From assembly GCF_035594765.1 (NCBI RefSeq), contig NC_085842.1, positions 79,646,782 through 79,710,781 of the forward strand: a stretch of 64,000 nucleotides of DNA. The letters are read 5' to 3'. The notes under the pieces were generated by a model. It saw only the letters and a program-made list of their open reading frames with translations, did no database searches and was not told the DNA's origin. The DNA is from Anolis carolinensis (Eukaryota). The position numbers were made by a program, and so were the translations under genes. Shown here one piece after another: positions 1 to 64,000 of this stretch; position 1 is the stretch's first letter, and each line of letters opens with the position of its first letter.

Positions 1-54
1 CTATAGTCAGCCCACTGTATGGTAATTATATAGTTTGACATGATCAAAGGTACT

Positions 55-2871
55 GCCTCTGCAAATCCTTTTTATTTTCATGTACAACTGCAATACTTGG
101 TTTTTCATAAACCATGAAAAATTGTGGACCAATCATATGCATTTATCCAATAGCAAGTCTAAGGGTGTAAACTGTCTCAAGTGTTTAGAAAACTATAGAA
201 AACTGAAGCTCAAATCCCTGTGGTCAAATTTCCAATTGTGTCCAATAGTTAATCTTTTCCAATGAACTTACATAAAGTGAACGATAAACACCCAATATAA
301 TAGTCAACGGAACTGAACATCGATTTTTTAGATTATTAGGGCACACATGATGAAGTCTGGAAATAGAATAACATACTTTGTTGTAACATAAAGAGCAAAA
401 AAAAAATGCCGATTTCTGCTTTGATCAGCATCCACACAATTTTTCTAATGTCTACATAAAATGTTTAACTTTATAAACCTTTGTATCCAGGAATGTTACA
501 AAGCATAAGTGTGCCAAAAGGTGCTCCACATGGTTTTATAATCTTAATATGTCAATCCTAGCGGATCTAATAAAAACGTATAATTGCTATACAGCAGCTG
601 CTCCAGAAACCAAATCTGGTTGTTTCTTATACTAGAAAAATAGTGTACAGCATTTTGATGGACATGAATACAAGAGAAATCAGGAGTGATTAAACACTGA
701 AACAGCAGCACACCCGTGGCTGACACTGTCATTTATTCTTCAACTAAAAAGATTTGTAAGGTCATGTTCAAGCTGCAGGTACACATTTACAAAATTAAAA
801 TCTAACTTTGTATTCATAATATGCTTTTAAGAGATCTGAATATATTTGCAAGAAGTGCTTTGCCAGAGAAATTATTTGATCAAGGATAAATTATTTAACC
901 AGGATAAAAAGAGAAATGTACAGCTGACAAGCTGCTTATCAGATAACTTGATGTTTCCAATTGAATGGCAAAGTAGACATGTTCAAAAAAGTTTATTTTT
1001 TTTAAAAAAGGAAACCTGCTTAACTAGGAACAGCCAGACAGTGAAATATGAAAGACTTTGTATTTCTAAAAAAATGTTGATAAAACAAGTGTAGTTTTTG
1101 TTAGTTGAATGGCAGACTAGCCAAGTTAACATTTTATTTTTTTTAAAAAAGAATAGCTGAAACTTAGAACAGTCACAAGCATGGTGAAGTATTAAGATAC
1201 TTACATGTATTAAAAGGGTTGATAAAACGAACCCACAAGGCATCGTTGCCTGTAATCTTGGTCCAAATCTGTGATGCATCTGACCAGCCTGCCCTTGCTG
1301 CCCTGCTCTTAATTAATACAACAGAAGCCTGGAGTTGATATGCAACTACTTGCACCATTGCATTCAGGCATCCAAAGAGCTGGACACAATGAATAAATCA
1401 TTTTTGAATATGGATAAAATAAAATTTTAGCACAGAGGAAACAAGAAATCCACCCTTAGTTTTTGCTAACCAATCCAAACTTTAAAGCATTACATTCTTT
1501 CAGGCTGGATTATGTGTAAAAGCTCATGTGAAGAGGCAGAAAACACTTGTTTACAGTGTAATACAACAGATATTAACAATATAGAGAAAAGAACACAACA
1601 TCTAAATAGTGCTATGAAAAGCAGAGCACGGATAAAGAAAGCTGGCTGGGGAAGTCAAATGTGGGACTCATGCGGGATTAAAACTACTAGAGCATGAAAG
1701 ATTTGGACCATACTTGTTTGAAATGTAATTCCTGAAATATAGAGGTTATCAGCATTACATGTTTGATAATGAAGATCATAAGGCAATGGGCCCAGATAGT
1801 TCATTGAATTCCTTCCTAAATTAAGTGTAAATGTATCAGGATTACAGCCACAAGAGATGAATTTATATGCATTTCCTTTTGACTCAGAAAGGATGCCACT
1901 GCACGTTTACCACAAGCGTTCATTCTATTTTCTGGAATTGTTTTTGGGTATTCATTAACTGGAAATTCTAGTTGCATCAAATCACTACTGAATACCCTGG
2001 AAGAATACAATAGAAACATGGACTGTTTGATGAAAGGCAAATACATAACCAAGACTCATTTTTTTGATACTGCATGGGTCCAAGTGTTACCTTTTTAATA
2101 TCAAATGTTTAAAAAAAGAAGGACGAAACCTCCACCCTCCCCATATTTACATAGCTTGCTAAAATTACACTGAAGGAGAAGAGGGGCTGTGTTCTGATCT
2201 TGTCTGCTTTACAGCATTTTCCAACAGAAAAGTTCTGATATTGCTTCTGATTCTCTGCTACGCTTCGAAGTGACGTCGTGTCCAAGATGCTGTCCATGGA
2301 AAGTATCTGAAAATCTGTAGTTTGCTGGAAGCTAAAACCTGATAATAGCACGAGGACCTTTCTCAAGTAGCATGTGAGATGTCCTTCAATAATTGAATAG
2401 TTGCGTACATATTATGGCACGGAAGTTTTACATAACATAAGCATTTGCCTAAGAAAAATGAAGAGCTCAGAAGACGTTGGTTGTTGAAAATGTAATGCAG
2501 GAAGGCACTTTTAAACAAGTGACAGCCTTCCATTGAATGTAAAAAGGACTAAAGTGTCAATATGCACAAACTGTGGCACAGAATGTATTGCAGAGCAAAG
2601 CTGCCGACTTCAGCTCATTTGAAATGTGTTTTGCTATAATAGAGATGCTGTCAGACATCACAGTCTTACATTTTCCAGGCAAGGTTCTGCATAACCAAAT
2701 TATTATTTCAAAAAAAAAAGTAATAAAAATGCAGCAAAAAATACACAGGAAGTGCTGGACTGGAACATTCTGCCTGAGTGATGCACCCGCAATACTTTCA
2801 TTGCCATCTTCATCATAAATATATTTCTGTCAGTACAGTCAAGAATTGTCCAATGAAAACGATGAATGGAA
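55..2871 (-). other. WDR82: Probable WDR82 3' UTR (~2.8 kb, no obvious repeats); candidate polyA signal AATAAA at 76-71
   Basis: AT-rich sequence after the stop with no recognised transposons; several minus-strand AATAAA (e.g. 71-76, 732-737); true end cannot be determined. Confidence 0.6.
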
Positions 2872-2901
2872 CTAGTCATCAATTGTTGGTAACCAAAAGG
2901 C
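2872..2901 (-). CDS. WDR82: WDR82 last coding exon (AFWLPTIDD*)
   Basis: Long polypyrimidine tract plus cccag acceptor; TAG at 2874-2872. Confidence 0.96.
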   Translation of the reverse strand, partial: AFWLPTIDD

Positions 2902-5900
2902 CTGGGAGTAAAAAAAAAGAAAGAAAGAAAGAAAATAATAAAAAGAAAGCTGATAGGTAGGATGCTGTGTTTACTGCTGAGTAGCAATGGTTAATTATTG
3001 AGATTATGCCAAAGAATCTTCTACAACCTTGTATTGGTCATTTCCAGAAGTTTGAGGGTTAAACCTACTGTCACCAAGCCTTGAAAGACCAGATATACCC
3101 ACAAATACCTGTAGTTATTATCTAAGAATCTTGGGGACATTTTGCATAATTTTAGACCACACTGGTTTTGAAATCATTTGGCATTTTGAATTCTCCCCTA
3201 TAAACCCTAGGGCAGGTCTGCACAACCTGTTGTCCTCCAGGTGTTTTGGACTTTACCTCCCAAAATTCCTGACCATTGGACAAACTGGCTAGGATTTCTA
3301 GGAGTTGAAGTCCCAAACACTTGGAGGGCAACAGGTTGTGAAGCTCTGCACTAGGGGATACAACTGGTCCTCTTAAACACTAATGGTAGAAATAGGGACA
3401 TATGGACATGCTAACTGCACTTTGCCTGTTCCGATTATCTAACCACAAGCAATTAAAACCAGCTTACAGTAAGATGGCTGACAGTGGTAATTTCACTGTG
3501 TTTTTAGTTTTATGGAGAACTATAGCCAGCAGATATCCTGGATCCATTCTTTAGGGCAGTGGTTTTCAACCTCAGGTCCTCCATGTGTTTTGGACTTCAA
3601 TTCTCAGAAATCCCAGCCAGTTTACCAGCTTTTAGGACTCATGGGAGGACCAAAGATTGAGAACCACTGCTTAAGAGTATTACACATTTAGTTCATCCCA
3701 GAGAAACTGATCGGTAGTAGCACTGCGGTTTCACATATTCTTTAACAGTGCCCTCAAAATGTAAATATGATAAACATAATCCATTTCCATATGAAACTGG
3801 GACACAAACATATCCATACCATTCCTCTATTTCTCCATGTGCCACCACTTCAGGAAGATATACAGTAATATTTGCTGAGGCAGGATACATCTACTTAGTA
3901 TTGGCTCCTGAACCAGACTGATACAAGGCAATTCAAACACATTTTTGTTCATTTTACTGTCTCAAAAAAGATCATTTTTAAAACTAATAAATCATTTGAT
4001 CTCTTTAACAACAAAATCTTCACAAAACAGCCAACTGATAAAAAAACCCAATTTATCCAAAGTCTTCAGAAGAACCAGTCTCCTTACCATATTAGAGCAT
4101 GCACTGGCGAAAGTCATAAATTTGGGGTTGAACTGCAAACAGGTTATAGGGCCTGTGTGTTTCCCATCCAACACAGCAACCTTCATTCCGGTCTCTCCAT
4201 TCCAGACATGGATCTTCCCATCCTCTGATCCTGTAGATCAGATTATGCAAAAAGAGTATAAACCACGGAAGACTTTTCATGAAGAAATCCATTTAAAAAT
4301 GCAGTGGCAGACACACCAATAAAACACAAAATCAACAAGTACCAAGGAAGGGGGGAGGGAGAGGAGAGAGGGAGAGAAGGGGGGGGAGAGAGGAAGAATT
4401 GCACTCTTACCAATCATTATAAATTGTGAATCAGGGGTGAAGGATGCCTCTAGTGTAACAGCTTTACTGTTGTTATATCCCTATAAAATAAAGTTTCATG
4501 AGAAATGTCAAACATACTTAAAGCAAAGGGACAAGGACAGGTTATGAAGTACTACTACTCGAGACTGTGTAGAGGACCTGTGTAGGGGCCCTGCAATTTC
4601 ATCCCCCTACCCCATGTGCCAGAGATTAAAAGTTTCTGAAAAATTACACACAAAAATGAAAGGAAAAGAAGAAAACCACAGAAACAAAGTGAAGAAAATC
4701 TGCAAAATATTTCGACTTTCCTAACAGTAGCTTCAATTCTTAATATATAAAAGCTAGTTTCTTCAACTAACCAAAACATACACTTCGTCCATAATTCAAA
4801 CCTACTAATTCTAATAACCTAAAATTATCATTTTTGTTTTCTATGCAAAATGGCAATCAAGGGTTCCTACTCTTTTTTAAATTTAACCAGCGATTATTCT
4901 CTGATCAAAATGGATAATTTGTTTATTTCAGCAAAACATTAGTTTTAACAGCCAGTCCTCTTTTCATGTTATTACTTTACTATTCCATTTTTGTGTAAAA
5001 AGCAATATTCCTACTTTGCTAGTAGTCACATATCATTATAATAACCTTTAATAAACTTCAGAAAAGCAAGGCAAGCTCACATTTTACATTAACAGAAAGG
5101 TTGTGAAATTCAAAATAGGAAAGCAACTTCTAACACAGTATGAATCTAACACAGTACGCATAACCCGTCTCATCCTTATCATGGGAGATGCTTAAGACAA
5201 AGAGCTTTTCACAAAGTAAAGAAAGAAGTCCTCACTGTAAATGTATGAAGAACAGCTCCTTTAAAGGCATCAACAAGCCGGATGAACCCGCCATTGGTCG
5301 CTATAAGAATAAGTTTACCATCATTGCTGAACTTCAATCCAGTCCATTCGCAGGTTCGGTCATATTGCATTTTGAAAGTAGTAAATGGACCCTTCAAGAA
5401 GAAAAGTAACAGAAACAGTCTAGTCTTTCTGCTTATGAACACTGGCATGAGGCTGAAAAAAATTACAGTTTGAATGTCTAACATTTTCCCAGGAGCCTGT
5501 TTAAGCCATGGAAACAGGATGTACACATGGAGATATTAGTGAACCAACTACTGCCTACAGCCTATTGGGATTTGTGCAAAAAATGCAAGACCAGGAGGGC
5601 CCTACGTGATCCTGTCAGGTGCTTTCATTTTCTTAAGCAAGAGGTGAAGCCCATAATCATTAAACAAAAATCAGCAATGTCTTAAGACATTCTGAGCACA
5701 ATGGTTTTGTGGGACACAGAAATTCTAATTGGGAAAAAGGCATTACATTTTTAAAATTCTGTTTGGGCAATCTATGTAGCTCAAAATTTGCCTAAACATT
5801 ACATACCTTATCAAAAGACCGAAGATCATAAAGTTTCACCATTTCAGAATTCACTCCAGCTGCAAAAATAAGCCCTTCTGGATCAAATGAGCACACAGGC

Positions 5901-8039
5901 TTTCCTTGAGGATGCATCAAACCCTGGAATTTGGAAACATGTTAGAAGAAGTTAGTCCAAAGTTTCTTCTGTGGCATTTTTAAACCACATTTTGATGGAA
6001 CCAATTACTACAAGTGTGATCTTTCCACCTTTGAAGCAGTGCTCTAGCACATCTAATGTGAGTCTCTAGATAGTTTACCTGGCAGTTTGGAGACCGGAGA
6101 TCCCAAAGTCGGATGGTCTTATCAAGTGACCCAGAAATAAACGTATCATCCACAGGAGACATAGACAGAGCAACAACTCTGCAGTGAAGAAATAAAAAAC
6201 AAAATGCCCCAAATAATTGAGCTGTATTTACTGTTTTGTTCTCACAAATTCAAAAGAACATGACATTTTAGGTAAAAAATAAAGATCTGACACTATATAT
6301 TGTAATGTAAGCTTGTCAATCAACACTTTGATTTATTCTTCCTATTTACACCCCAAGATAATAAATGGTATCTCACTCATTTTACCTCTTGCTGTGTCCT
6401 GGAAAGTATCTGATGTACTTATTGTCATGCAGAGAGAGATATCTGATTGTATCTGTAAATAAATATCAACAAAGCAAACATTATGCAGCAACCTTGTATC
6501 ACTTGGTTGTAGTGAGAACTTGCTTACTTGAATAAGACAGATTCTTTCTCTTCATATATTTATAATTGGGGTTACACACTAATATCTCCCAGTAATACTT
6601 TCACTTAGGTAAAGGTTTCCCCTGACATTAAGTCCAGTCGTGACTTTCACTTAACAAATTAATAATTTATCCAACACAAGCCATATTATCTTCATCAAAG
6701 TGTAGACTGGATCTGCCTTAACATGCACACAGAAAAGTTATAAACACTCCATTACCTTTCATTTGAAAAAAATACCAGAAAAAAAAACACTGTCAGCACT
6801 TGTAGATATAAATGCTCAGAGGAATCAAGATTAAACAGTAACTGTGTATCATTGCATTTCTTAACAAGAATATTCAGCAGACCTCTTTGTGTGATACAGA
6901 AGCTAAAAGGCAAATGCTTTGCAAAATTAGCTTTTCACTCTGTTCTGAATGAGAACATGTGATTTTCCAGATGCTACAGTGCAAGCTTCAGGAGCCAAAG
7001 CAGCATAAGTAAGAGACAGTTCACCAGTATCAGGAGGGTTTCAATTCTCTCTAAATCCTTTTTGATGGTATATTTATAAAGGTCATAGTATAAAAAGGCA
7101 AAAGTTGTCCCGTGAATTAAAATGTGCTCTTCTATAATGCAACTAGCTGTGCCCGGCCACGCGTTGCTGTGGCGAAGTCTGGTGGTATGGGAAATAAAGT
7201 ATTGAGGAATTGGTGGTAGTTAAGGTAAAGGGTAAAGGTTTTCCCCTGACATTAAGTCCAGTCGTGTCTGACTCTGGGGGTTGGTGCTCATCTCCATTTC
7301 TAAAGCCGAAGAGCCGGCGTTGTCCGTAGACTCCTCCAAGGTCATGTGGTCAGCATGACTGCATGGAGCGTCGTTACCTTCCCGCCGCAGAGGCACCTAT
7401 TCATCTACTCTCATTAGTATGTTTTCGAACTTCTGGGTTGGGAGAAGGTGGGGCTAATAGTGGGGGCTGTGTTCATCTGCGACCTTTGGGTGCAGAAGTT
7501 CAGCAGCTCAGCGGTTAAACACGCTGCGCCATCAGGGGATATTATTTTCTCAAGGTTGTGAATATACAATATTTCTGATTGTTTTTTGTCTGTTGGAGGG
7601 AAGTATGAATGTTGGAATTAAGGAAAATGATTAGCATGTAATGGGCTTGCAGCTTTAAAGCCTGGCTGTTTCCTCCCTGAGTGAATTTTTTGTTGGGAGG
7701 TGTTAGCTGGCCCTGATTGTTCCCTGTCTGGAATTCCCTTGTTTTGAGAGTGGTGTTGTTTGCGATATTTTATGTGCTTCTATTGTGTGTGGGTCTCAGA
7801 AAAGAGAGGATTTGCCAGACTTTTGATGATGGGAATACTTTGTTGGGAGGTGTTAGCTGGCCCTGATTGTTTCCTGTGTGGAATGGCCCTGTTTTCAGAT
7901 TGTTGTTCTTTATGTAGTGTTTTGATTTTAGAGATTGTATTGTTCTGTTTTATTATAGCAGAGTAATTTTTATATATTGATTTTATTGTTTTTGAATATT
8001 TGGAGCCAGATTGTATTCATTTTTACGGTTCACAGCAAC

Positions 8040-8072
<33 letters not shown>

Positions 8073-8310
8073 GTACTAATAATGAGTCTGGTAATACACA
8101 CTGCTTCACTGCATTGTGAGCTTCCTTTCTGGAAGAATCCTTTCTTGGGAGGTGTTAGCTGGCTGAGTTAGTTTGTTTTGTGGCATTCCCAATTTTCCTG
8201 ATTTCAGAGTGTTATAAAAATAATAAGTTACTATTATTAGTTATTATTATATTGTTGAATGATTATCAATGTTCTAATAATTATTATTCCATTTGTGAAT
8301 GATTATCACT

Positions 8311-8348
<38 letters not shown>

Positions 8349-11300
8349 TTATCATAATAATCAATGATAAGCTGACTTGCAGTATTAAAATTAAAAAGGG
8401 AATGTCGAAACAAACAGATTTTTGGAAAATATGGAGAAAATTTATTGAGTATATTTTTAATGAGGGAAAGGGGTATAAGCCAGCAACAGAGACAATGAAA
8501 TTTTGGACTTGTGAAACAGTATGAGTTGGTTGGTCCTGGTGAAGGTGGCACAAAATAAGGGGAAGGGAAGAGGGGGAAAAGGTATAACAATAATAACGAT
8601 AATAATAATAAAAAATAAAACATGTATAAGTAGATAAAAAGGTGTAGTAGAGATAGTAATAAAGTTGTAATGGAAAAGTCTAAAACTGAGAAGAAATATG
8701 CATAAAGATGTTTTGATTCTGATTTTTCTTTATTGTTGGATTGCATACAATGTGATATGTCTGGGATACTGTAAAATGAGGAAAGAATGTATACTTATAT
8801 ATTATTGAATTATAATATAAATTAATAATAATAATATTGAAAATAAAGCATGTATAGATAGATGAAGGGTGTGTAGTGGAGAGATGTATAGTGAAGTTGT
8901 AATGGAAAAGTTAAAAGACCGATGGGAAATATGCTTGGGGATGTCCTTGATTTTTGTTGTTGTTGTTGGATTGTATGCAACGTGATGTGTTTGAGATATT
9001 GTAGAATGAGGAAAATGTGAGCTTATACATTTGGATTGATAAATTAATAAAAAATATACATAAAAAAATAATTTACTCTTATTTTGAATTGTTAATACAT
9101 TGTTGGATGATTATCAGTGTTATAATAATAATTATTATGACAGCCTTGAATGTTTATTATAGTTGTAATAATAATAACTTGTTATGATTAGTTATTATTG
9201 CATTGTTGAATGATTATTACTGTTATAATAACAATAATAAATTACTATTATTATTGGTTACTATTACATTCTTAAATGATGACCAGTTATTATTATATTA
9301 ATAATAATTATTACTGACAGGGAAGGGAAAGGTGAAGGCGATAGGGCTTGAGAGGGAAAAAAGGGGGGCCGCTGAGGCATTGGAGGGGTTGTCATTTGTT
9401 GGTGAGAACAACAACAACCACAATAACAACAGAAAAGGGGGGGGGGCTCAGCCTGGGCCAACTTGGGCCTTCCCTCGAGTTGTTTTGGGCGCCAACTTCC
9501 ACCCTTCCTGGTCTGAGGCTGTTTACTTTTCCCCCGTCAGCCGTTTAACCGGGTGAAGGGGGAAAGGAAGGGGCTTGAGGCCGGGAAGGGCGGGGGTTGG
9601 CGCCCAAAACAACTGGAGGGGAGGTCCAGACCTGCTCGAGAGCCATGCCATCCTCTTTCTCCCTCACCTTGAAGTCCTCAGAGAAGAACCGGGGAAGAAG
9701 TCCTTGAGGCGGGCCAGGGTGCAGACGGCGCTGCGGAGGGCCCGGTAGGAGGAAGGCCGAGGCCGGGAGGAGGAGAGAGGGTGAGGCGGGGGTCCACGGG
9801 GCCTTCCTGGCGCTGAGGGGAGGGGAGAGGGGCGGGAGGAGGGGGCTGCTCGGCGACCCTCCATGGGCCCTGAGGGGGGAGGAGATTGAGGGGGAGAGGG
9901 CAGAGGAATCCACCTTCCTGCCTTCCTTCCTTCAGCCCAGGCCCAGCTCTGAGGTGAGGTGTTTGTGAGGCCTCCTGGGTGAGGATGATGTGTGTGTGTG
10001 CGCGTGCGCGGGAAGGGAGGAGAGGGTGGTGTGCGTGCAGGCGCAGATCGCCTGTTGCGGTTTTTGGGCTTTTGTTGGCCCTGTGATTGTGTTTGGCATC
10101 TAATTGTGCTGTATCTTACTGGAGCCGTGGATGATGGGTTATGTTGCCAAATTTCAAGGTTGGAGGGCCTTTACTTTTGTTGTTTTGTGCGTCGCCCTGA
10201 TGCCATTACTCTTTTATATATATAGATTATGCCCAAACTGGAGGGCTCCAGGTATGCTAGACAAAAACTCCCGCTATCTCGAGGTAGCACAACGAAGATG
10301 AGAGCTGAACCCATCTAGAGACTGCCAAATTGAGGAAATGAAGGGCTAGAGAGGTCAAAGAAACATCCTCTTATTCAAGTGGCTAATCAAGAAAGGCCAG
10401 ATTTGGACCAAATGTTTATAGACATTGCAGGTTTTTAATTTTATGAAAATAATCTGCAAGCTTCCCCAATGCAACCAAAAATTATTATTCAGTATGGTCA
10501 AACAGAGGGCTGTAGGCACAATCTGTTAAAGAGGCAACTTTCCACTAAACAAATCATAATAGACAGTTCAGTTCCAAAATCAGTTATATAAGACACAAAC
10601 AAGTCTCAGAAGAACTGCTGATTTCTTTAAGTAGCAAAAGTTAGTGATCACCAAACAAATGAAGATAGGAAGCTTCATTCAGTAGGTAAAGCTCTGCCCC
10701 AGGCAAGGCAGTGGCCTGTACAGTTATCTCCTGTACCGGGTGGTATCATAGACCCTCAAACTGTACAAACTACTACCTCAACCCGGAATCAGGCAATATG
10801 TGGGAGGACGACGTAGGCTTGAAAGTTGTAGAATCCTTCATCAAAGAAGACCTCAGTGAAGCTGGATTAAACAGTAACTAAGAAACCCTAAAATATAAAT
10901 TCATACACACCAGTCATGGCAAGTGTTCTGCAGGAAAAAGGAATAATGATTCATCTGTCTCCATTTCTTTCACAGATAACATGTTTACAATGTACATCCA
11001 TTTTTACTCTAGATGTTATACTACACTGTATCATGTATTTCTCCAGAGAATATAACAATTTGTTATTTATATGACAATTTTCAAAACAAGTATCTGACAT
11101 TTTTCATAAACATTTAACTTACTATGGCAAGGTTACTACAGGTTGAATACACCTTATCTAAAAATCTTGGGATGAGAAGTGCTTTTTTGAATTTTGAATA
11201 TCTTGTTTACGTATATGATTGACATATTCACAGGTTTCACATGTGTGGTTTTGATCATTCACAAGCTTGTACTGCTGCCCCTCCCCTCCCGAAGTTGGAG

Positions 11301-14300
11301 TTGCCATGTGAACATTCATATGCCATACCTCGTCTTAGGAGGTGACCAGGAGGCTGTCCAGAAGGCGGGCACAGAACAGGCAGTGATCATTCAACCTCAC
11401 CCATCCCCATCTTGGGGACAGAACTGCCCTGTGAATGTTCACAGAGCAGTCACATCCCGGGGGGGGGGGGGGGGGGGGCGCGCGGGAAGAGGAAAAAGAG
11501 CCAGATCCGCAGTGCCTGTTCCTCCTCCTCTTTCTGTATGCCATATATTTGCTTCCCTCAATACTTCCCTTCTTTTAACGGGGAGAAACTCACACTCACA
11601 GCATGTAGAAAAGCGAGGTGGCACTGGCCTTGCATGGCACCTCATTTACCTTGCAGATCCAGTTTCTCTTCCTGTGGACCACTAAATTACAGTGTTCCCT
11701 CGCTACTTTGCAGACTCACTGTATAAAATGATAGTAGCTACTCTGTGCTCTTACACTGGGGGGGGGGGGGGGTACAATGGTCCTCTTCATCATCACATTC
11801 ACTTTCAAAGAGGTCCAGTGTAAGAAATTGTATATTATATATGGAATTCATTTAGAATGATCCATATAAGGTCAAAAAGGACATAATCAGAGTTGCAGGT
11901 CAGGTTCCCAAGAAACCCCCATTTCCAAGCACAAAGAACCCTGCAGAGAATAATATTATCAAAGAACCTTGAACATTTGTGAAAATCACATCAAGACATT
12001 ATTATACACACCCAGAAAAGCAATAAAAATATGCCTATTGACTCTGGATGACTAACCAGTTCTACTGAATGCAGAGCAGGCCTGCTCTAAAGCAGTGCTT
12101 CTTAAACTATAGGTCCTGACCCCAAATGGAGTTTATATATCTATACACCCGGGGTCACACCTTCATACAATACCCTCAGGCTTCAGGATGGTTGGGTGAG
12201 CAGGAAAAATTGCTGCTGTTTCATCTTGAACCCTACCAAGGACCAAAGCTGTCACACAATACAAATACTCCATCTCAGGTCTGAGGCTATTGTGTGAATG
12301 TGCATGCACAAGATGCGCTTCATCGGCTGTGGAGAAGGGGGCTGACACACTTCCCTCTACTGAGCAACAAAGCAGAGGAACTACTTAGGGGGGATGACGC
12401 GGAAAGCTGTCCCTTCCTTTTCCAGCCAAAGAAGCAAGGGAATCTCAACTAATTTCCCCTCCAAGGGGCAAAGTTGGAGCTGGGGAATAGCAAATGCTTC
12501 ATTTTCATATATTTACATGAAGTCTTTGGATGTATCTCCCACAAATCTGTTTAAAATTATTTAATATGTTGAGATAGGGAAGCTAAGATTGCTATAGTAA
12601 AACAGGTTTCTTTGGGGGCTTCCTTAAATATGCATATTCAAAAGTTGCAATTAACAAACTGTTCCATCAAAGCTTCAGTTCGATCTGCTGTAGCTAGAAG
12701 AAATTGAGAACAATAAAGAGACCACTTACCATCAATTTTATTGGAACTGTACACCACAGTGTTGGCAGCATGAGTGTATCTGATGAGATCCACTCCATAC
12801 TTTTTACTGTATAATGTTCTTTTTGGTCTGCCAAGAAAAATTACAAGAACATTTATTCGTATTTTACACAAAATGTACTCAGTCATATCAAAATCTTTTT
12901 AAAAGCTATCAAACCTATACATTCCATCTTAAAGAAGCCAATCTTCTTTATAAAACTTTTTTTTTTCATTTCTTCCTATGAGAATTACAGACAATCTACT
13001 GACTAACAAATGACATTTAAATCCGAGTTTACAATATTAAATAAAAAAGAAGCAGAGAGATTAGAAAAAAATATTCAAATGAATAATAAAAATATATATT
13101 TGGATCTTCTCAAAAAGTACACAGAACTTTGGTAATGTTTAAAGTAGTTGAGGTAAACACCAAGAATACCCAAGAGATGACAAGATACACCACAACAGCA
13201 TTAGGAACAGCCACTGCTGATATTGTTGCTATATAAGTAAATTGTTAATTCTAGTCTCACTTCAGTCAAATGTAGCCAAGACGATACTTGTAAAAGTCTC
13301 AAGTCTCTTCTTCAATTCCAATTAGTACAGAACATATAAGTAGGCGCTGACAATATGTTCTGAAGAAAGGCTATCACTGCAATAACTTTGCACATTTTAG
13401 CTTCATTGAATTCATAATTTTACTTTCATGATTGCCAACAGATAGGTAATTTGTTACAAGTGGTAGAGTACACTGATTGCAACATATTTTCAATTGTTAT
13501 TCTATGGATGCTTTCCTGCAACAGAGAACAACCCTAGAATGCCTGCAGTACCTTAACTTGGGGAAGAAGGAAAGGGAATAATAATAACAACAATAACAAT
13601 TTATTTATATCCTGCCACCATCTCCCATAGGGACTCAGGGAAGCTTACAAAATAGCACACAAAGATGCTATACATAAAACACATAATGCATACAATAAAA
13701 TACATCAACATGAAAACAATAATAACATTACATAAACCAGGTACAGTAGAATCTCACTTATCCAAGATAAATGGGTCGGCAGAACATTGGATAAGCGAAA
13801 ATCTTGGATAATAAGGAGGGATTAAGAAAAAAGCCTATTAAACATAAAATTACATTATAATTTTACAAATTTAGCACCAAAACATCATGTTTTACAAAAA
13901 ATTGATAGAAAAAGCAGTTCAATACACAGTAATGTTATGTAGTTACTGTATTTACGAATTTAGCACCAAAACATTGCAACATTTACTACAAAAACAATGA
14001 CTACTAAAAGGCAGACTGCCTTGGATAAGTGAAGCTTAGATAAATGAGACTCTACTGTATATAAACTGGATAAAACAACCTCCATTAAAATAGAATCAGT
14101 TAAAAGACCCATGTAATCAATATAGTAGTCTAGTTGAAAAAGCTCAAGAACTACTTTTGTCTGGCCCCAAGTGCAATACAACACAGTAAACCTCTCTTCC
14201 CCCACTTAATATGTGAAAACGTTTAGAGGGATAGCCAGAAGAAGCCATAAAAATGTATGGTACAGGAGATCTATATGCAAACCTCATGCTCCCCGAGATG

Positions 14301-17300
14301 AATTTAAAGTCCTGTACTGCTGTACTATTCAATGTTCAAGAATCTGTGTAAGCTACTCATGATGACTTTTAGTATGTTTCATCACTGCAAGCTTAGCCAA
14401 CAAGTTGGGATTTTAAAGACAGAACAGGTAACTGAACTTGATTCTTTCACATCAAAATCTATGGTACTGTGCAAACTATGGGATAGTGAAAATACAGTTT
14501 TAATATCATTTTGAATGCAAAGGGACAGAGGGCATGATAGTGCAGAAGTCTGAAGTTTGTTTCAATGGTTTATCACTATATCCAACCTGCCCCAATATCC
14601 CCTTTTACAGGAGACAATGGTAGATTATAGCATCCGAGCAATAAATACTAGAAATATGTAACATTAACATGGCACAAAATCAGTTCAGTATAAAGGCTGT
14701 ATTACTACAAAGTAGAATGATGTATGATATCACTTCTAATGTATGGTATCACTTCTGTTACAACTAGGGACATGAGAGAAGCCCTCCAGCTAACACATCG
14801 GGCGTCCCCTGAGCAACATCTCTGTAGACAGCTAATTCTTTCATGCTAGAAGCAACTTACAGTATGTTCTCAAGTCGCTTCTGACACGATTAAAAACCTG
14901 CATAATAGTCACACATTTAATCCCTTTTTTGGATCAAAAAGGAGGTGCTACTATTATGTGATGAAAAAAATGTCTAGCTTCACTTGACCAGTAGCTCTGT
15001 GAAGCCCTGTAGTTTGAAAGAAAGCACATGTGCAGGAGAATGAAGCTCGGAAAGGAAAGGGGACGGGTGCGAGGGTGAGTGAAGCTTCACTTGCCCACAC
15101 ACCCACCCCCCTTTCCAGCTATGGGACTTGACACGGCTGTCAGTTGAGTGAAGTCCCATAGCTCCAAGGGGGCAGGTGCACTGACAAATAAATGAACGGT
15201 GTCACTATTATGTGAAGAACAACAAAATACCAATTTTACCACACCAAAAACTATTACATGGTGGCGACTATTATGTGAGGAAATACAGAAGACAGGGAAA
15301 AATTCCTTGCTTTCCATGGCATGTCACATTCCCCACAATGAATATAATACTTAATCAATTAATTAATTTATTCCAGGGTACCCATATAACAAAATATAGC
15401 CAAATTCCAAGTGCAATTTTTTTTTGAAAGCCTGCACAATGTACTTATACTTGTATAATGTGTTAGAGTTGCCCACTATCAACAATGCCCTTTAGCACTA
15501 GTTAACACCTCAGCTCCTAAAGGCTCTCTTGTTCAATTTATCACATCTCCTTTCTAGTTCCCAGCCAGCATCACACAACATTCCAGGAACTCCCTCCACT
15601 ATTCATATGGTTATCAACTTACCTTCTATTGTTATTCACACATGGACAATCTGCTCATTCACGGGTTTAAATGTCTGTCCCTAAGCACTTCATTCTATGC
15701 ATCTGATAAGACTTTGGACCTCATTCAATGTTGTTATTATTTATTCCTTTAGTCGCTTCCGACTCTTCGTGACCTCATGGACCAGTCCACTCTAGAGCTT
15801 CCTGTCAGCCATGGCTGCTCCCAGTTCCTTCAAGGTCAAGCCACTCACTTCAAGGATAACATCCATCCATCTTGCTCTTAGTCGGCCTCTCTTCCTTTTT
15901 CCTTCCATTTTTCCCAGCATCGTGATCTTTTCTAAGCTTTCCCGTCTTCTCATGATGTGGCCAAAGTACACATGATCTTTGTCTTTAATATCCTTCCCTC
16001 CAGTGAGAAGCCGGGCATTATTTCCTCGAGTATGGACTGGTTGGATCTTCTTGCGGTCCAAGGGACTCTCAGAATTATCCTCCAACACCACAATTCAAAA
16101 GCATTCCATGAGCATTCCTCATTCCATGAGCAGTAGGAAAAAATCTTCTAGATTACCGCATCAATGCTGGTCTTTCTCGCACTTTCTCCCTCTGTTTGCC
16201 ATTTGAAATCAGGTAACACCTAACTGAAGATAGCTTTTAGGCTCAGCTTCCATGCGCTGTGAAAACAGCCCTACAGAGCCCCACCAGAAGTACTCTGTCA
16301 TATGATGGCCTCCGCGGGACTCCTGTGAGGCTCCATTTCCACAGTTCATGAAAACAGAATCTAGAAGCCATGGGATGAAGTCCTAGAAAATCTTATACTA
16401 CCAATGCCTTTCTCTCAGTCTTAAAGGTGCTACAAGACTCCTCTGTATAGACTTTTACAGTTATGTCATCTCATTTAGCCTCGCTATCAGAAGCAGGAAA
16501 TACATTTGTAACAGTATTTATAGTCAACATGTTCTTTAATTTCCAGATGCAGATCATGATAAACATAGAGCAATGTCCAATATAATGACTACTATAATTT
16601 CAACACTGGTTTAAACAGTGAGGGATGTGCATCTTACTTATGTCCCCTGGTATTACTGGCAAACAAGTATGATTCCATCCTAATGTGGTCCAAGCCTTGG
16701 CTGATGAAAGCTATCCCTCTTATCTTCAATTTGCATTCAAATCTGCATACCCCAAAAATCTTCAGTAATATTTTTCTAGGAGCATGTCATTCTTCCAGGA
16801 TTTATCTCCTATAAAAGCAAGTGTCAATGCTGTCCTGATCACTGGCTCATACTCTTGGACTTCTCTCAGAATTTCGATAAGGATCCAAAAATAAATTAAT
16901 TTTAGTAAAGTGTGGCACTAAGGCATTTGCAGGAACAGGTATTTATTTATTTGCGGCATTTATATCCTGCCCTTCTCACCCCGAAGGGGACTCAGGGCGG
17001 CTTACAAGTCATATATACATACAATATATTACATCAGGGGTCCCCAAACTAAGGCCCGGGGGCCGAATGCGGCCCTCCAAGGTCATTTACCTGGCCCCCA
17101 CCATCAGTTTTAGACTTTGCCTTGCCCAAAGTTTGAAATGACTTGAAGGCACACAATACCAAAAATCCTACTTAACTTGACTATCTCATTGGCCAGAAGC
17201 AGGACCACACTTCCCATTGAAATCCTGATAGGTTTATGTTGGTTAAAATTGTTTTTATTTTTACATATTGTATTGTTCTTTCATTTACTAATATTGTGCT

Positions 17301-20300
17301 ATGGTAATAACTGAATATATTGTGTATACATATAATATTGATACTAATATTATAATGTAATACAATATAATAATACTAATAATAATTATACAATATAATA
17401 ATATTAATTATACATTATATATTAAATGTAATATTACTAATATTATGGTAGTGATATAGGACAATATAGTAATATATAATGCTAATATTGGGCTATGCCA
17501 ATAATATAATATATTGTATGTACATACAACTTGTAAGCCGCTCTGAGTCCCCTTTGGGGTGAGAGAGGGTGGGGTATAAATGTAGTAAATATATAAATAA
17601 ATAGTTGTTGTTGGGGGGGTTGGCACTACAAATAAGACATGTGCAGTGTGCATAGGAATTTGTTCGTATTTTTTTTCCAAATGATAATTCAGCCCCTCAA
17701 CAGCCTGAGGGACCGTGAACCGGCCCTCCACTTAAAAAGTTTGAGGACCCCTGTATTACATTATTCGTATAGCACAATATAAGCATTATATATTGCTATA
17801 TTGTACTATAACACTATATTGTAATATTATTAGTAATATTACATGTAATATAAATATACCATTATAATAGTGTATTATTATTATATATTGTATTACATTA
17901 TAACATTATTAATATAATATGCATGTACAATTTATTATATTATAAGTATAGCATAATATGATTATTAAAAGGTAAAGGTTTCCCCTGATGTTAAGTCCAG
18001 TCATGTCTGACTCTGGGGGTTGGTGCTCATCTCCATTTCTAAGCTGAAGAGCCGGCGTTGTCCGTAGACACCTCCAAGGTCATGTGGCCTGCATGACACA
18101 GGAGACATGGTGGAATGATGTTTTCCTGCCCCTTCTTCATTCTGGCTCAGAATGGCAATTATTCCTTTTTTTTTGGGGGGGGGGGGGGGCGGCTCCCATC
18201 TGATGACATAGGAGACATGGTGGAATGATGTCTTCCTGCCCCCTTCTTCATTCTGGCTCAGAATGGCAGTTATGAATTTATGGATCTAACACCTACACAG
18301 TTCAGAAATGGAGTGTAACACCTGCCAAAAACATCCACGATTTCTATGTTTAAAAACAAAAAGTAAACATTACTCAAAAAACACTTTATTATAATACCTT
18401 TAATATTAGACTAATAATTTTGATAGGGTTTTGTAAAGGTGCCACACAACTCCCACTTTTCTACCACATAACAGGAGCACAACTACTACTGTAGAAAGTT
18501 TAAAAGATAAAATTGGCAAAAGCAAGATTAGATTGCCTTTCTATAAAATGAGATATGTCTGTTCTCATTCTAAGATTTCTCTCCAAGCATTCTATAGAGA
18601 TATGGAGGGTACAATTAGTGTGCCAGGGTTGCTCCCAATCTCTGGCCCTGATGCCATCACATGTGTCTGTGTTGTCATATGTCCTCATTTTGTTTTTGAC
18701 CTACAGCAAACCTATCACAGGGTTTATCTGGAAAATCTGTCCAGAGGGGATTTCTCTTTGTCATTCTCTGAGAGCCCTTCTACACTGGCCACAGAATGCA
18801 CGTTGAAGCTAGCAAGGCCACAGTGGCCACAAAAAGTTTATCATCAATTTGCACTGCAACACATATCTAAAGGTATACAATACCTTAAAAGTTTGAGGTA
18901 AGTCAGAGTTCAGCCCCTGTGCATCCCAGATCCAAGGTAAAATCACCTCTGCATTGTAGACACCAGCCTCTGCTGAAGTGAAGGATCTGGAACAGAGGCT
19001 GCAGAAAATGCCCTAAGGGCATGGCTGGGCATCAAGGGGGCAGCCGGCCTCCTGAAAGGGGTAATGGATGACCTGCTGTCATTTCCCTCCTTTTTCACCC
19101 ATAAGCCTCCGGTGTGCTGATGCACATCTCGGCAAAAAATAGAAAAAACTGTGAAACAATTCGAAGTCAGATTCTGTGTTTAATTTAATCACCTTCCTGG
19201 CCTCAAACTGGTTCCTAGCATGGTGGTCTGATCACCCAATGAAAGTGGTGTCTCCCAAACCTGTTCCAAACTGGTTATTACTGGTTAGTTATTATATGTT
19301 GATATTGTTTTGTTTTATTTATTGTGATTGATTTGTTTGTTTTTATGGCATTTTGTCGGAGCCGCGGTGGTGCAATGGGTTGAACTCTTGTGCCGGCTGA
19401 CCAGAAGATTGGAAGGTCGGTGATTCGAATCCACGAGACGGGGTGAGTTCTCATCTGTCAGTCACAGTTTCCCATGCAGGGACATGAGAGAGGCCTCCCA
19501 CAGGATGGTAACACATCTGGGAGTCTCTTGGGCAACGTCTCGGTAGACGTCCAATTCTCTCACAGCAGAAGCAATTTGCTTGCTTCTGACATGATATAAA
19601 ATGGCATCTAATGTTTGCACTTTTGATGGAAACCACCCTGAGTCCCCTTGGGGAGATAAGGTGGGTTACAAATAAAGTCTTATTATTTCATTATTGGACT
19701 GTAATCTGCATTTTAACTGTGTGTATCCTGTTATGTGTGTTTTAATGGTAGTCTGTGTGCATTCAGAAGATCTACAAGACACGCTAAACACCTTTGCAGA
19801 AGCATGCAAGAATATTGAGAAAACCAAAGTGCTCTTCCAGCAGTTGTCAGCCAATCCTTCTGCAATGTCAGGAATACAGCTTAATGGTGTAGCATTAGAA
19901 AATGTTGACCATTTCTGTCACCTCTCTACAAAAGTCAACACTGACGCTGAAATAAAACATCGCCTGAGCTCTGCAAGTGCAGCATTTCCCCAAATGAAGC
20001 AGAGTTTTGAGGATCGGGACATCCGTAGGGATACCAAGGTGCTTATTTACAAAACTATAGTCCTCCCAATTCTGCTACAACGCCTGCAAAACATGGACTG
20101 TCTACAGACATCACACTCAACTTCTCGAATGATTCCATCAGTGCTGCCTTCAAAAAATCCTGCAAATCTCTTGGGAACACAGCTGGACAAATGTAAGTGA
20201 GCTGGAAGACCACTAGAGATGCTCCTAGACCGTCAACTCCGCTGGGCATTTGGACAACTCCACATTGTCCGAATGCCCGATCACGGTCTCCCAAAGCAGT

Positions 20301-21010
20301 TACTATATTCCCAACTCAAGAACAGGAAACATAATGTTGGTGGATAGGAAAAGAGATTTAAAGATGGGCTTAAAAATGGTGGCATAGACACAGAGAACTA
20401 GGAAGCCCTGACCCTTGAGCGCTCTAACTGGAGGTCAGCTGTGACCAGCAGTGCTGAAGAATTCAAAGAGGCAAAAATGGAGGGCTTAAGGGAGAAATGT
20501 GCCAAGAGGAAGGCGTGTCAAGCCAACCCTGAGGACCGCCTTCCATCTGGAAACCAATGTCTTCACTGCGAAAGAACATGTGGGTCAAGAACAGGGCTCC
20601 ACAGCCACCTACGCATCCACTACCCTGACACTACACTTGGAGGGCCAGCATCCTCGGGCTGCATGGGATCGCCTATGTAAAAAGTAAGTTTTAAAAGACT
20701 TCTGTTTTTTCTCTCTCCTGGAGGTGCAAGTAGGCAAGTAATTAATATATTATTATTATTATTACATTTACCATGCGAACACCAAAATCCGGCAGTATCC
20801 CCAGAAGGGCTGCGAGAAGGCACGCTCCCCCCTCCCAACACTCACTCACTTTCCCTCGTGGCAGTCGTAGAGCACGATGGAGTCGTCGTCGCTGCTGGAG
20901 ATGAGGGTCTCTCCGTTGGGACTGAAGTCGAAGCAGTTGATCTTGTCCGAGTTCTCGCGGAACACCTTGGCCACGCGGAAGCTCCGCAACGCGTTGTCCG
21001 CCAGCTTCAT
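2872..21010 (-). CDS. WDR82: WD repeat-containing protein 82 (SET1/COMPASS and PNUTS-PP1 subunit); join of 21010-20850, 12827-12730, 6452-6386, 6178-6079, 5923-5807, 5391-5236, 4480-4411, 4230-4088, 2901-2872; 313 aa
   Basis: Exon lengths 161+98+67+100+117+156+70+143+30 = 942 nt; all introns GT-AG with consistent phase; translation [34 protein letters not shown]...AFWLPTIDD* is nearly identical to recalled vertebrate WDR82. Confidence 0.98.
3213..3348. mobile_element. hAT-type MITE
   Basis: Imperfect TIRs CAGGTCTGCACAACC...GGTTGTGAAGCTCTG; 8-bp TSD CCCTAGGG/CACTAGGG. Confidence 0.7.
3557..3669. mobile_element. hAT-type MITE (same family as 39073-39207)
   Basis: TIR CAGTGGTTTTCAA...TTGAGAACCACTG; degenerate 8-bp TSD. 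Confidence 0.7.
4088..4230 (-). CDS. WDR82: WDR82 coding exon 8
   Basis: [47 protein letters not shown]; ATG|GTAAGG donor. Confidence 0.97.
4411..4480 (-). CDS. WDR82: WDR82 coding exon 7
   Basis: [23 protein letters not shown]; tag acceptor, G|GTAAGA donor. Confidence 0.96.
5236..5391 (-). CDS. WDR82: WDR82 coding exon 6
   Basis: [52 protein letters not shown]. Confidence 0.97.
5807..5923 (-). CDS. WDR82: WDR82 coding exon 5
   Basis: [39 protein letters not shown]; canonical splice sites. Confidence 0.96.
6079..6178 (-). CDS. WDR82: WDR82 coding exon 4
   Basis: [33 protein letters not shown]; canonical splice sites. Confidence 0.97.
6386..6452 (-). CDS. WDR82: WDR82 coding exon 3
   Basis: (D)[21 protein letters not shown]; tttacag acceptor, AG|GTAAAA donor. 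Confidence 0.96.
6608..6642 (-). mobile_element. Extremely 5'-truncated Sauria SINE tail (35 bp) with 11-bp TSD
   Basis: GGTAAAGGTTTCCCCTGACATTAAGTCCAGTCGTG flanked by ACTTTCACTTA (6597-6607, 6643-6653). Confidence 0.8.
7222..7539 (-). mobile_element. Sauria SINE inside the Helitron
   Basis: tRNA-like head (GGCGCAGCGTGTTTAACCGCTGAGCTGCTGAAC), GAAATGGAGATGAGCACCAACCCCCAGAGTC body, ACCTTT-type tail. Confidence 0.85.
8360..9068 (+). mobile_element. L1-like 3' end (ORF2 C-terminus, duplicated ~220-bp 3' UTR unit, AATAAA/A-rich tail) inside the Helitron
   Basis: [30 protein letters not shown] resembles an L1 ORF2 tail; direct repeat ~8610-8810 / ~8840-9040. Confidence 0.55.
9668..9869 (-). pseudogene. 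Captured fragment of the first coding exon of TESK1 (testis-associated actin remodelling kinase 1), with an internal frameshifting deletion
   Basis: [22 protein letters not shown], then in a shifted frame FFSEDFK|GTGAG; recalled TESK1 reads [37 protein letters not shown]. Confidence 0.8.
10698..10786 (-). ncRNA. MIRLET7G: let-7g microRNA precursor (5p 10780-10759; 3p 10723-10703) in WDR82 intron 2
   Basis: Exact mature UGAGGUAGUAGUUUGUACAGUU; star CUGUACAGGCCACUGCCUUGC; loop carries the LIN28 GGAG motif (10731-10728); let-7g is known to be intronic in WDR82. Confidence 0.98.
12730..12827 (-). CDS. WDR82: WDR82 coding exon 2
   Basis: [32 protein letters not shown]; CAG acceptor, G|GTAAGT donor. 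Confidence 0.97.
13744..14057. mobile_element. Tc1/mariner (Tigger/pogo-like) MITE
   Basis: TIRs CAGTAGAATCTCACTTATC...GATAAATGAGACTCTACTG flanked by TA. Confidence 0.8.
14767..14895 (+). mobile_element. Anolis SINE2-like 3' fragment
   Basis: Homologous to the 3' half of 19358-19600 and 60588-60820. Confidence 0.65.
15745..16105 (-). mobile_element. RTE/BovB LINE 3' fragment
   Basis: [36 protein letters not shown], typical of the BovB C-terminus. Confidence 0.85.
17035..17753. mobile_element. Non-autonomous hAT element, 719 bp
   Basis: TIR CAGGGGTCCCCAAACT...AGTTTGAGGACCCCTG; perfect 8-bp TSD TATTACAT (17027-17034, 17754-17761). Confidence 0.9.
17968..18096 (-). mobile_element. Sauria SINE 3' fragment
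   Basis: Near-identical to 7230-7360. Confidence 0.8.
19358..19600 (+). mobile_element. tRNA-derived SINE (Anolis SINE2-like)
   Basis: A box (TGGTGCAATGG) and B box (GATTCGAATCC); body shared with 60588-60820. Confidence 0.75.
19749..20676 (+). mobile_element. RTE-clade LINE 3' fragment, degraded
   Basis: [44 protein letters not shown]-terminal CxxC...H motif. Confidence 0.85.
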
Positions 21011-21650
21011 GGTGCCGACGCCGCCGGGGGGGAGAGGGAGGGAGGGGCCTGCGCGCTCGGGAAAAAAGGCGGGAAGGCGGCGCGCCTGGGTCGAGCCTGT
21101 CCCCGCGGGGGAAAGAAGAGACCGCGACGGAAGCCTGGGAAGCTTCTTCACTCACCGCGCCCTCCGCTCAAGCCGAGGCGGCGGGGAAGGAGAAAAAGAG
21201 GCGGAGGTTCCCGTTCATTGTGTCCGCCATTTTGCGGCTCCAGGGGAGGAAAGAGGAGGAGGGGGACGTGCGCGCAAGGAATTGTGGGGGAATCGGGGAG
21301 GAGAAAAGAGCCTAAGCGGCGTCGCGGTGCATGCCGGGAGGCGAGGGTGAGTCTGAGGCGAAGGGGAAGAGTAGGCAGCGGTTGGCGAAGACACACACAG
21401 ACGAGCGAACGAGGCTCTGGGAGCGAAGGGGACGCGGTGCACTCTGGTATTGAGAGGGTTATATTGCAACGTGACGTTGGGAAGGCCTGTGTGCGCGCGC
21501 TCTCTCTCGGTTGGCCTTTTATCCATCCGGGGCCCTTTCGTGCTCGAAAGCGCGCGCGCTGGCTTGCTGCTTTTAACGGTCGGGCCGCTGCCGCTGAACG
21601 TTTTTCTTGCGTCACATTCTGGCGACCCCGTGAAATCCATCACCATCCTG
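20790..21650. promoter_or_regulatory. CpG island: WDR82 promoter, probably bidirectional with GLYCTK; YY1-type motif CCGCCATTTTG at 21224-21234
   Basis: Sharp GC and CpG enrichment over WDR82 exon 1; divergent donors (minus GTGAGT at 21155, plus GTGAGT at 21347). Confidence 0.8.
20850..21010 (-). CDS. WDR82: WDR82 coding exon 1
   Basis: Kozak CACC-ATG at 21010; [15 protein letters not shown]...YDCHEG(K); donor AA|GTGAGT. Confidence 0.97.
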
Positions 21651-21765
21651 AGCAGCCAAGGAAGCAACTGTGGATGTTAAGGAAAGGTCGTTGCTATCAA
21701 CGACCCTTGAAGTGCAGAAACTTAGCTTGCCAAGTTTAGGAGCACTTTGTGTGGCTTGGATCAAG

Positions 21766-22360
21766 GACGCTAAAAAAAGCCAATGGGATTTTGGCCTGCA
21801 TAAATAGGAGTCTAGTGTCTAGATCCAGGGAAGTCATGCTACCCCTCTATTCTGCCTTGGTCAGACCACACCTGGAATACAGTGTCCAATTCTGGGCATC
21901 GCAATTAAAGGGAGATGTTGACAAGCTGGAATGTGTCCAGGGGAAGGCGATTATAATGACCAAGGTCTGGAGAACAAACCCTATGAAGAGCGGCTTAAAT
22001 AACTATACATGTTTTGCCTTTAGAAGAGAAGGCTGATAGGAGACATGATAACCATGTGAGGGGAAATCATAGGGAGGAGGAAGAAAGCTTGTTTTCTGCT
22101 GCCCTGGAGACTAGGACGTGGAGTGATGGCTTCAAGCTACAGGAAAGGAGATTCCACCTGAATATTAGAAAGAACTTCCTGTGAGAGCTGTTCAGCAGTG
22201 GAAATCTCTGCCCCAGAATGTAGTGGAGGCTTCTTTGGAGGGTTTTAAGCAGAGGCTGGATGGCCATCTGTCAGGGGTGCTTTGAATGCGATTTCCTTGC
22301 TTCTTGGCAGGGGGTTGGACTGGATGGCCCACGAGGTCTCTTCCAACGCTGATTCTATGA
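21766..22360 (+). mobile_element. CR1 LINE 3' fragment
   Basis: [36 protein letters not shown]; ends with ATTCTATGA microsatellite tail. Confidence 0.92.
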
Positions 22361-23175
22361 TCAGGATAGTGGAGACAGGAGGCTCAAAAACTATCGCTCT
22401 GGTGCCAGTGTCTTCCTGCTCTGTTTCGTGTTAATACAAGTGTCAGGAAATGCCTCCCTGGGGGCTGCTCAGAATTAAGAGAGGCCTATATAACTCAGGG
22501 GCATCACAGATTTATTTATTATTTATTTATTTCCGATATTTCTACCCCGCGCTTCTCCCTGAGGGGGACTCAGGGCGGCCTATAGAAGGCTCTAGGTTTG
22601 TTCTATGCCATCTCTGTTGGGCTAGCCCAGGCTAGCCCCTAACAGACGGTAGGAATTGTGGGAGTTTAAGTCCAAAACACCCAGAGGGCCAAAGTTTGCC
22701 CATACCTGGGCTAGATGATTCTGAGCTATAGGACATATGATTCTTGTGAAGTTTGATTAGAAGCCTGTATCCGTGACCATTGTCCGCTTCTCTACTCGCA
22801 ATTTTCAGTTATATGTATTCTATAATAAAATACAATACGAAGCCCAAATCCTTGGCTTTGTGTAGATATGTGAAACTGCAGGTCTCAATGAACCATATTA
22901 CTATTATTGCTAATATGATGAACAATGCAAATATTGAGTACAGTAGTTAAATAAGTGAAAGCAGTTATAGTTGTTCCACAGATGCAGAGGTCACGGGGTA
23001 CAGTACAGGCAGTCCTCAAGTTACGAACAAGATAGGTTCTGTAGGTTTCTTCTTAAGCTGAATTTGTGGAAAAAAGGGTTGGTGCAAAAGCTTCAGTGAA
23101 GGCACCTTTTCCCCATGATAACTCGCAGGAATGAATTTCCCTTCTGCAGGACAGATTTCTCTCACTTCCTGTTTC

Positions 23176-23940
23176 TAGTCCATATGTACAGTACAACACA
23201 AAATCAAAAAAGCAATATAACAGGGCGGGCCGCATGAACACTCAGTTAAAACCTGGGGTGAGAAAAAGATAAGAATAAAACCACGGGGAGCAGAGACATA
23301 AAATAGCAAACAGTCTGGAGGATAGATGATGGGGGGAGTAACAAAAAAGTGTGTAACAGTTACTCTCCGAAAGCACATCGGAAGAGCCATGTTTTTAGAT
23401 CTTTCCTAAAGTCTAAAAGAGTGGGGGCTTGCCTGATTTCAATGGGCAATGAGTTCCACAAACGGGGGGCCACAGCGGAAAAGGCCCTCTCCCTTGTTCC
23501 TACAAGGCGGGTCTGGGATAAAGGCAGTGGCGACAGGAGGGCCTCCCCTGACGATCGAAGAGATCGGGCAGGTTTATGGTAGGAGATACGGTCACGAAGG
23601 TAGGTGGGTCCCAAACCGTTTAGGGCTTTATATATGATGGTCTGCACCTTGAATTGGGATCGGAAAATGAACGGTAGCCAGTGGAGCTCCTTAAACAGGG
23701 GAGTAGATCTCTCCCTGTAACTCGCCCCCGTTATTAATCTGGCAGCCGAGCGTTGGACCAGTTGTAATTTCCGAGCCGTTTTCAAGGGAAGCCCCACGTA
23801 GAGCGCATTACAGTAGTCCAATCTAGAGGTAACTAGGGCATGGACCACCGTGGTCAAGTCAGACTTCACGACGTATGGTCGCAGTTGGCGTACAAGTTTG
23901 AGTTGTGCGAAAGCCCTCCCGGCCACCGCCGACACCAAAG
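23176..23940 (-). mobile_element. L2-clade LINE 3' fragment
   Basis: LVTSRLDYCNALYVGLP...LQLVQRSAARL...LHWLP...APRLWNSLP. Confidence 0.88.
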
Positions 23941-24149
23941 CTTTCATTTAAAAACATACATCAAAGCTTTCATTTAAAAACATACTAATAGGAAAGTTCT
24001 CTGCCAGCTCTAAATGATGATGATAGTGAATATATTACTTGCCTATTCCTTTCAGCTTGACATGGGATACAACATAATTAAAACTAGAGATGAAACACTA
24101 TTAAAAGACATACAACGAGATATACAGAGTTTAAAAAAACAAGTTAAAA

Positions 24150-25250
24150 TCCGCTCATGAAATGCAGATTAAAATTCACAACTTAAAATTGATTGGGGTA
24201 GGCCTACAGAAAGAGATGGGTCTTCAATTGTCTCTTAAATTCTGACAGCTGATGTAGTTGTTAAAGTGTTTCTGGTAGGTCATCCCACAGTCTTTGAACG
24301 GTTGATGAAGAGGTATTCTGGGTGACAGTCACCAGCCAAGTTCTGGTGGGCTGGAGTAGATTCCCCTCGCCCCCAAGACGACTTTGGTGTCCTAAAGGGC
24401 AGATAGTATGGGAGAAGGTGATAACCATGTGGGGCTTTAAAAAGGCAAAGTTACCACTTTGGACTTTGCCCAGGAAAATAATTGGCAGTCAGTGGAGTGA
24501 CTTTCATATAGATGTAATATTCTCAAGTCTATATTCCTGTGACCAATCTGGCTGTTGCATTTTGAACTAATTTGAGTTTCCGAACTTGGTACAGAGGTAA
24601 AGCACATTGTGGGAATCCAACCTTGAAGTTACCACTGTGTGCATTACCATCTTAGGTCCTCAAATTTTAGGAAGGGGCACATCCAAAGCTGATAGTAAGA
24701 CCTCTGTATCTTGGGTTGTCACATAAAAGTCGAGTTGTCCACCATCTGTGCATCATCATCCTTCCCATTTCATTTCCCTGAGGGTCTCTGTATATCTGGG
24801 AGCCTGATTTGTAACCGTTCAGAGAGTACATTCAGGAGCAATTGTGTCAATAACTCTGGTTAATTTTTTATTCCATTTCTCGACCAGGAATTCAACAGGA
24901 GATGCCAACTACAAAACCCTCTGTGGCCTCAAAGGATTCATTAGCTTTTGAGGGCGGGCAATTTAATAGGTCCTTTTCCTCTGCAGGGATAGGTTGTGGC
25001 TGTGATACTAGCCCTGACCAGAAAGTGATCTGTCCATGACAAGTTGGTGGTATTGATCACCTCTGCCACTGATCCACGTGTTCTCAGCTGAAAACCGTAT
25101 CAAGGGAATGACCTGCTGAATGTGTAGGTCCAGAAACCAATTAGGATAAGCCCATGTTTGTCATGGATACCATGCACCTGACAAACTGGCCTCCAGTGGT
25201 ATGTTGAAGTCACCCAGAAGCAAAAGTCAGAGAACTGAATTATACCTTCA
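24150..25250 (-). mobile_element. Degraded L2-like LINE remnants
   Basis: Fragmentary similarity on the minus strand (LHWLP-like segment near 24490; endonuclease-like segment near 25100-25220). Confidence 0.5.
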
Positions 25251-25472
25251 GTTATTCATACTCAAAATATACTGTTTAAATCTAACTAGGCCAATCTTTA
25301 TGGAAGCCCATATAAGGAGTTGTTAATATGTATACCATCTCAAGTATTTATTGTACATTTTATTAACACCATTAACTGATATCTTTCTTAGGTATGCCTT
25401 CATCATTATTATTTTATATACGCCCACATTATTTCAATAAATTTAACATAAAGTGTTTACTTTTACAACTTT

Positions 25473-26075
25473 GTATTGTCAAAGGCTTTCAACCAGAGAA
25501 GTCAACTATAGCAGAGCATGTGATAAACCAACCTGGACACAATATTATTTGAGAACACAGAAATTCTGGACCACTCTGACAACCATTATTTCAGACTACT
25601 CAGAGAAGCCATTGAAATCTGCAAGCACGTGGACAAATTCAACAGAAAAGAGAAAACCAAGGAAATGAAAATCTGGTTACCAGTATTAAAAAATGCCAGA
25701 ATCAAGACAGTAAATAATGAACACCACCCAAAAACAGGAGAACTCCAAACAATAAGCAAAATCAAGGGCTAGTTGATACCTCTCAAGCAGAGGATGCCTC
25801 TAGACAACAAAGGCCAGGCTACTTCTATGCAGATACCTGCACTGATTGACTTTGTAAACTTCATGGCTACTCAAATGCTAATTTAAGCTTACTAATTACA
25901 ACATTCACACTTTCTTTAAATAGAAAAGGGTCTTTTTCCCACCCTGGACATTCCACAGGTATATATATGCTCCACTTCCCTCACTGCCAACAGAACCTCT
26001 GAAGCCAGGCAAAACATTAGGAGAGAATGCTACTGGAACATGGCCATACAGCCTGAAAAACTCGCAGCAACTCAG
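25473..26075 (+). mobile_element. Penelope-like element 3' fragment (end of GIY-YIG domain + pLTR)
   Basis: FENTEILDHSDNHYFRLLREAIEI...KFNRKE; 12-bp TSD TTTTACAACTTT (25461-25472, 26076-26087). Confidence 0.8.
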
Positions 26076-29000
26076 TTTTACAACTTTTTTCTGCAGATAA
26101 TCCCTTGAGTAATTGATATAACCATGAATCTTTCTTCTGTTACCAGCAATCTTAAAAACATTTAGACCACATAGTTGTTTTGTTTTTTATATCACATTCA
26201 TAGTTCATTGTGGAACTACTTGAATCTTTATGTGTCTTACCGTTAATTTGTTTACTTAAAACTCCAGAATACTAATTGTGTGCCATTAAGCATTTGCAAT
26301 GATTCATCGTTTGATTTTTTAAACTTAGTTTGCCAGTGAGAAAAATTAAAACAGTTTCAGTAGTCTCAGCATCTTTTAAAAAAGCAACATTTATGTTAAC
26401 AAGAGATATAGTTCAACATCTAGATGAATTTTAGTGGGTGGGGGATGTAATCAGTAGGGCTATTGGAATGGTAATGTGAAAAGTACAGACAGTGAAACCT
26501 GCATAATCAGCATCCACTTACAAACAGTTGGGGGATGATACAAGCATTACCACCTAGGTAAATTGCTTAACATATATATTGAAATGCAAAACGTGTCTAT
26601 TTAAGCCATAGGGAATAGTTTTTGGTGGGTTTTTTTGTTTAACTATTTCCTGTTGCAGTTTCTCTACAGGTTCTTTTTTTTTCAAAGATTACTTCTCAAA
26701 GATTAGAGCCTATTTTTTCCACAGAAAAAATAATGTAAAATCTTAGATTATTGATTTTTTAGAGTGATGAATACCATGTTTGCAACAAGGTATCCATATA
26801 TTTTGTTCCCCAAAATTATTTCTAAAAGCTCTATAACAGAAACATGTTGCAATTCTTGATCTTGGTATCCTTTCCTCCTTTTCTTGTATGAATATGAATG
26901 TTTTATATTTGCTTGCTACTATCAAAGACTAGAAGACATAAAATAATTTTCTTTGTTTTGTTAATATGAATTGTATATTTTTATTGGGTTTACCCATTCC
27001 TAATGAAGTTACAAAACTAAAGAGGTTTCCTGCAGTTTCAGACATTTCAGTTCAATTTTTCTTTCATGTCCTTTTATTCTATAAAGTCTGCATTTACATA
27101 CGTACAATAAAAATAAAACAGCATCAGAAGCAAAAGAAAAAAAAAGCTACACACTGCATAGAAGACTATACTCAACTAAGGGTAAATACGGCAATTCCCA
27201 CACCAACCAGGAAATATAAAAGGAAGTGGGACTGACAAGACTGGGAAAACCAAGAAAAGTTGATGTGGGATATTGACTGAATACGGTATTGGCATTTTGG
27301 GCCCTGATTCTATCCACAGCTGTCACTTCTGGCCAAAATGCTCAATGTTTGCATAGAAAAGGGTTCCCTGCCAATCCCATGGATATCTATTTCTGTAGGA
27401 TGTTAGGCCAATTGAAGTTATAGGACCAATGACACCTGCCACTTCACTACCCATCAGATCATTCTCTCAGGAAATCATATGTGTCAGGAATGTAGTATGA
27501 TTTAAATGCATTTTAGTAATGTAGATCAAAGGAAATAAAAGATTTTTAAAAAATCAATAACTGCTGGTGTTCCCAAATCTGCTTTTGAAGTTGACTAAAA
27601 CCCTGTTTTTAATGGATTATTTAAATCTCCTAATACAGGTACATTGAATACTGTTGGTTAATATTACATTTTGTACATCGTAATGTAGATAATGCTTATG
27701 CGCTGATTCATAGTTATTTTAAATGCCTCTTTATTCTACATCAAGTGGATTTAGCTAGGAGTTAGGAACCATCTTCATCCTTACATATTGGAGCACGAGC
27801 CATAGTCACAACAAACCTTTGGAAGAACATATCATGATGATTTATTGAAATTAATATGCAGATTAGGGCCAGTATTCATTAATGGCATCTTATGAAGTTT
27901 TCATTTAAAGGAGATTAATCTAAGCCCTTCACAGTCCCTGAGCAATCCTGCCAGAGCAAAAGCAGTTCTCAGCAGATCTCTGCAAAGATTAATGAGGGCT
28001 TCTGGACCACTTTCTAAACAATGCCTTCAGAGTTTAAAATGAACAAATAGAAAAACAAGATAACTTTACTTGTTTCTTGGGTGGCCATAGTTATTGCCAA
28101 AAGAGGCATTTATTCTATTCCAGATAGACACCCCAAAAGTGAATTCAGTGTATAGTTTACAAAGAGTTTGAATTCCTAGGAATTGTAATTTTGTTCAGAC
28201 AGAAAGGCAGCAGCCAATCTAGGAAAAAGAGATGCTGCTCTGCAGTATTACTGAAAGTACACATGCACACACACATACCTGCATCCTTGTAAATTGATGA
28301 GTACAGTAATACCAGGGTACTGGTGGTATGGCGCACGCAGGGCAGATGATGCATAGCACTAAATTGAAATTTGAATCTGGCCAGCAATGAAGGAAATTGG
28401 CTCTTAATTTTTGAAACTGGCAGATAATATTTTGGGAAGCTTTAAGAGTTCTGTTTTGTCCTTAGGGCAGAGCTTTCCTAACTGTGCCGTGACACATTAG
28501 TGTGGTGATTGTAGTCTGTAGGTGTGTCTCCTTGACTCTCTTCTACCCTGGGCTCAGTTTCTGGGTTGGAGCTAGGAGGAGGGAAGTTGGGTGAAGTGTG
28601 AGAAAGACTATTCTCACCAAGCCTCCCTCTCCTCGCGCTTTTTCTGAAAACCCACAGAAACCAAGTTGAGGAGGAGGTTGTTAAATTTTAGACATCTATT
28701 TTATATTGGGGGAGATGAAGATGATGCACACCTTGGGAAAGAAAGAAACTGAAAGTCCTGGTTTGAGCCTTTTTCTCATTCTCTGCCTCTTTCCCCCTTT
28801 TTAAAAATCTCAGACCCTGAAAATGGCTAGAAGGCATTTTCCTCCACTTCCTGTCCCCTCCTCATTTCTTCTGTGTATGTGAGAGAAAGCCTTAAAAAAG
28901 GAGCAAGGAGAGGGGAAAATCACTTTTATTTGACTATTTGGCATAAGAAGGCTTTGTAACTCTACTACTCCCAGGATGCCAAAGTATTAAGCCATAGCAG

Positions 29001-29301
29001 ATAAACTGCCATCAAACTTTATTAATTTGACAGCATAGATGCATCCTTATGATTTTTTTGCCTCCTTGCATAAAAGTAAGCCACAATGAACTCCAAGAAG
29101 CTTCTTGAGGCACTTCTATACTGTAGAATTAATTTAGTTTTACAACACTTAAACTGCCATGACCCAATGCTGCAATCCTGGGAGTTGTTGTTTTACAAGG
29201 TATTTAGCCTTCTCTACCAGTTTGACGGCATAAAACAATAAAGTATAATGGTAGACTGTACATTTATGTCACTTCATTTTCACTCAGAAACGGAAGTTTT
29301 G

Positions 29302-31879
29302 CAATGATATCATTGCTGTACTGCGATTACAAAATATTTGCCACTATATTGGCAAATAGAATTAAGCAAGCTCTAGCACAGATCATTCATAAAGATCAGG
29401 TGGGGTTTATCCCAGGAAGACAAGTAAATCAAAACATCAGACTAATATTGAACACCCTGGAAGTAGCAGGAAAAGACCCAAATAGAGATTTGGCATTGTT
29501 CTTTATTGATGCAGAAAAAGCCTTTGACCATGTCAGATGGGATTATTTGGAAAAAGTGCTAGAAAAATTTGAAGTTGGCCACCAATTCAAAAGGGCAGTA
29601 GGGGCTATATACACTAATCAAAGAGCAAGGTTAAACATCAATGGTCAACTGTCAGATGACATTGACATACAAAAAGGGACCAGACAAGGCTGCTGGTTGT
29701 CCCCACTATTACTTATTATGGGTCTGGAAATCTTAAATGTCAGAATAAGTGAAGAGAAGGAAATTACTGGTTTAAAGATCAGTGGCCAAGAACTAAAAAT
29801 TAGGGCTTACGCAGACGATATAGTCTGTATCCTAACTAACCCACTACAAAGTATTAAAAAGTATTGGACATTATTCAAAGATATGGTGACACATCAGGAT
29901 TCATTATAAACAAGAAAAAATCTAAGTTTTTAGTAAAAAAAATACAGATGCTAAAAGCTCTAAGAAACTGGAGGCCGCAGTAGACTGTGAGGTGATTCCG
30001 AAAGTAAAATATCTAGATATATGGGTCACAAACAAAAATATCAATTTATTCCAGGATAATTATGTTAAAACATGGGAAGACATTAAAAAAGATCTTACTA
30101 GATGGCAAACAATCCCACTAACATAGATGGGCAGAATTGCAGTAATAAAGATGATGGTACTCCCCAAAATGCTATTCCTGTTTCAAAATATACCCATTAT
30201 TAAAGGAATATTTTTTTTTGAGAAATGGAAAAGAGAGATTACAAATTTTATTTGGGCAGGAAAAAGTGCAAAGATAGCATACCGAAATTTAATTGACGAT
30301 AAAGAAAGAGGGGAGCTAAGCTTACCCAATCTAAGGACCTATTATGAGGCTGCAGCGCTGTCCTGGATGAAGGAATGGATAAAATTAGAAAATAAGACCC
30401 TGTTAGATTTGGAAGGATATGAATTAAGATTTGGCTGGCACACATATGTGTGGTATAATGGAGACAAATTAAATAAATACTTTAATAAACATATAATTAG
30501 AGGGGGATTATTAGACATTTGGAAAAAATACAGGAAAGGTTTTGAACCAAAAACTCCCCTTTGGCTGAGGCCACTAGAAGCAGTTACAAGACCAGACTTA
30601 AGCGTAGAAACAAGAACATGTAAAGAATACCTTATTAGAGAAAATGAAGAGTGGAAATTAAAAGGGCAGGAAGAATTAGAGATTAATGATTGGTTTTCAT
30701 ATCACCAATTGCATGAAAGATATAAAAAAGATATGAGGGTAGGTTTTGCAACTAAAAAATCAGAACTGGAAAGAATATGGGAAAAGGGAAACAAAGGGTT
30801 AATCTCCAGATTATACAAATACATATTAAGTTACAATATGGAGGACAACACAGTCAAGACAGTAATGATATCCTGGGCCAAGGACCTAGGTAGGCCAATA
30901 GATTTGGATAGCTGGGAGTACCCATGGAACAAAGAATTCAAATTCACAATATCTGGATCAATTAGGGAGAATCAATATAAAATGTTTTATAGATGTTACA
31001 TCACCCCAGCAACATTGTAGGAAACAGAAAGGGACTTTCATCCATATGTGGTGGACATGTTCAACCGTAAGGCATTTTGGAACAAGGTAATTAAAGAGAC
31101 AAATAAAATGCTACATAATAAGATTTTTAAAAGCCCAGGATTGTGTCTAATAGGTTTACATAGAGAAAACAATAACCAGAAGGACCAAGAAATATACCAA
31201 TATAGCTTTGCCGCAGCAAGATTGACCATAGCCAAAGACTGGAAAGGAGAAAAAGGTTTTAACTAAAAAGGATTGGAGGGAAAGAATGCAGTAATATATG
31301 CTAATGGCCAAACTTACCAATAATAGGAGGAACAAAAGTAATGAGGACTTTTTAGAAACATGGAAGTTGGCCATAGCATATCTGAATAGAGAGTCAGTAA
31401 TATAGAAGAGTTCCATTAGGAATTTAGGGTTACTATTAACAAGGATAGATAAATTGGCTTAAAGGCTTCATAGTGCTTCAGGGTTGGAAGTCATGGTGAA
31501 CGGTGCACGGGTGGGGAAGGGGTTTTATTTTGTGTGGGATAGGGGTTTAGGTGCGTGCAGGGTCTGTTGTGTGTAACACGTTTGTATGTCTTTGTTTGAA
31601 TGTTAGGGTGAATTCTTATATTTATTTTTTTAAAAATGAGTAGAAATCTAGATTGAAAATAGTGGATAACATGTAGAAAGAGCAATTCTAAATGTTTTGA
31701 ATTACAGATAATAATATGTACTTAACGTTAGAATTAACTGGGTGATTGACTAATGTAGATATGCATGTGCATTTCTAAAGGATTGTTATTTGACTTTATC
31801 TGCTATAATTTTCTGTTTTGTTATGTAACATATCATTAATAAATTGTTTACCCACCAAAAAAAGAAAAAAAGAAAAAAA
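29302..31879 (+). mobile_element. 5'-truncated L1 LINE (ORF2 RT + C-terminus, disrupted) with polyA tail
   Basis: DYKIFATILANR, IDAEKAFD, GTRQGCWLSP, YADD; AATAAA at 31838, A-rich tail; 16-bp TSD AGAAACGGAAGTTTTG / AGAAACAGAAGTTTTG. Confidence 0.93.
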
Positions 31880-32534
31880 AGAAACAGAAGTTTTGGAACT
31901 TGCTGCACCTATGGACAGAGGTAGGTCATAGTAAGAAACCTGATGGAATAGAATCTGCGCAAGAACAATTCAGTCCTTTGTTGACATCTTTCTCCTATGC
32001 TTACACAATCCAGCCATTTTATCCCCAATTATGTTTTTCCTTTCAACCTTCTAGCAAATCACAGGGGCTGCTTATTTTGAAATCTTGGCCTGAGAGAAAA
32101 CTGGAATTTGGGGATACTTGGTGTCTCACAATCCAAAATTGGGATAATGTTCGTCTGCTTTTAAATGACTTAGGGTGTGGAGCAGTTTGACATACAGCGT
32201 GTTTCTGAAAATTATTTTGCATAACCTGAGATTTCTCATTTTGTCTAGCTCCTTAGTTGAAGGCAGGTGATTTCCAAGGCAGCTTCAGTCTGTAGATCAT
32301 TAACATCCTAATTTGATTCATCTGATCAGCTGGACAAGAAGACCTTTGGACTTTTCTAGGAGATCAGTGAGCATTGTTGGAGGCAGGTGAGAAAACTGGG
32401 TTTTCAGTAAAGCAAGCACAGTGGGATTGAAGAAAACCCGTATATCTCTCCATTTTACTCATTTATCCTGGCATTTAGTTCACAATACTTATTTTGCCCA
32501 CCCTTTGTCACAGGCTGCATGCAAAGACTGGCTA

Positions 32535-32923
32535 ATGACTCAGGCTGTGGTTTCACGCTTCAGGAATTTGCCTTTAGCTGGCACAGTCTGCTTGCGGTCC
32601 GCTTCTCACCCTACCAGTGGGACATCTCTCAATATGACGCTCAGGGAACATGGGCTGCATTTCTTCCGCAGTGCTATTGGAACTGTCCTCCCAGGACCCA
32701 TGTTGAAACGAGTGCTGGTGCTAGACACAAAAAGTGGTTGTCCCAGATTACTGGTGCGCGATCAGTCTTTTGAACTGAGGAGGAACCTGTATTTGGTTGG
32801 CTTTGGGAAGGCTGTACTGGGCATGGCAGCTGCAGCAGAGGACATCCTTGGGGACCACCTTGTTCGGGGAGTGATTAGTGTTCCACATGGCATCCAAGAA
32901 ACTATGCAGCACCGAGGAATGAG
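32535..32923 (+). CDS. GLYCTK: GLYCTK first coding exon (acceptor at 32513/32514)
   Basis: MTQAVVSRF...[25 protein letters not shown]...; AG|GTAAGG donor. Confidence 0.93.
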
Positions 32924-35900
32924 GTAAGGAAGCAATGGACCTTCTTACAGACAAAAATAGGCCCAGAGGTATTCTCCGGTGCCCCCCCCCATGAATCTCT
33001 TTTTCAATTTGATGTAGCCAAATTCTCATTTTCATCTTGTGTTGTGGAAGCCAGGCTTTTCCATTCAAAAGTGTCTGCACCACTGTTTTTAGTGATAATT
33101 GTGTAAGCAGTTGGAAGTAGTAAATGCAAATTACTAATTTTAAGTCTTTTGGAGATAAGTCCTTTTTTCATAATTTAGGTCAAGAATTATTCTAAGGGCA
33201 CATTTCTTATACAATCTACTGTGGAGTAACCTAACAACCTGCAAGCTTGTTTCAGTCTTTTTCTGGTTTAATAGGTAAGAGGTTCTGGACAGTTTGCAAT
33301 CTTGCTACATAGGGGTTCACAGAGTACAGAGGTCTGCCAGGGAACAGTGAGCTTTGATGGATCCAAAATAGCAGCATGATTTGGCTGAAGTGCTTAGAAA
33401 CCATGTCATCCTGCAGACAGAATGATTATGGGTTGTTTTATTTTAATTATGAGCACATGTCCTAAGTCTTGTGTGAATGATTTTGGCCTTGTCCAACAGG
33501 AAATGGGCCATGCTGTCATTCATAAGTGATACGATATTCATGTGGTCCCTCATTGTGTCTGATCACCCCCAGTAATTGGATCATATTTCTTCTCATTAAG
33601 CAGTTAGAAGGGATCCAAATTACAAGTTGTTGTCCTGCGAATCTTCATATGTAGATGCATTTGGTGGTAGGGTCAGCATAGTTGAGAAAGTAACTTGTTC
33701 TTTTTTTATTGTGTAGAGAGATGTTGCTGAAGCCCCAGAGCCACATTCTAGTTATGGAAGGAGCTAAGCACAATCTTCCTGACAGAGATGCTTTGAAGGC
33801 AGCGAGTGCCATCCGGGATTTGGCCGAGAGCCTAACCACAGAGGACCTTCTCCTGGTGCTGATCTCAGGTGATTACATGATGGAAAAACTCACTTTCCCC
33901 AAATAATCTGCTTTCTTTCATGCACATTGTCCCAGTCTTCTGTTCTCTTTTCTGGTCTTAGTTATTCTTTGCTTCCATATAGAAGAAGCCACTGCTTTAA
34001 AATGCCTCATAACACAAGCTCAGTCAGTTTGTTGGCTGCAAAGATAGCAGAACGGACGTGTGAAGAGGTTCAGAATATTTTTCATTTTTAAGGCAGCTTC
34101 ACAAGATATTGAATCATAGAATAATAGAATTGGAAGAGACCACATGGGCCATCTAGTCCAACTCTCTGTTATGCACCATAAAAGTATCCCATCCAGCCTC
34201 TGTCTGAATACCTTCAAAAAAGGTGTTTCCACCATATGTACATATGCTAATGGTTTTGCTGCTTGTTTTATATGTCTCTATAGCCCTGTATGTCTCCTGT
34301 TGTCTGCCTATGGAGACCTGCCCTTGCAAACCCTTAGTAAATTGTGATATCTGCTGGAATGAGAGGAACAATAATGTGGAATACGAATATCTTTGTATCC
34401 AATTGTTGAATAAACTTGGTGAAAGAAGCATTACCATATTAGGAAGTCATTTTCTCTGAGTCAGACTTTCCTCCCTCCTACTTTGCTTTTTCTCGTAGTC
34501 ACTAGTCTTAGATCTGTGAATCTTACTTTGTAATCAAGCTAAATATCTATTATTCTGCTGCAGTGTTTGTAGTTTCACAAAGCACTCTGCTTGCTTTTGT
34601 TTCTCTGACCACTTGCGAGACTTTTGAAACAGCAAGGCATGCTTTCTCCAGAGGATGGCAGTCCTGAATCAGAAAACAGAAATGTCATGCTATTCCAAAT
34701 GCTCGGGAAGGTGTAGGATATGGAATTGTGAAGAGCATAATTTTAGAAATTTTTCTGCAGTTTGCTCTGAATAGGTGGAAGGGAATTGAAATGGGTGTTC
34801 ACTATAGTTTTGTTTGTGGCATATGAATAATGAAATTCTTTGGTCAAGTAACATTGAAGCAGAATGCCTGTGGCTTTTTAAAAATTTCATATATTTTCAT
34901 ATGCCCATAATGTCACTGGTGCCATAGGCAGACCAGAGCTGTATTGCCTCAAAATACTTGAAACAAATCTGGTATATGGTATAAAAATGAGTAGGAAAGA
35001 GTTTTGACAGGGACAAAGGAAAGTAGAGCAAGAGGCCATGTACTTCGGACTGCATTTCGGCCTAATTGGCACATGGCTATGACACATGGTACCACTGAGT
35101 CATATATTTTAAATATTGATGTCTGTCACAGTGTATGGGGACCTTTCATGCATTTAAAAAAAATGCTAGATGCTTTCACACGTTCTCTTCCCATTCCATT
35201 TTTGTTATTTTTATAACTGTTCACAGTGAAACACACTTTCTGTGCCATAAACTTTTTCAGCTCAGTCGCAAAAAGAAGTTGGAGATCTGGGAGCCAACTG
35301 CCAACAACTAAGACTATCTGTTTTATTTTGTTTTGTTTTTTGTTGTTGTTGTTTTTGGATGTATGGAGGCTCAACCAGAGCAATTCAATCAAAACCTGGA
35401 CAGGGAGCACAGAAAAAGTGATAGCTGGAGAAGTACATGGATCTATATCATGGGTAGAATGTTTGTGTGTGTGCACCTGTACCTCAGTGTTGCTATAGTT
35501 AACTTGAAGACAGATTATTGCTGTATATTATAATTATTAGATTTGTTGCTGTCATAATCTTTGTTTATACCCAAAACTAGGACTCAAGGCCTCCTACAAA
35601 TTACAATGAATACTGTACAGTTTTAAAATGAAATTCAAAACACCACAACACTAAAACTGAATTTAACCATTAACAACACCAATAATAATTTAAAACATAT
35701 AACTTAGGTGTTAAAAAAGCAGTCTAAAAACAAATTAGCACATTTTAAAAGCTCTATTTTTTAAAAAACCTGTATTTCCCAAAATTATGGTTGATATAAA
35801 TTGTTCTCTTAAGTCAACTTCAAGGAGTCCAAATACTCTTCCTAAAGAAGGGAGCTTTCTGCCACTTTATCCAGGTTCTTTCTTGAGGCCCTTGGCTACT

Positions 35901-38493
35901 TTTGTTGTTGTTGTGTGCCTTCACATTGTTTACAGCTTATAGTGACCCTAAGGTGGACATGTCATGAGACTTTCTTGGTGAGATTTGTTCAGAGGAGGTT
36001 TACTTTTGTCTCCATCTGAGACTAAGAGAATGTGACTTGCCCCAAGTCCTCCAGTGGGTTTCACTGGCCAAGCGAGGATTCAAGCTCAGTTTTCCAGAGA
36101 CTCAGGACTTTATTGCACAGGGCTAGCAAACCAACATTGCAACTGGACACCTTTGCTGGTGATCAATATTGCACAGCACCATGCATCTTGCTGCTGATAT
36201 GCCTCCTTCCCGTTACTTTCTTGTCTCTCACTATTGATGGGTAGAACCCAATCCCAGCCTCATCAGTTGCCCTGGTCCCTCAACATTTCTGTCGGTTCAA
36301 TGGGTTCCTTCTGCTTCTTTGCTAGCATGATGGCAGTAAAGTGGTGTCAGGGAGCAAGATTCTCCCTCTTTCTTCTCCTACTCACTATTCCAAAGCTATG
36401 TTTTCTATTTATTTTATATTTTATAGTTATATTTGCCTGATTTTGTTTGTTTTTCAAAGCTGGGATTGCCAAATTGTTTGGAAGTTGAAATAAAAATGCT
36501 AAGGAAGAGCAGTAGTGCAGGAAGGCAGGTTTGTGGATATACAATTGGGGGGGCCACTATTGTCAGATGAAAGAGAGGTGCTATATTGAAGGTCCTTATC
36601 ACAATATGTGTCCAGTCACAATGGGAGCACAACTGCAATGGGACAGTGAGTTTGTGTAATGAAGTCTCTAGTCCAATGGTAAAACCACTAGACCATGCTG
36701 GCTCTCACCTTTGGCTATATTTATCTTGAAAAGTTTTCTAACCCCTAGGAGGATGCCATTCCCTGTTCTCCTATTCCAGGCCAGTTTAAGGACTCCATTA
36801 CGAGACAATTCCTTACTTGACTATTGTTCTCACTTGGCTGCACTCCTAGTGATTGATGAAATGTTGCACCTATTTCATTGTTTTTCTGGTTTGTTGCCTT
36901 TTGCAGATTCAGTGTCTCAAAGCTCAGAGCATTTATCATTTAATGGTTGCTTTTGAGCTGACCCTGGAGCAGAGTTGACCTCTAATCTTTTCACAAACTC
37001 TCTTGATCATTTCTCTCTGCGGTCATCTGGTTAGTTGTGATCACACATCCATTGCTCAAGCTGCAAATATGTCTGGTGCTTGAGCTATTTTTCTTTCCCT
37101 CATTTATCCTCTCTTTCTCATCCATCTGTGGCACTTGTCATAAGCTTTTAGTTGCACTTCATTTCATTTCTGCATTTTGCTTCAAATGGTATTTGCTTTC
37201 TTTTAAGAGTTGCTTATTACGAATAAGGCCAATAAAACAGAGAGAAGTCCAAAATCTTTGTGTGTGCTCTTCTCCTGTCTCTTTTTCCAAAGCTTCCCCA
37301 ACCTGGTGCCATCTAGATTTGTTGGATGACTATCATAGAATTGAAGAATTTGAAGTAATCCCAAAGGCCATCACATCCAACCCCATGCCATGTTGGAACA
37401 CACATTCAAAGCACTCCAGATTCTGCTTTAAAAACCCATCTCCAAAATTTAGCTATTCTTTTCTGGGACTTCCTCCTGCAACAGGACATTCTTTCCTTCC
37501 AATTTGTTTTGCATGATATCTAGGGTATACAGTATTTCATTGCCTTGCTCCCATTTCCCCCAAATGCATGTACTTTGCTCATATGACTGGAGACAGTGGT
37601 TCAGTAGGCATAACCATATTTGCAACCCCCAAGTAAACAATAATTTAGATTTGTAAAATCATTTTCCAAACAACACTATCATTGCTGTAAATTTTAAATT
37701 TCTTACCAATATCCTTTTATCTAAAGCTTCTTTTTGTTCACTTACCAAGATCACCCCTGCCCCTTTGTTCTTCGTTGCTGGGCTTTTTTGATCCCTGACT
37801 TCTGTCAGCTCTCCCTTTGTTATACCAAGATTAGCATCTCTTATTTTCTTCTTCCATTAATTTCCAACTTCTATGCCTATGCCTACTCCTTCTCCCCCAG
37901 AGCAATAATTTCATTTCTTATTCATTTTCTCTTCTTTTTCTTCCATTCTCTTTCTCTACACTCACATTTCTCCTTGGATCAGATATCTGTAATCATGATT
38001 TGTTGTGGATAGCCCTCTATCTTTTGGACTATATGTTTTTCAATCTCCTTTCCCACCTCATAGTACAAAGCAGATTGTCTGATATTCTACTTTTTATCTA
38101 CATTCTTTCAGTACACTTTAAAAAGCAAGATCTGCTCAGTCCCTTTCTAGATTAGTTGTTTATGCTTTTGGGCTGTGTTTTAACAGGCTCAGAGTTGTAC
38201 TGAGATACTGTGAGTCAGTGTATTTGAGAGAGGAAAAGCCTAATTGATTCAGAGTGAGTCTGCATGTGACTTTCTCATTCAAGGGCTTAGTGTGAAAAAG
38301 TTTCCAGTTGTCATTCTAGTAATTCATATATGGAAATAAAAATAATAGAATTGAATCTGCTTTCTTTGTCAGGGAAACAGAGAAATATTAGCTTTAACCG
38401 TCTCTCTTTGGTGTTTCTTTTGTATAATTGACACTAGTGGTTGAGTTGTGAGAAGGAATCATGCCCTGTAAAAATGTATGTTGTGGCAGTGAC

Positions 38494-38543
<50 letters not shown>

Positions 38544-41500
38544 ACTTTATTTGTACCCCGCTAGCATCTCCCGAAGGACTCGATGCGGCTTACAAAGGCC
38601 AAGGCCTCAACACACAATATAACAATACAAAACAAAAAGCAAATTAAAAACAATTAAAACAGTATAAATAACAAGCAATAACAATATGCTATTAAGATAC
38701 GCTATTAATACGCTCATTAAGATGAAACAATCTCAAAATCAGATGCATCTGAGAAAGTAGACAAATTACCTCATCAGACGGGCCATTGGAATCACCACAC
38801 ATTATGTTGAATCCAGTGGTGCCCAGCTTAGTGTGTGGGGAACCCGTCGCCCCATGCCCCGCAACACCCGACTCACTTGTTGCCCCATTCCATGGGGGAA
38901 GTGTTTGCTGCCCGGCTTCCCCCCATTGATGGCAGTTGAACTTGGGAGTCCTCCTGTGTTGGCATAGCAGTGGCATGTACTGCCTCCTCTACAGTTTTAC
39001 AACTGAGTCCTGCCGGAAGTAGTTCATAATTGTGGGATGGGAGCCAGCAGGCTCTGTCATAAAACTGTAGAGCAGTGGTTCTCAACCTGGGGCCCCTAGA
39101 TGTTTTTGGTCTACAACTCCCAGAAATCCCAGCCAGTTTACTAGCTGTTAGGGTTTCTGGGAGTCGAAGGCCAAAAATATCTGGAGATCCCGGGTTGAGA
39201 ACCACTACTGTAGAGGAAGCAGCACATGTCACCGAAAGTCATACCATCTGATGAGGTCATTAGTTTATTGAAGATCATGCTACCACTTTCATTCTCTCAA
39301 TCTCTAAAGTGCTACAAGAACCCTTTGCATAATGATATTCCAGCCTAACATGTCTATATCATTGGACAATGTCACAGAACTATGAGACATTTTGTGCAAG
39401 TTTTCAAATTAAAATTTTATAATCACACAGAGACAGCTGTTAAAATGGGGAGAAAGTGACAATGTTAGTCACACAGTTTACATTTTTTTCTTGAGATGGT
39501 ATGGAGGATGGGTCTGGGCAGACTATCCAGTTAGACTCATCAGGACCCCACAGCCTCTTGTCCTGAGCTCACCAGGAGGAACAAAGGGGTTTTAAAATGA
39601 TAATACAGTGTGGTTCTCTGTGTGAAAATAAGAAAAATCACTTTGAAAACTCAAATCTCTCTCTACCCAGGCTCCTTTGTAGGAAGAGAGCAGTGAGTTC
39701 TTCAATATGCTTTTATATTGTCAGGGCTGTTGGCAGTCTCTCATTCATAAGGTTGTCACAAGTCCAAGTCAACTTGATGGCATTTAACAGTAAGAGACAA
39801 ATTTAAGTGATGGGTCAAACAAATCACATTGATAGGAGCAAAACTGGTAAGCCTTAATTTTGACTGGAAGGAACAATTCCTTAGAAAATCAAGTCCCAGT
39901 TTAAGATTATATGGATTTCTTTTCCTTCAGTGTAAAGTCCCCCTGCTGAGTGGTACATTTGTTCTCCATTTCCCCTATATGCTTTTCTGACATCTTTGCT
40001 TTGTGTGTTTCAATGGAGCGCACAGAGACTCTGGTGCTGTTCTTGTTAGCCTCAAAAAGTTCTTTGGATTTTTTCCCCCTTACAGTCAACATTATTATCC
40101 TTGTAGCTGCAAATACACACTTGCTATTTTATGTTCTCTGGTGTTTTAGGAGGTGGGTCTGCACTTTTACCTGCACCTATCCCTCCAGTCACTCTTGAAG
40201 AGAAGGCTACCATCACCAGGCTGTTGGCTTCAAAAGGAGCAACCATTCAAGAGCTCAATACTCTTCGAAAGACTCTTTCCTTGTTGAAAGGTGGAGGACT
40301 GGCCCGGTCTGCCTATCCTGCCCAGGTGAGGCTATGTTTTTCCAGTCCTTTTGTGAAAGTTTTAATAGATGAAGTGGAAAATATGTTGTGATGCAAGAAG
40401 GGAGGGACAGATCTAATCATTCTCAATGTCTGTGAAGGCAAACCTGGTTGATATGTTTGAGAGAGGCATAAGACACCTGGTCTTTTGGTTAATTGAAACA
40501 ACACAAGATATTGTAAGCTAGTAGATCAAAAAACGGCTAATTGGGTTCCAAGTTTCATAGAATCATAGAATAGTAGAGTTGGAAGAGACCTCAAGGGCCA
40601 TCTAGTCCAACCCCCCGCTAAGAAGCAGGAAATCGCATTCAAAGCACCCCCGACAGATGGCCATCCAGCCTCTGCTTAAAAGCCTCCAAAGAAGGAGCCT
40701 CCACCACGGCCCGGGGGAGAGAGTTCCACTGCCGAACAGCCCTCACAGTGAGGAAGTTCTTCCTGATGTTCAGGTGGAATCTCCTTTCCTGTAGTTTGAA
40801 GCCATTGTTCCGTGTCCTAGTCTGCAGGGCAGCAGAAAATAAGCTTGCTCCCTCCTCCCTATGACTTCCCCTCACATATTTGTACATGGCTATCATGTCT
40901 CCTCTCAGCCTTCTCTTCTGCAGGCTAAACATGCCCAGCTCTTTAAGCCTCTCCTCATAGGGCTTGTTCTCCAGACCCTTAATCATTTTAGTTGCCCTCC
41001 TCTGGACGCTTTCCAGCTTGTCAGCATCTCCCTTCATCTGCGGTGCCCAAAACTGGACACAGTATTCCAGGTGTGGTCTGACCAAGGCAGAATAGAGGGG
41101 GAGCATGACTTCCCTGGATCTAGACGTTATTCCCCTATTGATGCAGGCCAAAATCCCATTGGCTTTTTTAGCTGCCGCATCACATTGTAGGCTCATGTTT
41201 AACTTGTTGTCCACGAGGACTCCAAGATCTTTTTCGCACACACTGCTGTCAAGCCAGGCGTCCCCCATTCTGTATCTTTGATTTCCATTTTTTCTGCCGA
41301 AGTGAAGTATCTTGCATTTGTCCCTGTTGAACTTCATTTTGTTAGTTTCGGCCCATCTCTCTAGTCTGTCAAGATCGTTTTGAATTCTGCTCCTGTCTTC
41401 TGGAGTGTTAGCTATCCCTCCGAGTTTGGTGTCATCTGCAAACTTGATGATCGTGCCTTCTAACCTTCGTCTAAGTCGTTAATAAAGATGTTGAACAGAA

Positions 41501-44500
41501 CCGGGCCCAGGACGGAGCCCTGCGGCACTCCACTTGTCACTTCTTTCCATGATGAAGACGACGCATTGGTGAGCACCCTTTGGGTTCGTTCGCTTAGCCA
41601 ATTACAGATCCACCTAACCGTAGTTTTGTCTAGCCCACATTTTACTAGTTTGTTTGCCAGAAGGTCGTGGGGGACTTTGTCGAAGGCCTTACTGAAATCT
41701 AGATATGCTACATCCACGGCATTCCCTGTATCGACCCAACTCGTAACTCTATCGAAAAAAGAGATCAGATTAGTCTGGCATGACTTGTTTTTGGTAAATC
41801 CGTGTTGACTATTAGCAATGACCGCATTTGTTTCTAAGTGTTTGCAGACCACTTCCTTAATGATCTTTTCCAGAATCTTGCCTGGTATTGATGTGAGGCT
41901 GACCGGACGGTAATTGTTTGGGTCGTTCTTTTTTCCCTTCTTGAAGATAGGGACCACATTCGCCCTCCTCCAATCTGCTGGGACTTCTCCTGTTCTCCAA
42001 GAACTCTCGAAGATGATTGCCAGTGGTTCTGAAATAACTTCCGCTAGTTCCTTCAATACTCTTGGATGTAGCTGATCTGGCCCTGGGGACTTGAATTCGT
42101 TTAGAGTGGCCAGGTGTTCCTGGACAACTTGTTTCCCTATTTGGGGTTGGATTTCCCCCAATCCTTCGTCCATTCCATGTTGCTGGGGTTGAAGATGGCT
42201 TTCTTTTTGTGAGAAGACCGAGGCAAAGAAGGCATTAAGCAGTTCTGCCTTTTCCCTATCCCCTGTCACCATCACCCCATCTACTCCTTGCAGTGGCCCT
42301 ATCGCCTCCTTTTTCCTCCTTTTTCTACCAACATAAGCAAAAAAACCTTTTTTGTTGTTTTTTATGTCCCTGGCAAGCCTGAGCTCATTTTGCGCTTTAG
42401 CCTTGCGAACCTTTTCCCTACAGGAGTTGGCTATACGTTTGAATTCTTCTTTGGTGATTTCTCCCCTTTTCCACTTCTTGTGCATGTCACTTTTGAGCTT
42501 TAGCTCAGTTAGAAGTTCTTTGGACATCCATTCTGGCTTCTTTGCACTTGTCTTATTTTTCTTCTTTGTTGGCACTGTTTGCATTTGCGCCTTGAGTATT
42601 TCACTTTTGAAAAACTCCCATCCATCCTTAACTCCCTTGTTTTTTAATATCGGCGTCCATGGAATGCCGCTCAGTAATTCCTTCATTTTTTGGAAGTCAG
42701 CTCTCTTAAAGTCCAGAATGCGTGTTTGACTTGTCTTAGTTTCAGCATTCCTTTGTATTGCAAACTGCAGGAGCACATGGTCACTTGCCCCTAAGGATCC
42801 AACCACTTCAACTGTATTGATCAGGTCTTCCACATTTGTTAAGATTAGATCAAGAGTTGCTGATCCCCTTGTTGCCTCTTCTACCTTCTGGACCATAAAA
42901 TTATCTGCAAGGCAAGTGAGGAATTTGTTGGACTTTGTACTCTTGGCTGAGTTTGTTTTCCAGCAGATATCGGGATAATTGAAATCGCCCATGACTACTA
43001 TATCTCTTATAGGTTTGATTCCAGCTCTTCTAGGATAGCATACATAAAGATGGGCCCCTTCATGCCTTCCATATTCCTGCCAGAATCACAAAGGGTACTT
43101 CCCCTATCATGCTTCAGTTTTCTAACAGGATTACTCAGGGAGAGGAAAAGGATTTCAGTTCTCCTTACCAGTCATCCCATTTAGCAAAATCTGTTCCCTG
43201 TCAGTGGAGGACATTGCTGGTAAGGGTCAGGTTTTATGTCTCTCTGCCCGTGAGTCTATGCAGATATAAAAGATAGGGAGAAAAGGTTTGTTTCTATCCT
43301 TGGGGTATGAATGTGTCCTGTTTTGTGAGTGAAAGAATCTGACTTACTTATGCAGGAGCCAGCCCCAGTGGTGGTTCCTCAAAAGGTTCTCTGGTGACAT
43401 TGTGGAACTCCATCCTAACAATATTATGATTTAAAGGCCTTTGAGTAATGGAAGAAGGTGACTGATTCTTACCTGAACAATATTTAGCACTGCAGAGGTA
43501 CTTCATACCTCCAGATTGCACAGAGGGCAATGTATATGGTGTGAGAGACTAGAGGCCAACAAAAATATTATTCCGAGAGGAAATTGTTGTAAAGTGTAGC
43601 TGTCTTTGTTAGCAGCTGGATGATAGCATGAAGTGGGGAAATGGTAGGTCAAGGCTGGATCTACACTGTCTTATATCCCAGGATCTGATCCCAGATTATC
43701 TGCTTTGAGTCTACTCTGCCAGATAATCTGGGGTAAAATATAATTTGAGATTAAATCCTGGATATAGAACAGTGTAGTTCCAGCCTTAATGAGGAAGTCA
43801 TGGAAGGCATTGAGTGTGCCCTTGTGGGAGGTCTGTAATAGCCTCCAACTTGAGTCTGTAAGCCTGCGTTATGTCCCTGCATCTACCTAACTCTACCATT
43901 CTATCTAACTCAGGCATTTCTGTTTGAAAAATGAATAGCAATAGAATCCAATCTCTTAGCTGAACAGAATGCTTTTAGGAAGGGAGGTGAAATTATGTGC
44001 TGAAAAATCCCAAAGCATGCAATCAAAAATCCTGTTTTGTTCAACTATAATGGATTATGCAAATTGAGCTAACAATATAGATAATTACCCAATTTATGTT
44101 TTATACACAAGTAGTATATAATTGGTAAGGGAATTTAGAAATCGTTTTAAAGAAGTTTTTCTGTTGTTTTTCATATATTTGACTATAACATTAGCACATA
44201 TTTTAGATTTTTGAAATCCCTGTAAATGGGACAAAGAAGAATGAGTTATTTCTCAGATGTGCAGAAGGCAGGATTGGCTTCTGTGAGAAGGCTGGAAAGG
44301 ATTGAAGATGGATCCCCTCTTTTATTTGGCAAAGAGTTGTGGGGTTTGCTACAGACATAAAATATTTAAAGTCACAGTTACATTATTCACCTCCCTTTTT
44401 GTAGCCAGCATGAAGGGGGAAATGAATGTGAATGACATAGCTATGCCATTGAATATGAGATGAACCTGTCTTAGAATGTGACTGAATATCCTTTCACAGA

Positions 44501-46080
44501 CCTAGAATTGTTCACCATCCTTTTGCTCTAAATAAGTTTTCAGATTCAATTGTCAATTGGTCATCTCCCTGTCTTTTACATCATTATCCTAAATAATGTA
44601 ATTAACCCAGCAAGAGACCTTGTTAAAACTTGATATCTTTGCTTAGATTTTCCTTTATTAGTGAATCAATGGCTTAATTAAATATGGAAATAATAGACAT
44701 TACCCTGTAGTATGCTTATCCTTGTTTTTAAGCAATGTGTACATTCTGGGGTAGGCATCCCCAGGAGAAGTATTCCTTTTACCAAGAGAAAATGATAAAC
44801 ACATTATTAAACAAGGAAGATGGTGCCTTTGTTCTGCAGATTTAAAATATGCTTATATAGCTGCTGAGCTGTGCAACCCTAAGCAGAAGTGTGTTTTCTG
44901 GGATGGAGCCTGAACAGGGTTCAGCAGGGCTTTCTTGACAGCAAGTTTGATGAGGATCCCAGCCTCTTTGATTGAATGCTGAACTTTATTGAAACCTCTT
45001 CTGTCTGTCATGGAAACATTCTCTGTGGTGTTCAACCTTGCAATCACTCAAGTGATGAGGATGCACAAATAAATTTGTCCTTGGTTGCAATTAAAGCCCC
45101 AATTTAGAGCAGGCACAGCTGAATATCAGGCAAGCTTTTGTGCAGCATGAACTACATTTACCTGCCGCCTTCTTTGTTTCTAGGTGTTGAGCCTCATCCT
45201 CTCTGATGTCATTGGGGATCCGTTGGACATCATAGCAAGTGGACCTACAGTTGCCAGTTCTCACAGCAGACAGGATTGTTTCCAGATCCTGGCCAAATAT
45301 GATATGCTGAATGACCTGCCAAAGTCTGTTCAGACCGTTTTGTCTCAGTCCATTACAGAGCGTGATATGCCCCAAGAGTTTCTCCATGTCTGCAACATTG
45401 TCATTGGTTCTAACAGATTAGCTTTGGAGGAGGCCAAATGCCAGGCAGAGAGTCTGGGTTATCTGTCTGTGCTTCTGAGTGATGCTGTGTGTGGGGAGGT
45501 CAGCACAGTTGCCCAGCTTTACAGTCTGTTGATTCAGTTTGTTTGCTTGAGCATTGCCAGGAATGACTCCATGAAAAACAAGGTGAGGGGAGCTCTCTCA
45601 AACCTGGCAGGAGAGCTGGCAATCCCAGGATTGGATCTTATTGATGTCTTCAAAACCTTGGAAGAAACCCAGGGAAATATGCCCATTTGTCTCCTGGCTG
45701 GTGGAGAAACCACTGTGCAGCTTCAAGGAAAGGGAAAGGGTGGGAGGAACCAAGAACTGGCTCTGCGAGTGGCCTTGGAGCTGCACCAAGCTCAGTCCAT
45801 GGCAGCAGAATACTTTCTTGAGAGATGTGAAGTTGCCTTCCTGAGTGGGGGAACTGATGGACAAGATGGACCCACAAAGGCAGCTGGGGCCTTTTGTAGC
45901 CAAGCACTGGTGAAAGAAGCTGAGCAGCAAGGTTTGGTGGTTGAAGATTTTTTGAGCAACAATGATTCGTACACATTCTTCTCCCAATTCCAGGGAGGAC
46001 ATCACCTCTTGATGACAGGCTTGACAGGCACAAATGTCATGGACATTCACACTATTTTAATCAGAGCCAAAGGACTTTAG
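32535..46080 (+). CDS. GLYCTK: Glycerate kinase (class II / MOFRL family); join of 32535-32923, 33717-33868, 40150-40325, 45184-46080; 537 aa
   Basis: 389+152+176+897 = 1614 nt in phase; motifs LVGFGKA, LISGGGSAL, KGGGLA, LSDVIGD, IASGPT, GGETTV, GGRNQE, GTDGQDG, TGTNVMD. Confidence 0.96.
33717..33868 (+). CDS. GLYCTK: GLYCTK coding exon 2
   Basis: [29 protein letters not shown]...LLVLIS; canonical sites. Confidence 0.96.
34110..34232 (-). mobile_element. CR1 3' tail fragment
   Basis: GAATCATAGAAT...GGAAGAGACC...GGCCATCTAGTCCAAC. Confidence 0.7.
38497..38542. repeat. (TTA)n microsatellite, tail of a minus-strand retroelement fragment
   Basis: About 15 TTA units followed by a LINE-type 3' tail sequence. 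Confidence 0.85.
39073..39207. mobile_element. hAT MITE, 135 bp
   Basis: TIR CAGTGGTTCTCAACC...GGTTGAGAACCACTA; perfect 8-bp TSD CTGTAGAG. Confidence 0.88.
40150..40325 (+). CDS. GLYCTK: GLYCTK coding exon 3
   Basis: [18 protein letters not shown]...[13 protein letters not shown]; CAG|GTGAG donor. Confidence 0.96.
40556..43007 (-). mobile_element. Young 5'-truncated CR1 LINE (~2.45 kb ORF2: end of EN + RT) in the last GLYCTK intron
   Basis: 510-aa and 232-aa ORFs ([42 protein letters not shown]) separated by a single -1 frameshift near 41463; (ATTCTATG)n tail. Confidence 0.97.
43653..43785. mobile_element. PIF/Harbinger-like MITE
   Basis: TIR GGCTGGATCTACACTG...CAGTGTAGTTCCAGCC; related to 59631-59758. 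Confidence 0.65.
45184..46080 (+). CDS. GLYCTK: GLYCTK last coding exon
   Basis: [23 protein letters not shown]...[18 protein letters not shown]. Confidence 0.97.
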   Translation: MLSLILSDVIGDPLDIIASGPTVASSHSRQDCFQILAKYDMLNDLPKSVQTVLSQSITERDMPQEFLHVCNIVIGSNRLALEEAKCQAESLGYLSVLLSDAVCGEVSTVAQLYSLLIQFVCLSIARNDSMKNKVRGALSNLAGELAIPGLDLIDVFKTLEETQGNMPICLLAGGETTVQLQGKGKGGRNQELALRVALELHQAQSMAAEYFLERCEVAFLSGGTDGQDGPTKAAGAFCSQALVKEAEQQGLVVEDFLSNNDSYTFFSQFQGGHHLLMTGLTGTNVMDIHTILIRAKGL

Positions 46081-46289
46081 TGATGCGGCAGATGTTACAG
46101 ATTTTTAAAAAGAAGAATTAAAAAGGAAAAAAGCATCTAACCATGAGCAGCTGTGATCTCCATAAATTGAGGAATATTGTTGTCCAGACTGTGTTAAAAT
46201 TAAGGACATAAGAACAAGTTAAAACTAGACACAAGGTGTATTGTTGGGTGGCTTCAAGTTATTTCCAATTTTAAGACCTGTAAGTCTCA

Positions 46290-47523
46290 GTGGCTTTCTA
46301 TTCTATGATATCCTTTGGGAATGCGGCTTTCCATACTATGATATCCTTTGGGAATGCGTGGCAGGGGGGAGGATTGGAGGCTCTGTGGAGATTCCAGTCA
46401 TACCTCTCAGGCAGGATTCAGATGGTAGGGCTTGGGGATAGCTGTTCCTCAAAAAGGAGTTGTCATATGACATCCCACAAGGTGCCATTCTATCCCCAAT
46501 GCTTTTTAACATTAACATGAAACCACTGGGAGAGATCATCTGGAGGCATGGAGCAGGTCCTATCAGTATGCTGATGACACCCCAATATATTTCACCATGA
46601 CTTCCAAAACAGCTCTTGCTAAGGATAGCGTGTCTCCTCTGAATTATTGCCTGAAGGAGGTAATGGACTGGATAAGAAAAAACAAATTGAAACTGCATCC
46701 AGACAAAAGAGAGGTGCTTGCACTAAGGGTCCTAATCTGGGGATGGGGGTGTGTCAGCCAGTTCTGGACAGGATTACACTTCCTTTAAAAGACTGTTCAC
46801 AGCTTGGGAATGCTCCTGGATCCATCTCGCTAAATGTCAGCCAGGTAGATGCAATTGTCAGGAGTACTTATTATCAGCTTTGGCTGATATGACAGTTTCC
46901 TAGATTTGGAGGACCTGAAGATGGTAGTGCACACACTGGTAACCTCAAGACTGGACTTCTGCAAACGCTTTACATTGGGCTACCTTTGTACCAAGTTCAG
47001 AAACTTGTTGATTCAAAATATGGCAGCCAGACTGGCTACAGGAACATCTAGGAATGAGCATATTACATTTATCCTAAAGTCACTCCACTGACTGCTAGCT
47101 AGTTTCCAAGCAAAGTACAAAGTGTTGGTTTAGACCTTTAAACCAGACATGGTTTGGTTACTACAGGTTACTACAGGATCACCTTCTCCCTTACAATCCA
47201 TCCCTCACACTTAGATCCTCTGTGGTGGACTACTCCAGCTCACCAGAACCTGACTGGTGACTATCACCCAGAGGATCTTTTCATCAGCTGCCCCAAGACT
47301 GGAATAACCTGCCAGGACAGACACAATTACGACACAATTGAAGAACCATCTCTTCTAGCAGACCGATCCAGATTTTTTAATAATAAATTTTAGACTTGTG
47401 TCTCGTGTCCACTACATTTTAATCATTGTTCTGTGTATTTTAATATATGTATTGTAGAAATAGTTTTAATGTGCATTTATATAATGATAATTTGTTTTTA
47501 GCTATGTTGTAACCTGCCTTGAG
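46290..47523 (+). mobile_element. Degraded L2-clade LINE 3' portion downstream of the GLYCTK stop
   Basis: QYADDT-like motif near 46565, LVTSRLDFC, IQNMAARL; tail runs into the assembly gap. Confidence 0.8.
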
Positions 47524-47674
47524 NNNNNNNNNNNNNNNNNNNNNNNNNNNNNNNNNNNNNNNNNNNNNNNNNNNNNNNNNNNNNNNNNNNNNNNNNNNNN
47601 NNNNNNNNNNNNNNNNNNNNNNNNNNNNNNNNNNNNNNNNNNNNNNNNNNNNNNNNNNNNNNNNNNNNNNNNNN
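47524..47674. other. Assembly gap (run of N)
   Basis: 151 N characters. Confidence 1.
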
Positions 47675-50392
47675 AACAGAAACCACAGCGAGAGCATTAG
47701 TATAGCAAGAAAAGTAATAAAATTAATGGTGATAGAATAAAGGTAGTTACTGTTCAGTAAGAACCTTGAAATTAATCTAGAAAAGAACATCTGATGAGAT
47801 TAACTGGGAAGGTTTAGCCATTTTTGAACATATTAAGTGTTATCTGGCATAAGATATAAATGGATACAAATTCGTAATCTAAATATTTGGTTTTTGATAT
47901 CTGATCTTGGTTTTTGTAAAATTGATTTTAAATGGTAAAATGGCAGTATAGTCATCAGGTTCACTTGGTAGAAAAGAGCTATGGTGCCTTTGAGCTAGTT
48001 TAGTGTGACCTGAGCTTTTCTAGCCCACAGCCTATTTCAACATATATTTTCAAATTCAGAACTCACCTGAAGGAGCCTGCAGCTGTGAAGTTTCAAGGTC
48101 TTAAATGTCAAAAACAAGCTTTTGTTTTGATTCTCTTCTTATTCCAATGTGATGTCTGTAACCGTATTTTTTACATTCTTGTCAAAGCTTGGCATTCTGC
48201 ACTTTGGTCGATCCATAACAAGAACTAAGACTCATCTGTCATACGGATTGCAGCAGGAACTACCAGGAGGCTGCCTCTTGCGCTGTTAGTGGGATGCTCT
48301 GTCAACAACCCTTCCTCACCAACAAGCTTGTGCCCTCCGGGTGTTTTGCACTGCAATTCCCATCAGCACCAGCTATTAGTGACTAATTGTTAGAGATGAA
48401 GTCCACAATATTTGAAGGGCACCAGTTTAAAGAAAGCTGTTTTAAGTGTTTGTGATTTGTGAGTGGCAGGAACTTTCAAACTTGTATATATCAGTTTGTC
48501 AGAGAAGTGAGCTACAGTGATTGTAGTGATAAGAGCCAGTATTCAGTAGGGGCCTCATCCTGTCTGATCTTGAAAGCTAAACAGAATCAGTTCTAGTTTG
48601 TACCAAGAAATATCAAGTTCTATAGGCTATGTTTCAGAAGAAATAACTGACAAAATCGTATTCACAATCCCTGCCTAGTCACAATTCCGATACTTGTTGT
48701 CATGATTGTAACTGCTCCGCCAGCCTACTTTCCTGGGTGTCAAGTGTGTAAGTCTATTCTGCCAGTGATTAGAGCATGGGTGCATTTCTGACAGATTTGA
48801 GGCATGGTTGGGCCAAGAGACATTATTTAACTTATAAGCTGATACAGAATATAGGCCAGTGTTCTTTGTCAAATGTTGATCATTTTCTGAAATCTGTTCA
48901 AAATATTCACTGAATGATTTTAAATCACAAGGGTTATGAGGCCATTGTACTTCAGGTTATCTTTTTCAATAGGTTTTCAATCAGCAGTAATAAATCTTAT
49001 GTCTCTTTCTTATCTTTCATTTCTGAATACCTAAGCATCTTTGAGTAGGATCCAAAATACATGAAATTATGTTTCTGGATAAAAACATAATTCAAATATG
49101 TGCCAGGAATATTATGATTTCTCCAATTCATGTATTAACTGATGTGGAGATTTATCATCTCTAAAGCTAACTATGTAGCTGAGATTGAGTACATTGTGAA
49201 GTCCCTGATTTTCTACCATTCCATTTTCTAAACATATTTGAGGTTTTGGCATATGACTTCATAAACTCTAAGATAAGCCCCATAAAAAATCCCAACTGAT
49301 TTGCTCCTGCAATACGTTGGTAATACTTATTGATGTGCTGAGGCTTTCCATCAGTTCATCATCCTGTTTCTATTATGTGTCTTATTTATTATGTATCTTT
49401 CTTGTTCCCAGGCAATGTTAGCAGCTTCCCTTCAGGAGGTGTTAGTAGTGAATTAGCCTGCTATTAGATCCTGATGTAGTGCCAAGAATCTCATGGCTTA
49501 ACTGCTGGGTCCATAACAAAAGACACCTGGATGTGAGAATCTAATATACTCCACACGTTTCAGCAAGATTCTTTTTAAGCTTTAGTTGTGGAGTCATTAC
49601 CTATCACTGAGGGGCTGGGTGGGTGTTACAGCCTGTTAGAAGAATGACATATGAAATAGTTCAGATATACTGGCACAATTGCAGTCTGGCCCCGTGGCCT
49701 TTGGCTCACCCTTAGCAGTGGCATTTTCTTGCTATTTGATATGTCATGGAGGGACAGCTTTGTGCAGTCTGATGTTGCTAGCAGTATGTACTCCACATAT
49801 TATTTCATAAGCTTGTAAAAAAAACCCAAAAAACAATTCAGGGTTGGGTTTGTGACCTTTTAAACTGTATATAAAGTCAAAAGTCATTGTCGCTCTGAGT
49901 ACCTCTTCCATCCCATATAATCAAAGCAAGAAAACTTTCAAAGTAAACTTGTAGTAATCTCCCATTTGCTGCACTGCAGTTTCCCTGTTCATTGGGACAA
50001 AACCAAACCAGTCTCTGATTGTATTTTGTTACATGAAGGATTGTGTGAATGGGTCTCCAATCATACAACTAGATTTTAAGATGACTATACTGTTCTTTTT
50101 TTAGCCATTGTTTTTAGTGATAGGAATCTTTATTTGTACAGCTTTAATGCCATGATTACCATGGTTGTGTGTGATGGAATCATGAGGTTGCAGGTTGTTG
50201 TTGCTGCTGCTGCTGCTGCATGCCTTCAAGTCATTTCTGACTTATGGTGGCCCTAAAATCAACATATCACTGGGTTTTCTGAGGCTGTGTGAACTTGCCC
50301 AGAGTCACTCAATTAGGGATTCAAACCCTGTTCTCCAGACGTAGTCCAGTACAGAAACCAGTGCCATGCAATTTAGGGAGGACTATTTAGAG

Positions 50393-51638
50393 CAGGGCTC
50401 CCCAAACTAAGGCCCGGGGGCCGGATGCGGCCCTCCAAGGCCATTTACCTGGCCCCCGCCCTCAGTTTTAGATTGAGGCTCGTCCAAAGTCTGAAATGAC
50501 TTGAAGGCACACGACAATCCTAATTGAATATCTCATTGGCCAAAAGCAGGTCCACTTCCCACTGAAATCCTGATAAGTTTACAGTATGTTGGTTAAAATT
50601 GTTTAACATAGAATCATAGAATAGTAGAGTTGGAAGAGACCACATGGGCCATCCAGTCCAACCCCCTGCTAAGAAGCAGGAAATCGCATTCAAAGCACCC
50701 CCGACAGATGGCCATCCAGCCTCTGCTTAAAAGCCTCCAAAGAAGGAGCCTCCACCACGGCCCCGGGGAGAGAGTTCCACTGTCGAACAGCTCTCACAGT
50801 GAGGAAGTTCTTCCTGATGTTCAAGTGGAATCTCCTTTCCTGTAGTTTGAAGCCATTGTTCCGTGTCCTAGTCTGCAGGGCAGCAGAAAACAAGCTTGCT
50901 CCCTCCTCCCTTTGACTTCCCTTCACGTATTTGTACATGGCTATCATGTCTCCTCTCAGCCTTCTCTTCTGCAGGCTAAACATGCCCAGCTCTTTAAGCC
51001 GCTCCTCATAGGGCTTGTTCTCCAGACCCTTAATCATTTTAGTCGCCCTCCTCTGGACGCTTTCCAGCTTGTCAACATCTCCCTTCAACTGTGGTGCCCA
51101 AAATTGGACACAGTATTCCAGGTGTGGTCTGACCAAGGCAGAATAGAGGGGGAGCATGACTTCCCTATTTTTAAATATTGTAGTGTTCTTTCATTTACTA
51201 ATATTGTAAATGAAATATTGTAAATGAATAATATGGTAATAATATTATATATTGTGTACACATATAATATTGATAATAATATTATAATGTAATACAATAT
51301 AATATTTATTTATATATTACAGTATTTCTACCTCACCCTTCTCACCCAATAGCGGACTCAGGGTGGCTAATAATAATAATACAATATAATGATATTGTAT
51401 AACATAATAATATTAATTATATATTAAATATTAAATGTAATAGTACTAATAATATTATGGTATAATGGTATAGTGGAATATAGTAATATATAATGCTAAT
51501 TTTTTTTGTACTACAAATAAGACATGAGCAGTGTGCATAGGAATTTGTTTGTATTTTTTTTTCAAATGATAATTCGGCCCCTCAACAATCTGAGGGACCA
51601 TGAATCGGCCCTCCACTTAAAAAGTTTGAGGACCCCTG
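50393..51638. mobile_element. Non-autonomous hAT element (same family as 17035-17753) interrupted by CR1
   Basis: TIR CAGGGCTCCCCAAACT...AGTTTGAGGACCCCTG; perfect TSD ATTTAGAG (50385-50392, 51639-51646). Confidence 0.9.
50607..51166 (-). mobile_element. CR1 3' fragment nested in the hAT element
   Basis: 155-aa ORF nearly identical to the C-terminus of the 40.6-43 kb CR1; CATAGAAT tail. Confidence 0.95.
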
Positions 51639-54310
51639 ATTTAGAGCTTCACCGAACTACAGTCATTCCCAAGATGTTAGTTAAAGTACAAGCAAAGTGC
51701 TGTAATTATTGAACCTTAATAGCTGCATTGGTATTGGAAGAACTGTAAAATATGAACAACAAATTTGCACAGAACATGGATTATCCCTAAAAAATAATTT
51801 GACTCTTTGACACACGTGGATCAAAAATGCCTTGAAACTGTAGGAATCTGCTTAAATAAATAATTACATAAATACTAGAAAAACTAGAAAAGAACTTGGC
51901 AGAGTTTAATATCAGGTAAGGATTTTTCAGGTTGATTCCTCATCTCCTTTGTTATTTGTTATTGCAATGATACTGCCTTCAGGAATGCTAAAGAAAACAA
52001 ATCAGAGGTGAAACATCAAAGCAAGCTGGGGAAATGAACTGTTTATTGTAAATTCGATACTGAATCCTTCAAGAATATTTAGTCAAGACATCTTATTGGA
52101 ATTTTGAATTGAATCTTATTGTATGTGCTGTCTGTCAATATATTTAAAAATGCTGAATCAGAATCGGAATAAAGCACCTTTGTAGGAAGTATAGAAGCCA
52201 GAACTATAATGGAAATTACAGATATTTGGAAATATTACAAAGTGACAATGTTCAACATAAGACTGTAAAGGTTTGCAAGTAGTGTATACACAAATTCTTA
52301 AATTCAAGAAAGTCAAAGCATAACTCCCTGTCTCCAGTTATCTGATATAGTATTGGAATGGTTGACTGGACCCAAGCTGAACTAGATGCACTAGAAAGGA
52401 AAACACATAAAATTGTGATATTGATTGACTGTATCCATCACATAAATATTAGTGACATGGGATTAGAATGCTAAAATGATACATTGGAATATATGAATAC
52501 GTATTTATTTTTATTTGCAAAGAAATTGTGGAAAGAGAAGCTTGAAAGCCTGTCAGAAATGGTGAAGTACAATTCTCATGATGCATCAAGACTCAATCTG
52601 GCAAAAACTGAAATATATTATGGACAGAATTGTGTTCAAGAAAAATAAAAAATACTAGATTATGAAGGTCATAATCCCTCCAAATAGAATAAAATATAGT
52701 GTCAAAACTATATGAGAAAGCCTATAAATTAAGTTGCAGCACTTTTGGAAAAGCAAATCACTGTGGTCCCAGTGGTAATTAGAGATGTGGAAGCAAAACA
52801 AAATGGACTGACAAAACATCTGAATAAATCAGTATAGATTGGGCCATAATAGCACAATTATTTAAAATGGCACTACTTGGAACACACAGCATCATCCAGT
52901 GGTACTGCTATCTTAGATTCTTACGTAAAATCTAAATAATTGCTGTTCAAAATCTTCAGTCAGTAACATCTGGTAGACCATGAAAGCTAGACATAAAAAG
53001 AATACAATATGACTGTTGAAGTTAGAATGGGTTTAAAACATTCCAATTGGTAGCAAGATTTATCACAGCTAAATCAGAGTTGAGTTTTTTTATGACTAGG
53101 ATTTTTATAAGTGGGAATTGCACCTTAATTACCCTAGTCTTACTACACATTCCAAATAGGGCTAGGAAATTCCAGATGTATTTTTTTCCTTCGGGAAAAA
53201 GGAGGGAATGAATTATAAAATATTTATTTTTGAATGATGAATAGGATCTGTAACACAAGGAGTTCATACATTTACTCTCTCAAAATTAATTCTAAAATCT
53301 CTGTGACAGGAAAATCTTTGGCTGATTCACTGTACTACATCAGATTATTCCAATTGCTGGTTTTTCACTGGTTATTGTAGAGATGGGCATTTTACGTCTA
53401 CTGGACATACTGGATACAACTAGAAGAGGGCAATAATTTTGCTTTACTAATTGCAGTGGTTTCTCATGTGTTTTCATTGGGGATTTTCATTATTTTATCT
53501 TCTCCTAATAAACTGGCAAAGCTAAAGATGTTCTTTTCTATTCAAGAATTGCTTTCAATTTAGGATCTGGTAACAATTGTTTTTAAAATAAAATAAATGT
53601 AGATTGTGATTGCTGTCTGAATGAACTGTACTGTTATAGTAAAAAAACATTGCAAATGTAACAAAGTGATTATCGATTTATGTACCCCCCATTTTTCTGA
53701 AAATGGCTTTTTTGCAAAAAGGAGGAGGCACCTCTCCCCATGGTGTCAAAATCTCTAGAAATGTTATATCACTAATTCGAAAATTGTTTTTATATTACTG
53801 TTTGTTTTCAACTGGTGGAAGCTTACTAGGAACACGTAGTTTTGTTCAGAGATTATTGTTTTGATTGTCCATGTGCACATTAGATGCTGCCTCAGCCACA
53901 TTGAAGCCACTTGTCAGATAACTTCTCCACTTCCTGCAAAGCTGGAAAAACATTTGGAATGGTCCAATATGTAGAAAACATAACTTTTTTCATTGAAAAC
54001 AGCAAAGACACCAATTTATATGGCTGAATGGTTGCCATTGCAATTCTGTGTTTGTCTATTCCGAGTCAGAAGTAAATTTCATTTAATATATTTCCAGATT
54101 ACCATATAGGTTGGACAGATATCTAAAATTCAGGCACTGCAACTAGGTTTGCAGTTGGTATAACTGTTTCCATTGCAAATGAAAATTGGTGGGCATATGT
54201 CTACAGCACACTGCTTGTCCACATTTCCTCAGGGTTCCAGTGTATTAGTGGTACACATTGTGTGAAATCAGATCATGTGAGAATGAGTGTCCCTCACAGA
54301 TGTATCCCAA

Positions 54311-54419
54311 CACCTATAACTTATGGTATTTTTTTGTGGTCTGGATTCTCTCAGATCAAGCAATCCCATACTTGGTCTGAGAGAATTCAGAACACAAAAA
54401 ACACTGTAAATTATTGGTG
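54311..54419 (+). repeat. ~50-bp-arm imperfect inverted repeat (hairpin), 10-nt loop
   Basis: Arms 54311-54360 and 54371-54419 are reverse complements. Confidence 0.85.
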
Positions 54420-57400
54420 CTAATATTCACTTATCAGCCAAGAGTCTTGTGCAGTTTTATAAAGTAAAGGCGTTTATTATGGTATTAACCTTTAATGAAC
54501 CACAGTCTGCATATATTTGCTTTCTCGTCAATTTTTTTAAAAGAAAAACATTTCTATATAGCTAATTTTGTAAGGCTGTGTTAAACCTCAACATGTTTTT
54601 ATTTACAGAAGGCTTGGGATCATAATCACATTTATTTGATTCTTCAAATTTGAAAACAACTCCACTCTCTGATTTCCTCCCAGAGGTGCAGCTTGGATCA
54701 CAGCATAGGCATCCAGTCTTCATCAGTGTTAACTGCAAAAGAGTTTTGAAAAAGTTGTTTTTATTTGAATACTCATAGGGAGGAAATTCCTTGTATCAAA
54801 GGTATGTATAAATGTATCTTTCTTGGAGGTTGGCTCTGTGCTTTAAATATATAAAAGCACAATACGGAAAAAATAATCCCAAAGACCCAGAGCCCCCCTG
54901 TAAAAGTGAGGGTGAAGGTCTCCCTCAGATACTCTGTATGGACAAAATCCAAGAAGATAAGCATTGGTTTTTGTTTTAGTTGTATGAGGTATTGCATCTG
55001 GAGTTGTTTCACTAGTTCTGATCAAGTAAGCTTACCAGTAAGTCTACAAAAGCCTAGGCTAGCAACATCTTTCAGTCTCAAAGGTGTCACAATATCCCTT
55101 TATTTATTGATCCAGACTAACACAGCTTTGTCTTTGATTTCTACATTCAATGTTGTTTGCTGTTATGCAGTTAATGTAAACAGATAAAAAGGTTGGCAGT
55201 TACTCAAAGAAATGCTCACTGCCTTGTCTGTAGCTCACTGGTTCTGAAGTCACAACAATAGATTAGCATGACTGCCTTTATATCCTCACTGCAGGAAATA
55301 CGTTTAGGTGGTATGTGAGGTTAGGAGGGAACAGTTAACAGCCAAATTATTTTATTTAGTGGTTGGAGAGGGAGATGGAGGGTTCACAATGATGCAGCCA
55401 TTCTCAGATGGTGGAAAATCTTTATTTTGAAGATAGATCCTGCCCTGAGCAATTGACTGCAGTATTTTCTATAGTGTTCAGGTTTCATAGGCACATGTCT
55501 ATTATACTATATTCAAGACATTCCATTCAGAATATTAACATCTCTCATCCTTGATATGCTGGCCCTAAGGCTGATGGGATTTACAACCCAACAATACCTG
55601 TAGATCCTTATGATTTCTAGGTCTGTTGTAGATCAGGGCTTTTCCACTCTCAGCCCCTTACCATCTGAATATATAGGTATGTAAAATACATATAAAAACT
55701 AAACATTTAATGACAAACCCACATTTGCAAAGCTTGCTGAAGAGCCTGGTTTTCCTTTTTTTATGGCAGTTTCTGTAGATTCCACTGTAACACTGAAAGT
55801 TGTTGCTAACAGATTTGTGTAAATGCCTAAAACTGTCACTAGGTTGTTCAGAAACTTTTTACTTTTTACTGCTGCCAATTTTTGTGACCCCCATTTGGGA
55901 TCAGGACCACAATTTAAGAAGTAGTCTTCTAGACCATCTGTTTAAAAAGCATGGTTCATACCTCTGATGTACATAGTTCACCCTCTCTACTGAATAAAGA
56001 AGGATGACTTCTGTTGTAGCCACCAAAAAGCTAAGGAAAGAAAAATATCAAATTGAAAGGAAACATGACCTAAAAAAGAGGAGTATAAGAAAACATGAAT
56101 TGAACTAGGGAGTTGTCATAATGACTGTGCCTGGTTGGCTGTCCTGACACAGTGAGCACCACAGGGCTTCTGGGAATGTTAATCCTATGTTAAGTCTTGA
56201 TAGTAAAAATTTTCATAAATCTTCTGTAAAACTGGAACTAACAGCACTTGTATGGGGTCTTGTAAATAGGATACTAAGAATGTCAAAAGACTCAGATGTT
56301 ATAGGAAAAGAAGGTTTTTTAAAAGAGTGAGCATAGAGGAAATATAATCATAACCACCATTCATTTGTGCTGATGGCCTCATGAACAAAGTATTCCCCCC
56401 TGCTTGTTACCATTAAGTCTATATAGATGAGATATACACATATAAGATTTACATGTTCCCATACAACTTGTTTCATAATTGCATAGTAGACTAGAGAAGA
56501 AGGTAAGTACTAGGACAAAAATAATTGTGTGTAACTCCACGCAGAAAGAAGGTAGCAAACTGAACCTTGCTCCTGGCATTCTTCAAATGCAGTCACCCAC
56601 GCAGCATTTCCCCCATTCTTTTCCTGACAGCTCAAAGTGACTTGATATGCATTCGCACTATTGTCCTTTAAACGGTTTTGTAGCTTTCTGAAACCCTGCA
56701 AAACTGCTTTGACCGGAGGACAATAACATGCCTCTCTTTGGTCACCCTTAATAATAATATGGCCAGCCAAGGTATTCACACACTTCAATAAGTCCAATTC
56801 CTGGAAGCAATAAACACCTTGGAAAAGTTCTCTGATGAGTGATTTCACAACATGAAAGTATAGGTGCACACCCTTTATAAATGTTAATGCTGGGGCTTCT
56901 ATGTGTGACTTCCATAGCAGAGGGTGGGAAGGGTTCATCACGTATAGTACAGAGCTTACATTTTATAGGTAGGAAGAGAAAAGGGATACTAAAATACTAT
57001 ATATGTAGCCAAACAAGAAAACAAAAAAAGGACCTGCATGGGATTATTTGCTGAGTTGACAGGCACCCTACTTTGGCCTGTTTGAAGTCCCAACAGAGCC
57101 AAAGAATAGTAGCACAACATCTGCCAAAGCACTTTCTAAGCACTGAGCTCATTTCTGCAAGTGAAGCACTTGTGGCCAAACTGTGCTAATGGTTGGGGAT
57201 AAGTAACTACTTTATTAACAGTAGAAGCTTTTGGCACTAAATTAAAAATCTTGGCTTCTAGCCTTTCCGTTGCTCTAGTCCCTTCGGAGACATTAATATC
57301 CCTGCTCCACAGCATTCCTATTATCGCTTCATTAAGGATCAGATAATGATATGTATGGATAGTTTATTCTGTGCAGGTGCTGATTAATGGCTAATATTTC

Positions 57401-59205
57401 ACGAGGTGTTAATGGGGGCTTTCTTTTATGAAGTGAGCCAAAGGGGTTCTTTCATAATCTCTTCCACAAACTATGTAATTTCACCCATTTTCACTAATGT
57501 GACAGATTTACCACGCATCCTATGCCCCTCTGGGAACATAGAGAAAGGCTGTGTAACAGCAGTAATAACCCTGAAAGTGGCATCATTCCTGCAAAACCAA
57601 TCCCAAGTTCCAAAATGCTGCTGCATGTTGTGTGAAGCTTGAGGCTCTTGGCCTGCCACATAGGTACAAGCATTTACCATAAGCTTTTTTCTCTTTCTCA
57701 TAAGGGGGGACGTGTGTGCGCATTCAAGTCACTTATCGATTTATGGAAACCCAAAACATTTAATTAGGTTTTTTTTTAAGATCAGGAATAGTCAGATTCA
57801 TTTACCAATTCTGTCTTCTGAAATATAGCTAACAGCACCTGGTAATCATTTGTAGTCTCCCATCCAAGTATTAACCAGAGTTGGCCCTGCTTAGTGTGCA
57901 AGACCAGATGGAATTTGGAGCCTTTAGGTATTTAGTCCAAAGGGGGACATAGCTATGTGGTATTTTAGAATGAATTTTCCTTGGAACAGATGGTTTTGAC
58001 TTTGGATTTCAGATAGGGAAGAACTCAACCTGCTGGATAAAAAAAAACACGTAGCAAAGGCAATGAAATGCAGACCTTTAACTAGTACTTTAACTTTAAC
58101 AGGCACCACACATCCACCTTAGGATATTGCTTTTCTTCTAATAGCAAGGTGTATATCTCTTCTATTGATGTTGGAGAACTGCTTCAGAAAACAGCTTAGA
58201 AGCAGAGGCTAGAACATACTGCTCCAGGCATGTTTTCTGTAGTTGAAAGCAAGCTTCTTAAGGTGTCTCTTTTTTACATGATCAGACTGTGAGAGAAGGT
58301 GGCTTACAAGGAAACCTGCAGAGAAGCAAGGACTCCTAAGAAAGGATAACAGATACGGTTGGAGGGTCACTCCTCCACCAGCAGATCTGCATATTATCTC
58401 AAGTAAGGCTTTTTGTTTATTGATTTATGGGCCAAGGAGCAACTGAACACTGTGCGTTCATTGTCTGTAAAAATTAAAGATTCAACTGATAACAAGATAC
58501 ATTTTTTCTTGCTGGATTGAATCAGGTCCTCCCAATAATCTAAGTTTCCTCCTTCAACTGGGAATACAAAATTATAATAGCATTTTATACAAAGTGCTTT
58601 GCTTTGGGGACCTGCTGCATGGTGGAATTCAGTGGCATTCACTTTTTATCACATGTTTGCGATACTTCTGTATGTTCTGGAGGATATTTACTTGGTGCCA
58701 ATACTCTGCGCTCTCTTGAGCATTTATAAAGGAGTGTTGAATGTTTGCACTTAAAATCCAACAACTCACCCCAAACATGGCGATCACTTCTAAACTGATA
58801 CCTACAGGGGATAAACCTCATAAGAAACCAAAATTGCAATTACCCAGGCATAGCTCTGGCAAACTGCACATCAATTTGCTATTTATGTAAAACAGCTGCA
58901 TGAACAGAAGCACAGTTTGAAACGGTTGGGTTAAAGCATAGATGGGAAACATTTGGCCATCTAGATGTCATTGGGCTTCCAAATCCCAGAAGGCTAATAA
59001 AAAAGTACAGTGGTAGTGGATTGTTGAGAGTTCAACTAAAACTCTGAATCCCTGGGTTAGGAGAATAAAAGATAGCAGTGCATGGCAACAGTTTCTAGAA
59101 AATAACCATAGAGACAGCTCTCCTGCTATTTATGCATGGCACTGAACTTTCCAATAGCATTGTGCTATAGAAAACTCTCAGAGGTGAGCATTCTTTGTTG
59201 CAAAT

Positions 59206-59290
59206 CCCCAGCGTATTACATGGCTTCAATCCCTATATGAAATTAGTGATATAATCACATAGGAATAAAAAGCCATAGAAGACAATGGGG
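59206..59290 (-). ncRNA. MIR135A1: miR-135a precursor (5p 59277-59255), probable miR-135a-1 orthologue by synteny with GLYCTK
   Basis: Exact mature UAUGGCUUUUUAUUCCUAUGUGA; star arm UAUAGGGAUUGAAGCCAUG; basal CCCCA/UGGGG stem. Confidence 0.95.
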
Positions 59291-59630
59291 CATACTGGTA
59301 GCACCAGTTAGCAGATGGACCTCTCAGATGAAACCATATCAATCTTTTGTTTCTGTCTCTTTTCCCGTCTTTTCCTCATCCCTACCTTAAATGGTGTCTC
59401 TTCACAAGGTTTCTCTTCAGTCGTCGCCGTGCATTTGGAGTTGGTTAGGAGTATTTCACATTTCCAGGATCTTCTTTCTTTTTCACTAAAGCCTTGGGTT
59501 ACACCAACAGTAAGATGTAAAAGGGTGTCTTAGGAGCAGAAGTACACTTAGTAGAATTAAGGAAGAAGATACCACTTAGTACATGGGCTAAGTCAAGCAC
59601 TTATTTTCAGTATTAAAACACAAAAACTCA

Positions 59631-59758
59631 GGCCCCATCTACACTGCCATATAAAATCCTGATTATCTGCTTTGAACTGAAATTTATGGCAGTGTAGACT
59701 AATGTAATCCAGTTCAAAGCAGATAATCTGTATTTTATATGGCAGTGTAGATGGGGCC
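59631..59758. mobile_element. PIF/Harbinger MITE
   Basis: Perfect TIR GGCCCCATCTACACTGCCATATAAAAT; 3-bp TSD TCA. Confidence 0.85.
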
Positions 59759-60587
59759 TCAGTCACCTTCCTTGCCCCACTGCTTTCTTCACTTCTACGG
59801 GTTAATTTAGACAAAGGAATGTCACATATTGATTGTGCTGCTATTAAACAACTAAAAATGGAGGGGGAGAGATATTTGTAGATCTACTGCAAACCACAGA
59901 GAGATCTAGTAATAAATCCTGATTGGTCCAGCCCTTCCCTAGAGGTTTAGGGCCTGAAATGATAGATGTAAGGGATGACATAATTACTGAGTTGCAAAAG
60001 AAGAGAAATAAAGTATTAAAGGCTATATGAAGTAAAGAGAAGGCATAGAAAAGGTAAAACAAATAGTCAAACACTAGAACAGGCAAACAGCTTTGCTTCT
60101 GTGTTATTCCTTCCCACTCAGATAATATTTTTACTTATAACATGGCGATCTGCTGAGTGAGACTATAGAAGATCATTCAATATTTTTTGTGTTTGTGTTT
60201 CATGAAAATTTTACTTGACAAAAACACAATTTTCTGTGCAAAAAATATTGAATTTATTTTTGCAAAAAGGAGCCAAAATCAACCCCCCCCCCAAAAAAAA
60301 ATCAACCCCACACTATTTTTTCATGAGGATTTCTCAGTATGTTGACAATAAGGAGGGGAAAATTTGCATTAAGAAGGGGAAAATTTGTATACGTTATATC
60401 CTTGTTGTCAATCATGTTATCAAATTAAAGTCTTGTTATCTGGAACTTCAGATGTGCACTATGCTTTTGTGCAATCACAAACATTTATTTGGGAGGGGCA
60501 TCTTTTTTCATTTTAATTGTCTTTACACTCATATCAATTAGCCAAGTAAAGATGCACTTATGGCAGGTTTCATGGTTACATATAGAT

Positions 60588-60820
60588 TCCCTGGTGGCGC
60601 AATGGGCTAAACCCTTGTACTAGCAGGACTGCTGGTCGAAAGGTTGGCAGTTCAAATCTGGGGTCAGCTCCCATCTGTCAGCTCTAGCTCCTCATGCTGG
60701 GACACAGGATGGTAAAACAACAAACATCCAGGTGTCCCCTGGGCAAAGTCCTTGCAGATGGCCAATTCTCTCACACCAGACGTGACTTGCAGTTTCTCAA
60801 ATCGCTCCTGACACGAAAAT
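60588..60820 (+). mobile_element. tRNA-derived SINE (Anolis SINE2-like)
   Basis: GGTGGCGCAATGGG A box, GTTCAAATC B box; body shared with 19358-19600. Confidence 0.75.
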
Positions 60821-63800
60821 AAATTGGTTGGTTAGATGGTAGACTTTTGGGGAAAAAAATCACAGAAGCCACATGTGGTTGATGAGACATACTTCTCAGT
60901 CCCAATTGTATACCTTTACCTACACTGAGCGATTAACTGCGCACAAGGTTTCTTTCTCCTACTTTCCATAAAATCTATGTACTGTAGGCTTTGTATATGA
61001 AATTTGACTTTTGCAATTTTAGAATGCCCACTGGGGCTGAATATAGATAGACATCATTTATGTTATAACAGGAGTGAATGTTATTAATTTTTTAAAAATA
61101 GTAAGCAATGCCTTTCTGTAACAGTGAGTCAAGCCCTCAATAGCTTGATTGTGTACATATTTAATAATGTGTGCTGTCCTTTTTGAAGGATGTCAATGGA
61201 CTGGATGGCTTCCAACTCTACTATTCTATGATTCTATGTGATACTTACCATATTATCCCAGTTAGTTATTAATGGTGGTTGCTTTCCCTGCTTTAGCAGC
61301 ATTTAAAAAAGATATGAGCATTATTGAGAGGTGAACATAGTTTACAATATGGCAGCAGAATTGTACCCACAGATTCCATCCATTCCTCTTCATCTCAATC
61401 AATCAAATTTATGCACATAAAGTCTAGCTGAGTAGGCTGCATAAACTGAAATAGGCAGGGTACCCAACCATTTGTAAACATTGCATTTGCCCATTATTTT
61501 TTCACAGGTTATGCCATACATAGAATACATGGAGCTGACATATCAAATTACTCAATTGATATGTCTTAGTATCAGCATTGGCTAATGCTGTTGGCAGCTC
61601 TCTGCCATTTCAGGCATGATTCTTTTCTAAGCCTACCTGGAAAGGCAGAAGATTGAACATGGAACTTCTTCAGCTGCTTTGAGCCTCTTTTCTGGAAAGA
61701 AAAGGTGAAGTATGAATAAACATAATAAACATAATAATAATAATTCAGGCAAAGCACATGCTCTTGTGTCAAAATCGAATGTCCTTGCAGACTAGATGTA
61801 CAGAAGAAAAGGATAGGATTAGCAGGAATTGTTCCAGAGATATGCAAATCAGGACTTTTTATTCCTGGTTCCAGAGTAAAGCCCTTTCTCTCTCCTAATA
61901 AAATTACATAGTGTTACATGACCATCCATACATTATTCATTTGTGATGCTCTATATATCTACTCATGCTCTACCCACATTCAAAAATAACTTGGCAATGT
62001 TTTAAAAATTCAACAATATGCAATGCTGTATACGACTTCTGAACAGGACATTGCATGATGCAGACTCTATTTGAAATAAGCTGTATCCCTTTGCTTGGAA
62101 GTGGGGTGTAGGGTCTTGGGGGTCTCTTGTTCATAAAATCTCCCAGAGTAGAAGCTGACTTGCCAGCAAATAACCGCAAGAACAATATTCTCAAAAAAGT
62201 AGAAGAAAGAGGGGCAAAGGGGGAACACAAATGACTGCAATTCATCTCAAGATTTATGTGATTTTATTTGCTCTCTCCTAATACTATGTTATACAAGTCT
62301 CACACTGACTTCAGCCAAAAGTGGCAATTTTAGTAGCTTTATATAAATGCTAGACAAAAGCAACTAAAAAATGTCCTGTCTGCCTTTCAGAGATAAACTA
62401 CAAGGGCAGTAGGCAAACATATATACACATTCATTCCTTAAAAATACCTTGCCATCTTGACAATATTTAAATATGAGGAATATGAAATTTATCACCCTTC
62501 TCAGACACCCAACAACACATCCAATGCCATTTTGTTATGATTTTAAAACACTTTTATCATCACAACGTAAAGAAATCTGAAAATCTTACTAGCTATCACA
62601 ATTTTTCCTACCCTTATTGCCAGCAAATATAAGTCATTTGTGGTAATCAATAGCCTGAAAAACAAAACAAAAAAACAAATGGATAGACTCGTACTCCAGA
62701 AATGGAAAAATGAACAATTACCATCTATGATTCAGAATTATCTGGGGACCTTATCAAATGCAGCTTTCTCTGCATCTTCTCCCCATTTCTCCATAGTGCT
62801 GAAATACAGTCCCATGGGGTCCCTCATATGACGCAGAACAACTTCTGGCAGGACTTCATGGGGCTGTTTTGGCAGGGTGGAGAAATGGAGCCCAGAGTGC
62901 ATTTGGAGAATACAAAGAGGAAGCGGGGAAAGAATGGGAAACCACATGGGTTGGGAGGCCATTCCAGAAGATAGGGAAAGGTGGTAGAGAATGAAAGATG
63001 TTTCCCTCCGTTTCCCCCCTGCCCATCTGATGAGATCCTTAGCTTAAGCTCAAGAAAGTGTATTTTTGAAATGTATATACAGTACCCATAATCATACCCT
63101 TTATATTATTTTTCTCCCTCCAGATTCTTGGTAATGATACTGTAGAAATCTATTAAAAATGGAAGGAGGCAGGGCTGTTTTTAATCCCCTTCTGGTAACC
63201 ATTTTTTGATGCCTATTTGCCAAATGGCTTTTAAAAAGTATTCTTTGCAACATCATTGCTTCAACATTAGTCCAAAGGAAAAAGGCAAATTAAATAGCAT
63301 AAATCAATAGACAAATGCATGAATTTAAAAAAAATCAGTACATATAAAGTGGTTACTGGTGACGCTTTTATTTTGTTGTGCAAGCTGATAGCCATTATAT
63401 GTCAGTCATATTTGAGTTTTATGTTCCATTTACTGCTGACTGAAGACATTTTCACTTCTGAAAATGTTGAAAGTGCAAATATTCACAGATATCTTCAGAA
63501 TGAGGCCTTTCATTTAAGCACAATGAGAATGGCTAAAAAATGGATGTAGGAAAATAACACCCGCTCTTGAATCTTCTGCCCAAATAAGAGCGCTTCCTGT
63601 GGTTTGATGATAAGGCCAGCCTGAGAGCTTGCCCCTTATGACAAGAACAGAGGCAACGGAGAAAGCATGCTTGAGGAAACCATCCACAGACAGAAGGGAG
63701 AGAGGAAAATATCTACCCCTGGCCCTGCCTCACACACCAGTGGAAATCTACAGAAAGAGAGCATCCCTGCTCTCCCCTCTGCTATCTCCCCACTATGACA

Positions 63801-64000
63801 GAGTGAAAATGAGAGACCAATTTCCAATCACGCTAGTAGAGCGAGCTGTTCCAGCAAGCTGTCAGCACCTGGTATACACTCCTATCAGACTAAATCCCTT
63901 GGCAGCCCATTAGAAGCTGCTCCAGGCTGGCTGCGGGATATCTTGACAGGAAGCCAGACAACAGACTGAACAAGCACAGATACGCTGTTTAAGAAGGTGT

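What the first reader, a model, noticed from the sequence alone, without database searches (positions are those of the whole stretch)
7143..10226. Helitron in WDR82 intron 2 has captured the first coding exon of the kinase TESK1
Seen: canonical Helitron ends (A|TC at 10226; GCCAC..GTGGC hairpin, CTAG|T at 7143). They enclose a CpG-rich block whose minus-strand translation from ATG 9864 reads ...[24 protein letters not shown] and, after a frameshift, FFSEDFK|GTGAG. Recalled knowledge: TESK1 reads [37 protein letters not shown], while TESK2 has ALISAF, so TESK1 fits better. About five codons (the C-x-EKIG region at the start of the glycine loop) are missing. The splice donor and following intron-like sequence are retained, which implies DNA-level capture rather than retroposition. 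Helitron gene capture is well known in maize and bats; I do not know of a described TESK1 capture in a reptile.
Basis: partly seen in the sequence, partly recalled or inferred. Interest (0 to 1): 0.88.

Follow-up and report, generated by a model that had tools for sequence, protein, structure and literature searches.

The report
Helitron carrying a TESK1 exon fragment
A 3.1-kb rolling-circle transposon (Helitron) in an intron of a lizard WD40 gene carries a decayed DNA copy of the first coding exon and the start of intron 1 of the kinase gene TESK1; this is a known kind of event that I did not find reported for this gene or for anole lizards.

Summary
On the minus strand, 10226-7143 begins A|TC and ends with an 18-nt hairpin, a 9-nt spacer and CTAG|T. 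It has no inverted terminal repeats and no long ORF.

**Cargo.** The 66-aa ORF from ATG 9864 found only three proteins among 1.84 billion, all TESK-family N-termini. It shares residues seen only in Anolis sagrei TESK1. At DNA level, 9897-9451 aligns in order with the A. sagrei TESK1 locus (394 positions, 82.5% identity). The alignment covers exon 1, the identical AAG|GTGAGGGA donor and about 200-260 nt of intron 1, so this is a DNA-level capture of TESK1. It is not a retrocopy. A 16-nt deletion shifts the frame, and three positions invariant in eight aligned TESK1 proteins are replaced: a dead pseudo-exon.

**Helitron 3' end.** It recurs in A. sagrei and in five metagenome contigs. Similarity stops at CTAG each time.

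**Not shown:**
- the exact 5' end;
- an empty site;
- a second copy with the same cargo (only an unchecked scan note, s1-517391, reports one on other DNA of this genome);

Verdict: a new member of a known kind, of modest interest.

The parts
7143..10226 (-). Whole non-autonomous Helitron-like element, 3084 nt, in the same direction as the host gene
   Evidence: A|TC start and hairpin-CTAG|T end. No terminal inverted repeats. No ORF longer than 146 aa and none resembling a transposase. The C>G strand skew is confined to about 7125-10250.
9986..10226 (-). 5' terminal region beginning TC; origin unknown
   Evidence: A|TC at 10227|10226. No similar sequence in the window, L001 or L002-L008. The 5' boundary is inferred, not confirmed.
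9899..9985 (-). Possible TESK1 5' flank or 5'UTR (weak)
   Evidence: Aligns in order with L001 4884-4979, just upstream of the annotated ATG. Only 2 of 300 shuffles reach the score. Not significant under stricter scoring.
9668..9897 (-). TESK1 exon-1-derived pseudo-exon: ATG at 9864-9862, 16-nt deletion between 9694 and 9693, last exon base 9668
   Evidence: phmmer hits are only TESK N-termini. Protein alignment with A. sagrei TESK1. DNA alignment to L001 5025-5276, z=32.
9407..9667 (-). TESK1 intron-1-derived sequence starting with the GT donor (9667-9666); contains a palindromic repeat (arms 9628-9558 and 9534-9464)
   Evidence: In order with L001 5277-5585. The donor context matches over 15 nt. 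The same palindromic repeat sits at the same distance from the donor. A 26/26 identical block lies at 9476-9451, and a further block at 9441-9407. z=16. Inverted repeat I10.
7576..9406 (-). AT-rich, G-poor internal region of tandem and dispersed repeats and (ATT)n microsatellites
   Evidence: Repeat families D2 and D5. TRF arrays at 8040-8083, 8241-8321, 8312-8370 and 9155-9310. Skew.
7218..7575 (-). SINE fragment in the same direction as the element
   Evidence: Matches window 17966-18097 at 92.5% and L001 18470-19039 at 76-82%.
7143..7217 (-). Helitron 3' terminus: hairpin 7173-7156, spacer, CTAG 7146-7143
   Evidence: 82.7% identical to L001 27199-27125. 82-88% identical to five metagenome contigs. 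Similarity ends at CTAG in all, and the next base is T in 5 of 5 contigs.
12731..12829 (-). Host gene exon upstream of the insertion (WDR82 exon 2 by recalled motifs)
   Evidence: Translation [18 protein letters not shown].... No database confirmation.
6385..6453 (-). Host gene exon downstream of the insertion (WDR82 exon 3 by recalled motifs)
   Evidence: Translation [23 protein letters not shown]. No database confirmation.

Best explanation
The stretch 7143-10226 (minus strand) is a non-autonomous Helitron. It has no transposase of its own, so a RepHel protein encoded elsewhere must have moved it. It sits between an A and a T in intron 2 of the host WD40 gene (WDR82 by recall), in the gene's direction.

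About 330 nt from its 5' end it carries roughly 490-580 nt copied as DNA from the 5' end of an anole TESK1 gene:
- perhaps about 90 nt of 5' flank;
- the first coding exon from just upstream of the MEG start codon;
- the exon-intron junction;
- about 260 nt of intron 1, including a small palindromic repeat that lives in that intron.

The copy is not under selection. It has a 16-nt frameshifting deletion in the glycine-loop codons, three replacements at invariant TESK1 positions, and partial CpG loss.

**Shown:** the ends, the TESK1 origin, the retained intron, the decay, and the recurrence of the 3' end.

**Inferred:** the exact 5' boundary, that the cargo was mobilised with the element, and that the insertion is neutral for the host gene.
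For: **Ends and structure.** Ends read directly. No terminal inverted repeats. No long ORF.

**3' end.** The last 55-75 nt recur in A. sagrei (L001 27125-27199, 82.7%) and in five metagenome contigs. Similarity stops at CTAG, and T follows in 5 of 5 contigs.

**Strand composition.** C>G on the element strand, 0.2-0.7, changes to about 0 near 7125 and 10250.

**Cargo, protein level.** phmmer against 1.84 billion proteins gives 3 hits, all TESK N-termini. BLASTP to a sturgeon TESK gives E=7e-13. SSSRPRP and DFF are shared only with A. sagrei TESK1 among eight TESK1 proteins.

**Cargo, DNA level.** Window 9897-9451 aligns with L001 5025-5481 over 394 positions at 82.5%. z=32 for the exon part and z=16 for the intron part. 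The exon 1 end in A. sagrei is confirmed at ...SEVFK|GTGAGG. A 26/26 block lies after the palindrome; it occurs in L001 only in TESK1 intron 1 (a second copy with 2 mismatches lies 286 nt downstream), not beside the other copies of the palindromic repeat. A further block in order lies at 9441-9407.

**Population.** 16 runs of the same organism, from 5 studies, hold at least 64% of the sampled words of 6500-12700.
Against: - No second copy of the 5' end was found in any available DNA. TCTATATATATA could partly be a host TA repeat, so the 5' boundary may be off by some bases.
- No empty site was seen, and the flanks are unique in the available data.
- The A. sagrei copy of the 3' end is followed by C, not T.
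- The hairpin is not thermodynamically exceptional.
- Identity to A. sagrei TESK1 is only about 75-82%. The window species' own TESK1 was not available, so the cargo boundaries are approximate.
- No copy showing the same cargo between the same ends was examined. Only an unchecked scan note (s1-517391) says one exists.
Confidence: 0.8

Rival explanations
1. The TESK1 fragment is not cargo that travels with the Helitron. It arrived separately, either by a local duplication or filler-DNA repair event or inside another element that nested into an already inserted Helitron. Alternatively, the true element boundaries differ from 7143-10226.
For: Only one copy with this arrangement was seen. The 5' end has no relatives in the available DNA. 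The 240 nt between the 5' end and the cargo are of unknown origin. The element also holds a SINE and repeat units shared with other elements, so nesting does happen here.
Against: The cargo lies wholly between a canonical TC start and a confirmed family 3' end. No target-site duplications or inverted repeats flank 9407-9985. The same C>G strand bias runs across the 5' region, the cargo and the internal part. An unchecked scan note reports a second Helitron with a TESK exon end on another piece of this genome.
Confidence: 0.1
2. The captured fragment is active in its new place. Its pyrimidine-tract-CAG acceptor-like site (AG at 9871-9870) and strong donor (9667-9666) make a 202-nt frameshifting cassette exon in host transcripts, or its 5' flank acts as an alternative promoter. 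The insertion would then modulate WDR82 output or produce chimeric RNAs.
For: The element is in the host gene's direction. The donor context AAG|GTGAGGGA is intact and identical to the parental one. A long pyrimidine run followed by CAG|G precedes the ATG. A possible 5'-flank remnant is present. Bats give a precedent: the NUBPL promoter and first exon amplified by HelibatN3 (PMC2997563). A scan note (s1-517380) proposes a poison exon.
Against: CpG observed/expected has dropped to 0.50, as expected of a methylated, silent copy. The ORF is broken. WDR82 is a highly conserved gene (my knowledge), so substantial poison-exon use would likely be selected against.
Confidence: 0.07
3. The similarity to TESK1 is chance or low-complexity noise, or the source is TESK2 or a processed (retro) copy.
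For: The N-terminal two thirds of the ORF are proline- and serine-rich. E-values against the huge library are marginal, about 5e-4. The best named hit is labelled 'TESK2-like' in sturgeon.
Against: All three hits in 1.84 billion proteins align the same conserved motif. The DNA alignment to the A. sagrei TESK1 locus runs through the donor into intron 1, with z-scores of 32 and 16, which a retrocopy or a TESK2 origin cannot give. All tetrapod proteins in the top 120 of both N-terminal searches are TESK1 by name, apart from unnamed entries and one bird entry labelled TESK2.
Confidence: 0.02

Closest known systems
[quoted passage not shown]
   Same: A non-autonomous animal Helitron carries the 5' end of a single-copy host gene, including the first exon, copied as DNA.
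   Different: In the bat the cargo is amplified to more than 1,000 copies. Here only one copy was examined, promoter capture is at best weakly indicated, and the exon is frameshifted.
Helitron-2N3_AC and the other non-autonomous Helitron families of Anolis carolinensis (Novick et al. 2011, PMC3014272)
   Same: Anole lineage. Non-autonomous, about 2 kb or more, insertion at TA. Helitron-2N3_AC has a composite structure with a SINE fragment, and the element here also holds a SINE fragment.
   Different: That paper reports only captured transposon fragments (Poseidon, SINE) and calls composite structure rare. It describes no host-gene exon. I could not compare with the Repbase consensus sequences, so family membership is untested.
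Horizontally spread animal Helitron families defined by their 3' ends (Thomas, Schaack and Pritham 2010, PMC2997563)
   Same: The last 55-60 nt, including the hairpin and CTAG, are 82-88% identical in five unrelated metagenome contigs and in A. sagrei, while the rest differs. This is the pattern that paper uses to define families.
   Different: The source organisms of the metagenome contigs are unknown. I did not test whether this 3' end is one of the named families.
Gene-fragment capture by maize Helitrons (cited in PMC2997563)
   Same: Exon-plus-intron pieces of host genes sit inside non-autonomous Helitrons, usually as non-functional fragments.
   Different: Maize elements often carry pieces of several genes. 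Here a single gene fragment was identified.

Membership tests
Helitron (non-autonomous) | 5' end TC and 3' end CTRR | tested here: met
   TC at 10226-10225 and CTAG at 7146-7143 on the minus strand.
Helitron (non-autonomous) | Short GC-rich hairpin about 10 nt before the 3' end | tested here: met
   GCCAC..GTGGC at 7173-7156, 9 nt before CTAG. Conserved in seven independent loci. The fold energy alone is not exceptional (z=-0.07).
Helitron (non-autonomous) | Insertion between A and T with no target-site duplication, shown by an empty site | tested here: inconclusive
   The flanks are A| and |T with no duplication.
Helitron (non-autonomous) | No terminal inverted repeats | tested here: met
   No inverted repeat pairs the two ends.
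Helitron (non-autonomous) | 3' end shared with other copies, similarity stopping at the terminus | tested here: met
   L001 27125-27199 and L002-L006. T follows CTAG in 5 of 5 contigs and C follows in L001.
Helitron (non-autonomous) | 5' end shared with other copies | tested here: not met
   No match to 10100-10226 in the window, L001 or L002-L008. Very little lizard DNA was available, so this is weak negative evidence.
Helitron (autonomous) | Rep/helicase ORF | tested here: not met
   The longest ORF is 146 aa of low-complexity sequence, hence non-autonomous.
Helitron gene capture | Cargo homologous to a host gene at DNA level, including non-coding parts | tested here: met
   Aligns in order with A. 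sagrei TESK1 exon 1, donor and intron 1.
Helitron gene capture | The same cargo between the same ends in further copies (mobilised together) | not testable with these tools
   No access to the rest of this genome. Only the unchecked scan note s1-517391 bears on it.
TESK1 (source gene, not TESK2) | Best protein and locus match is TESK1 | tested here: met
   Closest protein is A. sagrei TESK1, with lineage-specific residues shared. The locus alignment includes TESK1 intron 1. No lizard TESK2 sequence was compared directly.
WDR82 (host gene) | Exon translations match WDR82 | tested here: inconclusive
   Eleven recalled WDR82 motifs were found in order on the minus strand. The neighbouring glycerate kinase gene was confirmed. 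PDB has no match and the Atlas says only WD40.

The most novel reading that the evidence does not exclude
This Helitron family has spread the TESK1 5' fragment (possible core promoter, start codon, acceptor-like site and strong donor) to several loci in anole genomes. Where it lies in a gene's direction, as here in WDR82 intron 2, it would be spliced in as a frameshifting cassette exon or would start chimeric transcripts. That would be a reptilian counterpart of the NUBPL-Helibat case.
Probability: 0.12. Interest if true: 0.55.

Novelty: new member of a known kind. Interest (0 to 1): 0.35.

Why it matters
Capture and spread of host exons and promoters by Helitrons is well documented in maize and in vesper bats, and far less so in other vertebrates.

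The detailed survey of anole DNA transposons (PMC3014272) reported only captured transposon fragments. My literature searches found no paper combining Helitron with TESK1. A clear exon-plus-intron capture in an anole therefore adds a reptile example.

If the family is multi-copy, it also offers a natural experiment. The same splice-competent cassette would be dropped into many genes, so its exonisation and the birth of chimeric transcripts could be followed.

For genome annotation it explains a spurious TESK1-like exon inside WDR82.

Tried and rejected
1. **Reads evidence.** So there is no copy count, no empty allele, no related-species empty site and no RNA evidence. I sent no letters of 10699-10783 to any search tool afterwards; later scripts masked them or stopped at 10690, and one script only counted bases in bins there.
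2. **Other copies by exact protein look-up.** Two cargo ORFs gave nothing on record.
3. **Species' own TESK1.** Only A. sagrei TESK1 carries the anole N-terminus in the collection.
4. **Orthologous WDR82 intron from another anole.** No full-length WDR82 protein id could be reached under the length rule. The GLYCTK route gave only Sceloporus and Phrynosoma, which are too distant.
5. **Internal empty site.** The joined flanks matched nothing.
6. **PDB searches.** Nothing useful for the cargo ORF or the host exons.
7. **Other scans of the element.** No Rfam family and no tRNA.
8. **Viral contigs.** The 3' end was absent.
9. **G-to-C hypermutation of the cargo.** The pairwise counts looked asymmetric (G>C 18 against C>G 4). 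Outgroups (Phrynocephalus, Eublepharis) show that 3 of the 4 such sites in the conserved block changed on the A. sagrei side. I do not claim it.
10. **Promoter capture.** Sequence upstream of 9898 is not significantly similar under strict scoring and only weakly similar under lenient scoring.
Full report
**What is in the sequence.**
Read on the minus strand, the host sequence ...GGGCATAA is followed at 10226 by TCTATATATATAAAAG.... At the other end the element closes with GCCAC-AGCAACGC-GTGGC (7173-7156), nine bases, and CTAG (7146-7143), followed by T. Both terminal strings are unique in the 64-kb window, with none expected by chance. No inverted repeat links the two ends. The longest ORF inside is 146 aa of low-complexity sequence. 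The hairpin folds as a 7-bp stem with one bulge, but is no more stable than shuffled sequence. Its value lies in its conservation, described below.

**The host gene.**
Eleven short WDR82 motifs that I recalled occur in order on the minus strand. The exon encoding [12 protein letters not shown]...NKID lies at 12829-12731 and the exon encoding [23 protein letters not shown] at 6453-6385. The element therefore lies in intron 2, in the gene's direction. The name WDR82 remains recall-based. PDB has no match and the Atlas search says only 'WD40'. The neighbouring gene on the plus strand (45184-46080) is glycerate kinase. Its best matches are Sceloporus and Phrynosoma at 83-84%, which places the genome among pleurodont iguanians. 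I searched exons one by one and did not join them into a spliced model.

**The cargo at protein level.**
The ORF 9864-9667 gives 66 aa ending ...[27 protein letters not shown]. The next frame gives RFFSEDFK immediately before GTGAGG.
- phmmer against 1.84 billion representative proteins returned three hits and no others. All align the same motif: two short exon-1 read-through predictions (one from cod genome records, one from Logan contigs of unknown organism) and a 706-aa sturgeon kinase named TESK2-like. It has Pkinase domains, and BLASTP gives E=7e-13.
- Word-based searches with that protein's N-terminus, and with the A. sagrei N-terminus, returned TESK1 proteins of birds, turtles and squamates, among them A. 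sagrei TESK1, P0013.
- In the alignment the cargo shares SSSRPRP and DFF with the A. sagrei protein only. Other squamates have GGGRLRP and DFY.
- The cargo replaces three positions that are invariant from sturgeon to lizards (S to C, D to K, V to D) and lacks the CEKIGAG stretch.

**The cargo at DNA level.**
The A. sagrei TESK1 locus was fetched as L001, with the gene at 5001-48053. Its exon 1 is 5001-5276 and ends ...SEVFK|GTGAGG.
- BLASTN aligns window 9820-9660 with L001 5107-5284.
- A local alignment extends this to window 9897-9451 against L001 5025-5481: 394 aligned positions at 82.5% identity, all in order.
- It covers the MEG start codon, the whole remaining exon, 15 identical bases across the exon-intron junction, and about 200 nt of intron 1.
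- A palindromic repeat lies at the same distance from the donor in both sequences, followed by a 26/26 identical block.
- That block occurs in L001 only in TESK1 intron 1 (a second copy with 2 mismatches lies 286 nt downstream), not next to the other copies of the palindromic repeat.
- A further block in order, 9441-9407 against L001 5551-5585, follows.
- Against dinucleotide shuffles the exon part scores z=32 and the intron part z=16.
- The frameshift is a 16-nt deletion (L001 5235-5250) between window 9694 and 9693.
- Upstream of 9898 there is no significant similarity under strict scoring. There is a weak match in order, 9985-9899 against L001 4884-4979, under lenient scoring: 2 of 300 shuffles reach it.
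- CpG observed/expected is 0.50 in the cargo and 0.71 in the parental region.

The retained donor and intron exclude a retrocopy. The locus match settles TESK1 rather than TESK2.

**The Helitron reading.**
The last 75 nt of the element are 82.7% identical to L001 27199-27125, where similarity ends at CTAG. A degenerate pattern of the hairpin-to-CTAG stretch found five metagenome contigs. In each, 55-60 nt are 82-88% identical to the window, similarity stops at CTAG, the next base is T, and the rest of the contig is unrelated. This is the behaviour of a Helitron family 3' end as defined by Thomas et al. (PMC2997563).

The 5' end has no relatives in the little lizard DNA I could reach. It rests on two things:
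- A|TC at the start;
- strand composition. The element strand has C well in excess of G (0.2-0.7) from about 7125 to about 10250, while both flanks are near zero.

Internally the element holds the unknown 5' region, the TESK1 fragment, about 1.8 kb of AT-rich tandem and dispersed repeats, a SINE fragment and the 3' end.

**What could not be done.**
I did not send those places to any search tool afterwards.
- This removed the planned tests for copy number, for an empty allele or a related-species empty site, and for RNA junctions.
- The run index shows that 20 runs of one organism in 8 studies hold the stretch. Of these, 16 (from 5 studies) hold at least 64% of its sampled words. That fits a common or fixed insertion but does not prove it.
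- Exact-protein look-ups for further copies found nothing, and the flanks match nothing else.
- A first-stage note (s1-517391) reports another Helitron with a TESK exon end on another piece of this genome. So the scan has seen this before on other DNA, but I could not check it.

**A side test.**
Other notes of the scan propose strand-specific G-to-C hypermutation in Helitron cargo. Here the pairwise counts against A. sagrei look asymmetric: G>C 18 against C>G 4. With Phrynocephalus and Eublepharis as outgroups, 3 of the 4 such sites in the conserved block changed on the A. sagrei side. The cargo-side changes there show no such bias: six substitutions in about 84 nt, plus the deletion. The strong C>G composition of the whole element remains unexplained.

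**Mechanism and comparison.**
The most likely history has four steps:
1. A non-autonomous Helitron acquired the 5' end of TESK1 as DNA in an anole ancestor.
2. A RepHel protein encoded elsewhere mobilised it.
3. It inserted at an AT in WDR82 intron 2.
4. It has since decayed neutrally.

The closest precedent is HelibatN3 with the NUBPL promoter and first exon (PMC2997563). In anoles, Novick et al. (PMC3014272) described composite Helitron-2N3_AC with transposon fragments only. No paper in the library combines Helitron and TESK1, and my searches on Helitron, Anolis and gene capture or first exon found no report of this capture.

Because the element lies in the host gene's direction and keeps an intact donor and a pyrimidine-tract-CAG site (AG at 9871-9870), a 202-nt frameshifting cassette exon or chimeric transcripts are possible. 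No evidence for them exists here.

**Verdict.**
It is a new member of a known kind, of modest interest.

Noticed in passing
window 7125-10250, minus strand: The element's own strand is strongly G-poor and C-rich, with (C-G)/(C+G) up to 0.7, even in its AT-rich repeats. Both flanks are near zero. The SINE part (7250-7500) is much less skewed. The cause is unknown. The outgroup test on the TESK1 block did not support G-to-C hypermutation.
   Followed up: partly
L006:1008-1143 (metagenome contig WNFK01081615.1): Two Helitron 3' ends (hairpin plus CTAG) lie in tandem about 70 nt apart, followed by a (TA)n run. L005 is also inserted next to (TA)n. The source organisms of these contigs are unknown.
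   Followed up: no
L001:5339-5481 and 5742-5767 (A. sagrei TESK1 intron 1): The palindromic repeat and the 26-nt block that follows it appear twice, about 286 nt apart, in A. sagrei intron 1. This is a local duplication that the captured copy does not show.
   Followed up: no
L001:5001-5057: The A. sagrei annotation starts TESK1 19 codons upstream of the MEG start. The captured copy lacks 38 nt there and has no upstream ATG, so the true start codon of anole TESK1 may be the MEG one.
   Followed up: no
window 7625-7911 and 8135-8213; L001:2620-2750: A repeat unit of about 80-130 nt occurs three times inside the Helitron and once, inverted, 2.3 kb upstream of A. sagrei TESK1. A scan note (s1-519744) says a similar unit is shared by a Helitron and a hAT element.
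   Followed up: no
window 45184-46080 (+) and 32421-32927 (+): Glycerate kinase (GLYCTK) exons lie head-to-head with the WD40 gene. LINE-like reverse-transcriptase ORFs lie at 29304-31020 and 40639-42992.
   Followed up: partly
window 47440-47790: A run of N (151 in the window) falls inside this stretch. It was left as it is.
   Followed up: no

Follow-up and report, generated by a model that had tools for sequence, protein, structure and literature searches.

Helitrons of bats have been described as preferentially capturing promoters, 5' UTRs, first exons and first introns of host genes, and one bat copy carrying NUBPL sequence introduced a cryptic site and a premature stop into an SGSM3 transcript (PMC4224331). 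The element HelibatN3 was reported to trap exons in cells by means of the donor that it captured, and end bypass of Helitrons was described in the same work (PMC4778049). For Xenopus laevis, 19 captured fragments were reported for Heli1Xen1, 17 of them from 5' gene ends (PMC12001565). Helitrons have also been described in Anolis, i.e., HeligloriaB (PMC2997563) and elements under the Helitron-1_Acar naming (PMC3248570), and anole Helitron insertions were found at low frequency and rarely fixed (PMC7561263).

The window analyzed here is a stretch of 64,000 nt from Anolis carolinensis, for which an initial annotation proposed that a transposon had delivered a complete TESK1 exon, in sense orientation and with a polypyrimidine tract and a strong donor, into an intron of WDR82, where as a poison exon it could adjust WDR82 dosage and make let-7g output independent of WDR82 protein output. 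We take the nine-exon host gene to be WDR82, from its protein sequence and from that annotation. The features within the gene and the inserted element are as follows.

21010-20850, minus strand: coding part of WDR82 exon 1.
12827-12730, minus strand: WDR82 exon 2, 98 nt, with a phase-1 end and donor ATG/GTAAGT.
7143..10226, minus strand: non-autonomous Helitron of 3,084 bp within WDR82 intron 2, sense orientation.
10212..10226, minus strand: Helitron 5' end, TCTATATATATAAAA, 15 nt identical to the starts of three autonomous elements.
9870..9959, minus strand: captured TESK1 5' part with a C-rich tract and a cryptic AG; about 58 nt are deleted in the subfamily.
9668..9869, minus strand: candidate pseudo-exon of 202 nt, the larger part of TESK1 exon 1, altered by deletions and frameshifts.
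9662..9667, minus strand: donor GTGAGG, descended from the native TESK1 exon 1 donor AAG/GTGAGC.
9060..9667, minus strand: start of captured TESK1 intron 1, with a 71-nt inverted repeat and an AT-rich minisatellite.
8348..9045, minus strand: AT-rich stretch of about 700 bp with repeats of about 230 bp, absent from the other 29 closest copies.
7223..7537, minus strand: SINE-like repeat nested in the 3' half of the Helitron, matching dispersed repeats elsewhere.
7143..7173, minus strand: Helitron 3' end, a subterminal hairpin followed by CTAG, its 31 nt all matching those of three autonomous elements.
6452-6386, minus strand: WDR82 exon 3, 67 nt, with a TGA at 6427-6425 that would be the stop upon inclusion of the 202-nt segment.
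6178-6079, minus strand: WDR82 exon 4, followed by five more exons.

The end of a let-7-type hairpin, presumably let-7g, lies about 830 nt upstream of the 202-nt segment. The location of let-7g within a WDR82 intron has been reported (PMC3384580). On the plus strand, divergent from WDR82, a gene at 32391-46080 encodes MOFRL and DUF4147 domains in its last exon, and a long reverse-transcriptase element occupies 40639-43085 within one of its introns. That gene is presumably the glycerate kinase gene GLYCTK.

The inserted element is a non-autonomous Helitron. Its 5' end opens with TC, and most copies start alike; its 3' end forms a hairpin (-5.5 kcal/mol) followed by CTAG at 7143, which fits the CTRR terminus of Helitrons; and the insertion lies between A (10227) and T (7142), with no target duplication. 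The same boundaries recur at 20 longer loci, where the 5' end was located in 19 and was preceded by A in 18, and where the first 3' end was located in 17, each reading CTAG/T. The 5' ends located in 77 copies followed A in 73 cases and T in 2, the remaining 2 being head-to-tail tandems. The 31-nt 3' end has 13,359 exact copies in the genome, compared to 0 for the control sequence. Assignment to a cut-and-paste transposon or a Penelope element was rejected: there are no terminal inverted repeats and no target duplication, and the ends match RepHel elements. Joints that skip from 7142 to 10227, as expected of an empty site, were not present among the 15 of 162 contig joints listed.

Further stretches of the element stand apart from its ends and its TESK1 piece. 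The SINE-like repeat at 7223..7537 is presumably a Sauria SINE. No source for 8348-9045 was seen among the fetched loci, with one partial match at 82%. The stretch 10063-9960, situated between the Helitron 5' end and the TESK1 piece and bearing CpG and CA repeats, likewise had no source among the fetched loci and no match in the 60 kb TESK1 locus; it is possibly an earlier capture from another gene.

Candidate partners that could mobilize the element were found by a Pfam search of the genome, which returned 26 Helitron_like_N matches. Three of six such loci examined have open frames of 1,381-1,511 aa, and these three autonomous elements share the 5' 15 nt and the 3' 31 nt with the window Helitron; a fourth locus has a broken frame and similar ends, and the remaining two showed no ends within the stretch. 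Both of the open frames that were scanned (two of the three) contain Helitron_like_N and PIF1. The three elements, 7.2-7.7 kb in length, share 97-99% identity across most of their sequence, carry the ends common to about 13,000 genomic 3' termini, and are candidates for a still-active vertebrate Helitron. Each holds an open RepHel frame:

C1:182085730-182093385, autonomous Helitron.
C4:43633886-43641131, autonomous Helitron.
C6:44427443-44434686, autonomous Helitron.

At C3:79264000-79283999 a broken autonomous Helitron is followed, head to tail (CTAG/TC), by a TESK1-carrying copy and further units. This array fits 3'-end bypass, and the head-to-tail tandems seen in this genome fit the end bypass described in PMC4778049.

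The TESK1-carrying copies form a family. In a DNA search, 40 of 240 candidates were scored, and all 40 (including the window copy itself) were near full-length, the others being 88-95% identical. A 16-nt pattern spanning the donor gave 170 exact genome matches (control 0); 100 of the 170 loci were fetched, of which 98 were copies and 2 were unrelated, and the family thus numbers about 170 copies. The window copy differs by 2.5% from its nearest relative. One TESK1-carrying subfamily is, judging from sequence divergence, very young, because 45 of the 95 sequences with a long enough alignment have a neighbor within 0.5%. The most numerous subfamily among the 100 fetched loci has a shorter segment, of about 150-160 nt, and a small duplication before the donor; many of its fetched copies have another within 0.5%, which points to very recent amplification.

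The source gene was traced with a pattern for the undeleted end of the exon, which matched the genome 8 times: six older Helitron-like copies, one TESK2-like locus (presumably TESK2, judging from its N-terminus) and a single intact exon, on contig C22. The best protein matches of the C22 exon were the annotated TESK1 of Anolis sagrei and those of other reptiles and birds, and A. sagrei TESK1 aligned to the C22 locus over its full length in ten blocks. The proposed TESK1 origin is upheld by this single intact TESK1 locus among the 8 matches and by the protein matches, as is, together with the Helitron ends, the earlier description of a transposon-delivered, TESK1-derived, sense-oriented segment. 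TESK2 was rejected as the source, the TESK piece of the element having no blastn match to the TESK2 locus. The element aligns to the source at 94% over 9959-9925 and at 74% over 9885-9087, with 14.9% divergence between the window copy and the TESK1 source; the captured DNA extends from TESK1 5' sequence through exon 1 into the first 600 nt or so of intron 1, where it takes in an AT-rich minisatellite that is also present in the native intron. Because intron 1 sequence is present in the element, capture was from genomic DNA, and origin as a retrocopy is ruled out. The inverted repeat within the captured intron (9464-9534 / 9558-9628; 71 nt, 79% complementary) lies 40 nt beyond the donor. Elements like it are also present at the native TESK1 locus, so that a small MITE-like repeat may have been taken up along with the intron. 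Same-family Helitrons lie at C22:397754-395624 and C22:431710-430914, both in TESK1 orientation, one within TESK1 intron 1 and one 11 kb upstream of the gene; they may be linked to the capture event.

Capture of the first exon together with its native donor raises the reading that the element acts as an alternative first exon, with transcription starting internally and the TESK1 donor spliced to WDR82 exon 3, as documented for NUBPL-carrying Helitrons (PMC4778049); the captured ATG opens a 74-codon frame that would end at a stop in exon 3. Against this, judged from the sequence, the GC-box promoter of the host gene was not captured. In the source, the capture starts 137 nt before the AG. Five GC boxes are found within 400 nt upstream of that AG, at 145-387 nt, all outside the captured piece, which begins just past the nearest of them; the corresponding upstream stretch of the element contains none. 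CpG observed/expected has fallen from 0.95 in the source to 0.45 in the element, and the contigs listed over the donor in two sequencing runs (X4 and X12, see below) appear to run through it unspliced. We give hardly any credence to internal initiation.

The 202-nt segment does look like an exon, and this look is real, but inherited from the captured gene. It is bounded by AG and GT in the sense orientation inside WDR82 intron 2. On the minus strand, the acceptor-like site reads CCCCCCTCAG/GGCCCATG, with AG at 9871-9870 and the segment starting at 9869; the donor, AAG/GTGAGG, ends the segment at 9668, with GT at 9667-9666. The positions first given for the acceptor (9870/9869) and donor (9668/9667), the length of 202 nt and the phase-1 end of exon 2 were all confirmed. 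Splice sites were scored with a simple home-made rule, by which the donor (6 of 9 consensus matches) scores like WDR82's own donors. The donor is credible, since it is TESK1's own exon 1 donor and its intronic hexamer is identical to that of WDR82's exon 6 donor, ACA/GTGAGG. The same home-made rule yielded 11 acceptor-donor pairs across both strands of the 64 kb; the segment accounts for 3 of them, and WDR82 has no other intronic pairs in sense orientation. Alternative CAG acceptors would start the exon at 9812 (145 nt) or 9806 (139 nt), with the frame outcome unchanged.

The acceptor is of another kind, and a strong acceptor was not confirmed. Its tract is C-rich, with 91% pyrimidine and a T fraction of 0.23, versus 0.41-0.73 in all 8 true WDR82 acceptors. 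In the TESK1 source, the frame is open upstream through this tract from an earlier ATG (MRGG...SPPSPHPSAAMEG), the AG lies within exon 1, and GC boxes are found directly upstream; the A. sagrei TESK1 protein (P0001) is annotated with a matching N-terminal extension. On these grounds the tract is likely C-rich first-exon sequence, with an accidental CAG following Pro/Ser-type exonic sequence, and the acceptor is likely a poor U2AF site. Nor is the segment a complete exon: its AG falls inside TESK1 exon 1, with the frame open upstream of it. In the element family the tract is 13 nt longer than in the source, and a G follows the AG. As for entry into the TESK1 reading frame, the entry frame at the start (captured ATG at 9864) is as claimed, a one-in-three coincidence, but the copy leaves the TESK1 frame soon after MEG, regains it, and loses it again at a 16-nt deletion, the second loss coming 16 nt short of the kinase start. 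A PDB sequence search with the segment translation returned chance matches only.

Both sites belong to the family at large. AG and GT were present in all 30 of the closest loci (the window copy included). Among 97 script-classed copies that had been chosen by donor only, 87 kept the acceptor and the ATG, the length of the segment falling in frame 0 in 38 of these copies, in frame 1 in 22 and in frame 2 in 27. Because the acceptor is present in 87 of 97 other copies, it is not a WDR82 adaptation; by comparison of the copies, the splice-like sites at WDR82 represent the family's ancestral state.

The consequence of inclusion is as had been proposed, and the earlier arithmetic was correct. Exon 2, the 202-nt segment and exon 3 joined by script give a 162-residue product with a premature stop in WDR82 exon 3, at nt 26-28 of that exon. 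The TGA is 39 nt ahead of the exon 3/4 junction and 139 nt ahead of the exon 4/5 junction, with five further junctions downstream, and thus lies more than 50-55 nt before a downstream junction, as in a poison cassette exon. A stop well upstream of later junctions is expected to trigger NMD; with the next two junctions at these distances, NMD would be expected of the included form.

We compared contigs over 5750-10600 from three presumed-RNA runs and one probable DNA run; none of the runs was recorded as RNA, and their RNA status is a guess. Repeats dominated the resulting tables. The inclusion joint 9668-6452, which the initial annotation had named as a check, was absent among the 15 of 162 joints listed for the four runs; this part of the check is weak, as contigs drop rare forms and NMD hides included ones. 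In X4, a 926-nt contig at a depth of 35 holds WDR82 exon 5. One such contig predicts bin depths over exons 3-5 of 22.9, 2.38, 21.6, 2.6 and 11.9, and those seen were 24.4, 2.38, 21.8, 4.61 and 12.1. Had the contig included the segment, the segment bin would have needed 28.5; the total seen was 16.9, and this contig therefore cannot include it. Its length equals exons 2-6 plus 388 nt, and its start would then fall 227 nt before the ATG, at a YY1-like motif. Inferred from lengths and depths, the contig fits normal exon 2-3 splicing. The X4 depth at 9691 (15.4) equals that of two contigs, both of which cover 9658 with a non-window letter; these appear to pass the donor unspliced and to come from other copies or alleles. 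Together these contigs support skipping of the segment as the main form.

Contigs running from the flank into a Helitron end extend 26 nt (X4) and 20 nt (X16) into the element, below the 31-nt bridging rule, and are hints of the insertion in the runs of two studies. The window-private letters at 9370 and 9400 were missing from X16 contigs, which we did not read as absence of the insertion, since variants within repeats are merged in contigs. Bin 9638-9799 was without cover in X5, as were WDR82 exons 3-5 in X12, and these blanks were not used as evidence. One X5 contig is continuous from WDR82 exon 3 into intron 2.

One alternative is leaky or tissue-limited inclusion: the C-rich tract would be recognized in some cells, e.g., through PCBP1/2, a measurable share of WDR82 transcripts would include the segment and undergo degradation, and the insertion would act as a mild loss-of-dosage allele with no regulatory role. 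The authentic donor, the 91% pyrimidine tract and the segment's standing as the source of the only intronic sense pairs in WDR82 under our home-made rule speak for it. PCBPs have been reported to promote cassette exons with C-rich tracts (PMC4797308), there is the bat precedent (PMC4224331), and contigs cannot reveal rare or NMD-cleared forms. On the other side, no inclusion junction occurred among the 15 of 162 joints listed, the X4 arithmetic fits normal splicing only, and there is no sense-depletion signal across 97 copies. For the latter, T/A plus G/C skew in the 8 kb upstream of each copy served as a proxy for the direction of host transcription. The mean flank skew was -0.003, with 55 copies positive and 42 negative; under an alternative flank definition, with one copy beside an autonomous element and two unrelated matches dropped, it was +0.005 +/- 0.007 (58 positive, 39 negative). 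Eight sense segments of three known genes, used as a control, averaged +0.087 (range -0.003 to 0.247), and a skew of about -0.035 would be expected on the assumption that about 40% of copies are genic and all of these antisense. The flank skew of the 97 copies thus gives no sign of strong purging of sense copies, and is compatible with a modest bias, the proxy being indirect. We regard leaky inclusion as unlikely.

The regulated poison exon of the initial annotation, which as an exapted device would tune WDR82 dosage and uncouple let-7g from WDR82 protein, requires still more. The included form would be an NMD substrate, and there are the hints of the insertion in runs of two studies. In a comparison with 10 close relatives, no private change of the WDR82 copy falls in the 202-nt segment, against 18 in 1,787 nt elsewhere in the element; this leans toward that view, yet falls short of significance (Poisson p 0.13, Fisher p 0.25). 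The insertion is young (2.5% from the nearest copy), its sites are the family's ancestral state, inclusion was not seen among the joints listed, and anole Helitron insertions are reported to be infrequent and rarely fixed (PMC7561263). An exapted regulator of this kind is extremely improbable. Use of the exon, and a role in WDR82 dosage, are unsupported, the sites being family-wide and the acceptor not being a TESK1 splice site; as a regulatory model the poison-exon claim is unproven and probably wrong. That let-7g output could be uncoupled from WDR82 protein output is a speculative idea that is logically possible. In a broader version, the still-mobile Helitron would spread a cassette of C-rich acceptor and authentic TESK1 donor to about 170 sites, with PCBP-dependent inclusion of sense intronic copies; the copy at WDR82 would be a poison-exon allele that segregates, reducing WDR82 protein and leaving let-7g output intact. 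This seems to us very unlikely.

We consider it probable that the 202-nt segment is an inherited, near-silent pseudo-exon within a multi-copy Helitron and is mostly skipped, with leaky inclusion at most. The authentic donor, the 91% pyrimidine tract and the 0 private changes in 202 nt count against this reading. One ancestral Helitron would have taken up TESK1 genomic DNA, from the edge of the GC boxes to a point some 600 nt inside intron 1, either through read-through at the 3' end or through template switching; later deletions would have produced the subfamilies, and RepHel from autonomous elements would have spread the non-autonomous copies in trans. Skipping is proposed because the acceptor is weak: the spliceosome would mostly pass over the segment and join WDR82 exon 2 straight to exon 3. 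A rare included transcript would run into the exon 3 stop and probably be degraded by NMD, so that the insertion would be close to neutral and not regulatory.

A literature consisting mostly of open papers, searched by titles and the beginnings of abstracts, yielded no reptile Helitron with gene capture and no TESK1 Helitron; the family may already be catalogued. For a poison exon in WDR82, one preprint, on chromatin factors, was listed. As far as that literature goes, a gene-capturing lizard Helitron extends 5'-end capture from bats and Xenopus to a reptile. With young copies and autonomous elements that retain open RepHel frames, the lizard offers a vertebrate system in which capture and spread may still be ongoing, and about 170 near-identical cassettes in varied introns and orientations would provide a natural test of when pseudo-exons are used. 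The WDR82 poison-exon idea would matter only if inclusion were demonstrated.

Regulatory poison cassette exons, such as those of SR-protein genes, are conserved, demonstrably included and regulated. The WDR82 segment resembles them in that inclusion would shift the frame and trigger NMD; it differs in being known from its sequence as a candidate only. Like the lizard family studied here, Anolis Helitrons generally are abundant and recently active, and gene capture does not figure in the available parts of the published Anolis accounts (PMC2997563, PMC3248570, PMC7561263), whereas the present family carries TESK1. A close likeness is to HelibatN3 and related gene-capturing Helitrons of vesper bats, described as carrying the NUBPL promoter, 5' UTR, exon 1 and part of intron 1 (PMC4224331, PMC4778049): both are non-autonomous Helitrons holding the 5' end of a single host gene with exon 1, its native donor and the start of intron 1, in many copies. 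HelibatN3 has the NUBPL promoter and about 1,000 copies, whereas the lizard element carries TESK1 without its GC-box promoter in about 170. The lizard genome still contains open-frame autonomous partners. Transcript use was seen in the bat; for the lizard copy it is hypothetical. Heli1Xen1 is likewise a young vertebrate Helitron family with captured coding fragments, mostly of 5' gene ends (PMC12001565). Its reported 64 insertions are divided among 19 fragments, with 17 copies for armc5, whereas the lizard family has multiplied one fragment to about 170 copies in several subfamilies.
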